In this document: positions 1-34,394 of the stretch, piece after piece | Layout: the number at the start of each line of letters is the position of its first letter | How positions within the stretch are numbered: the first letter of the stretch is position 1 | DNA from: a virus | Taxonomy: Duplodnaviria > Heunggongvirae > Uroviricota > Caudoviricetes | Direction: 5' to 3' (one strand) | Length of the DNA: 34,394 nucleotides | Virus record (IMG/VR): IMGVR_UViG_2531839446_000008 | Notes under the pieces: model-generated | Database searches by the model: none | Told to the model about the DNA's origin: nothing | Seen by the model: the letters and a program-made list of their open reading frames with translations, nothing else | Position numbers and translations under genes: made by a program

Positions 1-213
1 AAATTATTATTAATTTTTATGCGTTATACGGATAGCAGAAAACTCACGCCTGAAACGGATGCCAGTCACAAGACCGCTTCCCCGCAGCCCATCCGGCGAA
101 TTACCAGCCAGACACTGTTAGGTCCGGACGGCAAACTGATTATCGATCATGACGGGCAAGAATATCTGCTCCGTAAAACTCAGGCTGGCAAGCTGCTGTT
201 GACCAAGTAGCCT

Positions 214-1689
<1,476 letters not shown>

Positions 1690-1757
1690 CTAAACACCAG
1701 CAAACAGGAGGGTTATCGCTGAACCAACGTCGTTATCTGATTTATAGGAACCGCAGG

Positions 1758-2426
1758 TCACAGGCATCCCTGGAGAGCATGGAAATCAAAGGGGATAATC
1801 TGTGCCAATATTTCTGGCGTATCAATGCCCCCCGCGATGATGCAATTGCAACAAGGGGAAATTTGCGCCTGGATCGCACGAATAAACGGTTCGAAGGAAC
1901 GATGCGTGATTTGTTGCTGAATAAAACTTTTATCCAGCATGACGCGGGTGAAAAGACCATCAAAAACCGCTTTCATTGTGCTATTACCTGCACCCAAATT
2001 ACCTAACACAAGGGGATACATTTGCGATAAGGATAAAAGATCGCGATTATCTTTTCCTTCATTGAAATGCGGGTAATTCTCATTAATCAACAGTTCAATA
2101 AAGGGATATTTTAATAGTTCGCCTGCGAAATTATCCCTGTCTAATAATAATGTAGCCACTTGTGGCGTTAAATTAAGCCAGGCAAAGAGTTTATGTTGAA
2201 TAAAAAAGTGTTGGCATGATTTTAGTAATTCCAACTGTTCAGAAAATAATTGCCAATGTTGCTCCTCGGTAAGTTGCGCTATAACCCGACTCGTCGGGAT
2301 ACGAACCGTACCATCTTCACTGGAGAAATGGGTAATTAACTCAACGCCGACAAGGTCTTGCTGGTTATCTCTTATCGGCAGGAAATAGCAATCAGAATGA
2401 TAAAGATTCTCCAAAAAAATCTTCAT
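1758..2426 (-). CDS. ydiV: Anti-FlhDC factor YdiV (degenerate EAL-domain protein)
   Basis: 222-aa ORF beginning MKIFLENLYHSDCYFLPIRD, recognised as YdiV; sits between selO and nlpC as in E. coli. The C-terminus may differ from the K-12 length. Confidence 0.8.
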   Translation of the reverse strand: MKIFLENLYHSDCYFLPIRDNQQDLVGVELITHFSSEDGTVRIPTSRVIAQLTEEQHWQLFSEQLELLKSCQHFFIQHKLFAWLNLTPQVATLLLDRDNFAGELLKYPFIELLINENYPHFNEGKDNRDLLSLSQMYPLVLGNLGAGNSTMKAVFDGLFTRVMLDKSFIQQQITHRSFEPFIRAIQAQISPCCNCIIAGGIDTPEILAQIIPFDFHALQGCL

Positions 2427-2672
2427 GGTAACCGTCCCTCTCGAAGGATGTTTTTCAGTATCCGGCTAAAAGGGATGAGGCCATAAGACATAACAATTAC
2501 AGAAGGAGTAACTTTCATTTGTTCCATGTTAACCACTTTTTCAGGGGTCCTTTTTTTAGATTATCCTGATTATAAACGAATAATCCATTTACGGAATTTT
2601 TGTCTGCAAAATACTACTGTATTCAGGAGTAAATGGACGGCGATGTATCATCGCCGTCCATTTTTCGACATA

Positions 2673-3137
2673 CTAGATTCGTCTCGCCTGCCAGAAATTT
2701 TTCTGCCAATAGACATTATCAAGTGAGGAACGCATCACTCCCTTGCTGGTAGAGGCGTGGATAAATTGGTTGTTGGTATCGTAAATACCTACATGCAAAC
2801 CATTTTGTCCGGAACCCGTTTTGAAAAAGACCAGGTCACCTGGCAGCAACTCGTCTTTATCAATTTGCGTGCCAATAGAGGCTTGTTGCTTGGTTTCACG
2901 GGGCAGCTGCAAATCGAAACGATCGCGCATCGTCACAACCACAAATCCCGAACAGTCCACACCGCGCCGCGTCATGCCACCATAACGATACGGCGTGCCA
3001 TGCCAGCTTTGTAGCTGGTCGTTCAAACCGGCAATAACGGTAATCGAATCAGAAAGTCTGGCATTTGGCGGCGGTGCTTTATGGTGGCTACACCCGGCCA
3101 GAAACAGTGCTGTGATCAAAATAAGGCAGAAACGCAT
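2673..3137 (-). CDS. nlpC: NlpC/P60-family lipoprotein (peptidoglycan endopeptidase)
   Basis: 154-aa ORF with a lipoprotein signal and lipobox (LFLAGC) and a Cys-containing NlpC/P60-like core (DCSGF); located upstream of btuD. Confidence 0.85.
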   Translation of the reverse strand: MRFCLILITALFLAGCSHHKAPPPNARLSDSITVIAGLNDQLQSWHGTPYRYGGMTRRGVDCSGFVVVTMRDRFDLQLPRETKQQASIGTQIDKDELLPGDLVFFKTGSGQNGLHVGIYDTNNQFIHASTSKGVMRSSLDNVYWQKNFWQARRI

Positions 3138-3214
3138 TCCGTACGGTTCCTCTGTTTTTTATTCTTGCATTAATTTAGCGTCGTAATTACCCGATTTTCA
3201 AGATACTAATGAAA

Positions 3215-3964
3215 TCAGATGGTCGAAATCAGCATTCTGTGACCTTCGATATCCAGACGGCGAAAATTCATCCCATAGGCCTGCGCCAGATTTGCCGGCG
3301 TGAGCACCTCTTCTCTGCGTCCACTGGCCAGCATTTTTCCACCTTTTAGCAACCACGCCCGATGCGCATGACGCAATGTGTGGTTGAGATCGTGACTGCT
3401 CATCACAATCGCCAGTCCTTGCTGACACAGCGCGCTCAGAATTTTGTCTAAGGCGCTTTGTTGCGCAACATCAAGACTGTTCATCGGCTCATCAAGAAGC
3501 AGCAATTGGCCTGCGGGATTGGCTTGTGGTGTGATTTGCAGCACCACCGCAGCAAGACGTACGCGTTGCCATTCACCGCCGGAAAGTTGATTGGTGCTAC
3601 GTCCGAGTTTGTCATCAAGAGCCAGCGCCCCTGCGACATCATTCAGTAGTTCGGTACGCGTTTTATCGTGCTGATGCAGTGTCAGGTAGTGCCAGACCGG
3701 CATTGCAAACGGCGGCGTCTGCTGTTGTGAAAGATAGGCGCGATGCAGCGCGAGCTTTGTTGCAGACCATGCTTCCAGTGGTTGCCCCGCGAACTGAATG
3801 CTTCCCTTACCGCTGGTCATTCCGGCCATTCGCGCCAGTAAGGTACTCTTACCCGCGCCATTCGGCCCCACCAGGTGCAGGATCTCCCCAGCCCGAACCT
3901 CGCCAGAAAGCGGCCCCAGGCGGGTGGATTCCGCAACATCCTGTAACTGCATCACAATAGACAT
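3215..3964 (-). CDS. btuD: Vitamin B12 ABC transporter ATP-binding protein BtuD
   Basis: 249-aa ORF with Walker A (GPNGAGKST), ABC signature (LSGGEWQR) and Walker B (LLLDEP); last gene of the btuCED arrangement. Confidence 0.9.
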
Positions 3965-4515
3965 TATTTTGCCAACGCCAGTTTAATGCTTTCCATCACA
4001 ATGGGATCTTCCGGCGTCATATCCGGGGAAAAACGCTGGATGACCTTTCCGTCCCTGCCAACTAAAAATTTCTCAAAATTCCATAAAATATCATCAGGGT
4101 ACAGCGGTGCACGACCTTTGCTGACCATACGGGCATAGAATCCGCTCTCTTCCGGCGCGACTGCAGTCGGCGCTGCGGCAATCAATTTTTGATACAGCGG
4201 ATGGCGTCCTTCGCCATTAACTTCAATCTTACTGAACATCGGGAACGTCACCCCCCATGTGGTGGTGCAGTAAGTTTTAATCTCTTCATCGCTACCCGGT
4301 TCTTGCTCCAGAAACTGGTTACACGGAAATCCCAGCACCACAAAACCACGATCAGCCCAGGCTTTCTGAATATTCTCCAACTGCTCATATTGCGGCGTTA
4401 AGCCACACTTTGAGGCGACATTGACAATCAACAGCACATTACCGGCGTACTTCTCCAGCGTGGTCACTTCACCGTCGATATCTTTCACTACGGTCGTCAG
4501 AATGGAATCTTGCAT
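3964..4515 (-). CDS. btuE: Glutathione peroxidase-family protein BtuE
   Basis: 183-aa ORF with a GPx-like N-terminus ([17 protein letters not shown]) between btuC and btuD; its stop overlaps the btuD start. Confidence 0.9.
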
Positions 4516-4576
4516 CGTTTCTCCTGGGTGTGGTCAGTAAAAATCTTAGCTTTTAATCATAGACCGTCTTTTGCGG

Positions 4577-5557
4577 CTAACGTCCTGCTTTTAACAATAA
4601 CCAGATAAACACCGGCGCACCCAACGTTGCGGTGACCACGCCAATTGGCAGCTCTGCGGCAGCTAATGCCAGGCGCGCTACAATATCGGCCAGCAGCAAT
4701 GCGCTCGCCCCTGCCAGCGCGCAGCCGGGAAGTAATACGCGATGATCGGTTAAACCACACAGCCGGAGAATATGTGGGATCACCAGACCAATAAAGCCGA
4801 TAGCACCCGCCAGCGCCACACTGACGCCAACCATCCAGCCGGTCGCTGCCACCAGCACATTGCGCCAGAACCACAGGGGTAAACCCAGTTGCCGCGCCGA
4901 GATCTCGCCAAGTGCTAACATATTCATCGGCCTGGACTGACAACAGATCCACAACAATACGGGGATCAATGCCACCATCAGCCAGCTTTGCCGCCAGTCT
5001 ACGCCGCCAAAACCGCCCATCATCCAGTACATCAGCTGACGTAAATCAACAGAGGTGGAAAAGTAGATAGCCCACGTCATTAGTGCGCTACAGATAATCC
5101 CTAATGCAACGCCAGCCAGCAATAACCGACTGGTCGAAAGATGACGACGAGCGAAACGTAAGAGTATTAAAGTGATGATAAGTGCGCCTGCAATCGCACA
5201 CAGCCCTAGCGCCCAGTTGGGGAGTTGCCCTTGCCCAAGCAATACCGCGGCGATAAGCCCCACGCCTGCGCCGTTAGAGACGCCAAGTAGTCCAGGTTCT
5301 GCCAGAGGATTTTCAAACAACGCCTGCATTACAGCGCCGGATATAGCCAGCGCCGCACCAACCAGCAATACAGCCAGCGTACGTGGCAGGCGAATTTGCC
5401 AGACGAACAGTTCGCCACGAGGAGAAAACCAGTCACCTGGCAAAATCCATAGTTCACCGGCGCAAAGGCTTAAGAGAAGCGCCAGCAGCATCAAAACTGA
5501 CAGGCATAATAACCAGCGAATATTTTGTCGCTGCTGTTGGCGGGCAAGTGTCAGCAT
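4577..5557 (-). CDS. btuC: Vitamin B12 ABC transporter permease BtuC
   Basis: 326-aa highly hydrophobic multi-pass ORF of the FecCD permease type at the head of btuCED. Confidence 0.9.
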
Positions 5558-5613
5558 GGTATCCGTTCTGCTGAAGTGTCATGGCGTTGATTTTACGGTG
5601 ACTCTTCGACAGT

Positions 5614-5640
5614 GAAAAGAAAAAAGGCCGCAGAGCGGCC
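5614..5640 (-). terminator. Rho-independent terminator for a minus-strand transcript
   Basis: GGCCGC-aga-GCGGCC hairpin (5626-5640) preceded on the plus strand by an A-run, i.e. followed by a U-run on the minus-strand transcript; lies downstream of the 5750..6187 cargo gene. Confidence 0.5.
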
Positions 5641-5749
5641 ATAATTACATTCAAAAATCAATAAGTTACATGATTATCAATAACTTACAGACACACAAAA
5701 ACACAGCCAACCACAGCAAGTAACAGTGATGTGGTCACTTTGTGGATCA

Positions 5750-6187
5750 TCAGCCAACAAATTTAGCAACAAAATACGCGACCGCCGCCGTGAAAATGGT
5801 TGTGCACACTGGCACAATAATGCCACTCCAACGCCACTTCGTATTATCATCAACCTTGTCAAACCGCCGATTCATCTCATCCATAATCTTGTCAAAGCGT
5901 TTATCCATCGCTTCGGTAAGCTCACCCTTCAGGCTGTTAATGTCTGATTTGAGCTGCTCTTTCAGATTAGCTGTATCAGATTTAAGCTCACCTTTCAGAT
6001 TCGCAATATCGCATTCAAGCTCACCTTTCAGATGAGCAATGTCTGCTTTGAGCTCACCCTTCACCTCACCAACATCGGCTTTGGTTGAGAGGTTTGTAGT
6101 GCGTTCAGCAAGCGTCGCAAGGTCGTTTCTTGTTAGCGATAAATCACTTTCGAGTCGCTCAATTCGCCTTTCAAGTTTATCTGACAT
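5750..6187 (-). CDS. Coiled-coil protein with C-terminal transmembrane anchor (prophage cargo; function unknown)
   Basis: Start chosen at MSDKLERR, which has a strong SD (GGAGGTGGA) just upstream; the ORF could extend to 6304. Contains 11-residue LKGEL-type repeats and a hydrophobic C-terminal tail (IIVPVCTTIFTAAVAYFVAKFVG). Visibly AT-rich. Confidence 0.6.
   Translation of the reverse strand: MSDKLERRIERLESDLSLTRNDLATLAERTTNLSTKADVGEVKGELKADIAHLKGELECDIANLKGELKSDTANLKEQLKSDINSLKGELTEAMDKRFDKIMDEMNRRFDKVDDNTKWRWSGIIVPVCTTIFTAAVAYFVAKFVG
5918..6082. repeat. Five tandem 33-bp repeats inside the coiled-coil cargo gene
   Basis: Units of the form aagctcacc(t/c)ttcag...n...ttt repeat head-to-tail at 5918, 5951, 5984, 6017 and 6050, encoding the 11-aa LKGEL repeats. 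Confidence 0.8.
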
Positions 6188-6287
6188 TCCACCTCCACTA
6201 CTGCCGCCATCGCCGCCATGATAAAGCACATCACGCTCAGAATGCGACATACTACCTGCTGAATTACCGAACAGGTTTCTTGCTACA

Positions 6288-6683
6288 TTACCCATTTTCA
6301 CCATCCTGTGCTTTGTCTTTCTCCAACCACTTCAGCACCGCAGACGTACGGTAAAGGCTCAGGTAACCACAATTCAGGCAATGCAGCGTGTAATAAGTTT
6401 TGCGCATATCAGGTATGCTCTTAACATCACCCAAAAAAGTATAAGATACATAATGCTTTATGTTCTCTTTAATTAACTCACTCTGCTCCTCCAAGGGTAG
6501 ATTGTTAAAATTTTCTGGTTTCTTATTTTTATCCCAGCAAAGATCCATACTTTCAGGCACAGATAATCGAGACGATCCACATGAAGGGCAGACACTGGAA
6601 ACCTCCTTCTCAGACAAGAAACGGAAGAAGATTTCTGGCGTAATCTCCATCAGCCGCTCCTTATGTTTATTGACACGACTCAT
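6288..6683 (-). CDS. Hypothetical small protein with CxxC...CxxC zinc-ribbon-like motifs (prophage cargo)
   Basis: 131-aa ORF with CPSCG near the N-terminus and CLNCG near the C-terminus; its stop overlaps the extended ORF of the downstream coiled-coil gene. AT-rich. Confidence 0.5.
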   Translation of the reverse strand: MSRVNKHKERLMEITPEIFFRFLSEKEVSSVCPSCGSSRLSVPESMDLCWDKNKKPENFNNLPLEEQSELIKENIKHYVSYTFLGDVKSIPDMRKTYYTLHCLNCGYLSLYRTSAVLKWLEKDKAQDGENG

Positions 6684-6788
6684 CGACTTCTTATTGATTT
6701 CATCAGCTTCTTCTTTGCATTTATCTTCTATATATTTCGATAGTAAATAGTCATATAACTCTTTTTTGTAGGTTTTTTATTTCCATAG

Positions 6789-7766
6789 TTACATTCCTCC
6801 CAAGGGATTAAACCTCACCGCATCCTGCAGGTAATCCGGCGCAAGATGGGCATAAATCATCGTTGTCTGAATCTTTGCGTGCCCCAGAATTTTCTGGAGC
6901 GTCAGAATATTACCGCCGTTCATCATGAAATGACTGGCGAAGGTGTGGCGCAGCGCATGAACAGCCTGGCCGTCAGGAACATCAGGTGCGACCGTTTTGA
7001 TGACATCGCGAACCAATGGATAATCCAGCGTTGGAAACACTAGTTTCCCGCCCCGTTTTTTGATCTTTTCAAACAGATTTTCGGAGATCGGGACAGTGCG
7101 GTTTTTACTGTTCTTCGTTTTTGAAAAAGTGATTCGACAATGAAGAACACGGCGCTGCTCCAGTGCCGCTACCTCGCCCCATCGCGCCCCGGTCGACAGA
7201 AGGATTTCGACAGCCAGCCGTTCATCGGGATTTTCAGCCAGTGCATCCAGCAACTGAACACATTCAGACTTACTCAGGTATCCCATTTCGCGCTCGTTAA
7301 CCTTCATTCCTTTAAGGCCTTGAACGGGGTTATCGTTAAGAAAATGGCCGGATGAGATGAGTGCGGTAAACATCGCGCTTAACGCCCCAATCTCTCGATT
7401 TATGGTGCTGGGCTGTATCCCCTGCTCTATCCTGGACACACGTAGCTCGGTGAGCATCGTTGTATTAAGTTTATGCACGCACGGGTCATCCATTGCCTCA
7501 CTCAAGCGCAGCAATTTAAGGCGCGTGTTATGCCCTGACTTCATTAGCTGGCCGTGGTATTTCCACCACAAGTCAATAAGCACTGACAGAGGACGGCGAT
7601 CAATAGAGTTTCCTTTCCACTCATTGTTATGCTGTTGCGCCAGCACCCACCGCTCATATAAAACTGCATCCGATTTCGTTTTAAATTTTTTACGAATGCG
7701 TTTGCCTTTACGCCCCTCCGGGCGCATGTCAAGAAGATACCCTCCCGGAATTGATTTTATGCTCAT
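6789..7766 (-). CDS. int: Phage integrase (tyrosine recombinase), P2 Int-like
   Basis: C-terminal catalytic region contains HALRHTFASHF and the LGHAKIQTTMIYAHL motif with the catalytic Tyr. Start set at the internal MSIKS Met, because the longer 375-aa ORF would overlap the repressor gene. Confidence 0.85.
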   Translation of the reverse strand: MSIKSIPGGYLLDMRPEGRKGKRIRKKFKTKSDAVLYERWVLAQQHNNEWKGNSIDRRPLSVLIDLWWKYHGQLMKSGHNTRLKLLRLSEAMDDPCVHKLNTTMLTELRVSRIEQGIQPSTINREIGALSAMFTALISSGHFLNDNPVQGLKGMKVNEREMGYLSKSECVQLLDALAENPDERLAVEILLSTGARWGEVAALEQRRVLHCRITFSKTKNSKNRTVPISENLFEKIKKRGGKLVFPTLDYPLVRDVIKTVAPDVPDGQAVHALRHTFASHFMMNGGNILTLQKILGHAKIQTTMIYAHLAPDYLQDAVRFNPLGGM

Positions 7767-7815
7767 TCGTGAAACCCCAGCGTTACAAGACCACCATGCC
7801 CCCAGCGTTCCATGA

Positions 7816-8127
7816 TTAGCCGGGCTGTGTACCAGTCTTGCGGGATTTTTGAGAAGACGATGTGTTTTCTGGCCCATCAGGGGAGAGAGAGGGACTGATC
7901 TGCCCAGCAGCCTCATTTGTTTTTCCCGTCATAAGCCATATAGTGTATTTTTCGAAATCCTTAGAATTAATTACGCGATCAACAACGCTTAAACCAACCT
8001 CTCTTTTACCGCTCTCATAATTCTTTATAGTTCCGAGATTTATCCCAGTAACATCTGCAAACTCAGCTTGAGTTAACCCTTCACTTTTCCGTATCTCTTT
8101 CAGTTTTTTTTCGTACCCACTTGACAT
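7816..8127 (-). CDS. C: P2 C-type immunity repressor (HTH)
   Basis: 103-aa ORF whose HTH (LTQAEFADVTGINLGTIKNYESG) and following YTIWLMTG motif resemble P2 repressor C as I recall it; divergent from the early operon. Confidence 0.75.
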   Translation of the reverse strand: MSSGYEKKLKEIRKSEGLTQAEFADVTGINLGTIKNYESGKREVGLSVVDRVINSKDFEKYTIWLMTGKTNEAAGQISPSLSPDGPENTSSSQKSRKTGTQPG

Positions 8128-8218
8128 GGTGGTCTCCAGACGACTAAATTAACCCTAAAAGTCGCCTAGAGACGACTTTTAGCAACAAATAACCACAGAC
8201 TGAACAGGTTATCACATC
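8128..8218. promoter_or_regulatory. Immunity switch region (divergent Pc/Pe promoters and operator)
   Basis: Intergenic between C (minus) and the cox-like gene (plus); direct repeats AGACGACT at 8138-8145 and 8170-8177 and a TTGACA hexamer at 8121-8126. Confidence 0.45.
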
Positions 8219-8497
8219 ATGACAAAGCTCTTGAACACATACGAGCAAGCGGATTTTGAGCGTTTGGCGGCGTTCTACCCATACCGCGATGAGCATGGAT
8301 TACCGGTACTCGAAGAAAGCCTGAAAGATTACGCGAAGCGTACCAATCAAACTGTTAATGCAGTGAAAAGGCAGGCTGACAGAGCAGCCCTTCCCATCAA
8401 CCAAGAAGAAAAAAACTCAAAACGTACAGTAAATCTCTTCGCAATTTTCCTGAAAACCATCAGAAACGCAGAGAAATACGTGCAGATGACAAAATAA
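8219..8497 (+). CDS. Cox/Apl-like early regulatory protein (putative excisionase/transcriptional switch)
   Basis: First gene of the early rightward operon; 92 aa, with an HTH-like segment (RTNQTVNAVKRQADRAALPI) similar in pattern to the P2 Cox HTH. Confidence 0.45.
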   Translation: MTKLLNTYEQADFERLAAFYPYRDEHGLPVLEESLKDYAKRTNQTVNAVKRQADRAALPINQEEKNSKRTVNLFAIFLKTIRNAEKYVQMTK

Positions 8498-8511
8498 CGA
8501 GGTGTCATTTT

Positions 8512-8850
8512 ATGCTGAAGCAACGCCGTAATTTTCGTACCGGAGCAGAACGCCACGCTAACCGTTTCACTACCAGTGCATCACGCAGCAACATCCGCTA
8601 CAGCCTGAGTGATACACACGCAACGCCGGATGGCTACCCAGTAAAACAAATCGGCGAGCACGCCTGGCTGATTGAGAAAGCTGGAATCGTGATCCACAAA
8701 TGCCCACGCAATCCGTTTACCGGAAACCGCATTTTTGCATTGAGCTGTGGCGACAATCAGTTTGGGCAGGATTTCACATTGTACGAAGCGCTACGCACAG
8801 TTGATCGTCTGCTGCGCGGACAGAATTTCATTAAACAGGCTGATTTATAA
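8512..8850 (+). CDS. Hypothetical early-operon protein
   Basis: 112-aa ORF in the early operon; no recognisable motif. Confidence 0.4.
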   Translation: MLKQRRNFRTGAERHANRFTTSASRSNIRYSLSDTHATPDGYPVKQIGEHAWLIEKAGIVIHKCPRNPFTGNRIFALSCGDNQFGQDFTLYEALRTVDRLLRGQNFIKQADL

Positions 8851-8860
8851 CAGGTGCTTT

Positions 8861-9148
8861 ATGACCAAAGACCATGCACAAGGTGTATTTATCCGTTTTA
8901 TTGATTTTCGCGGTGAACTGTTATTACGTGCATCCGCTATTGACGGAGTGACTCCGGCGGGTAAAAACGGAGCCGACGAAGCCACTTACGTTTATCTGAA
9001 CGGCACGCGACTGCTTGTGGAACTTCCGTACCAGACCGTACGAGAAATCATCAGCGAAGCTGAAAAGGCACGCCAGGTTAATGGCGATGAACCCTATATC
9101 GAAATTATTTGTATGGATTCAGAAGCTGAAATACAGAAAGCAGATTAA
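8861..9148 (+). CDS. Hypothetical early-operon protein
   Basis: ATG at 8861 (MTKDHAQ...) within the longer 8747 ORF; 95 aa. Confidence 0.4.
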   Translation: MTKDHAQGVFIRFIDFRGELLLRASAIDGVTPAGKNGADEATYVYLNGTRLLVELPYQTVREIISEAEKARQVNGDEPYIEIICMDSEAEIQKAD

Positions 9149-9159
9149 AGGGCGTTGTG

Positions 9160-9402
9160 ATGGGCAAAGAATATAAAACTCTCATTAACAAAGCACTTGA
9201 GCGTTTTTATTTTCGCTTAAGTGCATCAGGCGCTCATGCTGAACGTGCGGCCCGTGACTCATTGACCAGAGCAATCCGAAGTCTGTATGACGTGGCTTTT
9301 TACGCTGATGATCTGGATGCACTTAACGAACTTTCCGAGCTGATCTGTGCCGCAGAATGCGGGGAACATATTGAACCGTATAAGCTGGGAAATATCGCAT
9401 GA
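9160..9402 (+). CDS. Hypothetical early-operon protein
   Basis: 80-aa ORF (GTG at 9157 or ATG at 9160). Confidence 0.4.
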   Translation: MGKEYKTLINKALERFYFRLSASGAHAERAARDSLTRAIRSLYDVAFYADDLDALNELSELICAAECGEHIEPYKLGNIA

Positions 9403-9512
9403 GTATATTTATCTCATGGCTTGTTCTGATTATTTCGGTGGCCTGCGCCATTGGGATTATGCGAATTATTAATTCAGTGAAAAAGATTGAACGCTTTTTC
9501 ACTGGCGAATAA
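9399..9512 (+). CDS. Putative 37-aa single-pass membrane peptide
   Basis: Not in the ORF track (below its length cut-off). ATG overlaps the upstream stop (ATGA at 9399-9402); translation MSIFISWLVLIISVACAIGIMRIINSVKKIERFFTGE has one hydrophobic helix and a basic C-terminus. Confidence 0.3.
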   Translation: MSIFISWLVLIISVACAIGIMRIINSVKKIERFFTGE

Positions 9513-9598
9513 CAGCGCAAATAAAACCACAGGTTAAATAAGAAAATGTAAAAACAATCCGCATTCGCGGAGGTATTCACACACGCCAAGGAGGCGTA

Positions 9599-9802
9599 AT
9601 GGCAATTAAGCATTTTCCTGTCGTTCGTTTTACCTCCAGAGGACGTGAATACGAAGTCGACGAACGCCTGATTACCACAATCGACAAACACCGTTCGGAA
9701 AAGGATGCACACCACATCTACCTCACTGACGGCACTTACTTCTGCGCCACCAACGTGGCGCGGGTGAATCTTATCCGACAGGTACAGGAGCCACGCAAAT
9801 GA
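9599..9802 (+). CDS. Hypothetical early-operon protein
   Basis: 67-aa ORF preceded by an SD (aaggagg); its stop overlaps the next start. Confidence 0.4.
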   Translation: MAIKHFPVVRFTSRGREYEVDERLITTIDKHRSEKDAHHIYLTDGTYFCATNVARVNLIRQVQEPRK

Positions 9803-10065
9803 CCATTCTGGACTACATCACTACACATCCGGGTTGTAGCGGCGGAGAAATCGCCGCAGCACTGAACACCCCAACCACAGCTATTAATGCTGAGTTACGC
9901 CGACTTTGGCGCAGCGGCTTAGTCATCAGAACAAACCGCAGCACAGGTGGTCGCGCTCGCAAAACTGGAGGCCAGGCTTCTTACCACGCAAACCCGATGC
10001 CGTTCGGGTGTAGCAATCCACTTACTCACATGTTTAACCAGCTACTGAAGGAAGCCAGAACATGA
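9799..10065 (+). CDS. Putative winged-helix DNA-binding protein
   Basis: 88-aa ORF with a MarR/wHTH-like segment (GCSGGEIAAALNTPTTAINAELRRLWRSGLV); translationally coupled on both sides. Confidence 0.4.
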   Translation: MTILDYITTHPGCSGGEIAAALNTPTTAINAELRRLWRSGLVIRTNRSTGGRARKTGGQASYHANPMPFGCSNPLTHMFNQLLKEART

Positions 10066-10361
10066 GCACCATCAACCACCAGAAGCTACGCGAACTGGCA
10101 TTTGCCCTGCAACGAATGGCAACGCCTCAAAAATTACTGGCATTTCGCGCAATGCTCTCGCCGTCTGCTGTGCTGGCACTGCTGGATCAGCTGGAGCACG
10201 CCAAAACCACGGCCCCTGCCATTCGCCTGACGCTCCATCATGAAATCGCTGATTTCTGCGCAACGCTGGGAGCACCTGGCGAACCGGAAACGCCGGAAGC
10301 AATGCAGCAAGAGCTGCTGCAACGCATTGACAAGGTTTTTGATTTTTTTCTGAACCAGTAA
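10062..10361 (+). CDS. Hypothetical early-operon protein
   Basis: 99-aa ORF; its start overlaps the upstream stop. Confidence 0.4.
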   Translation: MSTINHQKLRELAFALQRMATPQKLLAFRAMLSPSAVLALLDQLEHAKTTAPAIRLTLHHEIADFCATLGAPGEPETPEAMQQELLQRIDKVFDFFLNQ

Positions 10362-10382
10362 GAAACCAGAACATGCACACAC

Positions 10383-10640
10383 AAAAAAACCGCTTGCCAT
10401 GCCGCAATCGGTCAGGTTACATTTCCGCTGCACCTCATAAAACGGGTGCCGGGATTCTCAACCCGATACAGAGCAAAGCGCATAACCGCGCAAGCGGTTT
10501 TTTGTGCGTACTGTATTGCCACGTCTTTTTCGCGTCAGAATTATGGCGGGGCGTACGGGGCCGACTTCGGTCGGGCCGGATTCTTTGCTCTCCGGTGTTG
10601 AGAACCCTGTACGTCTCGCCACCCCGAGATTCTCAACTCT
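10383..10640 (+). ncRNA. Highly structured intergenic region (candidate terminator/attenuator or small RNA)
   Basis: aaaaaaaccgcttgc (about 10383) pairs with gcaagcggtttttt (about 10490); ggccgac-ttcg-gtcgggcc hairpin near 10560; nested long-range complements gattctcaac/gttgagaac and gagcaaag/ctttgctc. No protein-coding ORF. Confidence 0.35.
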
Positions 10641-10682
10641 GGATGGTGAGTTATTTCTATCACCGAGCAAAGAGGCCACACC

Positions 10683-10913
10683 ATGGCAAACCGCAAACAA
10701 CAGCGCGCATACGCTGCGCGTCGTCACATCCAGACTGAAATCAACCGTAGACTTTTCCGCGCATCACGCGTCGCGCAAATCATGCACATCAATATGCTGC
10801 ATGAGCGCAGCCACGCGCTATCGAACATCTATTCCGCCTCTGTTTTCAGCTATCTGGCGGATGATCTGCACGAGCTTCAACAGCTCATCCAGCAGCAAAA
10901 CAAACTCCATTAA
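10683..10913 (+). CDS. Hypothetical protein
   Basis: 76-aa basic ORF downstream of the structured region. Confidence 0.35.
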   Translation: MANRKQQRAYAARRHIQTEINRRLFRASRVAQIMHINMLHERSHALSNIYSASVFSYLADDLHELQQLIQQQNKLH

Positions 10914-10985
10914 TTCCTGTTCCGGGCCTTTCCTGCACCTTGCGGCGGGAGGCCTTCGCACATCTGTAGTAAAGAGAATTGCAGC

Positions 10986-11375
10986 ATGATTGACGCTCAT
11001 GACTTCACAAGATGGGTGCGCACACAGGACACCCGTCTGGCTCCCGTTCTTCAGGGATTATTTGATCTCTACATCCGTGGTCGTGACAACAGAGCACGCA
11101 CCACAAAACCAGAGAATGCAGACACCCTTTATTTCACAGTAGACGACTGCTACCGCGTGGACTTCACACCACACGGGCTGGCGTTGCACTGCCTGACACC
11201 ACACGGCGAATCACTACTGGCGTATTACGACTCCCCGGCCTCCGTATTTGCGGCAATGCTGGCGCATCGCACTGCTGGCGGGTGTGCCTCGCTGAGTGAA
11301 TACACCGCTGAATTTAACCGCCTTTCCACCCTCTTCTCGCAGGAGTGGCAGCGCGTGACGGGATACCAGCCATGA
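10986..11375 (+). CDS. Hypothetical protein immediately upstream of gpA
   Basis: 129-aa ORF; its stop overlaps the gpA start (ATGA). Confidence 0.4.
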   Translation: MIDAHDFTRWVRTQDTRLAPVLQGLFDLYIRGRDNRARTTKPENADTLYFTVDDCYRVDFTPHGLALHCLTPHGESLLAYYDSPASVFAAMLAHRTAGGCASLSEYTAEFNRLSTLFSQEWQRVTGYQP

Positions 11376-14212
11376 GTGAGTTTGCATGGAGCTGGAATGA
11401 ACCACGGCCAGCCATTGATCCAGCCAGATTTACGGAGCACAGGCAGGAAACTGAAACCGACCTGCAACGCGCCATCCGTTACTACCTTGAGGCGGACAAA
11501 AGGGCACAGAAAGAACAGGAAGCGAAGGAAGAAGCCTTTTTCGCACAATCCGCCATGGGTAAAAAACTCATGGCATCCCTTGAGGAAGCCGGACAGCGTG
11601 AAAAGCTGGCACAGAGCATCATCAGTAAGCGCCGGGCAACAGAACAAGACCCGGTAGCCCGTGCCTTTGCCACACTGAAGGCGCTTCCCGTTTATCTGCG
11701 AGAACCTCTGAGCCGCCACCTCTCTTTCCTGCGCAAGAAGCAGGAAGCCGATCGTCAGAAAGGCAAAAAGAGCTGGCAGGCGGAACGCTACGCGCGCGGA
11801 ACCCTGCGCAAAATATTCGAACGTCTGGACCGCACCGACCACCGCTGGCTGACACCGGGTTATCGCTCCCTTGCCGGACGCGAACGCCTGGACGATTTGC
11901 TTTACCTGCCGCAGCTCAACAAACACCAGATACAGACGCTGGCCACCATGACGGCGGCGATGTTCAGCAGCACCTTCGAAAAACTCTGCGATGGCTTTGG
12001 CGCGACTGATGGCGAACTGACCATGGATGTAACGCTGAAGGCGTATCAGATGCTGGCCCGCATGGCGTTACACCTGCACGCCATGCCTCCACATTATGAC
12101 GCACTGACAACAGACAAAGACCGGAGGAACGAACCGGACACGGAGCTGCTGCCGGGCGCAATCCTTCGCCTGACCTGTGCGGAATGGTGGAAACGCAAAC
12201 TGTGGCTGTTACGTTGCGAGTGGAGAGAAGAACAACTCCGCGCCGCCTGTCTGGTTTCCAGAAAAACATCACCCTATCTGAGCCAGGACGCGTTAAGCGA
12301 GTTTCGCGCACAGCGCGAGAAAACACGCGATTTCCTGAAAAGTTTCATGCTGGAAAATGAAGACGGGTTCACGATTGATCTCGAGACAGTGTATTACGCG
12401 GGAGTAAGTAACCCGGTTCACCGTAAGGCAGAAATGATGGCCACCATGAAGGGACTGGAACTTCTGGCCGAAGCCCGTGGCGACAGAGCTGTGTTTCTGA
12501 CTGTCACCTGCCCGTCAAAATACCACGCCACAACAGAGAACGGTCATCCGAACCCCAAATGGAACGGGGCCACCATGCGCGACTCCAGCGATTACCTGGT
12601 TAACACGTTTTTTGCGGCGGTCCGCAAGAAACTGAACCGCGACGGCCTGCGCTGGTATGGCATCCGCACGGTGGAGCCTCACCATGACGGCACTGTGCAC
12701 TGGCATATGATGGTCTTTGCTCATCCGGAAGAAATCGACAGCATCGTGGCCATCACCCGCGATATTGCCATTCAGGAAGACCGCCACGAGCTGGGCAATG
12801 ATATTACTCCGCGCTTTAAGGCGGAGTATGTCGACGGCTCAAAAGGCACGCCAACCAGCTACATCGCCACCTACATCGGAAAGAACCTGGACAGCCGCGC
12901 CGTGGATGGTATCGACCCGAAAACGGGCAAGCCACGCGTTGACCACGAAACCGGAAAATCAATGGCCGAGAGCGTGGAGCGCGCCATCGGCTGGGCGCGC
13001 CTTCACCGGGTCCGCCAGTTCCAGTTCTTTGGCATCCCCTCCCGTCAGGTGTGGCGTGAACTGCGCCGCCTTGCCAGCCAGATGGCACGCAACCCGGAAG
13101 GCCCGCAACGACTGAAGGATGACGCAATGGATGCAGTGCTCGCTGCCGCTGATGCCGGGTGTTTTGCCTCCTACATTGAAAAACAGGGCGGCGTACTTGT
13201 TCCACGCAAAGACTACCTGATTCGCACCGCCTACGACCTCGCAGATGAGCTGAACGATTACGGCGAACAGAGCGTACAGATTTACGGGATCTGGTCACCA
13301 CTCATCGGGGAGTCTTCCCGTGTGTGCACACATCCGGATAACTGGAAGCTGGTAAGACGTAAACCGGAAGCGGAAGACAGCGCCCGCGAAAATGGTTTTG
13401 ACCTTCAGGGCGGCCCTGCCGCCCCTTGGACTCGTGGCAATAACTGTCCCCGTGTACAGGAAACGGACAACAACGGGACAGAACAGCCGGAAGAACGGCC
13501 AGCACCGTGGCCGCAGCTCCCTGACGGCGTTGATGTGGATGAATGGATGCGCTCACTGAAACGGCACGAACGCCGGGCGCTGATGCGTTCGCTTCGTGAC
13601 AAACAGGCAAAAAACAGCAGTGATGAAATGCAGAGCTGGACACAGAGCCGCAAACAGCAGCGGCCTTTGCCTGATAACCACGAATTACTCGCTAAAGAAT
13701 GGCGGGAGTCTGCTGAATCTCTCGGCCTGCATATCGGTGAACAACAGATGCAGCACCTGTTACGGGGCGGCAGTCTGTACGTTGACGGCAGCATCATTGC
13801 ACCGCAGGGATTTGAAATTGTACGCAAACCGGATACCCGCCCGGACAGCCGAATCACGCAGCTCTGGCAGCGCCTGAGCCGTAATCATGGCGTAAGCAGC
13901 ACGGAGATCCGCCATAACCCGGTCGCCAGCTATCTGACACAGCTGGGGGCATCAGACCCTGAAGCCGCCGCACGCCTGGCATCCACACTTCAGCAGGACC
14001 AGAACACCATGAAAACACCCGTTACCGTGCTTTCTGACATGCTGCGCGCCATCCGCGACGCAGAGCACGCACAGAGAATCAGTGAAACCACTGAACGCGC
14101 CCGCCGCAAAGCAGACCTGCTGCGGGGTGGCCTGACCAGTGGAAACAAAAAACAGACAGAAACGGGACTCACGAATCCCGTAAATGAGCAAAAAACGCGC
14201 AGCGATATATGA
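11372..14212 (+). CDS. A: Rolling-circle replication initiator/endonuclease, P2 gpA-like
   Basis: HUH motif (VHWHMMVF) and Tyr-containing region typical of P2 A-family initiators; about 946 aa from the ATG at 11372, longer than I recall P2 gpA to be. Confidence 0.8.
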   Translation: MSEFAWSWNEPRPAIDPARFTEHRQETETDLQRAIRYYLEADKRAQKEQEAKEEAFFAQSAMGKKLMASLEEAGQREKLAQSIISKRRATEQDPVARAFATLKALPVYLREPLSRHLSFLRKKQEADRQKGKKSWQAERYARGTLRKIFERLDRTDHRWLTPGYRSLAGRERLDDLLYLPQLNKHQIQTLATMTAAMFSSTFEKLCDGFGATDGELTMDVTLKAYQMLARMALHLHAMPPHYDALTTDKDRRNEPDTELLPGAILRLTCAEWWKRKLWLLRCEWREEQLRAACLVSRKTSPYLSQDALSEFRAQREKTRDFLKSFMLENEDGFTIDLETVYYAGVSNPVHRKAEMMATMKGLELLAEARGDRAVFLTVTCPSKYHATTENGHPNPKWNGATMRDSSDYLVNTFFAAVRKKLNRDGLRWYGIRTVEPHHDGTVHWHMMVFAHPEEIDSIVAITRDIAIQEDRHELGNDITPRFKAEYVDGSKGTPTSYIATYIGKNLDSRAVDGIDPKTGKPRVDHETGKSMAESVERAIGWARLHRVRQFQFFGIPSRQVWRELRRLASQMARNPEGPQRLKDDAMDAVLAAADAGCFASYIEKQGGVLVPRKDYLIRTAYDLADELNDYGEQSVQIYGIWSPLIGESSRVCTHPDNWKLVRRKPEAEDSARENGFDLQGGPAAPWTRGNNCPRVQETDNNGTEQPEERPAPWPQLPDGVDVDEWMRSLKRHERRALMRSLRDKQAKNSSDEMQSWTQSRKQQRPLPDNHELLAKEWRESAESLGLHIGEQQMQHLLRGGSLYVDGSIIAPQGFEIVRKPDTRPDSRITQLWQRLSRNHGVSSTEIRHNPVASYLTQLGASDPEAAARLASTLQQDQNTMKTPVTVLSDMLRAIRDAEHAQRISETTERARRKADLLRGGLTSGNKKQTETGLTNPVNEQKTRSDI

Positions 14213-14254
14213 AGCGCGCAGAAAACAGGCAAAAACGGGATTTCAGAATCCCGT
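14162..14254. promoter_or_regulatory. Two copies of a 20-bp palindrome flanking the gpA stop (candidate parC/ParR operator or terminator pair)
   Basis: acgggactcacgaatcccgt (14162-14181) and acgggatttcagaatcccgt (14235-14254), each an acggga(t)..(a)tcccgt inverted repeat, just upstream of parM. Confidence 0.4.
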
Positions 14255-14288
14255 AAACGATTAATTAATCAACATAAGGAAAAGCGAC

Positions 14289-15248
14289 ATGAAAATTTGT
14301 ATCGACGACGGCTCCACCAACATCAAGCTGGCATGGACTGAGAACGGCGAACGCCGCAACGCCATCAGCCCGAACAGCTTCAAGTCGGAATGGTCTGCGC
14401 CGTTCGGTGGCACGCAGCCCGCGAACTACATGCTTGATGGCGTGCGCTATGGTTTTGATCCGGTCAGCGATCGCTTTGTCCAGACGACCGACACGCAATA
14501 CCAATACAGCGATGTGAATGTCATTGCCATTCATCACGCGCTGGTCAAATCAGGCATCACACCACAGGAGGTGGATGTGGTTGTCACCCTGCCACTGAGC
14601 GAGTATTTCGACACAAACGCACAGCCGGACATGGCCAACATCAACCGCAAAAAAGCGAACGTTATGCGCCCGGTGGAGTACCAGAACGGCGAAGCATTCA
14701 CTATCCGTAACGTGCGGGTTATGCCTGAATCCATTCCGGCTGGCTTTAAAGCACTGGCTGACATGAGTCCGTTTGAATCCCTGCTGATTGTGGATTTGGG
14801 CGGAACCACGCTGGATGTGGCAAAGGTTCAGGGGCAACTGGCAGGTATCAGCCAGGTGTTTTGCGATCCACACGTAGGCGTTTCTCTGATGGCCGATGCC
14901 GTGCTGTCGGTGATGGCCACTAACGGTATGCGCACCAGTCACCACATCGCCAATACCATTATCGAACATCGCTATGATGAAGCCTGGCTGCGCCAGCACA
15001 TCCACAATGACGCGCATTACGACAGCCTGATGGCGGTTATTCGTGAAAAGGAGGAAACACTGAAACAACGCGTGATCCGCGCGCTGGCGGTTTTTTCGGG
15101 TTACGGGCGGGTGATGGTTGTCGGTGGAGGGGCGGAGATTGTGGCACCCGCTATCCGCGAAGCCTGCGGAGTTAATGCGACTTTCATCGCGGACGGGGTG
15201 CCACAGTTTGCTCTGGTTAATGGGCTGTACGCAATGGACAAGGAGTAA
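14289..15248 (+). CDS. parM: Actin-like segregation ATPase ParM (StbA family)
   Basis: 319 aa; N-terminus MKICIDDGSTNIKLAW and internal motifs (VMPESIPAG, DLGGTTLD, VMVVGGGAE) closely parallel plasmid R1 ParM as I recall it. Confidence 0.85.
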   Translation: MKICIDDGSTNIKLAWTENGERRNAISPNSFKSEWSAPFGGTQPANYMLDGVRYGFDPVSDRFVQTTDTQYQYSDVNVIAIHHALVKSGITPQEVDVVVTLPLSEYFDTNAQPDMANINRKKANVMRPVEYQNGEAFTIRNVRVMPESIPAGFKALADMSPFESLLIVDLGGTTLDVAKVQGQLAGISQVFCDPHVGVSLMADAVLSVMATNGMRTSHHIANTIIEHRYDEAWLRQHIHNDAHYDSLMAVIREKEETLKQRVIRALAVFSGYGRVMVVGGGAEIVAPAIREACGVNATFIADGVPQFALVNGLYAMDKE

Positions 15249-15252
15249 ACCA

Positions 15253-15564
15253 ATGACGACTCCAACCAGACGGATAAGTTTCTATCTGAAGCCCACCGCC
15301 GTCAAGAACGAAGGAGAAGCATGCGCCTGGCTGGACAGCCTTACACCAGAAGCCCGCAAAAGCGGCCAACGCGTGGCTTTTCTGGCCGGGCTGGCACTTC
15401 TGAAAATGAATCCGGCAGAGGCTTACCGACTGGCTGCATGGGCTGATGATGAGGTGTTATCAGTGACACAAACCAAGACAGAACGCCCCGCGTCACAGCC
15501 AGTATCAACCGCACAGATAACCAGTCAGATGGCCGGAAATATCCGGGCGTTATTTCCTGAATAA
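15253..15564 (+). CDS. parR: ParR-like centromere-binding adaptor
   Basis: 103 aa from the ATG at 15253; the segment ISFYLKPTAV...AWLDSLTPEARKSGQRVAFLAGLALL parallels R1 ParR. The 15118 ORF is an out-of-context 5' extension overlapping parM. Confidence 0.7.
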   Translation: MTTPTRRISFYLKPTAVKNEGEACAWLDSLTPEARKSGQRVAFLAGLALLKMNPAEAYRLAAWADDEVLSVTQTKTERPASQPVSTAQITSQMAGNIRALFPE

Positions 15565-15848
15565 CATCAGGGCGTATTCGCCCTGCCACCAATCCCATAA
15601 CATAAAGAACGGGGTGCAAATCACTATACACCCCGTTCCAATACAAACCATCAGAAGATCTACACATCTTTCTCAAATGGCCAAGTAATCGAGCTGGTTC
15701 AGGAATAAGCATGCTGCCAACACAAGTGAAGGAGATAAAACTGTAGAACTGATCAATCGTTGGAAACAAGTATTGACAGTATGTTCGAGTAACCCAACTG
15801 GATAGATTTTATGCTGATTATCCATACAGTAAAAAAGTAAGGATACTC

Positions 15849-15877
15849 TTTGAATTACGCCAGCAAGAGTGGTAACA
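15849..15877 (+). promoter_or_regulatory. Putative sigma70 promoter for the AAA-S8 operon
   Basis: TTGAAT - 17 bp - TAACAT about 65 bp upstream of the ATG at 15943, in an AT-rich spacer. Confidence 0.3.
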
Positions 15878-15942
15878 TTAGTCAATGATTTTCATTAATG
15901 TAGTTACCAGCTTACACAAGCTGATGTTTTATTGGGGGTTTT

Positions 15943-17025
15943 ATGGTAAACGTGAGGGAGGATGAACTTTTCAAACTCATCGAGCAAGGCATCAAAGGCA
16001 ACGCAAATGCATTTACACTCCTATGCAGAAAGATGATTAACAACATCCGTAAAAATGATGAGGCTTTAGCTTCTAAGCTGGCTTCGTTAGTTGCTGAGGG
16101 AACAGTATTACGTGGGGCATCTAGTAAGGCTCCTATGCCTGTGGATGGAGACTCCAGACGAAACCTTTTGCAGGAAACATCTGTCAACGCAATTGTTGAA
16201 GAACCTGTATGGAATACGGATATCTCAAAGAAGCTGGAGTCAATTGTTAACGAAAGAGAGAATGCGGTTTCTTTGTTCAAAGCTGGTCTTGAACCTGTGA
16301 AGACGGTTTTACTTTCTGGCCCGCCAGGCGTAGGCAAAACAATGTCCGCACATTGGCTTGCTGCAAAGTTAAATTTACCTCTTTTAACATTGGATCTCTC
16401 ATCTGTAATGAGTTCTCTTTTGGGAAAAACAGGTAATAATATTAAATCCGTTATGGATTATGCCAAAGAGAAACCATGTGTCCTTTTGCTTGATGAATTT
16501 GATGCTGTTGCAAAAAGACGTGATGATGACAGGGACGTTGGAGAATTAAAACGTTTAGTTACTGTACTCCTACAGACCATAGATGAGTGGCCAGCGACCT
16601 CGCTTCTTGTTGCTGCGACTAATCACCCTGATATCTTAGATCCGGCTGTTTGGCGTCGATTTGAGCACATCCTTAAATTTAATATGCCATCAGTAGAACT
16701 GATAGATAGATATTTAGTCAATCATAATATTGAACCTGAACTATCTAAAAAACTTGCACCATTATTAGATGGCATGTCCTTTGCCATCATTAACCGTATT
16801 TTGAATTTCTCCAAAAAGAATGAGGTACTTAGAAATATTCCATTTGAAAGCTCATTAATAGAAGCCGTAATTACGGAGAGGGTTTCATTGGATGAGTTTA
16901 GCGATAATGATCTCAATATAATTAAATATCATTTTGACGGTTTTTCAAATAGGAAGATAGCTGAATTAGTTGGTGTTTCACATCCAACAATCGCGAATAA
17001 ATTACAAAAGTGGGGGATTAAATGA
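15943..17025 (+). CDS. Classic-clade AAA+ ATPase with C-terminal HTH
   Basis: Walker A (GPPGVGKT), Walker B (LLLDEFD), sensor/Arg-finger region (ATNHPDILDPAVWRRF); C-terminal HTH-like tail (NRKIAELVGVSHPTIANKLQKW). AT-rich. Confidence 0.8.
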   Translation: MVNVREDELFKLIEQGIKGNANAFTLLCRKMINNIRKNDEALASKLASLVAEGTVLRGASSKAPMPVDGDSRRNLLQETSVNAIVEEPVWNTDISKKLESIVNERENAVSLFKAGLEPVKTVLLSGPPGVGKTMSAHWLAAKLNLPLLTLDLSSVMSSLLGKTGNNIKSVMDYAKEKPCVLLLDEFDAVAKRRDDDRDVGELKRLVTVLLQTIDEWPATSLLVAATNHPDILDPAVWRRFEHILKFNMPSVELIDRYLVNHNIEPELSKKLAPLLDGMSFAIINRILNFSKKNEVLRNIPFESSLIEAVITERVSLDEFSDNDLNIIKYHFDGFSNRKIAELVGVSHPTIANKLQKWGIK

Positions 17026-19226
17026 TGGAAAGGAACTTACTTTTAGGTAACGGTCATGTTCTGACAAAAAAGGAACCTTTGCCTAAAGGAAGGGATGGTA
17101 AGCGCTATCCCTATACTCTTGAAGAAGTAAGGGAGCATTTAAACCCAGAGATTGATACTTTACTCTCACGCTTTCGCAGTTTGGATGATGCGGCTAAGCC
17201 AAGGGGGGAGAGTGTATTCAATTTAACTTTACACCCAGCGTTTTTGGGTAAAAGCTACTTTCCGGAAGGATTGCTTAGAGCGACAGGTTTACGGGATGTC
17301 GGCAGCCGTCAGGTAATCATTCGCCCACGGAAAGCGGCACGTCAGTGCGATCAGAATAAGGACTTAGTAACGGCGCAACTGTTTGTTAGCGGTGATGATG
17401 ATGCCGTTATAAGATTTAAGGAAATTTTAAATTCCCCTACAGCTCCGAAGGGCGTACAAAAGGATTTGATCGAAATTGAAAGTGTTAGCTTTTTTGAAGG
17501 AAAAGAGAGAGCACGCAATTTTGAGCATGCGAAAAGTGATTTGATAAAATTTGAAGTGGTTCTTCATGCTGGGGTTGAAGACGATGATATCGTTAAAGCC
17601 TATATTAGCTATGCGGCACAATATGATGTCTCTGTTGATTACAAAAGTAGAATCCAAGTTGGTGGGCTGACTTTCATCGTTGCACACGCGCGACCTGAAG
17701 ATATGAAAAAAACACTCGATTTTTCATTAATCCGCGTTGTGCGGCCGATGCCGTCTCTCAGGTGTACTCAGCCGAACATTGTCAGAAAGTTATCTAATAT
17801 AGTTACACCGGAGCTCCCTAATTCTAAAGCTGTTCTTGAATCCGAACGTATTGCCATTTTTGATGGTGGCTTGGGGACAGCTGACTTGAGTAATTGGGTT
17901 ACGGAATACGTGTATCCAGACACCAAAGAAACAAGCGGATTATTATTGCAGCACGGTAATGAAGTGACATCCACTTTCTTATTCGGACGTGTCGAGGAAA
18001 ATGCACCTTCTTTTAAAAGACCGTTTATGAATGTAGATCATTATAGAGTTCTTTCACCGACATCAGGTGACAATGGCAATTGGGATTTATTTGATGTCCT
18101 TAAGAAAATACAGTCCGTTCTTGATAGTGGTGACTATAAGTTCGCTAATCTAAGTATTGGTCCTCATCTTCCAATTGGTGATGATGAGGTTCATGTATGG
18201 ACTGCTGTTTTAGACCAAATCTGTGCTAAGCATGGGATATTACTTACTGTTGCTGTTGGGAATGATGGCAATGAGGACGGTGATGCAGCGAGAATACAAC
18301 CTCCTTCCGATATGGTAAACGCGCTAGCGATTGGTGCTGCTGATCGTAGCGGTGAAAAATGGGGGCGGGCACCATATAGCTGTATTGGGCCAGGCAGAAG
18401 CCCCGGATTCGTTAAACCTGATGGTGTTATTTTTGGTGGAAGCGACGACGAGCCTTTTTACACTTACAACCCTCTGCTTGGTTCTATAGTTGGAGTTCAA
18501 GGAACCAGTTATGCCTCTCCATTAGCATTGAGAACGGCCGCTGGAGTTGCGGCTCTATCAGGAACTCCATTGAACACCATTGCATTGAAAGCGTTGCTTG
18601 TTCATCATGCTGAAACATCAAGAAAATATTCGCGTGAACATATCGGTTGGGGACGGTTTAGTGAGGATCCTAACGTTTTAATCGATTGTCCAAATGATAC
18701 TGCTACAGTAATTTACTATGGTTCATTAGCAAAAAATAAATATTTAAGGGCACCGATCCCATTCCCTGATGTTCCCTTTGACGAAGCATTTGAGCTTACC
18801 GCTACTTTATGCATTCAAACCCCAGTAGATCCTGAACATTCAGTAAACTATACAAGGGCCGGTATGCAGGTAACTTTCCGCCCAAGATTCGGCCTTGACG
18901 ATACCGATACAGATGATTTCTTTGGTCAAAAAAGCCAGTATAAGACTGAAAGGGAGTGTAGGAGTGAAGGTCATAAGTGGGAAACTTGTTTGCACAGAAG
19001 CAAAAAGTTCAGTGCTGATACATTATTAAGCGATCCAGTTTTTGATATACGGTATCATGCCCGAGATTCTTCGCGCCATGTTAAGGGAGTTTCAGCCCCT
19101 GATATGCAATATGCGATGGTAATAAGCGTAAGGGTAAAAGACTTTGATTTATATAATGTTATTCGCCAGCGATATACAATTCTGAATCCTATTCAACTGC
19201 GCACACAAATTTCTCTCGACACGTAA
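17022..19226 (+). CDS. Large S8 (subtilisin-like) serine peptidase, no signal peptide
   Basis: 734 aa; Asp (IAIFDGG), His (QHGNEVT) and Ser (GTSYASP) motifs in subtilase order; about 270 aa N-terminal and about 200 aa C-terminal extra regions; start overlaps the ATPase stop (ATGA). Confidence 0.8.
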   Translation: MMERNLLLGNGHVLTKKEPLPKGRDGKRYPYTLEEVREHLNPEIDTLLSRFRSLDDAAKPRGESVFNLTLHPAFLGKSYFPEGLLRATGLRDVGSRQVIIRPRKAARQCDQNKDLVTAQLFVSGDDDAVIRFKEILNSPTAPKGVQKDLIEIESVSFFEGKERARNFEHAKSDLIKFEVVLHAGVEDDDIVKAYISYAAQYDVSVDYKSRIQVGGLTFIVAHARPEDMKKTLDFSLIRVVRPMPSLRCTQPNIVRKLSNIVTPELPNSKAVLESERIAIFDGGLGTADLSNWVTEYVYPDTKETSGLLLQHGNEVTSTFLFGRVEENAPSFKRPFMNVDHYRVLSPTSGDNGNWDLFDVLKKIQSVLDSGDYKFANLSIGPHLPIGDDEVHVWTAVLDQICAKHGILLTVAVGNDGNEDGDAARIQPPSDMVNALAIGAADRSGEKWGRAPYSCIGPGRSPGFVKPDGVIFGGSDDEPFYTYNPLLGSIVGVQGTSYASPLALRTAAGVAALSGTPLNTIALKALLVHHAETSRKYSREHIGWGRFSEDPNVLIDCPNDTATVIYYGSLAKNKYLRAPIPFPDVPFDEAFELTATLCIQTPVDPEHSVNYTRAGMQVTFRPRFGLDDTDTDDFFGQKSQYKTERECRSEGHKWETCLHRSKKFSADTLLSDPVFDIRYHARDSSRHVKGVSAPDMQYAMVISVRVKDFDLYNVIRQRYTILNPIQLRTQISLDT

Positions 19227-19233
19227 TTTTTAT

Positions 19234-19256
19234 GGCCGCGAAAGCGGCCTTTTTTC
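19234..19256 (+). terminator. Rho-independent terminator after the S8 peptidase gene
   Basis: ggccgc-gaaa-gcggcc hairpin followed by tttttt. Confidence 0.6.
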
Positions 19257-19679
19257 TGTAATTTTTTTATGAATTTACATGCACGATAGTGCACAAATTT
19301 GCACAATTTTTTTGAACGAATTTTTGCCCTTCTGGCCCGCGTGGCGGCTGGATCCGTCAGGGATCCGTGCGTGCACAAAAAAACGCGCTTTTTCTGCGCG
19401 CAGGTGACGGGGGAACAGCCCGCGTTTCAGGGGGTAAATAGCGTTCCCTTAACGATGTCGCAGCGACACGACAGAATGGCCGTATTTCTCACGCTGAGCG
19501 TGAAAAATACGTGAGGGATTCTGATTTGATGGGGTGAAAGGTAAGGCCGTCAAAATCGCACTGAGGCGGCGAGAACATGCAGTCAACGCGGTGGGATTGC
19601 GTAAGAGTCTGACCGTCGATGGTGGCGATAAACTGGAAGGCGTCGTGAAATTATCTGACTGATACAGGAGCTGGAGAGT

Positions 19680-19704
19680 CGGGGCATAAATTTTTTATGC
19701 CCCG
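19680..19704. terminator. Hairpin terminator downstream of Q (possibly bidirectional)
   Basis: cggggcataaa-ttttttatgccccg perfect hairpin with an A/T run in the loop, just 3' of the minus-strand Q gene. Confidence 0.5.
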
Positions 19705-19730
19705 GCGAAGCAGCAGACAAGCGAAGCGCG

Positions 19731-20777
19731 TCAGAATGTGGGCTGGATGTCTAACAGTGCGTAAGGGTTAAAGCGGATCACCTCTTCGCCAAGCCAGTCA
19801 TTGATGTGCTTCATGGCCTCCATGACGGGCATCAGCTCGTTAATTGCGTAAACCCGCGCGGCCTTCTCCACATCACCAAACGCACTTTTTTCACCCGGCA
19901 TCGCCCCCATCAGTTGCGGCGGAACGCGGTGCGCAGCCAGCACATCATCACGGGATGCCGCCTTAACATTCATGAACTCATCCTTTGCGGTGATCTGCTG
20001 GAACGGCAAAATTTGCACCCCCTCTTTGCCCCCGTTGGGCGCATGAATGAGCACGTTTTTAAACGCACCACCACCACGCGCACCCTGTAGCGTTTCTTTC
20101 AGGGAGTCCATGCTTTCGCGGTTTACCTGCGCTGCACCGATGTAGATGATGCACCCGGCGTGGGATCCGTTGTCGTAATACAGTTTTCTGAACATGTCCG
20201 CCGAATGAGACAGGCTGGCCGAGAGTAATGCGCCGAGATATTCCGGCATGCCGTAGATTTCCTGGTTAATGTCAGGATTCATCAGGTGACACACTTTGCC
20301 AGGACGAAACTGAAACGCATCCTTGCCATCCTGCACATACCACCATGATTCAAGATCGCTTCCGCGTCGCATGTATTTCGCCAGGGCGTGCCGTAATTTA
20401 AGCGGTTCGCCGAGCATATTGCTTCGAAGCTCAAGGAATGCGTTACCGAACACAAACCAGTCCAGCGCCAGCGCCGAGAAATCCTGCCGGGAAAGCAGCG
20501 GGTGCGGGATGTAGCAACCGAGCAATACATTGCGCTTAAAGTAAAGCGCAGACTGATGCCAGGACGTTTGCCGGGCAGCTCTTGCCAGACCGTACCAGTC
20601 CACTGGGGTTTCATACCACCGCCCGTTATCAGCACAGTACATATTGTCCAGCAGGTCATGCCCGGTCAGGCGATAAGGACCATCAAATGTGAATGCACTG
20701 AGCGATGATTCTTTCCTGAGCGCATCAGCGAGATCAATGCGTGAACTCATGCGCACTTTTTTATTTTTTCTGCTCAT
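19731..20777 (-). CDS. Q: Portal protein, P2 gpQ-like
   Basis: 348-aa ORF immediately downstream of the terminase gene on the minus strand; size and position match P2 Q. Confidence 0.8.
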   Translation of the reverse strand: MSRKNKKVRMSSRIDLADALRKESSLSAFTFDGPYRLTGHDLLDNMYCADNGRWYETPVDWYGLARAARQTSWHQSALYFKRNVLLGCYIPHPLLSRQDFSALALDWFVFGNAFLELRSNMLGEPLKLRHALAKYMRRGSDLESWWYVQDGKDAFQFRPGKVCHLMNPDINQEIYGMPEYLGALLSASLSHSADMFRKLYYDNGSHAGCIIYIGAAQVNRESMDSLKETLQGARGGGAFKNVLIHAPNGGKEGVQILPFQQITAKDEFMNVKAASRDDVLAAHRVPPQLMGAMPGEKSAFGDVEKAARVYAINELMPVMEAMKHINDWLGEEVIRFNPYALLDIQPTF

Positions 20778-22528
20778 CAGAACTCCATAACCGTGAAACG
20801 CTCGTTTTCTCCTTCGCCGCCAATCGGTTCGTTAATGACAGCAAGCATGGTTGCCCACGCAAGGTCGCCGTGGCTGATCCCCCTCGCTCGGTCCGTTTCG
20901 TAAGTGATAAAGCCGCCCGGTGTTTTCACCTTACGCACGGCGTTAAAGGCCGCGACCAGCTCGCGTTCGGCGCGATCGTATTCCCACCGCCCGGCACGCA
21001 TTATTTGCAGCATTTTCAGTACCAGCGACCGTTTTGATGACAGCGTGAAGGTGTACGGAATAGCGGCAGGGAAAAACCGTTTCACTATCTGATAAACAGC
21101 CTCCCCGTTCCCGCCCGTCACATCAATGCCGATGTGTTCCACGTTGTAGCGACACGTGAACTCTTCAATGACTCTGGCCTGTTCTTCAAACTCCAGCCCC
21201 TGAACGCGTCGCGTCTCCACCGTTCGAAAACGGCCACCAGGAACAGACGGAGGAACCACCACGGACACAGCGCCGCTGTCGCCGTTACCACTGCTGCCGT
21301 TTGCGTCATACCCAATCCATACCGGACGATTCCCCATCGGGCGGGGAGCAAAAGGTTTCCAGTCTTTCCAGTCGTCGTATCCGTCAACACCACAGCCAAT
21401 CAGGATATTCAGGTTAAATGCCGATTCCCCTTCGCGGACAAATTCACACATATAGAGATTGAGGAACTCGTCTTCGGTGTTTTCATCACGAATTTCGTCG
21501 ATATCGGTGTGTTTCCAGCCATGATTAACCACATCTTCCAGCGTGACAATTTGCCGCCACGTCCGGTCAGGGCAGATAAGCCCGTTATGCAGCGTTTTCC
21601 AGTCCACAGAAAAACGCTGGCGTTTATGCGTGGCCTTTTTCTCGTTCCAGCGGTCGCCGTTCCAGTAGGCGTATGCCTCGTGCGTTTCGGTGGATGGCGT
21701 GGAGAAGTAGGTGCGCCGCAGTCCGCTGAGGGTTGCCATAGCGCCAGCCACCTTGCGCAGTTCTGCAAAGCGACTGACCCAGAAAAATTCATCAAAATAA
21801 AAATTGCCCGTATAGGACTGTGCCGACGCAGCAGAAGTGCCGAGAAAATGCAGCTCTGCGCCGTTGGAGAGGATGATTTTATCGCCCCCTTTCAGCTCCA
21901 CATCAACTTCAGCCGCGGCCTTCTGAATAATGCTTTTAAACTGGAACGCCTGACGACGCGACGCAGACAAAAAAATCTGGTTACGCTGGTAAGGTTGCGC
22001 CACATCGTCACGCAGCGCCATCAGCAGCGCTTCCTGTGCAAAATACCAGGTCGCCCCAATCTGTCGGGATTTCAGGATCATCCTGTTACGTATCCCTGCT
22101 TCCCTGCAAAGGGTCAGGGAGTCAAACCAGCCCCGCTGATGCCACTCCAGCCTGCTGATGATTTTTTCCCGCAGTGCGGCAATCTGTTCCGGCGTGAAAT
22201 GATTTTTAAGCTTTTTCGCCCGGCCTTTCTTTCCTGTGGCCGTCGCATCCGGCTGGCCATCATGCAGTTTTTTAAGCTGCCGGGTCAGCAGGTCTATTTC
22301 CTTGAAGTCACCACCTGTTTTATTCTGTTTTTCAGTGAGCTGGATGAGGCGCGCATCGATGGACTGCGTGACACGCTGCACGGGTGGCGTTTCATCCCAC
22401 TGGTCGCGTTTTTTCCACGCATAAATCGTGTTCGGGTTTATTCCCATCAGACGTGATATTTCTGCGGGCGGATAACCCTGCCAGTAAAGTTGCCGCGCAC
22501 GCTGGCGCACAAAAGCGTCCTGAATCAT
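20777..22528 (-). CDS. P: Terminase large (ATPase) subunit, P2 gpP-like
   Basis: 583 aa; N-terminus MIQDAFVRQRARQLYWQGY... typical of P2 P; divergent from O. Confidence 0.85.
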   Translation of the reverse strand: MIQDAFVRQRARQLYWQGYPPAEISRLMGINPNTIYAWKKRDQWDETPPVQRVTQSIDARLIQLTEKQNKTGGDFKEIDLLTRQLKKLHDGQPDATATGKKGRAKKLKNHFTPEQIAALREKIISRLEWHQRGWFDSLTLCREAGIRNRMILKSRQIGATWYFAQEALLMALRDDVAQPYQRNQIFLSASRRQAFQFKSIIQKAAAEVDVELKGGDKIILSNGAELHFLGTSAASAQSYTGNFYFDEFFWVSRFAELRKVAGAMATLSGLRRTYFSTPSTETHEAYAYWNGDRWNEKKATHKRQRFSVDWKTLHNGLICPDRTWRQIVTLEDVVNHGWKHTDIDEIRDENTEDEFLNLYMCEFVREGESAFNLNILIGCGVDGYDDWKDWKPFAPRPMGNRPVWIGYDANGSSGNGDSGAVSVVVPPSVPGGRFRTVETRRVQGLEFEEQARVIEEFTCRYNVEHIGIDVTGGNGEAVYQIVKRFFPAAIPYTFTLSSKRSLVLKMLQIMRAGRWEYDRAERELVAAFNAVRKVKTPGGFITYETDRARGISHGDLAWATMLAVINEPIGGEGENERFTVMEF

Positions 22529-22682
22529 TGCTCCCCCTGAGTAATTACAGGAAGATTACCCGCGCGCGAAACTGTTCTCCTTAACCCCCTGTTCTGGCTG
22601 TTTTCTTACAACAAAAGCCATTTGTATCAGCCTGTTACGCTTTGCCATCATGACTGAAGAACCAGTCAGAGGGGCAAAAACT
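22529..22682. promoter_or_regulatory. Divergent late promoter region (P and O operons)
   Basis: Intergenic between divergently transcribed P and O, where P2-like phages carry Ogr-dependent late promoters; the exact site was not identified. Confidence 0.35.
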
Positions 22683-23519
22683 ATGGCTAATGAAAAAAAG
22701 ACATCCCGCAAAAAGTTTCGCGTGGCTGTCTCCGGATCAACTGTTGATGGCCGCGAAATCAGCCCGGTACATCTGCGTGAAGCCGCCGAGAACTTCAACC
22801 CGGATGTTTACGCTGCCCGCGTGAACGTTGAGCACTATCTCTCGCCATGCCCGTCAAGCGAATTTTCCGCAATGGGCGATGTCACCGCGCTGAGTACGGA
22901 AGATATTACGGAAGGCCCGCTGGCCGGACGTACTGCGCTGTATGCAGAAATCGAACCGACAGAGCGCATGAAGCAGCTTGTCGCTGACGGCAAGAAAATC
23001 TATTCCAGTATCGAACTGCACCCGCAGTTCTCCGTTAACGGGCGCGCCTATCTGGTCGGGCTGGCGATGACCGACACCCCGGCAAGCCTGGGCACTGAGC
23101 GCCTGAAATTCACGGCACAGCAACGTCAGGCGGTAATGACGTTCAACAGTGTCCAGGGTGAAGCGCCGCTTATCTCCGAAGCCATCGAGTCTGAAATCAT
23201 CGAAATGGCAGAACAACGCCAGGAAGAAGGCACCCAGTGGTTTAACCGCGTAATGGGGATTATTGGCCGTGGCCGCAAAGCGGATGACGCCAGTTTTTCC
23301 CGTATTCAGGAAGCGGTGGAAGGCGTCGCAACGTCACAGGCCGACATTATCGACCGTTTTAATGTGCTGGAAACCCGCCATCAGCAGGACCGCCAGAAAA
23401 TCACGTCACTGACCACAGAGCTGACAGCACTGAAGGAAAAACTGCGCACGCAGGACGGCGATCCGCAGAACCGCTTCACCGCAACGGGCGCAGCCTCCGA
23501 CCAGCTGGCTGACTTCTGA
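22683..23519 (+). CDS. O: Capsid scaffolding protein, P2 gpO-like
   Basis: About 278 aa from the ATG at 22683 (MANEKKTSRKKFRVAVSGSTVDGREIS...), paralleling the P2 O N-terminus. Confidence 0.8.
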   Translation: MANEKKTSRKKFRVAVSGSTVDGREISPVHLREAAENFNPDVYAARVNVEHYLSPCPSSEFSAMGDVTALSTEDITEGPLAGRTALYAEIEPTERMKQLVADGKKIYSSIELHPQFSVNGRAYLVGLAMTDTPASLGTERLKFTAQQRQAVMTFNSVQGEAPLISEAIESEIIEMAEQRQEEGTQWFNRVMGIIGRGRKADDASFSRIQEAVEGVATSQADIIDRFNVLETRHQQDRQKITSLTTELTALKEKLRTQDGDPQNRFTATGAASDQLADF

Positions 23520-23541
23520 TAAGACAAAGGAGCAAATTTTT

Positions 23542-24594
23542 ATGAATCTGGTGATGTCAGATATTACCCGCAACAAGCTGGGTTGCTATATGGCGCAGCA
23601 GGCGTCGCTTAACAATATCCCGGTATCTGCACTGGTATCACGATTTACCGTAGAACCCTCGGTGCAGCAGCGTTTTGAAAACGCAGTAAAGGAGAGCACT
23701 GAATTTACAAAAAAAATTAACGTGTTCGGTGTGACTGACCAGAAAGGCGAAAAAATCCTCCTGGACACCACCGGGCCGATTGCGCGCACGAATACCAGTT
23801 ATGACGGCACAAAACGCCGTAACCCGAATAACGTGGTTGATCTGAAAAACCGCAAATACCAGTGCGAACAGGTGAACTACGACACGTTTATTTCGTATCC
23901 GCAGCTTGATGCCTGGGCGGCACACCCTGATTTTCAGTCCCGCGTCAGCACACAGATTGCCCGGCAGGTGGCGCTTGACCGCATCATGATCGGTTTCAAC
24001 GGCACGTCTCACGCAGATGAGTCCAACTTCAGCACTAACAAGCTGCTTCAGGACGTTAACGTGGGATGGCTGGAGCACATCAGAACCGACGCCAGCGAGC
24101 GCGTTATGAATGATGTAACGCTGACCTCCCGCAACATGGACAACACCGTGGCGCACGCGGGTAAGTATGCGAACGCTGATGCACTGGTACAGGACGCGCG
24201 CTCATCCCTGCTGGATGAATGGCACAAGGAAGCTGACGACCTCGTGGTGATTATGGGGCGCAACCTGTTTAACTCGCTGCGTCTGCCCGTGCTGAACAGC
24301 ATCAGCGGCCAGAATCCCAATGCGGAATTACTTGCCGGACAGCTCATCCTGTCATCGCGCGCCATTGGCGGGCTGGATGTATTCCTTGCGCCGTTCTTCC
24401 CGGATGCAACGATGCTGATCACCTCGTTCAACAACCTGTCGATTTACTGGCAGAAAGGAACAATGCGTCGCCTGATGAAAGACGAGCCGGAATACAACCG
24501 CATCGCCACCTACCAGTCCATCAATGACGCTTATGTCGTTGAAGACTATGGCAAGTGCGCGATGGTCACTGGCCTGAAGTTCGCCGACAGCTAA
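23542..24594 (+). CDS. N: Major capsid protein, P2 gpN-like
   Basis: 350 aa; the FTVEPSVQQ segment and the size match P2 N. Confidence 0.8.
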   Translation: MNLVMSDITRNKLGCYMAQQASLNNIPVSALVSRFTVEPSVQQRFENAVKESTEFTKKINVFGVTDQKGEKILLDTTGPIARTNTSYDGTKRRNPNNVVDLKNRKYQCEQVNYDTFISYPQLDAWAAHPDFQSRVSTQIARQVALDRIMIGFNGTSHADESNFSTNKLLQDVNVGWLEHIRTDASERVMNDVTLTSRNMDNTVAHAGKYANADALVQDARSSLLDEWHKEADDLVVIMGRNLFNSLRLPVLNSISGQNPNAELLAGQLILSSRAIGGLDVFLAPFFPDATMLITSFNNLSIYWQKGTMRRLMKDEPEYNRIATYQSINDAYVVEDYGKCAMVTGLKFADS

Positions 24595-24639
24595 TCAACT
24601 CACGGCGGGCATCATACCCGCCTGTAACGGAGAGAAAAA

Positions 24640-25440
24640 ATGATTACTCCTGCACAGCAACACTGGCAGAACGTGATGGCACAGCGCGCAGGCCGGGCGA
24701 ATGAAGGCGTGGACCACGCCGCGCGTACCGCGCATGAAGAGGTGCTGTATCGTCTGCGTCTGGCACAGGCCCGGCTTAAGGGCGTACAGGCCAGAAGCGC
24801 GAAAGCCGCCATCAAAAAAGAGTTGTTGCCGGACTTTTCCGGCTGGATTGAGGGAACGCTGGAGGCTGACGGCGGGCAGCAGGATGAAGTGATTGCCACG
24901 CTGATGGTGTGGGCGATTGACTGCGGCGATCTTCCGCTGGCGCTGCGTATTGGTGCGTATGTGGTCCGTCACAACCTCATCATGCCGGATAACTTTGGCC
25001 GTACTGCTGCCACGGTACTGACCGAAGAAATCTGTAATCCGGTACTGACGCAGGCCGGGACGGATGCCGACGCGGATTTGTCCGCCTTTATCGAACCACT
25101 GGACACCCTCCGGGAGATTGTCACCGACCAGGACATGCCGGACGAAGTGCGCGCCAAATTATGCAAGGCGTGCGCCTTTGCCCGCCGTGGCCTGACTGAT
25201 GCGGACAGCATGGCCTCTTCACTGAAGCTGCTGCGCGAAGCGATGCACCTGAACTCGAACGCAGGTGTTAAACGCGAGATTGCAACCCTTTCCCGCGCTC
25301 TGAAAAAAGCCGATTCCGCAGCCGCACCAGAAGATGCCAGCGCACAGCAGGCGCAGGACGAAAGCAGCAAAAGTAAAAAGACAACGCGGAAGCCTGCAAC
25401 ACGAAAAACCACCGCGACGCAGAAGGCGAAGCGCGGTTAA
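24640..25440 (+). CDS. M: Terminase small (endonuclease) subunit, P2 gpM-like
   Basis: 266 aa, basic C-terminal tail; position after N. Confidence 0.7.
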   Translation: MITPAQQHWQNVMAQRAGRANEGVDHAARTAHEEVLYRLRLAQARLKGVQARSAKAAIKKELLPDFSGWIEGTLEADGGQQDEVIATLMVWAIDCGDLPLALRIGAYVVRHNLIMPDNFGRTAATVLTEEICNPVLTQAGTDADADLSAFIEPLDTLREIVTDQDMPDEVRAKLCKACAFARRGLTDADSMASSLKLLREAMHLNSNAGVKREIATLSRALKKADSAAAPEDASAQQAQDESSKSKKTTRKPATRKTTATQKAKRG

Positions 25441-25532
25441 CGACTGACCCCGTCAGCGGGCGGCGTGCGCGGTGTTCCGGTTTGACTCCGTGACCGTTTA
25501 CACCGCGCACCCACCGCCCGATTTTTTCAGGA

Positions 25533-26036
25533 GTGAACCCCATGAGTATGGTTGCCAGAACCAACCCCGGACCCGCAGAGGACGACATAACCGATACCGA
25601 TGATGGCGACACTCGCATTTCAGCAGGTGCATTCTGGCCGGATATTGTGCTGCGCGAGCTGCGTCTGGCGGTACGACTGCCGGGCCGCGTGACCACCTCC
25701 CGCCTGCTGCATACTGCCACCGGGGCCGTGGCTCACGTTACCCGCGAGCTGGAAGCATGGCAGCAGGAACAGCAGGCGGCTGGCCATCAGACGCTGGCCG
25801 ATGTTCCGGCACCCGTAATTAACGGAGAAAGCGTCAATCTCTGGCACTGGCGCAATGCTGTTTATACCGCCACACGCGCCCTGATTCTGGAGCGTTACCG
25901 CGATGCGGACACAACGGACAAGGGCGACCGCCGGGCGGACGCACTGGATATACAGACATCGGATTTGTGGCGCGATGTGAGCTGGGCCATCTCTGACATT
26001 CTGTGCCGCCCGCGAATCTTTGCGGAGTTGTGCTGA
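25533..26036 (+). CDS. L: Head completion/stabilisation protein, P2 gpL-like
   Basis: 167 aa; position after M. Confidence 0.7.
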   Translation: MNPMSMVARTNPGPAEDDITDTDDGDTRISAGAFWPDIVLRELRLAVRLPGRVTTSRLLHTATGAVAHVTRELEAWQQEQQAAGHQTLADVPAPVINGESVNLWHWRNAVYTATRALILERYRDADTTDKGDRRADALDIQTSDLWRDVSWAISDILCRPRIFAELC

Positions 26037-26236
26037 TGAAAGTGAAGGCACTGGAAGGCGACACCGTGGATTCGCTCTGTTTCCGGTACTACGGCATGAC
26101 GCAGGGCGTCACCGAAAAGGTGCTGGATGCCAACCCCGGACTCTGTCAGCAGGTATTTCTGGACGCCGGGCAGGAAGTGGAGATGCCGGAGCCAGAGAAG
26201 AAGAAACGAGAAATGATTCAGTTGTGGGGGGAGTAG
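26036..26236 (+). CDS. X: Tail protein X (LysM-like), P2 gpX-like
   Basis: 66 aa from the ATG at 26036 (MKVKALEGDTVDSLCFRYYG...). Confidence 0.7.
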   Translation: MKVKALEGDTVDSLCFRYYGMTQGVTEKVLDANPGLCQQVFLDAGQEVEMPEPEKKKREMIQLWGE

Positions 26237-26238
26237 CA

Positions 26239-26562
26239 GTGAGCACCATTCAAACAGGGATCTCAGAGCAGGTTATTGCGTGGCTCTTTGACCATCTGCC
26301 AACGGTGTATGCAGTAGGCGCGGCGGTCAGCATTTCCGCGCTGATGAGTCTTTATGACGGACGAACGCTGGTTCAGACCGTAACGGGATCGCTGGCGTGC
26401 GGCGTTCTTGCCATGGCCGTGGCCGGGTCGTTGCGCTTCTTCGGAGTTCCTGAAGATGCCGTGACGTTTTTCGGCGCATCTATCGGTTTTATGGGCGCAG
26501 AAAAAGCACGCGACAAGATCATTGCCGCCTTTAACCGCATAACCCAAAAGGGAGATGAATAA
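26239..26562 (+). CDS. Putative holin
   Basis: About 107 aa from the GTG at 26239; hydrophobic helices (AVGAAVSISALM, ACGVLAMAVAG) and a charged C-terminus; sits between X and the endolysin. The start is uncertain. Confidence 0.55.
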   Translation: MSTIQTGISEQVIAWLFDHLPTVYAVGAAVSISALMSLYDGRTLVQTVTGSLACGVLAMAVAGSLRFFGVPEDAVTFFGASIGFMGAEKARDKIIAAFNRITQKGDE

Positions 26563-26616
26563 GTCTCAGGCTTAAAGCTGGTAATCACCATAAAAATCAT
26601 TCACAGAGGTGGCGAA

Positions 26617-27162
26617 ATGAAATCGAAAGACGAAATTTTTGATGCCGTTCTGGGCAAAGAAGGCGGCTACGTCAATCACCCGGATGACAAAGGCGGCCCG
26701 ACAAAATGGGGCATCACTGAAAAGGTGGCACGGGCGCACGGATACCGTGGCGATATGCGTGATTTAACGCGCGGACAGGCACTGGAAATCCTTGAAGCTG
26801 ATTACTGGTACGGACCGCGTTTTGATCAGATAGCGAAGCTGTCCCCGGATATTGCCGCAGAACTGTGTGACACCGGAGTAAATATGGGGCCGTCTGTGGC
26901 AACCAGAATGCTGCAGCGCTGGCTGAACGCATTCAATCAGGGCGGGAAACTGTATCCCGATATGGACACGGACGGACGCACTGGCCCACGCACGATTAAC
27001 GCATTGCGTGCATATCTGGACAAACGCGGTCGGGACGGCGAGATGGTGATGTTAGCAGCACTGAACTGTACACAAGGTGAACGCTATCTGGAGCTGGCGG
27101 AAAAACGCGAAGCCAACGAGTCGTTTGTCTACGGCTGGATAAAGGAACGCGTAGCGGCATGA
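26617..27162 (+). CDS. Endolysin, GH108-type muramidase with peptidoglycan-binding domain
   Basis: 181 aa; the N-terminal segment AVLGKEGGYVNHPDDKGGPTKWGIT is characteristic of the GH108 family as I recall it. Confidence 0.65.
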   Translation: MKSKDEIFDAVLGKEGGYVNHPDDKGGPTKWGITEKVARAHGYRGDMRDLTRGQALEILEADYWYGPRFDQIAKLSPDIAAELCDTGVNMGPSVATRMLQRWLNAFNQGGKLYPDMDTDGRTGPRTINALRAYLDKRGRDGEMVMLAALNCTQGERYLELAEKREANESFVYGWIKERVAA

Positions 27163-27566
27163 AGTTATGGACTTCTCTGGGCATCGCTTTTCTTCTGATT
27201 GCCGCATGGGAAACATCCATGCGTCTGTCATGGTCGCTTGGCCGGGAGAACGCCAGAAACGAAGTACAGGCCAGCACCCTGAAAAGTACCGTCGACACAC
27301 TGAATATCATCAGCGCCGGGGTACAGGATATGCAGCAGGTGCTGGCGCAACTCCGCGTGGAAAATCAGCAACGCAATCAGGACGGAGAGGCCAGACGTGA
27401 ACAGCTACGCAACGATATTGCAAAAGATGAATGCGCCCACGCTTTGCCTGACGCTCGTTTTACTGACAGGTTGCGCAGGCACGCAGAACGCGCCACGGCC
27501 AGCGCCGTCAGTCCGGCTTATACCGCAGACGCTGACCATACCGGTAATGCCTCCCCCCTTCCCTGA
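27159..27566 (+). CDS. lysB: i-spanin (LysB/Rz-like)
   Basis: 135 aa with an N-terminal TM helix (WTSLGIAFLLIAAW) and a coiled-coil periplasmic part. Confidence 0.65.
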   Translation: MKLWTSLGIAFLLIAAWETSMRLSWSLGRENARNEVQASTLKSTVDTLNIISAGVQDMQQVLAQLRVENQQRNQDGEARREQLRNDIAKDECAHALPDARFTDRLRRHAERATASAVSPAYTADADHTGNASPLP

Positions 27567-27717
27567 TACTCCCACATGGGGAAATCTCGGTATATGGGGC
27601 GATCGCCTTCTGGATGCACTTGAAACCTGTAACGCGGATAAACGGGCCATTGAATTACTGGAACAGCGCAGGCTGCAACGACTGAACAACGAGGATAACA
27701 ACCATGCTGAAAACTGA
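27397..27717 (+). CDS. lysC: o-spanin lipoprotein (LysC/Rz1-like), overlapped architecture
   Basis: Starts inside lysB in a different frame and runs past its end; lipobox LLTGC; proline-rich. The start may be the Met at 27427. Confidence 0.6.
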   Translation: MNSYATILQKMNAPTLCLTLVLLTGCAGTQNAPRPAPSVRLIPQTLTIPVMPPPFPDTPTWGNLGIWGDRLLDALETCNADKRAIELLEQRRLQRLNNEDNNHAEN

Positions 27718-28171
27718 TTCCCTGCGTGAAGCCATGACCCGTTCATGCCGATGGTGTCAGGCTAACCCGGAAAAATTCACCATTTTCGTGGAGAGCGGCA
27801 ACATTGAAACGACCGGAGAAACGCCCTCGTTTGTTTACCGCTATCAGATGGTGATGTTTGTCATGGATTACGCCGGAGAGCTGGACGACCTCACGCTGCC
27901 GTTACTGGCGTGGTTATCCGAAAATCAGCCACAGTTGTTGCTCAATCCGGAGCGTAATCAGGACATCAAATTCTCCGCCGTTATCAATGACGATGACAGC
28001 GCCGATCTCCTGTTTACGCTTCCCCTGCGGGAACGTGTTCGCATCACGCGCAGCAGTCAGGGCACACCGCAGGCAGAACACCTTCCGGAGCCAAAACCCC
28101 GCCTGCCATCCTCCGAAGGCGACTGGTCGCATGTATTCCAGGATGTGACGTGGGGGGAAAGCGATGGATAA
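27704..28171 (+). CDS. R: Tail completion protein, P2 gpR-like
   Basis: 155 aa; size and the LPLLAWLSENQPQ motif match P2 R. Confidence 0.75.
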   Translation: MLKTDSLREAMTRSCRWCQANPEKFTIFVESGNIETTGETPSFVYRYQMVMFVMDYAGELDDLTLPLLAWLSENQPQLLLNPERNQDIKFSAVINDDDSADLLFTLPLRERVRITRSSQGTPQAEHLPEPKPRLPSSEGDWSHVFQDVTWGESDG

Positions 28172-28799
28172 GGCATTCATTCGCGTGGATGAAACTTTTG
28201 AGGCCATCCGCGACAGCCTGAATCAGCAGGCCATCAATAACATCGCCAGAAAGCTGGCACAGGATTTACGTCGCGCCCAGCAGGCACGTATCCGGTCACA
28301 GAAAGCGCCGGACGGGACCGCATGGGCACCACGCAGACGCCGCGTAACCCGGATACAGGAGCGTATTCGCTTTATCTGGAATAACGAAGCACGCACGCTG
28401 AAAAACTGGCATCACGACACGGGGAAATACGGGCGAACCATTACCGGGTGGGATGAGGATAAAAACAATATCCGCACGTTTTACCGGGATGACATCGACC
28501 GTTTTCTGGAAATACGCACCCGGCGCATCAACCAGGACAGCACAAAGCGCGTCCCCATGTTTGTAAAACTGCGCACCGCCCGCTACCTGAAAGCCCGTGC
28601 AGATGCTTCCGGTGTGACGGTGGGTTACAGCGGCGTGGCCGCACGTATTGCCCGCGTTCATCAGTTCGGTGAGCGCGATCAGGTTGCGCCGGGCATTTTC
28701 ACCGATTACCCGGTACGTGAGCTGCTGGGTATCAGCCAGGCAGATGAGCGCCTGATTTATAACACGGTGCTGGGCCGGATTGCGGAGGCTGTACGGTGA
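28164..28799 (+). CDS. S: Virion morphogenesis/tail completion protein, P2 gpS-like
   Basis: 211-aa ORF in the expected position between R and V. Confidence 0.65.
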   Translation: MDKAFIRVDETFEAIRDSLNQQAINNIARKLAQDLRRAQQARIRSQKAPDGTAWAPRRRRVTRIQERIRFIWNNEARTLKNWHHDTGKYGRTITGWDEDKNNIRTFYRDDIDRFLEIRTRRINQDSTKRVPMFVKLRTARYLKARADASGVTVGYSGVAARIARVHQFGERDQVAPGIFTDYPVRELLGISQADERLIYNTVLGRIAEAVR

Positions 28800-29377
28800 G
28801 CGCAGAACTCATGCGACTGCTGAGCAATATCATCCGCACCGGGATCATCTCTGAAGTTGATGAGAAGTCCTGGCGCGTGCGCGTTCGCAGCGGCGAACTG
28901 GAAACAGGCTGGTTGCGCTGGAACACCACGCGCGCGGGAGCCTTCAATGTGTGGCTGCCGCCATCACCAGGCGAACAGGTGGTAATTGCCTGCATTGGCG
29001 GCAACCCGGAAACCGCCATGATAATTGGCAGCCTGTGGAGTGATGCCAATCCGGCCCCCGGCAAAAGCCTGAAAGAAATCGTGGTCAGCGCGCCGGATGG
29101 CGCGGTGTTCCGCTACGACGCAGACGCTGGCGCACTGAGCGCCAGCGGCATGAAAACAGCCACCCTGCAGGCATCCGTCAGCGTGACACTGGATACACCC
29201 GTCGTGGAATGCACAGACCTTCTGAGAACGGCGACGCTTGACGTCACAAAAGGGGGAAAGATGAGCGGCAATATCACGCACAGCGGCGGCAATTTCACCT
29301 CAAACGGCATCACAGTGCATACGCATAAACACGGTGGCGTTAAAGGTGGCAGCGATTCGACAGGAGGCCCGCAGTGA
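28796..29377 (+). CDS. V: Baseplate spike/assembly protein, P2 gpV-like
   Basis: 193-aa ORF in the expected position. Confidence 0.75.
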   Translation: MSAELMRLLSNIIRTGIISEVDEKSWRVRVRSGELETGWLRWNTTRAGAFNVWLPPSPGEQVVIACIGGNPETAMIIGSLWSDANPAPGKSLKEIVVSAPDGAVFRYDADAGALSASGMKTATLQASVSVTLDTPVVECTDLLRTATLDVTKGGKMSGNITHSGGNFTSNGITVHTHKHGGVKGGSDSTGGPQ

Positions 29378-29724
29378 CAACCCGCTACACAGGAATGAAC
29401 CCGGACGGAACGGGAAACCTGAACGATACGGAGCACCTGAAACAGTCAGTCAGGGACATCCTGACCACCCCGCTGGCAAGCCGGGTTATGCGACGGGAAT
29501 ATGGCAGCCTTGTGCCTGATTTGATTGACGAACCCATGAATAACACAACTCGTCTGCAATGCATGAGTGCTGCCGTGATTGCGCTGACACGATGGGAACC
29601 CCGCATTGCCCTGGACGCCATCGACGTTGTCTGGAAGGCAGGAGGCCGCGCAGGGGTGACGCTGTCGGGCACTGTCATGCAGACCATGCAGAATGTTGAA
29701 TTAACCATCACGCTGAGAGAGTAA
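29374..29724 (+). CDS. W: Baseplate wedge protein, P2 gpW-like
   Basis: 116 aa; coupled to V. Confidence 0.75.
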   Translation: MTTRYTGMNPDGTGNLNDTEHLKQSVRDILTTPLASRVMRREYGSLVPDLIDEPMNNTTRLQCMSAAVIALTRWEPRIALDAIDVVWKAGGRAGVTLSGTVMQTMQNVELTITLRE

Positions 29725-29727
29725 ATC

Positions 29728-30624
29728 GTGCCTGCTGTTGACCTTTCCCAGTTACCGGAACCCGCCATCATCGCGGAGCCTGATTTTGAGGCAATTCTGG
29801 CTGACACAAAGGCCATGATAATTGCGTCCTATCCTGCCGAACAGCGTGAAGCCGTCTCCGCCGCGCTGAAGCTGGAATCGGAACCCCTGAACGTTATCGC
29901 TCAAACCATGTCTTTTCGTGAAATGCTGTTACGCCAGCGGGTCAATGAGGGTGCACGCGCCTGCATGCTAAGCCACAGCGCCGGGACAGACCTGGACAAC
30001 CTCGCGGGCAATATGAACACAAAGCGCCTGGTTATCACTCCGGCAACGGATACCACCGACGCAGTGATGGAAAGTGACACCTCGCTGAGACTACGGGCGC
30101 AACGGGCATATGACGGTCTGAGTGTTGCTGGCCCGTCAGGTGCATACGAGTATTTTGCACGCAGCGCCAGCGGTCTGGTACGCGATGCGCGGGCCATCAG
30201 CCCGTCTCCGGCCAACGTGACGGTTTCCATCCTGTCCACTGAGGGCGACGGCACAGCAACGGAGGCGTTGCTTAATACCGTTCGCGCCGTTCTGAATGCA
30301 GAGGATACCCGCCCGGTGGCCGACCGCCTGACCGTACAGAGTGCCAGAATCGTGACATGGCGGCTGAATGCAAAACTGTACTTTTACCCCGGCCCGGAAT
30401 CCGAACCTATTCTGGCCGCGGCGGAATCGTCGTTCAGGAAGTGGCTGTCTGAGCAGGGGCTTATCGGTCAGGACGTGGCGTTGTCAGCCATTGCTGCCGC
30501 ACTGCATGTGCACGGTGTGCAACGCGTGGAGATAATCGAACCCACACAAAATATGGCCATCAGCGACATACAGGCGGCGCGCTGTGAGTCATTCACCATC
30601 AGCGAAGGTGGGCGTAATGAGTAA
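29728..30624 (+). CDS. J: Baseplate protein, P2 gpJ-like
   Basis: 298 aa, GTG start. Confidence 0.75.
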   Translation: MPAVDLSQLPEPAIIAEPDFEAILADTKAMIIASYPAEQREAVSAALKLESEPLNVIAQTMSFREMLLRQRVNEGARACMLSHSAGTDLDNLAGNMNTKRLVITPATDTTDAVMESDTSLRLRAQRAYDGLSVAGPSGAYEYFARSASGLVRDARAISPSPANVTVSILSTEGDGTATEALLNTVRAVLNAEDTRPVADRLTVQSARIVTWRLNAKLYFYPGPESEPILAAAESSFRKWLSEQGLIGQDVALSAIAAALHVHGVQRVEIIEPTQNMAISDIQAARCESFTISEGGRNE

Positions 30625-31225
30625 TTCACTGTTACCGCCATCAGCCAGCAATTTCATGCATTGTGCCGAAGCTGTCGGAACGCGCATTACAGACATTCCG
30701 GTAAACCTCAACACGCTGTGGTCGCCGGACACCTGCCCGGTGCATCTGCTGCCTTATCTCGCCTGGGCATTTTCCGTTGACCGCTGGGATCGCAACTGGC
30801 CGGAAGAGACAAAGCGACAGGTGATTCGTGATGCATGGCTGATACACCGACACAAAGGGACCATCAGCGCACTGCGAAGAGCCGTGGAGCCTCTCGGCTA
30901 CCTGATTGAAGTAAAGGAGTGGTGGCAACTCAATGAGGAGCCTGGAACATTTCGCATTGTTGTCGGAGTACTTGATCAGGGCATCACCGATGAAATGTAT
31001 CAGGAACTTGAGCGCCTTATTGCGGATGCAAAACCAGTAAGTCGCCATCTGACAGGGCTGGCGATCAGTCTGAGTGTGAACGGAAAGATTTTCGTTGGTA
31101 CGGGATGCTATTACGGCGACGCCCTGACGGTTTATCCCTACACCCCGGAGTCCATTGTTGTCGAAGGGGATTATTTCCCGGCCCCGGCCATTCATTTAAT
31201 TGATAACCTGAGAGTAAACGCATGA
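30617..31225 (+). CDS. I: Baseplate protein, P2 gpI-like
   Basis: ATG at 30617 (MSNSLLPPSAS...); overlaps the J stop. Confidence 0.75.
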   Translation: MSNSLLPPSASNFMHCAEAVGTRITDIPVNLNTLWSPDTCPVHLLPYLAWAFSVDRWDRNWPEETKRQVIRDAWLIHRHKGTISALRRAVEPLGYLIEVKEWWQLNEEPGTFRIVVGVLDQGITDEMYQELERLIADAKPVSRHLTGLAISLSVNGKIFVGTGCYYGDALTVYPYTPESIVVEGDYFPAPAIHLIDNLRVNA

Positions 31226-32727
31226 CAGTGAAATACTACGCCATTCTGACTAATCAGGGCGCAGCACGACTGGCTAACGCGACGATGCTCGGCAGTAAGC
31301 TGAATCTGACGCAAATGGCCGTTGGTGATGCAAATGGTGTGTTACCAACACCAGACCCTGCACAAACAAAACTGATTAACCAGAAACGCATTGCACCGCT
31401 GAATCTTCTGAGTGTTGACCCTAACAATCAGAGCCAGATTATTGCGGAGCAAATCATCCCTGAAAACGAGGGAGGATTCTGGATCCGTGAGATTGGTCTT
31501 TATGATGATGAAGGTGTACTCATTGCGGTGGCAAACTGCCCGGAAACGTACAAACCGCAGTTGCAGGAAGGCAGTGGACGCACACAGACTATCCGCATGA
31601 TTCTGGTTGTCACGAACACCGAAGCCATCACGCTGAAAATCGACCCGTCTGTGGTTCTGGCAACCCGCAAATATGTGGATGATAAAATATCAGAGCACGA
31701 ACAATCACGACGTCACCCGGACGCCTCGCTGACCGTAAAAGGTTTTACTCAGTTAAGCAGTGCAATTAACAGTGAATCAGAAACACTGGCCGCAACACCG
31801 AAAGCGGTTAAGGCTGCATATGACCTGGCTAACGGGAAATATACCGCCCAGAACGCCACCACTACACAAAAAGGGATTGTTCAGCTCAGTAGCGCCACGA
31901 ACAGCACGTCTGAAACGCTGGCAGCGACACCAAAAGCTGTTAAGGCGGTAATGGATGAAACGAACAAGAAAGCACCATTAAACAGCCCGGCACTGACCGG
32001 AACGCCAACAACACCAACAGCGCCACAGGGGACTAATAGTACCCAGATCGCAAGCACGGCTTTCGTTATGGCCGCGATTGCCGCACTTGTAGATTCGTCA
32101 CCTGATGCACTGAACACGCTGAACGAACTGGCTGCGGCGCTGGGCAATGACCCGAATTTTGCGACCACCATGACTAACGCGCTTGCGGGTAAGCAACCGA
32201 AGGATGCCACCCTGACGGCGCTGGCGGAGCTTGCTACATCAGCAGATAAACTCCCATATTTTACAGGGGCAGATCGTGCCGCGTTAACCGCGTTGACAAG
32301 TGTTGGACGTGCCATTCTTGGTAAAACCAGCACTCAGGGAGTTCTTGATTACCTTGGTTTGGGAGAAGCGGCAAAACGGGATGTGGGAACAGGGGAAAAT
32401 CAGATACCGGATATGGCTTCTTTTGCCAGTGGTGATGGATGGATGAAATTACCCAACGGGAAAATCCTGCAATATGGTCGTGGTGCGATTACGCCGACAT
32501 TATCGACGCAAACAATGAGAATTACATTCAGCATCCCTTTTCCTAAAAAAGTGGACTGCGCCATGCTTACCCATTCTGGTGATGGTGGTGCACCTTTAGG
32601 TGCTGGACGGGGATTCGTGATGACCGCAGAAGGTCCAACATTAACCGGTTTTAATTCCGCTTACAGAACTGCATCAACCAGTTCCACAGTATCGATGAAT
32701 TACAGTTGGTGGGCTGTTGGTGAGTAA
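31222..32727 (+). CDS. H: Tail fibre protein, P2 gpH-like; C-terminal 120 aa lies inside the invertible segment
   Basis: 501 aa; the N-terminus MTVKYYAILTNQGAARLANA is the typical P2-family fibre N-terminus; the hix-like crossover site lies in-frame at 32342-32367. Confidence 0.8.
   Translation: MTVKYYAILTNQGAARLANATMLGSKLNLTQMAVGDANGVLPTPDPAQTKLINQKRIAPLNLLSVDPNNQSQIIAEQIIPENEGGFWIREIGLYDDEGVLIAVANCPETYKPQLQEGSGRTQTIRMILVVTNTEAITLKIDPSVVLATRKYVDDKISEHEQSRRHPDASLTVKGFTQLSSAINSESETLAATPKAVKAAYDLANGKYTAQNATTTQKGIVQLSSATNSTSETLAATPKAVKAVMDETNKKAPLNSPALTGTPTTPTAPQGTNSTQIASTAFVMAAIAALVDSSPDALNTLNELAAALGNDPNFATTMTNALAGKQPKDATLTALAELATSADKLPYFTGADRAALTALTSVGRAILGKTSTQGVLDYLGLGEAAKRDVGTGENQIPDMASFASGDGWMKLPNGKILQYGRGAITPTLSTQTMRITFSIPFPKKVDCAMLTHSGDGGAPLGAGRGFVMTAEGPTLTGFNSAYRTASTSSTVSMNYSWWAVGE
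31741..31955. repeat. Internal tandem duplication in the tail fibre gene
   Basis: Two consecutive units of about 35 aa each containing SETLAATPKAVKA (QLSSAINSESETLAATPKAVKAA... and QLSSATNSTSETLAATPKAVKAV...). Confidence 0.7.
32342..32367. other. Left recombination site of the invertible segment (hix/gix-like)
   Basis: ttcttgattaccttggtttgggagaa resembles hixL (TTCTTGAAAACCAAGGTTTTTGATAA); an inverted copy sits at 34243-34268. Confidence 0.6.
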
Positions 32728-32747
32728 TTTTATTAAGGGTGATTTAT

Positions 32748-33191
32748 ATGAACGAATATGTTTATAGCGCAAGGCATAATGCTTTTTTCCCTGTGGATAT
32801 GATTGATAAATATAAATCAGAGGGATGGGATTTATCAGATGCTAAAGAGGTGAATCAAAATATTATCAGTGAATTTATGGCTGAACCGCCACAAGGAAAA
32901 ATCCGTATTGCCGGAGGTGATGGGCTGCCTGCGTGGGCAGATATTCCTCCACCCACGCATGAAGAACTTATTGAAATTACTGAATCAGAAAGACAGCTAC
33001 TAATTAACCAGGCCAACGAATACATGAACAGTAAGCAATGGCCCGGCAAAGCCGCTATTGGTCGTCTGAAAGGTGATGAACTGGCGCAATATAATTTGTG
33101 GCTGGATTATCTGGACGCACTGGAGCTGATCGATACTTCCGGTGCACCAGATATTGAATGGCCTACGCCTCCGGCAGTTCAGGCCAGATGA
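32748..33191 (+). CDS. Tail fibre assembly chaperone (Tfa), current orientation
   Basis: ATG at 32748 (MNEYVYSARHNAFFP...); follows the H variable region. Confidence 0.7.
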   Translation: MNEYVYSARHNAFFPVDMIDKYKSEGWDLSDAKEVNQNIISEFMAEPPQGKIRIAGGDGLPAWADIPPPTHEELIEITESERQLLINQANEYMNSKQWPGKAAIGRLKGDELAQYNLWLDYLDALELIDTSGAPDIEWPTPPAVQAR

Positions 33192-33765
33192 CATCCGGCG
33201 CGGTGCTGGTATCTGTTGCCGTCACCGCGTCAATGTAATCCAGCACAGCGTTAAGTCTGGTTGTTTCTGCCTGCGTCAGTTTACGTCCGGCCTGCAATTT
33301 CAGTTGAATCAGACTGATGGAAGCCATTGCTGCATCAATCAGTGACTGGCGCTGTGCTTCTGCCGCGTCTACTGCGGCGCTATGCTGTGCCTCGGTATCC
33401 GTCACCCATTTCTTACCATCCCATTCATCGTATGGCGTTAACGGGGCGATAGTGGTTGTATTTTCGGGATAGTCGCCCGGTGCTGTGATTTCTTTGGCAT
33501 CTCCCGTTTCGGTGTTATAGACAATTTCACCGCGATGGTCCGGCACATATTCCCATGAGTTTAAATCTATCGAACGGCAGATAGCATAACCCGCCTTATG
33601 TGTGCCAGGGGCATCTAAACAGGAATATGCAGGGATACCGACGCCAACAGCAAGATATTCATTTGAAGTGGAAATATATTCCCGGGTTTCACTATCATAG
33701 TTATACACTGTAATATTCCCTGCTTTGGTGGCGATAATCTCGCTATTTAATATGGCGTTATCCAT
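33163..33765 (-). CDS. Alternative tail fibre assembly chaperone (Tfa'), inverted orientation
   Basis: 200-aa ORF; its C-terminus converges on and overlaps the plus-strand Tfa C-terminus, and both end with a similar ...IDTS/ATDTSxAPDI(E/V)WP motif. Confidence 0.65.
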   Translation of the reverse strand: MDNAILNSEIIATKAGNITVYNYDSETREYISTSNEYLAVGVGIPAYSCLDAPGTHKAGYAICRSIDLNSWEYVPDHRGEIVYNTETGDAKEITAPGDYPENTTTIAPLTPYDEWDGKKWVTDTEAQHSAAVDAAEAQRQSLIDAAMASISLIQLKLQAGRKLTQAETTRLNAVLDYIDAVTATDTSTAPDVIWPELPEA

Positions 33766-34298
33766 TATGCAGCCCTCACAATATAGTTAAATGCAATATT
33801 CCTTGGTCGAACCCTAAAACCAGCCCCTGCGCCTGCTCCAGTTGGTGGCAATTCGATAGAGGGGTATGCTGTTGCAGGGGAATATAAACCTTCACGGGAA
33901 TCATAATCAGTCGTCATATAGTTAGACGTATTATCAGAAACAGTTTCTGTCGGTCTGGTAACCAGACGATAAGAGCCAGTGGTTGGTGACCTGACCAGAC
34001 CAAAACTTTCAACCAGAGTAGCTTTTTGAAAGCTTAATAATCCCCGACCACTGTCAGCTCCGCGCCCATCATCCCAGCCACGAATAAACTCACCGCGTAA
34101 ATCAGGCAGTTTATTTGTCGGATAAGCCTTTGCCAGTTTAGGATATTCAACGGCAGAAAATGCCGCACCGTTGCATTTCAGCCAGCCTGTTGGCGGAGTG
34201 GCGGAAGGCCACGGAACAGGCACACCCGCGGGTAATGCCGAACCTTCTCCCAAACCAACGTTTAAGAAAATGCAGAGATTACGGCTAACTGGCATCAT
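33765..34298 (-). CDS. Alternative tail fibre C-terminal variable segment, silent in this orientation
   Basis: ORF reading inward from the right crossover site; it has no independent start context, and after inversion it would fuse to the H constant region at the shared GLGE junction. Confidence 0.6.
   Translation of the reverse strand: MMPVSRNLCIFLNVGLGEGSALPAGVPVPWPSATPPTGWLKCNGAAFSAVEYPKLAKAYPTNKLPDLRGEFIRGWDDGRGADSGRGLLSFQKATLVESFGLVRSPTTGSYRLVTRPTETVSDNTSNYMTTDYDSREGLYSPATAYPSIELPPTGAGAGAGFRVRPRNIAFNYIVRAA
34243..34268. other. Right recombination site of the invertible segment
   Basis: Plus strand cttctcccaaaccaacgtttaagaa is the reverse complement of ttcttaaacgttggtttgggagaag, sharing a ttggtttgggagaag core with the left site. 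Confidence 0.6.
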
Positions 34299-34325
34299 CC
34301 CCGGTTTTTATTCAGGGGATCCATC

Positions 34326-34394
34326 ATGCTTATTGGCTATGTCCGCGTATCAACAAATGACCAGAATACAGAATTGCAGCGTAACGCGCTGGAG
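34326..34394 (+). CDS. Serine DNA invertase (Pin/Gin/Hin family), N-terminal fragment
   Basis: MLIGYVRVSTNDQNTELQRNALE is the conserved resolvase/invertase N-terminus containing the catalytic Ser; truncated by the window edge. Confidence 0.8.
   Translation, partial: MLIGYVRVSTNDQNTELQRNALE

Follow-up and report, generated by a model that had tools for sequence, protein, structure and literature searches.

The window, by which we mean the whole 34,394-nucleotide stretch of Caudoviricetes virus DNA that was analyzed (IMGVR_UViG_2531839446_000008), carries a P2-type prophage that is P88-like (Xuanwuvirus, Peduoviridae). Between the stop codon of an ORF at 10062-10361 and an ATG at 10683 lies a non-coding gap of 321 nt, and this gap and its borders hold an RNA cassette. 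The cassette is followed in order by a homologue of the P4 derepression protein, an ORF of 129 amino acids and the replication gene A, and this downstream gene order is identical in P88 and in every related locus. The relevant features are as follows.

6789-7916, minus strand: integrase
7816-8127, minus strand: repressor, 37% identical to the P2 C protein over its full length
Between the repressor and the RNA cassette: a cox-like gene and early-operon accessory genes
10377-10397, plus strand: 5' arm of a long stem, with core AAAAAACCGCTTGC at 10384-10397, upstream of the predicted IsrK start and overlapping the -35 element
10394-10423, plus strand: sigma-70-like isrK promoter predicted in silico, TTGCCA-18 nt-TACATT, with a predicted start near 10430
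10430-10504, plus strand: IsrK-family RNA, a full-length match to Rfam RF01394 (gathering score 50)
10452-10462, plus strand: target a1, GGATTCTCAAC, in IsrK hairpin 2 (loop and 3' side); pairs with a'
10470-10478, plus strand: target b1, AGAGCAAAG, in the single-stranded part of IsrK; pairs with the b' loop of C4
10484-10503, plus strand: intrinsic terminator of IsrK, AACCGC-GCAA-GCGGTT and a U-run, doubling as 3' arm of the long stem
10539-10626, plus strand: C4-family antisense RNA, Rfam RF01695 (gathering score 45)
10582-10591, plus strand: b' recognition loop of C4, CUUUGCUCU, in the 12-nt loop of its second hairpin
10597-10607, plus strand: a' recognition segment of C4, GUUGAGAA, in the junction strand and the start of the 3' closing strand
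10630-10643, plus strand: target a2, with core TTCTCAAC at 10630-10637, downstream of C4
10665-10675, plus strand: target b2, GAGCAAAGA at 10665-10673, overlapping the Shine-Dalgarno sequence AGAGG
10683-10913, plus strand: 76-aa derepression protein homologue of the P4 epsilon family, Pfam PF25738 (32 bits, cutoff 27)
10986-14212, plus strand: downstream genes of the same transcription unit, the 129-aa ORF and then the replication initiator gene A

Between the 76-aa protein and P4 epsilon there is 33% identity (E = 5e-9), and the protein's homologue is labelled 'derepression protein' in the P88 and NCBI records. From this similarity we presume that it is the regulated anti-repressor. Gene A corresponds to the mechanical ORF 11345-14212, which matches Pfam Phage_GPA with 436 bits. 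P88 itself is inducible by mitomycin C (PMC5285337). The RNAs described below are not mentioned in the papers on P88 and PhiSM, and phage and RefSeq records label the cassette 'hypothetical protein' or 'ash family protein'. We found the cassette in 1178 of 5426 complete E. coli genomes.

A scan of the whole window against Rfam returned exactly two matches above the curated thresholds, isrK with 57.5 bits and C4 with 78.5 bits, both within the region singled out by the original prediction (10383-10640). That prediction, made from the letters alone, had pictured a single nested cis-acting structure; what lies there instead is two separate RNA genes of known families. The region folds far more stably than shuffled controls, with z = -5.9 for a 316-nt segment and z = -4.2 for a 136-nt segment, no dinucleotide-shuffled sequence being as stable. 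A search for tRNA and tmRNA genes found none.

The IsrK-family RNA is laid out as two 5' hairpins, a single-stranded stretch and the intrinsic terminator. The promoter-like site ends 6 nt ahead of the Rfam model match, and its position is in register with the stronger TTGAC-type promoters found at the corresponding loci of Stx phages, ST64B, N15 and a Yersinia phage. A promoter-like site of its own and a Rho-independent terminator, both predicted in silico, delimit a short IsrK RNA. The terminator stem was 100% paired and invariant in an alignment of 18 variants, while its loop base at 10492 varied between A, C and T. In its middle part IsrK can pair with the adjoining downstream RNA, beyond which lies the anti-repressor gene, as in Gifsy-1. 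The separate Rfam model for such upstream targets, c4-a1b1 (RF03163), scored only 15.9 bits at 10417-10469, below its gathering score of 46.7; elsewhere the same model passes in Gifsy-1 (48.1) and nearly does so in P4 (44.1). Although they fall outside this model, the a1 and b1 sites look functional. Hfq binding by IsrK and its activation of a long isoform in trans are known from experiments in Salmonella only (PMC4825925).

The C4 match begins after a spacer of 34 nt and covers the full model, positions 1-87. It comprises a 17-bp closing stem, a hairpin capped by UUCG, and a second hairpin whose 12-nt loop bears b'. The GC-rich hairpin that had been picked out from the letters, CCGAC-UUCG-GUCGG at 10561-10574, is the first hairpin of this model. 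In the 18 variants the closing stem was 99.7% paired over its 17 bp with three pairs changed on both sides, and two pairs of the UUCG hairpin were also changed on both sides; the C4 structure as a whole was 95.8% paired with five such pairs. A promoter-like site at 10516-10544 was considered as a dedicated C4 promoter and rejected: its -35 element is not conserved (TTGCCA or TCGCCA), and the predicted start would land within the C4 closing stem. In P1 and P4 the mature C4 or CI RNA is processed by RNase P from a longer transcript and acts in trans.

Two segments of C4 are complementary to two segments of IsrK. The a1 site pairs with a' (GTTGAGAACCC, 10597-10607), and the b1 site pairs with b' (CTTTGCTCT, 10583-10591). 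The same C4 segments match a second set of targets downstream, a2 and b2, which the original prediction had missed. The b2 site overlaps the Shine-Dalgarno sequence (AGAGG, 10671-10675, 8 nt ahead of the ATG at 10683) by a small extent of about 3 nt, and the small icd-like leader ORF that P1, P4 and Stx phages have ahead of the anti-repressor gene, after b2, is absent here. In the entire 34-kb window these were the only two target sets in which a and b segments are paired. The distal complements that had been noticed from the letters are therefore present in the places where they were seen, as contacts between an antisense RNA and its targets and not as nested helices: a single nested fold is ruled out for them, since pairing of a' and b' with one target set excludes their pairing with the other at the same time.

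To build a comparative set we collected 85 P88-like loci encoding close relatives of the 76-aa protein, which gave 45 distinct regions of 330 nt; a search of genome contigs had yielded only 3 loci. Extra loci with more divergent derepression proteins (74-85% protein identity) were added. The scaffold of the RNAs is nearly invariant, and substitutions are confined almost entirely to six patches, namely a1, b1, b', a', a2 and b2. The loci with divergent proteins showed the same nearly invariant scaffold, with new alleles in the patches and zero variation in the long stem. We distinguished 6 alleles of a and 13 of b, which reassort freely, and complementarity was kept in every one of the 45 distinct sequences. 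Between non-cognate alleles pairing is on average poor (contiguous runs of about 2.5-3.6). One of the other allele sets reads TTCGCAGC/CTACACAAG.

The covariation of the patches was quantified in the 18-variant alignment against shuffled controls. For a1:a' and b1:b' taken together, 96.1% of cells were paired as against 67.7% in the shuffles, with 79 both-side changes; none of 500 shuffles was as good, and registers slid out of place were only 25-53% paired. For a2:a' and b2:b' the figures were 94.1% as against 66.9%, with 77 both-side changes and again 0/500 shuffles as good. The b1:b' helix by itself had 100% of its cells paired, with both sides changed in 7 of its 9 pairs, while the outermost a pair was unpaired in 12 of the 18 variants. 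The intramolecular structure of the Rfam models, for comparison, was 95.8% paired as against 94.5% when shuffled, with 13 both-side cells and 0/500 shuffles as good. The covariance across related prophages by which the original prediction had proposed to judge the paired segments is hence present: the a and b segments are conserved as pairs through compensatory changes. Such matched diversification of alleles is the pattern expected of a trans-acting determinant of immunity specificity.

Tandem isrK and C4 matches above the Rfam thresholds were also found in Stx phages, ST64B, the Yersinia phage, N15 and ASU11, where genes of the anti-repressor type follow. The c4 and c4-a1b1 motifs are both listed by Weinberg et al. 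2010 (PMC2864571). The closest experimental parallel is provided by Gifsy-1 (isrK-orf45(STnc1160)-anrP-isrJ), in which an IsrK with its own promoter and a leaky terminator is followed after 25-34 nt by a C4-family RNA and then by an anti-repressor, and in which the middle of IsrK is likewise complementary to the downstream RNA. We noted that the Gifsy-1 segment studied by experiment under the name 'orf45/STnc1160' is this C4-family RNA, with the AnrP anti-repressor next to it. In Gifsy-1 the short IsrK acts in trans on a read-through isoform, whereupon the downstream ORF and the anti-repressor are translated and the prophage is induced (Hershko-Shalev et al. 2016, PMC4825925). The locus described here differs in encoding a 76-aa protein of the P4-epsilon type rather than one of the AnrP type, in having neither isrJ nor antQ, and in lying inside a P2-type early operon ahead of gene A, with an extra arm complementary to the terminator.

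The immunity region of P4, with the order seqA, CI RNA/seqB, seqC, epsilon, orf151 and alpha, offers a second parallel. Its seqA region matches isrK with 60.8 bits and its CI RNA matches C4 with 74.9 bits; the C4 of the window is likewise flanked by complementary sites resembling seqA and seqC, the a2/b2-type sites end at a ribosome-binding site in both, and epsilon and then a replication gene lie downstream. According to the summary given in PMC4825925, the P4 CI RNA pairs with seqA and seqC, and transcription ends prematurely before the replication genes. P4 differs in having a 65-codon ORF between b2 and epsilon, an isrK-C4 spacer of 107 nt as against 34 nt, and the primase-helicase alpha in the place of gpA, which belongs to another family; the 129-aa ORF of the window is unrelated to orf151, and P4 lacks an upstream complement of the terminator. 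Moreover, P4 epsilon acts on the repressor of the helper phage, whereas the phage described here carries its own P2 C-type repressor.

The immI region of P1 and P7 (c4-icd-ant) is comparable by description. The RF01695 family was built around its c4, it has two recognition segments with target pairs on both sides and a downstream target at a ribosome-binding site, and it combines control of an anti-repressor with allelic heteroimmunity. The a1/b1/a2/b2 layout of P1 was reportedly worked out by Citron and Schuster in 1990. In the account in PMC12197685, c4 of P1 and P7 blocks ant at the ribosome-binding site and underlies their heteroimmunity. The window differs from these phages in having no leader gene of the icd type, an anti-repressor of a different family, and upstream targets placed in a separately terminated IsrK. 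In N15 the tandem of isrK and C4 precedes icd and ant genes, and a small processed RNA is described as controlling its anti-immunity operon immA (Ravin et al. 1999, as cited in PMC4488713); N15 is set apart by being a linear plasmid-prophage, by other downstream genes and by its lack of the 5' arm.

The family membership of both RNAs, the complementarities and their covariation, the promoter-like site, the terminator and the gene order together lead us to propose, with a probability of about 80%, that the region is an antisense-RNA immunity cassette of the C4/CI type in the early operon of a P88-like (P2-type) prophage. The processing of C4, the translational block, the termination, the use of IsrK as a decoy and the choice of target by the epsilon-like protein are modelled in what follows on the homologous systems. 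In the lysogen, the early promoter would be silenced by the C repressor, while the weak promoter at 10394-10423 would give rise to IsrK, with most transcripts ending at the IsrK terminator. Some transcripts would read through and supply C4, processed out of them as in P1 and P4. The b' and a' segments of C4 would then pair with a2 and b2 on the mRNA just 5' of the epsilon-like derepression gene, whose translation would be blocked because b2 overlaps its ribosome-binding site, and the untranslated transcript would probably be terminated ahead of gene A. The same pairing on the RNA of an incoming phage of the matching allele class would confer immunity to superinfection. The a1 and b1 sites of IsrK would serve as decoy targets, so that a rise in IsrK, or in early transcripts bearing it, would titrate C4; we suggest that targets could exceed C4 because each read-through transcript has two target sets for each C4. 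With C4 titrated, the anti-repressor would be made, the P2 C-type repressor inactivated and lytic growth entered. P4 epsilon is known to bind P2 C.

Two other accounts of the region as a whole were weighed against this cassette. One is that the gap encodes protein, as the databases have it: in near-identical E. coli prophages RefSeq has the region spanned by a CDS for a 205-aa 'ash family protein', and the P88 record has a hypothetical CDS on the minus strand at the gap. The original prediction had seen no convincing ORF there, and we agree, in that only mechanical ORFs span the gap and none of them has a Pfam match, including to the Ash family (PF10554), which we discarded as a coding candidate. 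The frames are not conserved across close relatives, being broken by T6 versus T7 at 10498-10503 and by other indels of 1-2 nt even between near-identical sequences, and the variation tracks RNA pairing rather than codons. Furthermore, it is the CI RNA gene itself that encodes the part of the old 'cI protein' of P4 matching Pfam Phage_ASH, and a coding function for the gap, on either strand, can hardly be credited. The other account, that of the original prediction, would make the entire region one cis-acting leader or attenuator working by alternative intramolecular folds and without any trans-acting RNA. In the minimum free energy fold of the unprocessed read-through transcript, the two C4 segments are indeed bound in cis to a2 and b2, with the Shine-Dalgarno sequence partly covered, and the long isoform of Gifsy-1 adopts an inactive cis-structure (PMC4825925). 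RNAcofold gave a binding energy of about 0 for C4 with IsrK or with a2/b2, a value that bears on neither account, since its nested-only model excludes contacts between loop and target while C4 is folded. Against the cis-only account, an internal promoter-like site and a terminator delimit IsrK as a separate RNA, both families act in trans elsewhere (c4 of P1/P7, CI of P4, IsrK of Gifsy-1), and the many matched allele sets fit trans-acting immunity, whereas a pure cis leader would be under no pressure to diversify. We hence regard the cis-only account as very unlikely. Of the three roles that had been suggested at the outset, small regulatory RNAs and the gating of downstream genes agree with the antisense cassette, while nothing supports a protein-binding structure.

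The long stem seen in the original prediction is real, a perfect 14-nt inverted repeat, AAAAAACCGCTTGC at 10384-10397 and GCAAGCGGTTTTTT at 10490-10503 with 92 nt between, for which we estimate a chance expectation of about 4e-4 in a 450-nt region (1e5 position pairs x 4^-14). It extends to about 18 positions, CACAAAAAAACCGCTTGC versus GC(A)AGCGGTTTTTT(T)GTG. Its 3' arm is the intrinsic terminator of IsrK, and its 5' arm would be contained in early-operon transcripts only, because it lies upstream of the predicted IsrK start. Every P88-like locus retains the 5' arm, whichever of four upstream gene contexts precedes it, while an upstream complement of the terminator of at least 7 nt was found in none of the Stx phages, ST64B, N15, the Yersinia phage, ASU11 or P4. 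No compensatory change was detected at any position of the stem among loci of the P88 lineage. Positions 10395 and 10492 form a standard pair in the window and in a few of its near-identical relatives, but 13 of 14 representatives have T-C there, a mismatch explained by the place of 10492 as an unconstrained base in the terminator loop. The A-run carries an unpaired C (A-to-C) in three variants; the count in alignment A2 was taken without row L083.

Equilibrium folding of the window sequence placed transcripts beginning at the IsrK start in the terminator hairpin (P about 0.9). For those beginning at 10340 or 10300 the terminator had P of at most 0.02 and the long stem P 0.97-1.0, even if the transcript ended at 10498, ahead of the U-run. 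The relatives, P88 included, behaved differently: there the long stem dominated only with the U-run free and not at the decision point, the arm being partly sequestered in local pairs until then. In the window itself, local pairing engages most of the 5' arm until the terminator has been transcribed. A local hairpin of the arm at 10389-10412 was considered and set aside, as it is not conserved on the plus strand, where G-to-A at 10410 disrupts it in most relatives.

The long stem may be a conditional antiterminator for early-operon transcripts, a post-transcriptional processing stem, an UP-element and -35 sequence that mirrors the terminator by coincidence, or a minus-strand terminator. The most that we would say for any of these is a tentative leaning to the arm being a by-product with no role as RNA, its A-run serving as an UP-like element, its TTGC as part of the weak isrK -35, or the whole as one half of a minus-strand terminator. 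The complementarity between the arms would on this view stem from an inverted terminator copy rather than from selection for a helix. The arm does overlap the -35 element, with its A-run at about -47 to -41 relative to the predicted IsrK start, a location that matches the positions of UP elements. Conservation without covariation would follow from such a role, as would the restriction of the perfect 14-mer to the subgroup of the window, 10492 being a free terminator loop base. A candidate minus-strand terminator, ACCGATTGC-GGCATG-GCAAGCGGT followed by T7, has the arm as its 3' half; the common G-to-A at 10410 keeps a G-U pair on the minus strand only, and there is a weak minus-strand Rfam match resembling an sRNA terminator (Hrs13, E = 0.27). 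This account leaves aside that seven further positions besides the A-run and T-run (CAC...CCGC versus GCGG...GTG) are complementary in nearly all relatives, that no minus-strand promoter-like site occurs within 9900-11500, and that distant isrK promoters do without an A-run. It is possible, though doubtful, that the arm makes termination depend on the promoter of origin: in transcripts from the early promoter Pe it would capture the 3' half of the terminator and allow read-through into the epsilon-like gene and gene A, while transcripts from the isrK promoter would stop. The position of the arm upstream of the IsrK start, its conservation despite the differing upstream contexts and the opposite folding preferences of the two kinds of window transcript are in keeping with this, as is its restriction to the P2-type lineage, whose essential gene A stands behind the terminator, and its absence from the lambdoid, N15 and P4 loci. 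Against it, the changes observed in the stem break pairs (10395/10492 and the A-run) and none compensates; as long as the U-run is missing, the long stem is not dominant in the relatives, P88 among them; the arm is mostly sequestered in the window before the terminator exists; and a nearby hairpin nucleates more quickly than a stem that has to close a loop of 92 nt. Furthermore, a dedicated antiterminator may be unnecessary, because the P2 early operon tolerates an annotated putative internal terminator after gene B. Distinctly less probable, in our view, is that RNase III cuts the duplex of about 18-20 bp flanking IsrK in early-operon transcripts, freeing a fragment that contains IsrK and parting the upstream mRNA from the C4/epsilon/A mRNA. 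With the U-run included, 15-18 pairs and flanking pairs form with P 0.6-1.0 in nearly all relatives and contexts examined (one P88 construct, with P 0.14, is the exception), the duplex energies range from -27 to -33 kcal/mol, and the geometry resembles that of the stems flanking rRNAs; this argument is purely structural, and covariation is lacking here too.

The elements of the proposed antisense cassette are thus members of RNA families already known and curated, and the type of switch is known too. This instance is unannotated or misannotated in public records and lies in a P2-type phage beside a homologue of P4 epsilon; the 5' arm of the long stem is the only piece that is possibly new. Current understanding is not overturned, the mechanism being drawn from P1, P4, N15 and Gifsy-1. 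Recognition of two RNA genes corrects the records and flags a protein family that is probably spurious. The 6 x 13 matched alleles constitute a natural series of orthogonal antisense/target pairs, which could be useful for studies of heteroimmunity between co-resident prophages or as parts for synthetic regulation. We also consider, as a rather unlikely extension, that the IsrK-C4 pair has been rewired in P88-like phages into a gate for their own induction and replication, with the 5' arm making the terminator dependent on the start site. If this were true, the epsilon-type anti-repressor would target the phage's own P2 C-type repressor and gene A would be controlled through polarity, while early transcripts would read through the terminator or be processed, a device undescribed at other isrK/C4 loci. 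More generally, the cassette suggests that P2-like phages of the helper type share with the satellite P4 the logic of RNA-based immunity coupled to an anti-repressor of the epsilon type.

The cassette, comprising isrK and the C4 antisense RNA gene ahead of the derepression gene for a P4 epsilon homologue, is present in 1178 of the 5426 complete Escherichia coli genomes when window 10380-10690 is used as the query, with up to four copies per genome. The identities of these E. coli copies to the window fall into two bands, one of at least 99% and the other of 80-90%, which reflect allele classes. A P88-like module was also observed on a contig assigned to the Gram-positive 'Vagococcus sp. WN89Y' (NZ_JBQPOM010000071.1), where the derepression protein is 93% identical to that of the window; this occurrence is probably an assembly contamination rather than an indication of a real Vagococcus host.

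Within the IsrK terminator, the U-run (10498-10503) has six residues in the window as against seven in almost all relatives, and the loop position 10492 is occupied by A rather than the C seen in most of them. Because of these two differences, the terminator and the long stem to which it contributes the 3' arm both depart a little from the family norm. The 5' arm of this stem forms, on the minus strand, a hairpin resembling a terminator, ACCGATTGC-GGCATG-GCAAGCGGT, followed by T7 (window 10383-10412). A G-to-A change at 10410, common among the relatives, retains pairing (as G-U) on the minus strand only. A minus-strand Rfam match to the sRNA Hrs13 is weak and non-significant (E = 0.27), and a search within window 9900-11500 found no minus-strand promoter near the 5' arm.

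In one related locus (IMGVR_UViG_2582580934_000004), the second hairpin of C4 carries an internal 18-nt duplication, resulting in two tandem b' recognition loops of different alleles: CTTTGCTCT, which is that of the window, and CTTGTGTAG. The targets flanking this C4 match CTTGTGTAG only. The double-loop form could have arisen as an intermediate of recombination, or could represent a C4 of dual specificity.

Downstream, gene A, the replication gene, is separated from the portal gene by a P2-type variable hotspot (window 14289-19226) with three genes:
14289-15248, ParM/StbA-like actin ATPase
15943-17025, IetA, AAA ATPase, anti-phage defence pair with IetS
17022-19226, IetS, subtilase, anti-phage defence pair with IetA

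Several lambdoid phage records have an 'antirepressor' or 'Sb41' CDS whose annotated start lies upstream of or within the isrK/C4 genes (L088, 841-1992; L089, 847-2004; L092, 1146-1808); these starts are probable start-codon over-extensions across the RNA genes. In RefSeq, a 205-aa 'ash family protein' CDS spans isrK, C4 and the derepression gene, the last of these out of frame. The regions concerned, with that of the old 'cI protein' of P4, are:
window, 10373-10989
related locus L100, 1494-2111
satellite phage P4, 8168-8584

In P4, the Pfam Phage_ASH match covers residues 22-85 of the old 'cI protein', and the segment encoding this part, 8521-8330, is the same that specifies the CI RNA and seqC. 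Therefore, at least part of the Phage_ASH family seems to be the translation of an RNA gene.

Follow-up and report, generated by a model that had tools for sequence, protein, structure and literature searches.

The prophage in this stretch of E. coli DNA carries, directly behind its replication gene, an actin-like segregation gene and an adaptor gene (parM and parR) that are, judged by both protein families, an intact type II (ParMRC) partition cassette. On balance, we think that this is a vertically inherited cassette of one P2-like branch, which distributes and retains phage circles in a transient episomal phase and does not maintain a permanent plasmid prophage. The cassette has been published before, together with the proposal of an episomal state (Pfeifer et al. 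2021; Rousset et al. 2022, PMC9122126), and PGAP and PHROGs annotate these genes routinely; in the literature we found no experiment on the function of the cassette. What the present analysis adds is a candidate centromere of two dyads, conserved and unlike the iteron arrays of plasmids. The features discussed below lie in the window, the whole 34,394-nt stretch that was analysed:

6789-7916, tyrosine integrase, beside chromosomal genes
11345-14212, plus strand, gpA replication endonuclease, about 946-955 aa
14146-14187, repeat unit 1 (42 nt), which holds dyad 1; candidate distal parC-like half, putative ParR site or operator
14162-14181, dyad 1, a near-palindrome inside the 3' end of gpA
14219-14260, repeat unit 2 (42 nt), which holds dyad 2; candidate ParR site proximal to parM
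14235-14254, dyad 2, a near-palindrome in the 76-bp gpA-parM spacer
14260-14272, plus strand, ATTAAT(TAAT)CAA box, downstream of dyad 2 and upstream of the parM ribosome-binding site; could be a weak -10 element
14289-15248, plus strand, parM, actin-like segregation ATPase, 319 aa (Pfam StbA_N and ParM_C, PHROG 691)
15253-15564 (ATG at 15253), plus strand, parR (StbB family) adaptor, 103 aa (PF10784, PHROG 2515)
15568-15585 and 15606-15639, two GC-rich hairpins, terminator-like on the minus strand, which close the cassette and border the variable hotspot

The window prophage is a P2-like phage (Peduoviridae) of E. coli, of the P88-like or Xuanwuvirus type. Its left flank (214-5557) consists of the chromosomal genes selO, btuD, btuE and btuC and adjoins the integrase and a repressor, and its right end lies outside the window. 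Nucleotide identity over 14100-15700 is 94-98% to phage P88, Xuanwuvirus P884B11 and Citrobacter PhiSM, and the closest annotated relative shows the order Cox, gpA, portal, terminase, GPO and capsid. The preliminary description, which had called this an integrated P2-like prophage from its letters, was thus borne out by flank, integrase, repressor and DNA identity. gpA matches PF05840 (E = 7.9e-131) and is annotated as 'replication endonuclease' in all close relatives. It was the only replication gene identified in the prophage, with no plasmid-type theta replicon, in a scan of the ORFs other than the small ones of the early operon.

Both proteins exhibited the features expected of a ParM/ParR pair. 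ParM residues 1-157 match StbA_N (E = 1.6e-82) and residues 159-316 match ParM_C (E = 6e-68), with both profiles covered end to end; the structure of R1 ParM (PDB 1mwk) aligned over residues 2-316 (E = 1.6e-92), and the PHROG 691 'partition protein' profile matched with E = 8.4e-91. The nucleotide-binding motifs IDDGSTN, VMPESIPAG, DLGGTTLD and GGGAE are the same in the phage protein and in R1 ParM. ParR matches positions 1-71 of the 72 in PF10784 (E = 6.7e-24) and PHROG 2515 over its full length (1-103/103), and a profile of 20 ParR homologues matches pB171 ParR (2JD3) over the N-terminal domain (E = 4.3e-11). From the N-terminus it has a conserved RRISFYLKP strand, helices, a linker that varies, and then a C-terminal tail, N-x-x-x-LFP, that is again conserved. 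The tail motif, N-x-x-x-(L/M)F, is present in all 20 aligned ParRs, with N96 and F101 invariant, and it aligns with the C-terminus of an approximate R1 ParR sequence. The N-terminal domain is predicted to be a DNA-binding domain of the ribbon-helix-helix type, as expected for a small adaptor. The parR ATG lies 5 nt past the parM stop, and the GGAG ribosome-binding site of parR overlaps the end of parM. The preliminary description had named a ParM directly after gpA and a ParR-like adaptor behind it; the protein search that it proposed supports both assignments, as both proteins are full-length family members with their motifs intact.

The region upstream of parM contains two 42-nt direct repeats that are 81% identical and lie 73 bp apart, start to start. 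Each holds a near-palindrome: dyad 1, ACGGGACTCACGAATCCCGT, reads ACGGGACT-CACG-AATCCCGT, and dyad 2, ACGGGATTTCAGAATCCCGT, reads ACGGGATT-TCAG-AATCCCGT. The two 20-bp palindromes noted earlier are therefore real, but they do not enclose the upstream region as a whole: the first, with its repeat, falls within the final ~65 nt of gpA and the second in the spacer. A 24-nt dyad consensus found two sites in the whole window, both of them here, where none was expected (100 shuffles). The architecture has been kept while the sequence diverged. GGG-N10-CCC counterparts of dyad 1 occur at -131 (Plesiomonas) and -128 (Hafnia) from the parM ATG, and the dyads are 73 bp apart in the window and in Hafnia, and 72 bp apart in Plesiomonas. 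In the E. albertii and Salmonella copies, substitutions in dyad 2 preserve or lengthen the dyad symmetry, and among P88-like variants neither the dyads nor the ParR N-terminal strand varies. The ATTAAT box, invariant among P88-like copies, is placed similarly in all three lineages (-29 in the window, -29 in Plesiomonas, -25 in Hafnia).

The order of cis site, parM and parR, the cis site being a candidate one in the phage, is common to the phage cassette, plasmid R1/NR1 ParMRC (StbA/StbB/parC) and pB171 par2, and the repeats sit at the canonical parC position. The likeness extends to the end-to-end alignment and identical nucleotide-binding motifs of R1 ParM, to the Pfam family shared with pB171 ParR, and probably to the conserved C-terminal tail motif of ParR. 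The phage cassette differs in lying in an integrating P2-like phage, right behind a rolling-circle initiator, and in its ParR, which at 103 aa is shorter than other ParRs and lacks a helical segment of roughly 12 aa. It differs most in the candidate centromere. Plasmid parC is built of some ten short direct iterons arranged around a promoter, whereas the phage has a pair of 20-bp dyads with a spacing of 73 bp, the first within the gpA coding sequence, and no iteron array. The upstream regions of two plasmid/ICE relatives contain many repeats of ~11 bp in iteron arrays of the ATCTC type. A segrosome on this DNA is a prediction, given only two candidate sites against the ten iterons of R1-type parC; these two may do no more than act as an operator.

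Unlike R1 and pB171, the phage cassette has no recognisable sigma-70 promoter; the sigma-70 scan called none at the ATTAAT box or anywhere else in the gpA-parM interval. A scan for plus-strand terminators between gpA and parM also found none. As parMR has the same orientation as gpA, this absence of consensus signals weakly suggests that it is co-transcribed with gpA as part of the early (lytic) operon.

How widespread is the cassette? Near-identical DNA occurs in 1308 of 5426 complete E. coli genomes, about a quarter, and, among the matches listed, the E. coli copies always adjoin the replication endonuclease gene. Every P88-like (Xuanwuvirus) phage record contains it, from Escherichia, Citrobacter and Salmonella hosts. 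The same order (gpA, parM, parR, variable cargo, portal) is found in P2-like prophages of Plesiomonas, Hafnia, Serratia and Enterobacter, with ParM identities of 54-62%. These phage ParMs cluster apart from those of plasmids and ICEs, and dN/dS values of 0.04-0.18 against orthologues indicate that parM is under purifying selection. A partition system had at first seemed unexpected in a P2-type phage. The survey of P2-like genomes instead found that the module belongs to the routine core of this prophage family, the outcome that the preliminary description had named beforehand as counting against its own reading. The fixed position across genera, the distinct ParM group and the purifying selection indicate that the cassette is a lineage-conserved component of the replication module, passed on vertically within one P2-like branch, and not cargo.

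By analogy with two characterised systems, the most likely role is the partitioning of extrachromosomal circles in transient excised or replicating phases. The best functional analogy is srpMRC of the SXT/R391 ICEs, which stabilises the transient excised form of elements with relaxase-driven rolling-circle replication and is expressed only together with excision and replication genes (Carraro et al. 2015, PMC4489591). Like the phage cassette, it is a type II partition locus, kept without exception throughout a family of normally integrated elements and paired with replication of the rolling-circle type. However, its host is an ICE and not a virus, its function has been demonstrated while the phage cassette is known from sequence, and the R1 proteins ParM and ParR are closely related to the phage pair but only distantly to SrpM and SrpR. 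In the second system, AlpC/AlpA/alpS of the Corynebacterium glutamicum prophage CGP3, phage DNA replicates efficiently only with AlpAC (Donovan et al. 2015, PMC4446434). CGP3 is likewise an integrated prophage with an actin-like ATPase and a co-transcribed adaptor that has binding sites upstream of the operon, and the system is induced early (PMC4446434). AlpC is a divergent actin-like protein, its likeness to phage ParM being one of description, and this actinobacterial prophage is not P2-like.

In the proposed mechanism, ParR dimers would bind the two dyad sites, which straddle the gpA stop codon and, since 73 bp is about seven helical turns, would lie on the same face of the helix. The C-terminal tail of ParR would capture the ends of ParM filaments, and ATP-driven polymerisation of ParM would push sister phage circles apart. 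This would take place before integration, following infection, and again after induction, when rolling-circle replication by gpA yields monomeric circles. Two points argue against a transient-phase role: it is not obvious why a lytic phage that kills its host in one cycle would need partition, and most E. coli P2-like phages, roughly three quarters, manage without the cassette (PMC9122126). More tentatively, the cassette may be a part of the P2-type replication cycle proper and have nothing to do with plasmid maintenance, with the minimal centromere, which overlaps the end of gpA, letting ParM filaments draw apart and spread the monomeric circles of gpA rolling-circle replication or keep an unintegrated genome in both daughters. 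If so, it would raise burst size or the efficiency of lysogenisation, and would be the first proven case of a canonical R1-type ParMRC that acts on behalf of an integrating virus and does so from only two ParR sites.

An alternative, proposed by Pfeifer et al. 2021 and Rousset et al. 2022 (PMC9122126) and raised also in the preliminary description, is a dual lifestyle, in which the cassette permits a low-copy plasmid prophage to persist for many generations instead of integrating. A circular record of 34,461 bp, pZ1323PEC0009-2 (NZ_CP148288.1), contains the whole of a P88-like genome, integrase included, and its right-hand 14.5 kb (20000-34461) are 100% identical to the chromosomal prophage of a sister isolate, Z1323HEC0067, so that the same phage is on record as a circle and as an integrated copy. 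The circular record begins precisely at the att boundary, though, as would an excised circle resolved by the assembler, and is indistinguishable from one. Copies in complete E. coli genomes are chromosomal in 1454 of 1456 cases, several 'plasmid' matches are prophages within megaplasmids or contigs of 0.2-1.4 Mb, and an intact attP was present in none of 442 genomes matching a query for this type of integrase and attP. The phage-plasmids P1 (ParAB), N15 (SopAB) and D6 (StbA-type ParM, 47.5% identical to that of the window) show that temperate phages can carry partition cassettes, and the related ParM of the P1-like D6 favours the dual lifestyle. These phages, however, have dedicated plasmid replicons and do not normally integrate as lysogens. 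The window copy, far from having an autonomous replicon and no reliance on integration, lies beside btuC with an integrase, and among the ORFs scanned, those other than the small early-operon ones, has gpA, a rolling-circle initiator, as its sole identified replication gene. Integrase and repressor accompany the cassette every time, and the operon in which it appears to lie is expected to be repressed in lysogens. Stable plasmid lysogeny is thus possible but poorly supported, and we consider the dual lifestyle unlikely.

The palindromes could also be tandem intrinsic terminators for leftward (antisense) transcription, or a mere ParR operator, with ParM dispensable or employed for something else, for instance to position replication or packaging factories. 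Both dyads do score as terminator-like on the minus strand (an 8-pair stem, then a T-rich run), and two sites are not an iteron array. In contrast, the Plesiomonas counterparts, GGGACAACAAAAACCC and GGGACAACACTAACCC, form stems of 3 bp at most and yet keep the 72-bp spacing and the position, which favours recognition by a protein over RNA hairpins. The 42-nt repeats also reach well past the hairpins, and stronger hairpins at 15568-15639 already end the cassette. We regard this explanation as improbable.

Finally, parMR might be plasmid-derived hotspot cargo, as the preliminary description had suggested: a recently captured module with no role for the phage or one directed at plasmids (for example, incompatibility with ParMRC plasmids). 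Its position falls within the P2 gpA-gpQ hotspot as defined by Rousset et al. 2022 (PMC9122126), who count it among the systems there, and its ParM is about half identical to plasmid ParMs. Cargo would be expected to vary in occupancy and to deviate in composition. parMR is instead always at the gpA-proximal edge, at the same position across five genera, while the genes to its right change between phages (IetAS here, others elsewhere, the closest annotated relative carrying the same IetAS pair), and its GC content (0.54-0.55) is that of the phage. The low-GC IetAS defence pair downstream (0.39-0.43) is real cargo, and DNA similarity to other P88-like phages stops at or before about 15585-15606. 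A tblastn search with ParR against 72,556 plasmid records returned copies of the same prophage only, and no genuine plasmid with a detectable ParR relative; PADLOC defence models did not match the cassette. The dyads differ from the ATCTC-type iterons of plasmid and ICE relatives, which makes cross-reaction with plasmid centromeres unlikely. With the separate grouping of phage ParMs, these data make a captured plasmid module very improbable.

About one complete E. coli genome in four thus harbours an actin-like segregation machine, carried by a virus that lysogenises via integration. If it acts on transient circles, the precedents of srpMRC and AlpAC would extend to the P2 family, the line between integrative prophage and plasmid would blur further, and the phage would offer a natural minimal two-dyad centromere for studying how ParR caps ParM filaments.

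In the left part of the window, chromosomal genes lead up to a tyrosine integrase, so the phage is integrated; the right end of the prophage lies outside the window. After a repressor-like HTH gene, a rightward early operon ends in gpA-parM-parR. The features are:

214-5557, left part of the window: chromosomal selO, an NlpC/P60 peptidase gene, btuD, btuE and btuC
6789-7916, minus strand: tyrosine integrase, with two unknown ORFs before it and the repressor-like HTH gene after it
11345-14212, plus strand: gpA, P2-type replication endonuclease, a 955-codon ORF (PF05840, E=7.9e-131)
14162-14181: dyad 1, ACGGGACTCACGAATCCCGT, within the last gpA codons
14235-14254: dyad 2, ACGGGATTTCAGAATCCCGT, in the gpA-parM spacer
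14289-15248, plus strand: parM, 319 aa, starting 76 bases 3' of gpA
15253-15564, plus strand: parR, 103 aa, StbB/ParR family, starting five bases past the parM stop, with GGAG upstream
15568-15639: two GC-rich hairpins, 3' of parR
15943-19226, plus strand: low-GC pair separating parR from the portal gene and coding for an AAA ATPase (HTH at its C-terminus) plus an S8 peptidase

The preliminary description had placed a ParM and then a ParR-like gene behind gpA, and this identification was correct. The ParM protein covered the profiles of both ParM halves completely (StbA_N, E=1.6e-82; ParM C-terminal domain, E=6e-68). Its alignment with the crystal structure of R1 plasmid ParM (1mwk, E=1.6e-92) ran over the whole length, with identical IDDGSTN, VMPESIPAG, DLGGTTLD and GGGAE motifs. 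Compared with six orthologues, all of them intact, parM had a dN/dS of 0.04-0.18, which indicates purifying selection. ParR matched PF10784 (E=6.7e-24) and, over positions 1-103 of 103, PHROG 2515 ('partition protein'). The single ParR sequence had no match in the PDB; a profile of 20 ParR homologues matched the N-terminal DNA-binding domain of pB171 ParR (2jd3, E=4.3e-11). As a check for a defence role, PADLOC models were searched and matched neither protein. ParM and ParR are intact, selected members of their families.

By megablast, the DNA of 14100-15700 was 94-98% identical in 14 phage records (P88, Xuanwuvirus P884B11, Citrobacter PhiSM, 520873, 503458 and others). It was also found in 1308 of 5426 complete E. 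coli genomes, at 1456 places of which 1454 are chromosomal, and it adjoined a 'replication endonuclease' in every row among the matches listed. Within 50,697 phage records, ParM relatives were confined to P88-like phages and the P1-like phage-plasmid D6 (47.5% identical). In a large protein database, a cluster at >92% identity was followed by a gap and then by proteins at 62% (Hafnia, Plesiomonas), 57-58% (Serratia) and 54% (Enterobacter). The copies from these four genera all belong to P2-like prophages with a shared layout: gpA, (0-2 small ORFs), ParM, PF10784 protein, variable genes, (ogr), portal. At about 50% identity, the ParMs are encoded by an ICE (Dickeya) or by a plasmid that has integrated (Mangrovibacter). 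P2-borne ParMs clustered together, apart from plasmid and ICE ParMs, in a midpoint-rooted neighbour-joining tree without bootstrap. These diverged relatives came from the protein database and contig look-ups; when genome contigs were scanned with ParM, the yield was three near-identical loci and nothing else (E. albertii, Salmonella and an assembly that carries the label Vagococcus). The last is on a 226-kb contig (NZ_JBQPOM010000071.1) of that assembly, whose label, Vagococcus sp. WN89Y, is that of a Gram-positive genus; its ParM shares 97% identity with the E. coli phage protein, most likely through enterobacterial contamination or a mixed culture.

Given this distribution, the shared gene order, the separate ParM clade and purifying selection, the cassette is an old, conserved and selected component in one branch of P2-like phages. 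Within this sublineage it forms a conserved part of the replication module. The surprise initially expressed at a partition module in a P2-like prophage was therefore unwarranted, as the module is a routine core element of the family. Moreover, both the observation of the cassette and the episomal hypothesis have already been published (Rousset et al.; Pfeifer et al.).

Does the cassette maintain these phages as plasmids? The evidence for an episomal state of P88-like phages is thin. P88 was flagged in a phage-plasmid screen (Pfeifer et al., bioRxiv 10.1101/2020.11.09.375378), and pZ1323PEC0009-2 (NZ_CP148288.1), deposited from a cat isolate, is a circular 34,461-bp 'plasmid' record that consists of a complete P88-like genome including the integrase. 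Over its right-hand 14.5 kb (20000-34461), it matches at 100% identity a prophage integrated beside pdxB in an isolate of human origin that belongs to the same study series (NZ_CP148378.1, 2669387-2683854). The ends of the circular record fall exactly on the att boundary, which is what an assembler yields for an excised circle. Apart from a fragment, the remaining 'plasmid' matches were prophages within replicons or contigs 0.2-1.4 Mb in size. An attP-junction search for episomal or tandem copies, a test to which a circular record cut at att is invisible, found an intact attP in one piece in none of the 442 genomes that matched the integrase/attP query of the pZ1323PEC0009-2 type. Copies of the cassette are almost always integrated. 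Stable plasmid lysogeny, for which the circular pZ1323PEC0009-2 record speaks, is thus unlikely in view of the chromosomal location of nearly all E. coli copies and the result for attP.

gpA is the sole replication gene identified in the window. It is long (about 946-955 aa, with >400 residues beyond the Pfam GPA domain at 194-518); its length in relatives is 785, 789, 835 or 907 aa, and in Hafnia a separate 167-aa ORF lies between gpA and parM. The 3' extremity of gpA also serves as the first candidate ParR site. The two palindromes noted in the preliminary description upstream of parM are real. Each sits in a 42-nt direct repeat, the repeats being 81% identical and 73 bp apart from start to start, and the dyad consensus occurs at these two places only within the window (0 expected by chance). 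Two GGG-N10-CCC elements precede parM in three diverged lineages, at these positions from the parM ATG:

Window: -125 and -52, spacing 73 bp
Plesiomonas: -131 and -59, spacing 72 bp
Hafnia: -128 and -55, spacing 73 bp

An ATTAAT(CAA) box lies 3' of each pair, at -29, -29 and -25, respectively. The sequence inside the elements differs among the three lineages, and within the P88 group the dyads are either invariant or carry substitutions that preserve or extend the symmetry. Serratia and Enterobacter phages have a long inverted repeat and a second palindrome in place of the paired elements. The paired repeats hold the position of parC, and their architecture is conserved. ICE and plasmid relatives have many ATCTC-type direct repeats of about 11 bp in two clusters, the classical parC layout. 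The phage cis site looks like a reduced two-site centromere or operator, judging from its layout; this is the feature of the cassette least like textbook ParMRC, and no description of it was found in the literature searched.

A sigma-70 promoter scan returned no plus-strand promoter upstream of parM, and an autoregulated parC promoter could therefore not be demonstrated; nor was a plus-strand terminator detected between gpA and parM. The dyads score as terminator-like on the minus strand, which would suit purely regulatory or terminator elements. However, the Plesiomonas equivalents keep position and spacing without a usable hairpin, which favours recognition by a protein, and we consider it unlikely that the dyads are regulatory or terminator elements only, intrinsic terminators included. 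A-tract phasing at 10-10.5 bp across 14140-14290 was weakly enriched (about 2% of shuffles reached it, with 8 periods tested, uncorrected), too weakly to be used as support, and was set aside.

The block 3' of the hairpins has a GC of 0.39-0.43, compared with 0.54-0.58 for gpA and parMR. Its ATPase and peptidase match the anti-phage defence models IetA (E=3.6e-89) and IetS (E=6.6e-41); the pair also occurs in strain Z142-6, and the portal gene comes next on the opposite strand, as in the closest relative. Since this low-GC block starts past parR, the variable hotspot cargo begins after parR, and parMR is outside it. The suggestion that the module was plasmid-derived hotspot cargo was thus not borne out, the actual cargo being IetA/IetS.

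Other parts of the prophage also vary. The regions 1-8532 and 10070-11693 (integrase, immunity, att and part of the early operon) are unrelated to pZ1323PEC0009-2 and a second P88-like prophage (L003), which are 96-98% identical elsewhere. Those relatives integrate beside pdxB and the window prophage adjoins btuC, so a swap of the integration module has taken place. Between btuC and the integrase lie two minus-strand ORFs (5750-6683; 184 and 131 aa; GC about 0.44-0.46), the former with weak matches to LmuB- and ZorA-type models (E about 1e-5 to 3e-4), which may be cargo at the prophage att end or a separate insertion. In the K-12 gene order, ihfA would be expected at the position that these ORFs occupy. 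In the late region, a block of about 600 bp (26539-27155) has no counterpart in three close relatives, with flanks 95-98% identical.

Identity in the P88 group is 92-99% for ParM, compared with 53-97% for ParR. The helical core of ParR comes in two or more allelic types, and its linker is hypervariable. Fixed across the group are the 13 residues at the N-terminus of ParR and its NIxxLFPE tail at the C-terminus; its N-terminal strand, RRISFYLKP, is invariant, as the dyads nearly are. DNA similarity to various P88-like genomes breaks within parR (at about 15307 or 15398) or just past it, and cargo-swapping recombination evidently often terminates within this gene. A tblastn search of 72,556 plasmids with ParR found copies of the P88-like prophage only; the adaptor is therefore phage-specific, and cross-talk with plasmid centromeres is unlikely. 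A role as cargo or against plasmids, the latter by incompatibility, is very unlikely, given that parMR resembles gpA in GC, holds its position across genera and precedes the hotspot cargo, that the tblastn search found no other plasmid relative of ParR and that the dyads are unlike plasmid and ICE repeats.

On balance, we lean towards the cassette acting as a partition system on transient extrachromosomal phage circles, expressed with the early operon. ParR would bind the dyads and ParM filaments would move the circles. Expression would be coupled to the early operon, as neither promoter nor plus-strand terminator was detected between gpA and parM, and the benefit would be gained in transient extrachromosomal phases. 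Two systems of integrated elements offer functional precedents. In SXT/R391 ICEs, srpMRC gives stability to the transient form that is excised and replicates by rolling circle, and it is not expressed except together with the excision genes (PMC4489591); AlpAC, required for efficient CGP3 phage replication, ties the circular phage DNA to actin-like filaments (PMC4446434). No experimental study of the cassette was found in the literature searched, and the PhiSM paper goes no further than counting the gene among fitness factors (PMC6456863). Our analysis adds the cross-genus synteny, the separate ParM clade, the conserved two-dyad site with its 72-73 bp spacing and the mosaic ParR. The value of the finding lies in these details and in the biological question of what role the cassette plays.

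What the first reader, a model, noticed from the sequence alone, without database searches (positions are those of the whole stretch)
15565..19256. AAA+ ATPase plus cytoplasmic S8 peptidase operon in the P2 gpA-to-Q defence hotspot: candidate uncharacterised anti-phage system
Between the replication gene and cos/Q, where P2-like phages are known to carry exchangeable anti-phage cargo (tin/old in P2), there is an AT-rich two-gene cassette with its own promoter-like spacer and terminator. Gene 1 is a classic-clade AAA+ ATPase, the clade that usually unfolds or remodels proteins. Gene 2 is a 734-aa subtilase with D/H/S motifs in order, no signal peptide, and large extra N- and C-terminal domains. 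The two genes overlap by ATGA, implying co-translation and a stoichiometric complex. An unfoldase paired with an intracellular protease suggests a proteolytic abortive-infection or effector-activation mechanism. I cannot confidently match the pair to a named defence family.
Basis: partly seen in the sequence, partly recalled or inferred. Interest (0 to 1): 0.9.

Follow-up and report, generated by a model that had tools for sequence, protein, structure and literature searches.

The report
Known IetAS defence pair in P2 hotspot
The two genes are real and intact, but they are the already named IetAS ATPase/protease toxin-antitoxin defence system, and this exact protein pair was catalogued in the P2 prophage cargo hotspot in 2022, so the finding is correct as a description but not new.

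Summary
An AT-rich 3.7-kb cassette (41% GC against 54% in the prophage) lies between stbB and the portal gene Q of a P2-like E. coli prophage. It encodes a 360-aa classic-clade AAA+ ATPase and a 734-aa cytoplasmic S8 subtilase. Their genes overlap by ATGA, and a strong intrinsic terminator follows.

The claim that the system is uncharacterised does not hold. PADLOC profiles match both proteins over their full length as IetA (3.6e-89) and IetS (6.6e-41). NCBIfam's best hits are the anti-phage IteA/IteS models. Rousset et al. 2022 (Table S5B, system 7, 400 of 18,150 loci) list these identical sequences as P2 gpA–gpQ hotspot cargo, annotated "ietAS (Gao et al, 2020)".

IetAS was first described as a pTiC58 plasmid-stabilising toxin–antitoxin pair, with the protease as toxin and the ATPase as antitoxin. 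It was later shown to act against phages by abortive infection. Its molecular mechanism is still unknown.

This copy belongs to a divergent clade: 24–37% (IetS) and 34–40% (IetA) identity to the two reference pairs compared here.

New minor points:
- IetS is built like a pro-subtilase that keeps its propeptide-type modules.
- A TGGTAA/TTACCA inverted repeat is conserved over the predicted ietA promoter.

Novelty: already known. Interest: low.

The parts
15565..15942 (+). Cassette leader/spacer. It holds two hairpins just after stbB (15568-15585 and 15606-15639) and the left recombination junction (15564-15606). The AT-rich ietA upstream region follows.
   Evidence: Sequence. Hairpins. Junctions against sibling prophages. 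Identity with Enterobacter phage phiT5282H starts at window 15682.
15850..15878 (+). Candidate sigma-70 promoter of ietAS: -35 TTGAAT (15850-15855), a 17-nt spacer, then an extended -10 TGgTAACAT (15870-15878).
   Evidence: Read. The Plesiomonas locus L002 has the same geometry (TTGTAT-N17-TGgTAAGAT), and both blocks are conserved in the alignment. It scores below the 9-of-12 threshold of the generic scan. It is an inference.
15870..15909 (.). Inverted repeat TGGTAA (15870-15875) ... TTACCA (15904-15909) spanning the predicted -10 and transcription start. It is a candidate operator for the C-terminal HTH of IetA.
   Evidence: The motif occupies the same positions (-73 and -39/-40 from the ATG) in the window, in L002 (IetA 85% identical) and in L003 (IetA 50% identical). 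Background is 0.08-0.12 hexamer hits per 150 bp. Its function is inferred.
15943..17025 (+). ietA: 360-aa classic-clade AAA+ ATPase, the antitoxin/regulator component. It has an N-terminal domain of about 100 aa, an AAA+ module at 110-260 and a C-terminal HTH at 335-359.
   Evidence: PADLOC IetA PDLC02196 at 3.6e-89, covering 7-356 of 360. NCBIfam IteA_antiphage 253 bits against a cut-off of 510. PF00004 and HTH_50. Motifs and the conserved pore-loop position S-[L/F]-L-G-K-T. Identical to WP_000248600.1.
17022..19226 (+). ietS: 734-aa cytoplasmic S8 subtilase, the toxin/effector. It has two N-terminal beta-alpha-beta-beta-alpha-beta modules (about 60-160 and 175-245), a linker (250-270), a catalytic domain (272-545) with D281, H311, N414 and S496, and a C-terminal beta-sandwich (555-734).
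   Evidence: PADLOC IetS PDLC02197 at 6.6e-41, covering 22-707. NCBIfam IteS 116 bits against a cut-off of 900. Invariant triad. AF2 model with pLDDT 84.7. Fold matches to KP-43, ProN-Tk-SP, pro-subtilisin E and the PCSK9 prodomain. Identical to WP_000970615.1.
19234..19256 (+). Intrinsic terminator of the ietAS operon (GGCCGCGAAAGCGGCC followed by TTTTTTCTGT).
   Evidence: and the sequence.
19279..19280 (.). Right junction of the exchangeable cargo slot. Backbone homology to sibling P2-like prophages resumes here and runs towards cos and Q.
   Evidence: blastn against L010 and L011. H81 starts at query position 4992, which is window 19280.

Best explanation
The cassette is an intact copy of the named two-gene system IetAS. 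ietA encodes an AAA+ ATPase and ietS an S8 serine protease. It is carried as exchangeable cargo in the gpA-to-Q hotspot of a P2-like E. coli prophage.

Most likely working model, with shown and inferred steps marked:
- IetS is a cytoplasmic protease toxin. This is shown for the pTiC58 and SGI1 homologues.
- In the uninfected lysogen, IetA keeps IetS harmless using ATP. The antitoxin role is shown for homologues. ATP dependence is suggested because ietA mutants of ietHAS could not be cloned.
- IetA probably represses its own promoter through its C-terminal HTH (inferred here).
- When a competing phage infects, a phage protein or process disables or diverts IetA. A trigger gene is shown only for the B. 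cereus system.
- Free IetS then cleaves cellular proteins, and the cell stops growing before the invader completes its cycle. An abortive-infection phenotype is shown for the B. cereus homologue and a protease requirement for homologues. The substrates are unknown.

The same toxin-antitoxin logic could also penalise loss of the prophage.
For: Family assignment:
- Full-length PADLOC hits to IetA and IetS, and NCBIfam best hits to anti-phage IteA/IteS.
- The sequences are identical to system 7, 'ietAS (Gao et al, 2020)', 400 loci, in Rousset 2022 Table S5B. The four hotspot genes carry the same accessions as in Table S5A.
- All ATPase and protease catalytic residues are intact and invariant.
- The AAA-to-S8 gene order with a 1-11 nt overlap is conserved in six other loci from lambdoid prophage, primase island, ICE/IME, chromosome and plasmids.

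Hotspot:
- The parM-stbB...Q backbone is present in 1447 of 5426 genomes.
- It carries alternative cargo (Ea22-like, HTH+PIN, DUF3800, DUF4760, Phd/Doc). Only about 31 genomes carry ietAS.
- The junctions are sharp.

Function, from the literature:
- Toxin-antitoxin behaviour of pTiC58 IetAS and of SGI1 SgiAT (PMC5006074; PMC13069673, citing Yamamoto 2009).
- Anti-phage activity and the protease requirement (PMC13069673, citing Gao 2020).
- Abortive infection and a phage trigger gene for the B. cereus system (10.1101/2022.08.27.505566).
- An E. coli ECOR52 ietAS was cloned and tested (10.1101/2022.08.21.504612).

Structure: IetS has a pro-subtilase-like architecture.
Against: - This clade is divergent. 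It scores far below the NCBIfam equivalog cut-offs (253 against 510; 116 against 900).
- It is only 34% (IetA) and 24% (IetS) identical to a PGAP-named IteA/IteS pair, and 40% and 37% identical to an Agrobacterium plasmid pair.
- No experiment on this exact sequence was found. The ECOR52 system gave only limited protection on its own, and I could not establish that it belongs to this clade.
- The molecular mechanism of IetAS is stated to be unknown as of 2026 (PMC13069673). How IetA neutralises IetS, what triggers release and what IetS cleaves are all inferred.
- Neither primary paper (Gao 2020, Yamamoto 2009) could be read here.
Confidence: 0.88

Rival explanations
1. The main role here is addiction or stabilisation, not anti-phage defence. 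IetAS would act as a post-segregational-killing module that prevents loss of the prophage, or of an episomal form kept by the neighbouring ParM/StbB partition genes.
For: IetAS was discovered as a plasmid-stabilising toxin-antitoxin system, and its SGI1 homologue SgiAT stabilises an integrated element (PMC5006074; PMC13069673). The cassette lies directly downstream of parM-stbB. Rousset et al. suggest these partition genes may allow plasmid-like maintenance. The window's IetS is closer to Rhizobiales plasmid IetS (about 37%) than to the PGAP-named anti-phage IteS (24%).
Against: The same cassette occurs without parM-stbB. Enterobacter phage phiT5282H has it next to gpA, the 'AAA/HTH_50 + Peptidase_S8' arrangement occurs alone in Rousset Table S5A, and a Plesiomonas lambdoid prophage carries it in its lysis region. 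All 32 E. coli copies are chromosomal, and near-identity DNA search finds none on plasmids. The slot is occupied elsewhere by other defence-type or toxin-antitoxin cargo. The two roles are not mutually exclusive.
Confidence: 0.25
2. Activator model. IetS is a latent zymogen held off by its own N-terminal propeptide-like modules. On sensing infection, the IetA hexamer unfolds or extracts that module and thereby switches the protease on.
For: IetS keeps two N-terminal beta-alpha-beta-beta-alpha-beta modules, one with the I9 prodomain fold, followed by a flexible linker with conserved arginines. IetA has a conserved pore-loop-type motif and belongs to the classic unfoldase clade.
Against: Published genetics say IetS homologues are toxic without IetA, and that ietA-mutant constructs cannot be cloned (PMC5006074; PMC13069673). 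That fits a neutraliser, not an obligatory activator. I could not check from the model whether the propeptide-like module occupies the active site, because no coordinates were available.
Confidence: 0.15
3. One reading: a previously undescribed anti-phage system with no named family.
For: RefSeq labels the genes only 'AAA family ATPase' and 'S8 family peptidase'. PHROGs lists both families as 'unknown function'. The NCBIfam equivalog cut-offs are not reached.
Against: Full-length PADLOC IetA/IetS hits. Explicit listing of the identical sequences as ietAS in the P2 hotspot catalogue. Collinear homology to named IteA/IteS.
Confidence: 0.02
4. A secreted-protease maturation or housekeeping proteolysis operon unrelated to conflict between mobile elements.
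For: Many S8 subtilases with propeptides and C-terminal beta-domains are secreted enzymes. The top fold matches (KP-43, Tk-SP, fervidolysin) are of this kind.
Against: There is no signal peptide or hydrophobic segment. Four of the five contexts examined by genomic neighbourhood are in mobile elements. The plasmid copies sit next to a Tn3 transposase, and next to an integrase and a Shedu nuclease gene, respectively. No secretion genes are nearby.
Confidence: 0.01

Closest known systems
IetAS in the P2 gpA-gpQ hotspot (Rousset et al. 2022, Table S5B system 7)
   Same: Identical protein sequences and accessions (WP_000248600 and WP_000970615), the same locus type, and the same neighbouring StbA and Plasmid_stab_B genes.
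   Different: Nothing. This is the same entity. Section 10 of that paper does not mention ietAS among the systems reported as active, so this allele appears to be catalogued but untested there.
IetA/IetS of Agrobacterium pTiC58 (Yamamoto et al. 2009) and the SGI1 homologue SgiAT (Huguet et al. 2016)
   Same: AAA+ ATPase gene followed by an S8 protease gene. The protease is the toxin and the ATPase the antitoxin. Both are carried on mobile elements. An Agrobacterium plasmid pair aligns over the full length.
   Different: Identity to the Agrobacterium plasmid pair (pAtG3_79a, not pTiC58 itself) is only about 40% (IetA) and 37% (IetS). Those systems were studied for plasmid or island stability, not phage defence. 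The pTiC58 sequence itself was not available for comparison.
Anti-phage IetAS of Gao et al. 2020 (NCBIfam IteA NF042959 / IteS NF042956)
   Same: Same two-gene architecture, and collinear domains from the N-terminal region through the catalytic domain into the C-terminal domain.
   Different: Identity is 34% and 24%, and scores are far below the equivalog cut-offs. It is a different clade, so phage specificity and trigger need not be shared.
B. cereus m1293 ietAS (Stokar-Avihail et al.) and E. coli ietHAS (PMC13069673)
   Same: Same family. These systems supply the evidence for abortive infection, the protease requirement and the antitoxin role of IetA.
   Different: The B. cereus system is triggered by SPbeta yosG, and nothing is known of a trigger for this clade. 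ietHAS needs an extra SNF2 helicase gene, which is absent here. The cassette holds only two genes.
Pro-subtilases that keep their prodomain (Pro-Tk-SP, pro-subtilisin E, PCSK9, CspB)
   Same: Fold-level resemblance: an I9-type beta-alpha-beta-beta-alpha-beta module ahead of the S8 core and a C-terminal beta-domain.
   Different: Sequence identity is 13-22%. Most of those enzymes are secreted or spore enzymes, with no AAA+ partner. IetS has two N-terminal modules and is cytoplasmic.

Membership tests
IetAS | Two-gene operon with the AAA+ ATPase gene immediately upstream of the S8 peptidase gene, on the same strand and coupled | tested here: met
   ORFs 15943-17025 and 17022-19226 with an ATGA overlap. 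The same order and a 1-11 nt overlap occur in L002-L006, L008 and L009. The named iteA/iteS pair (L009) overlaps by 32 nt as annotated.
IetAS | IetA profile match over the full length | tested here: met
   PADLOC PDLC02196 at 3.6e-89, protein 7-356 against profile 5-370 of 374. Three further IetA models also hit.
IetAS | IetS profile match over the full length, not only the S8 core | tested here: met
   PADLOC PDLC02197 at 6.6e-41, protein 22-707 against profile 24-718 of 749. BLASTP to named IteS is collinear over residues 32-663.
IetAS | Reaches the NCBIfam equivalog cut-offs for anti-phage IteA and IteS (same function as the validated pair) | tested here: not met
   IteA scores 253 bits against a cut-off of 510. 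IteS scores 116 bits against 900. It is a family member but from a divergent clade, not an equivalog.
IetAS | Intact ATPase motifs and Asp/His/Ser triad | tested here: met
   Walker A K132, Walker B D184/E185, N227 and R238/R239. D281, H311, N414 and S496 are invariant in 54 sequences.
IetAS | Protease is toxic and the ATPase neutralises it | not testable with these tools
   Known only for the pTiC58, SGI1 and ietHAS homologues (PMC5006074, PMC13069673).
IetAS | Protects against phage infection | not testable with these tools
   Shown for homologues (PMC13069673 citing Gao 2020; 10.1101/2022.08.27.505566). E. coli ECOR52 ietAS gave limited activity alone (10.1101/2022.08.21.504612). Identity of that allele to this one is not established.
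P2 gpA-to-Q hotspot cargo | Lies between the replication endonuclease gpA and portal Q of a P2-like prophage | tested here: met
   Phage_GPA at 11345-14212, portal at 19731-20777 (-) and terminase at 20777-22528 (-). The locus definition is in PMC9122126.
P2 gpA-to-Q hotspot cargo | Conserved flanks with different cargo in sibling prophages | tested here: met
   The backbone is in 1447 genomes and only about 31 carry ietAS. Alternative cargo is listed. Junctions lie at 15564/15606 and 19279/19280.
Self-compartmentalised AAA+ proteases (Lon/FtsH/ClpXP type) | The unfoldase ring docks on or is fused to a chambered protease and feeds it substrate | not testable with these tools
   The AAA+ module resembles the p97/PAN/FtsH modules. 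The partner is a monomer-type subtilase fold. No complex model could be built here. Published genetics favour a neutraliser role.

The most novel reading that the evidence does not exclude
The P2-hotspot clade of IetAS may be a self-regulated zymogen switch. It is only 24-37% (IetS) and 34-40% (IetA) identical to the two reference pairs compared here. In this reading, IetA binds a conserved TGGTAA/TTACCA operator to set operon dosage. It also uses its pore loops on the retained propeptide-like modules of IetS to keep the protease latent or to re-inactivate it. Its main selective benefit would be retention of the P2-like element, possibly in an episomal ParM/StbB-partitioned state, with phage exclusion as a by-product. 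That would give the first mechanistic picture for a family whose mode of action is still unknown.
Probability: 0.15. Interest if true: 0.45.

Novelty: already known. Interest (0 to 1): 0.15.

Why it matters
As a discovery it does not matter much. The system has a name, is in PADLOC and NCBIfam, and this exact allele was already catalogued in the P2 hotspot.

Some residual value remains:
- RefSeq still labels the genes generically, so they can be re-annotated.
- The mechanism of IetAS is unsolved. The features noted here give concrete, testable handles for whoever works on it. They are a pro-subtilase-like IetS with two propeptide-type modules, a conserved pore-loop position in IetA, and a conserved inverted repeat over the predicted promoter.
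- The allele sits in the well-studied EPEC strain E2348/69, which makes experiments easy.

Tried and rejected
- Primary papers. I tried to read Gao et al. 2020 (DOI and PMC7985843) and Yamamoto et al. 2009 (PMC2704731). Neither is held, so both are cited through secondary papers.
- Later P2/P4 hotspot paper. The 2026 paper (PMC13586616) does not mention iet in its text, and no supplements are held.
- Solved structures. A sequence search of the PDB found only generic subtilisins for IetS and p97-type ATPases for IetA. A literature search for an IetAS structure found none.
- Plasmids. Near-identity DNA search found no copy.
- ECOR52. It is not among the complete genomes that carry the cassette, so the tested E. 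coli allele could not be linked to this one.
- Candidate operator. I first considered the palindrome CAGCTTacacAAGCTG (15908-15923). It is not conserved in the Plesiomonas homologue, so I dropped it in favour of the TGGTAA/TTACCA repeat.
- Promoter scan. The generic sigma-70 scan found no + strand promoter in the spacer.
- Window identity. I first assumed the window was E2348/69 itself. That was wrong outside the cassette (99.4% over 14289-20200; best complete genome 93% coverage at 97.6%).
- Minus-strand ORFs in the spacer (15341..15769 and 15673..15885) were dismissed. The window/L002 alignment there contains indels of 8, 8, 2 and 1 nt, none a multiple of three.
- Tail-fibre region. A search for inverted repeats of at least 20 bp found none.


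Full report
**1. The observation**

The described features are all present. ORF 15943..17025 (+, 360 aa) and ORF 17022..19226 (+, 734 aa) overlap by ATGA.

The first protein carries a PF00004 AAA domain (9.6e-31) and a C-terminal HTH_50. Its nearest solved relatives are p97/Cdc48, VAT, Rix7 and PAN, which belong to the classic AAA clade. Its motifs are intact:
- Walker A G126PPGVGKT
- Walker B VLLLDE185
- sensor-1 N227
- R238/R239

A conserved S-[L/F]-L-G-K-T segment occupies the pore-loop-1 position.

The second protein has a Peptidase_S8 domain at residues 288-544. D281, H311, N414 and S496 are invariant across 54 homologues that are 41-85% identical. It has no hydrophobic N-terminus.

Other points from the finding:
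- **Composition.** The cassette is 41% GC against 54% for the rest of the prophage.
- **Terminator.** A strong intrinsic terminator follows ietS at 19234-19256.
- **Promoter.** This part of the finding is weaker. The generic scan finds no + strand promoter in the spacer. A TTGAAT-N17-TGgTAACAT extended -10 candidate (15850-15878) is conserved in a Plesiomonas homologue.

**2. The location**

The window is a P2-like prophage of E. coli, with chromosomal genes (selO among those annotated under the match) to its left. Its layout is as follows:
- integrase at 6789-7916 (-) and an HTH repressor
- early genes
- gpA at 11345-14212
- ParM at 14289-15248 and StbB at 15253-15564
- the cassette
- portal Q and terminase P on the minus strand
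- capsid, lysis and tail genes

The cassette itself is 100% identical to EPEC O127:H6 E2348/69, and it occurs in 32 of 5426 complete E. coli genomes, always on the chromosome. The window as a whole is not E2348/69. It is a mosaic relative, and the best complete genome covers 93% of it at 97.6% identity.

The slot is a true exchange hotspot:
- The parM-stbB...Q backbone is present in 1447 genomes.
- In different genomes it carries Ea22-like, HTH+PIN, DUF3800, DUF4760 or Phd/Doc cargo in the same position. Only about 31 genomes carry this cassette.
- Homology to two sibling prophages stops at 15564/15606 and resumes at 19279/19280.

Rousset et al. 2022 defined this gpA-gpQ hotspot. They also note that about a quarter of P2-like phages carry a partition system there.

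**3. What it is**

PADLOC profiles match both proteins over their full length:
- IetA PDLC02196: 3.6e-89, residues 7-356
- IetS PDLC02197: 6.6e-41, residues 22-707

NCBIfam's best hits are 'anti-phage ATPase IteA' and 'S8 family anti-phage peptidase IteS', although both score far below the equivalog cut-offs (253 against 510; 116 against 900).

The decisive evidence comes from the supplementary tables of Rousset et al. 2022:
[quoted passage not shown] RefSeq assigns the same four accessions in E2348/69.
- Table S5B lists system 7, 'Peptidase_S8 | AAA', with 400 occurrences. Its representative sequences are identical to the two window proteins, and the comment reads 'ietAS (Gao et al, 2020)'.

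The pair is therefore named, and its presence in this very hotspot is published.

**4. The family and its contexts**

IetS homologues of constant length (about 730 aa) are abundant in Proteobacteria. 873 had E <= 1e-10 among the capped set of candidates.

In every locus inspected, an AAA gene of about 360-405 codons lies directly upstream of the protease gene, and the two overlap by a few bases. Most of these contexts are in mobile elements:
- the lysis region of a Plesiomonas lambdoid prophage (85% identity)
- a Pseudomonas island with a Toprim/DUF927 primase
- an Enterobacter integrase-adjacent element carrying TraI and ArdC
- an Alteromonas chromosomal islet
- an Agrobacterium plasmid, next to a caspase-family gene and Tn3
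- an Acidovorax plasmid where PGAP names the genes iteA/iteS and a Shedu nuclease gene is adjacent

Isolated or deposited phages also carry homologues:
- Enterobacter phage phiT5282H (98.5% amino-acid identity, without parM-stbB)
- Pf filamentous phage PfAC08 (37.5%)
- Paenibacillus larvae phages (25%)

PHROGs has full-length families for both proteins, each labelled 'unknown function'.

Pairwise identities place the window pair in its own clade:
- 40% and 37% to the Agrobacterium plasmid pair
- 34% and 24% to the named IteA/IteS pair

**5. How it probably works**

From the literature:
- IetAS was first described as a plasmid-stabilising toxin-antitoxin system of pTiC58, with the serine protease as toxin and the ATPase as antitoxin. 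SgiAT of SGI1 is a functional homologue (PMC13069673; PMC5006074).
- Gao et al. 2020 showed anti-phage activity that requires the protease (as cited in PMC13069673).
- The B. cereus system behaves as an abortive-infection system and becomes toxic when the SPbeta gene yosG is expressed (10.1101/2022.08.27.505566).
- In the E. coli ietHAS variant, a mutated ietA could not be cloned.
- An ECOR52 ietAS gave limited protection alone and synergised with Zorya II against T3.
- The 2026 NAR paper states that the anti-phage mechanism remains unknown.

My working model follows from this. IetA neutralises IetS in an ATP-dependent way. A phage cue lifts that neutralisation. IetS then cleaves cellular targets and aborts the infection. 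The same logic can also stabilise the element that carries it.

An AlphaFold2 model of IetS built on 54 homologues is confident (pLDDT 84.7, pTM 0.88). It shows the following parts:
- two N-terminal beta-alpha-beta-beta-alpha-beta modules (about 60-160 and 175-245)
- a poorly ordered linker (250-270), in a stretch (238-266) that holds invariant R238, R241, R247, R255 and P266
- the S8 core (272-545)
- a C-terminal beta-sandwich (555-734) with its own invariant residues, including D603, H606, N609-T611, W653 and E654

Upstream of ietA, TGGTAA and its inverse TTACCA lie at -73 and -39/-40 from the start codon. The same positions hold in the window, in the Plesiomonas locus, and in a Pseudomonas locus whose IetA is only 50% identical. 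Background is about 0.1 hexamer hits per 150 bp. The left copy coincides with the predicted extended -10. I read this as an operator for the IetA HTH, that is, antitoxin-style autoregulation. It is untested.

**7. Rivals**

- **Addiction or stabilisation as the main role.** This is plausible, given the history of the family, the ParM/StbB neighbours and the closer identity to the plasmid clade. The cassette also travels without partition genes, however, and in E. coli it is always chromosomal.
- **Activator model.** It fits the structure but not the genetics.
- **A novel unnamed system.** Excluded.
- **A secreted-protease operon.** Excluded.

**8. Verdict**

The novelty category is 'already known': a catalogued allele from a divergent clade of a named system. 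Interest is low (0.15). The residual value lies in re-annotating the genes and in the testable mechanistic handles for a family whose mode of action is unsolved.

Noticed in passing
window 14289-15564: ParM/StbA (319 aa; StbA_N 1.6e-82 and ParM C-terminal domain 6e-68) and a StbB-like Plasmid_stab_B protein (103 aa) lie between gpA and the ietAS cassette. This is a plasmid-type actin partition module inside an integrated P2-like prophage. Rousset et al. note that about a quarter of P2-like phages carry it and may be maintained as plasmids. The backbone occurs in 1447 of 5426 complete E. coli genomes.
   Followed up: partly
window 15870-15875 and 15904-15909; L002 and L003 at the same offsets from ietA: A TGGTAA / TTACCA inverted repeat sits at -73 and -39/-40 from the ietA start. 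It is conserved even where IetA is only 50% identical, and it overlaps a predicted extended -10 promoter. It is a candidate autoregulatory operator for the IetA C-terminal HTH.
   Followed up: partly
[not shown]
   Followed up: no
window 31222-34298: A tail fibre gene (501 aa) and a Caudo_TAP chaperone lie on the + strand. An oppositely oriented second chaperone (33163-33765) and a Collar-domain fibre segment (33765-34298) follow. This is the layout of an invertible host-range segment. In E2348/69 a recombinase gene follows just beyond the window end. No inverted repeat of at least 20 bp was detected.
   Followed up: partly
whole window against NC_011601.1: The ietAS cassette is 100% identical to E2348/69, but the surrounding prophage is mosaic: 99.4% over 14289-20200, a different integrase/immunity arm, and a best complete genome at only 93% coverage and 97.6% identity. 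The cassette sequence is better conserved than its carrier, consistent with recent horizontal exchange of the slot.
   Followed up: partly
window 11345-14212: The gpA replication endonuclease ORF is long (940-955 aa). The Phage_GPA domain covers only residues 194-518, which leaves a C-terminal extension of about 430 aa with no Pfam match.
   Followed up: no
L009 (Acidovorax plasmid p1-T1) and L008 (Agrobacterium pAtG3_79a): On plasmids, IetAS-type pairs sit next to other conflict genes. The named iteA/iteS pair has a Shedu nuclease and an integrase beside it. The Agrobacterium pair has a caspase-family protease and a Tn3 transposase beside it.
   Followed up: no

Follow-up and report, generated by a model that had tools for sequence, protein, structure and literature searches.

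Evidence for a Pin/Gin/Cin-class tail-fibre-tip inversion switch in a P2-like prophage

The right end of the 34,394-nucleotide stretch analysed here (hereafter, the window) very probably holds an inversion switch of the Pin/Gin/Cin class, by which a P2-like prophage of Peduovirus type would exchange its tail-fibre tip. The chromosome is of E. coli type, and btuC and ihfA flank the integrated prophage. A preliminary description made from the letters alone had read the region as an invertible tail-fibre switch, and the present analysis supports that reading. The device is an ordinary one, and the system is already known. Its parts within the window are the following:

31222-32727, plus strand: fibre gene H as currently oriented ("ON" state), 501 aa (ORF and Pfam)
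32342-32367, plus strand: left crossover site, 26 bp, TTCTTGATTACC-TT-GGTTTGGGAGAA, centre TT at 32354-32355
32356-34256, no strand: invertible segment, 1901 bp between the central dinucleotides
32748-33191, plus strand: Tfa, the ON cassette's 147-aa tail-fibre assembly chaperone (Caudo_TAP PF02413, 9.7e-31)
33163-33765, minus strand: Tfa', the silent cassette's 200-aa, TfaE-like tail-fibre assembly chaperone (Caudo_TAP PF02413, 2.2e-32)
33765-34244, minus strand: silent fibre C-terminus (Collar domain PF07484, 4.4e-15)
34245-34270, plus strand: right crossover site, 26 bp, TTCTCCCAAACC-AA-CGTTTAAGAAAA, centre AA at 34257-34258, read as TT on the minus strand
34326-34394, plus strand: 5' part of a Pin/Gin-type serine DNA invertase gene, first 23 codons (69 nt), with Arg7 and Ser9

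Crossover sites, fibre cassettes and P2-type context

The left crossover site (TTCTTGATTACCTTGGTTTGGGAGAA) occurs once in the 34-kb window, where 0 occurrences are expected by chance, and lies in frame within H, at codons 374-382 (VLDYLGLGE); the preliminary description had placed it in H at exactly these coordinates. The right site reads TTCTCCCAAACCAACGTTTAAGAAAA on the plus strand. An inverted partner had been proposed at 34243-34268, and this partner exists in the inverted orientation, but its true register lies 2 bp rightward, at 34245-34270, and it is not a full 26-bp copy, as only 19 of the 26 positions are common to both sites. Fourteen contiguous bases common to the two sites comprise the TT core and the inner half-site GGTTTGGGAGAA; the central dinucleotides (TT at the left, AA at the right) are compatible, and the inner half-sites are identical. 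As an ungapped inverted repeat, the pair measures 18 nt at 94% (32351-32368 and 34244-34261).

We scanned the window with TTNTCNNAAACCNNGGTTTNNGANAA, which we take to be the 26-bp dyad consensus of hix/gix/pix-type sites. At three or fewer mismatches, this consensus yielded two matches in 34 kb, in inverted orientation, with 0.00 expected. In phage Mu, the same consensus falls precisely on the G-segment boundaries as annotated, and in e14 it finds two sites, the first within stfP/ycfK and the second immediately upstream of pinE, in agreement with the earlier assignment of the sites as hix-like. The outer half of the left site carries 3 mismatches to the consensus, and the identical left site is found in three relatives (L001, L004 and L005), the last two of which form a pair that differs by inversion (see below). 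A third crossover site, as in the shufflon-like multi-inversion arrangement of one EPEC prophage, was absent from the window at three or fewer mismatches.

Between the sites lie two opposed sets of fibre C-terminus plus Tfa chaperone, as first described, which both the ORFs and the Pfam matches bear out. The present H carries the domains Phage_tail_fib (PF12571, 1.5e-62), Phage_fiber_2 (PF03406, 3.9e-42) and Gp53-like_C (PF21882, 1.6e-11), the last of these on the variable tip. Its layout consists of constant residues 1-378, a GLGE stretch (379-382) from the shared inner half-site, and the tip itself at residues 383-501, a variable part of 119 aa that fits the 120-aa C-terminal variant given earlier as the expressed one. 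A protein identical to this H is encoded on many public contigs, and a homologue of the ON-cassette Tfa is annotated as a CDS in L001. The two tfa genes overlap tail to tail by 29 bp. On the minus strand, the frame of the silent C-terminus is open from the crossover site through to its stop, and the cassette contains neither an internal stop nor a frameshift. When the segment was inverted in silico, H stayed in frame and its length became 541 aa in place of 501 aa, with the silent cassette supplying 159 variable residues. The ORF at 33765-34298 ("phage tail protein") represents the alternative, silent 3' end of H and is not a gene in its own right. The silent tip is mosaic at ~33810-34060, where it diverges from its nearest relatives and is 98.8% identical to other E. 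coli prophage tips, the stretch 33810-34060 having been replaced relative to prophages that are otherwise 97% identical.

The tail module at 28796-32727 follows the P2 order V-W-J-I-H and then the fibre chaperone, with the families Phage_base_V/spike/Apex (GpV spike), GPW_gp25, Baseplate_J, Tail_P2_I and Phage_tail_fib. The P2 families GpR, S, GpU and GpE are found on contigs encoding the identical H, and the nearest phage record is Peduovirus pro483 (KR073661). Family order and nearest phage thus both agree with the P2-type tail module proposed at the outset. The further statement that the switch was grafted onto this module is a fair description, but the arrangement is common and widespread in E. 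coli P2-like prophages and is not peculiar to this one. Separately, the tail-gene block downstream of the invertase in relatives lies on the strand opposite to that in pro483. We considered a second invertase-mediated inversion as the source of this opposite-strand operon and rejected it: no flanking inverted repeats or hix-like sites were found and D is divergent from FI, and we therefore treat the block as a fixed arrangement of the lineage.

Both orientations occur in prophages of the same type

The segment is found naturally in both orientations, in the same prophage type and with identical crossover sites. In E. coli FRIK2533 (L004) and RM19259 (L005), the flanks are 100% identical over 5314 and 3297 bp, while the 1917-bp segment between them is 99.9% identical yet inverted, with the breakpoints inside the 18-bp repeat. 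This is what a conservative site-specific inversion gives. Both crossover sites of this pair are identical to those of the window. The RM19259 prophage occupies the same chromosomal locus and is collinear with the window, and the alignment of the window to FRIK2533 breaks at 32368 and 34244. That only one orientation might ever be observed had been named beforehand, together with an inactivated invertase gene, as an outcome that would speak against a switch; the FRIK2533 and RM19259 pair provides both.

The invertase, the proposed mechanism and its alternatives

The invertase gene starts at 34326, as the preliminary description had it. After 23 codons it runs off the end of draft contig ADUS01000062.1, with which the window is coextensive. 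The distance from the centre of the right site to its ATG is 68 bp, compared with 67 bp in both Mu and e14. The N-terminal sequence within the window, MLIGYVRVSTNDQNTELQRNALE, includes Ser9, which is the nucleophile in Gin (PMC3575834). These 23 codons are 100% identical to a 199-aa recombinase of relatives, which upholds the Pin/Gin-type assignment, and in the relatives the gene continues across the position of the window end (...CTGGAG followed by TGCGCAGGATGTGAA...). A near-identical copy in L001 shows the Pfam domains Resolvase (PF00239, 4.1e-51) and HTH_7 (PF02796, 1.4e-12). The 199-aa invertase of the relatives is 83% identical to e14 Pin and matches the Gin structures 4M6F/3UJ3 at E ~1e-91 (1.5e-91) as well as the Hin DNA-binding domain at 1.6e-11. 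An NCBIfam scan of five proteins gave no specific family, the invertase having only sub-threshold matches to other serine recombinases.

By analogy with its family, we propose that dimers of the small serine recombinase encoded to the right of the segment would bind at 32342-32367 and 34245-34270, and that host Fis, bound to an enhancer within the 5' portion of the recombinase's own gene, would promote their assembly into a synaptic tetramer. Ser9 would then cleave both sites at the central TT/AA, one pair of subunits would rotate by 180 degrees, and religation would yield the 1.9-kb inversion. If the segment has no promoter of its own, as we assume by analogy with Mu, then, with the left site lying in frame in H, only the H-facing cassette would be expressed, from the late operon. 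The captured state would thereby produce the 501-aa H with a gp53-like tip, followed by the 147-aa chaperone, and the flipped state a 541-aa H with a Collar-domain tip, followed by the 200-aa TfaE-like chaperone. The predicted outcome is mixed phage progeny with two receptor specificities; that the two orientations differ in host or receptor specificity is likewise suggested by Mu and related systems (PMC3575834, PMC4272514).

The Hin enhancer is Fis dependent and lies ~100 bp from the nearer crossover site (PMC3798978), and the title of a reference in PMC3798978 places the Gin enhancer within the 5' part of the invertase gene. An enhancer would accordingly be expected here ~100-170 bp from the right site (~34360-34430), mostly past the window end. 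A loose 15-bp Fis-motif scan of the 5' regions of the relatives' invertase genes gave one conserved candidate (GAAGATAAAATCAGC, at +168) and no convincing pair of Fis sites at the expected spacing, and we therefore claim no enhancer. Synonymous sites of the invertase show somewhat higher conservation over the first ~50 codons than over the rest, a pattern weakly suggestive of an enhancer. The weak sigma-70-like matches listed by a simple scan, which bear on the assumed absence of a promoter within the segment, occur at about chance frequency, and upstream of the invertase the scan found no sigma-70-like promoter.

The same end of the contig raises an alternative, namely that the locus is a frozen relic which retains the architecture of a switch but no longer flips, the invertase being truncated or inactivated past the contig end and the fibre fixed in the gp53-like-tip state. 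The gene is indeed visible for 23 codons only, this strain's single assembly (GCA_000188875.2) holds one orientation, and truncated invertases beside such segments are documented, for example in EC958 Phi4 (PMC4134206). We nevertheless regard a relic as improbable, given that the two intact crossover sites have the same sequence as in prophages that occur in both orientations, that the silent cassette has remained open, and that the visible 151 bp of the window are 100% identical to FRIK2533, in which the 199-aa recombinase gene is intact. Moreover, pinE genes of the Pin family are annotated in many E. coli genomes, and Pin-family invertases use heterologous sites in trans, as in EC958 Phi4, where the segment flips although its invertase gene is truncated (PMC4134206). 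That there is no site-specific switch at all, and that cassettes and repeat arose from tail-fibre mosaicism (homologous or illegitimate recombination between prophages) with the orientations as separate ancestral rearrangements, is extremely unlikely: the tips are clearly mosaic, with 33810-34060 of other origin than the rest of the segment, and junction types vary widely among genomes, yet the FRIK2533 and RM19259 breakpoints fall exactly in the 18-bp repeat between 100% identical flanks and around a 99.9% identical segment, the sites fit a 26-bp consensus with 0.00 expected, a serine invertase gene stands 68 bp off as in Mu and e14, and switching inside clonal cultures has been demonstrated for such prophage segments (PMC4272514, PMC4134206).

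For the tail-fibre inversion switch that we favour, the importance beyond correct annotation is small: the contig ends within a gene for a Pin-family invertase, the locus is phase-variable, and no new question is opened. Assembly is affected because contigs break here and orientations differ between otherwise identical genomes, and pseudogene calls are affected because PGAP splits H in some relatives; a phase-variable locus also bears on host-range prediction for P2-like prophages and on tailocin engineering. A more speculative idea, which we consider doubtful, is that the silent cassette serves as a recombination "landing pad", in which the unexpressed orientation would gather new receptor-binding tips without cost, for inversion to test later; if so, the switch would serve evolvability and would not be just a toggle between two states. 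Possibly, the invertase also acts in trans on the sites of other prophages in the same cell. To our knowledge, both ideas stay within what has already been discussed for Mu, P1 and p15B-type systems.

Comparison with known systems

The P segment of e14 with its Pin invertase (E. coli K-12; stfP/ycfK-tfaP / tfaE-stfE / pinE) has the same layout as the present locus, with a constant fibre, opposed tip-plus-Tfa cassettes and an invertase, and its tfa genes too overlap by 29 bp. A single one of the 26 positions separates the right site here from the e14 site beside pinE, the inner half-sites GGTTTGGGAGAA are identical, and blastn gives 90% nucleotide identity over window positions 33066-33800, covering tfaE, with stfE-side alignments at 85-89%. 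The two differ in that e14 is a defective lambdoid remnant, whereas the carrier here is a P2-like myovirus prophage whose fibre is of the P2 H type in its constant part (PF12571 + PF03406). Further differences lie in the outer half of the left site (4 positions), in the invertase (199 aa in relatives vs 184 aa for Pin), and in the ON cassette (gp53-like tip and 147-aa Tfa), which has no e14 counterpart except ~125 bp of tfa.

The locus also resembles the Mu G segment with its Gin invertase (S/U vs S'/U'): in both, the 26-bp sites have an identical central dinucleotide in the two copies, the left one falls within the fibre gene, fibre tip and chaperone form two opposed cassettes, and the invertase gene follows directly on the right with the same spacing. 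Mu's segment is longer, however (~3 kb vs 1.9 kb), its core is TC/GA where the present one is TT/AA, and half-sites, fibre sequences and phage type are all unlike. Hin/hix of Salmonella flagellar phase variation resembles the present system in recombinase subclass, 26-bp sites and a Fis-dependent enhancer (PMC3798978), the last of these expected here by analogy, but it flips a promoter, exchanges no protein C-termini and has no association with tail fibres.

Further parallels are found among other E. coli prophages. Segment switching has been seen by deep or long-read sequencing in the P2-like prophages of EPEC E2348/69 (PMC4272514) and in prophages Phi1, Phi2 and Phi4 of EC958 (PMC4134206). 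As in the present locus, the 5' region of the EC958 loci, which carries Phage_fibre_2 repeats, is stable, the 3' region encoding a Collar tip is invertible, a chaperone-like gene lies downstream and the sites are 26 bp long (PMC4134206). The carrier class is the same in the EPEC prophages and in pro483, while the EC958 prophages are not typed as P2-like in PMC4134206. Some EPEC and EC958 loci have three sites or longer repeats, compared with two sites here. Both pro483 and EC4115 have these two cassettes, at 91-92% identity, and their sites are almost the same as those here. The differences from the EPEC, EC958 and pro483 loci are at the sequence level only, with the tips being mosaic.

Two fibre cassettes and their crossover sites

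Two sets of fibre C-terminus and Tfa chaperone genes lie in opposite orientation between an inverted pair of 26-bp sites, as the preliminary description had proposed; both the open reading frames (ORFs) and their domains were recovered. The evidence supports the interpretation of this arrangement as an invertible tail-fibre switch.

Features of the tail-fibre segment and its borders
31222-32727: tail-fibre gene H, 501 aa, with P2-type N-terminal fibre domain (PF12571), Phage_fiber_2 repeats and Gp53-like C-terminal domain
32342-32367, + strand: left crossover site, TTCTTGATTACCTTGGTTTGGGAGAA, 26-mer
32748-33191: Caudo_TAP chaperone of the ON cassette (the one now facing H), 147 aa, downstream of H
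33163-33765, - strand: Caudo_TAP chaperone of the silent cassette, 200 aa
Right site to 33765, - strand: silent fibre tip, open frame with phage Collar domain
34245-34270: right crossover site, + strand TTCTCCCAAACCAACGTTTAAGAAAA, reverse complement TTTTCTTAAACGTTGGTTTGGGAGAA
34326-34394 (window end), + strand: 5' fragment of the invertase ORF, 69 nt, beginning MLIGYVRVSTNDQNTELQRNALE

The exact left 26-mer occurs at 32342, where it had been placed, and only once in the window. Its inverted partner exists as well, but the position first assigned to it, 34243-34268, is 2 bp too far left. The two sites agree at 19 of 26 positions and have in common the central TT and the entire inner half-site GGTTTGGGAGAA, i.e., 14 contiguous bases, and a repeat finder returned an 18-nt inverted repeat (94%) at 32351-32368 / 34244-34261. 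With a dyad-symmetric 26-bp consensus for hix/gix-type sites, TTNTCNNAAACCNNGGTTTNNGANAA, matches with up to three mismatches were found in the 34-kb window at the two crossover sites only (0.00 expected from shuffles). As controls, the same consensus was run on phage Mu (right end), where it yielded exactly two sites, centred at the annotated boundaries of the G segment, and on e14, the defective E. coli K-12 prophage, where it yielded exactly two, within stfP/ycfK and immediately upstream of pinE. Neither the repeat search nor the consensus scan (≤3 mismatches) found a third crossover site in the window, so the switch has two states.

The left site is in frame in H, at codons 374-382 (VLDYLGLGE), with the exchange dinucleotide within codon 378. 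Because residues 379-382 are encoded by the common half-site, the variable tip starts at residue 383 and extends to 501, so that the C-terminal variant described as 120 aa and now expressed measures 119 aa. Upon in silico flipping of 32356-34256, H stayed open at 541 aa and ended in the Collar-type tip. The two tfa genes share 29 bp at their convergent 3' ends (33163-33191), a length identical in e14 (tfaP/tfaE) and in every relative examined. The silent Collar-type tip is mosaic in its distal part (33810-34060, - strand), which does not align to relatives that are otherwise 97% identical and is 98.8% identical to tips of other E. coli prophages, e.g., those of O157:H7 493/89 and strain 10671. 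In RefSeq/PGAP annotation, H of E. coli EC4115 and RM19259 is broken up into pseudogene fragments, with a "gp53-like domain-containing protein" listed separately (L003, EC4115, 3023-4222; L005, RM19259, 5023-6528), and their silent 3' cassettes are named independent "phage tail protein" genes; the invertible layout may have misled the annotation here.

Invertase gene and inversion in related prophages

The Pin/Gin-type invertase ORF begins at 34326 as anticipated, and its 5' fragment is identical to the serine recombinase gene of relatives. The window is the entire draft contig ADUS01000062.1 (34,394 bp; assembly GCA_000188875.2) and stops 69 nt into this gene, which was therefore cut by the assembly and not by the choice of window; a pin-family gene present in several copies might have broken the short-read assembly at this point. 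The last 151 bp are 100% identical to O157:H7 FRIK2533, where the invertase gene is intact (199 aa), and a near-identical copy in another relative (L001) has Resolvase and HTH_7 domains. The window's fragment includes Ser9, which is the nucleophile in Gin (PMC3575834). The invertase start codon lies 68 bp from the centre of the right site, compared to 67 bp in Mu and e14. Between the right site and this codon is a hairpin that resembles a terminator, with a T-run after it (34287-34306, + strand). It is kept in CEC08123 and pro483 and could prevent transcription of the H operon from running on into the invertase gene, or could be due to chance.

The segment might be a frozen relic, with an invertase that is dead beyond the contig end in the window's strain. 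This is unlikely to matter, since both crossover sites and the silent cassette are intact and invertases act in trans; indeed, flipping persists in an EC958 prophage whose own invertase is truncated, presumably through action in trans (PMC4134206).

The window assembly holds the segment in a single orientation. FRIK2533, however, is collinear with the flipped and not the native window, the native alignment being broken at 32368 and 34244. FRIK2533 and RM19259 carry the same prophage, with identical flanks (100% over 5314 bp and 3297 bp), neighbouring genes with identical protein accessions, and a 1917-bp segment that is 99.9% identical and reversed, where the alignments overlap in the 18-bp repeat only. 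The crossover sites of both strains are each 26/26 identical to those of the window. This difference is the signature of site-specific inversion, of the conservative type, with exactly these sites as its end points, and it contradicts an origin of the arrangement purely by mosaic recombination. Among complete E. coli genomes, 92 contain the constant part of H and the Collar-type tip as one contiguous piece, and 8 have the H junction seen in the window.

Prophage context

The left 5.7 kb of the window is E. coli-type chromosome (selO, ydiV, nlpC, btuDEC). The P2-like prophage then runs from integrase, replication genes, a ParM-like gene, portal, terminase and capsid to lysis genes and GpR/S, followed by V, W, J, I and H, in line with the P2-type tail module named at the outset. 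Its nearest phage record is Peduovirus pro483. A prophage of RM19259, likewise located between btuC and ihfA, is collinear with it and 94-98% identical block by block. The main region where the window departs from collinearity with the RM19259 prophage (about 15564-19280) holds a two-gene, low-GC (0.39-0.43) cargo at 15943-19226 (+ strand), between the ParM-like gene (14289-15248) and the portal gene: the IetA/IetS anti-phage defence pair (PADLOC; AAA ATPase IetA, E=3.6e-89; S8 protease IetS, E=6.6e-41).

In the window's nearest prophage lineage, the invertase is immediately followed by the tail operon FI-FII-E-E'-T-U, which is encoded on the opposite strand and points towards the H operon and away from D/ogr (L001 6759-9201; FRIK2533, L004, 7907-10495; L008 33616-39191; beyond the window's right end), whereas pro483 and EC4115 retain the gene order that is canonical for P2. 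A search of the relatives for inverted repeats or hix-like sites on either side of this operon found none, and its placement thus looks like a fixed lineage rearrangement.

Mechanism and comparison with known systems

Judging from the family, invertase dimers would bind both sites, Fis on an enhancer in the 5' part of the invertase gene would assemble the invertasome, and Ser9 would cut at the central dinucleotide, after which the subunits would rotate by 180 degrees and the ends be religated (PMC3575834; PMC3798978). The central cores of the two sites match (TT / AA), which would make religation possible in the inverted configuration only. The enhancer would be expected across the end of the contig; in relatives, a scan with a loose Fis motif and a profile of synonymous sites are only suggestive of it. 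On the model of Mu, the cassettes are taken to lack promoters of their own, so that the one facing H would be expressed; a promoter scan gave only weak sigma-70-like matches, at about chance rate.

Inversions of this kind have been seen directly: phase-variable tail-fibre inversions were found by Goldberg et al. in e14 and two P2-like EPEC prophages (PMC4272514), and Forde et al. reported about 50:50 orientation mixtures in PacBio reads for one prophage of EC958 (PMC4134206). An EC958 prophage has the same architecture as the window, i.e., a 5' region with Phage_fibre_2 that stays constant, a 3' region with a Collar domain that can invert, and crossover sites of 26 bp (PMC4134206). The window's ON cassette (gp53-like tip and 147-aa Tfa) is absent from e14 and present in pro483 and O157:H7 EC4115 at 91-92% identity. 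The e14 alignment that covers tfaE is 90% identical to the window, and those on the stfE side are 85-89% identical. Alignment to Gin/Cin/Pin/Hin systems, as proposed in the preliminary description, gave 83% identity over 183 aa between the FRIK2533 invertase and e14 Pin, with the Gin structures 4M6F and 3UJ3 as best solved relatives (E about 1e-91); the right site and the e14 site adjoining pinE differ at a single nucleotide, and the inner half-sites are identical. The window's system hence belongs to the Pin branch of this family, as an inversion system that has been described before and occurs commonly in E. coli.
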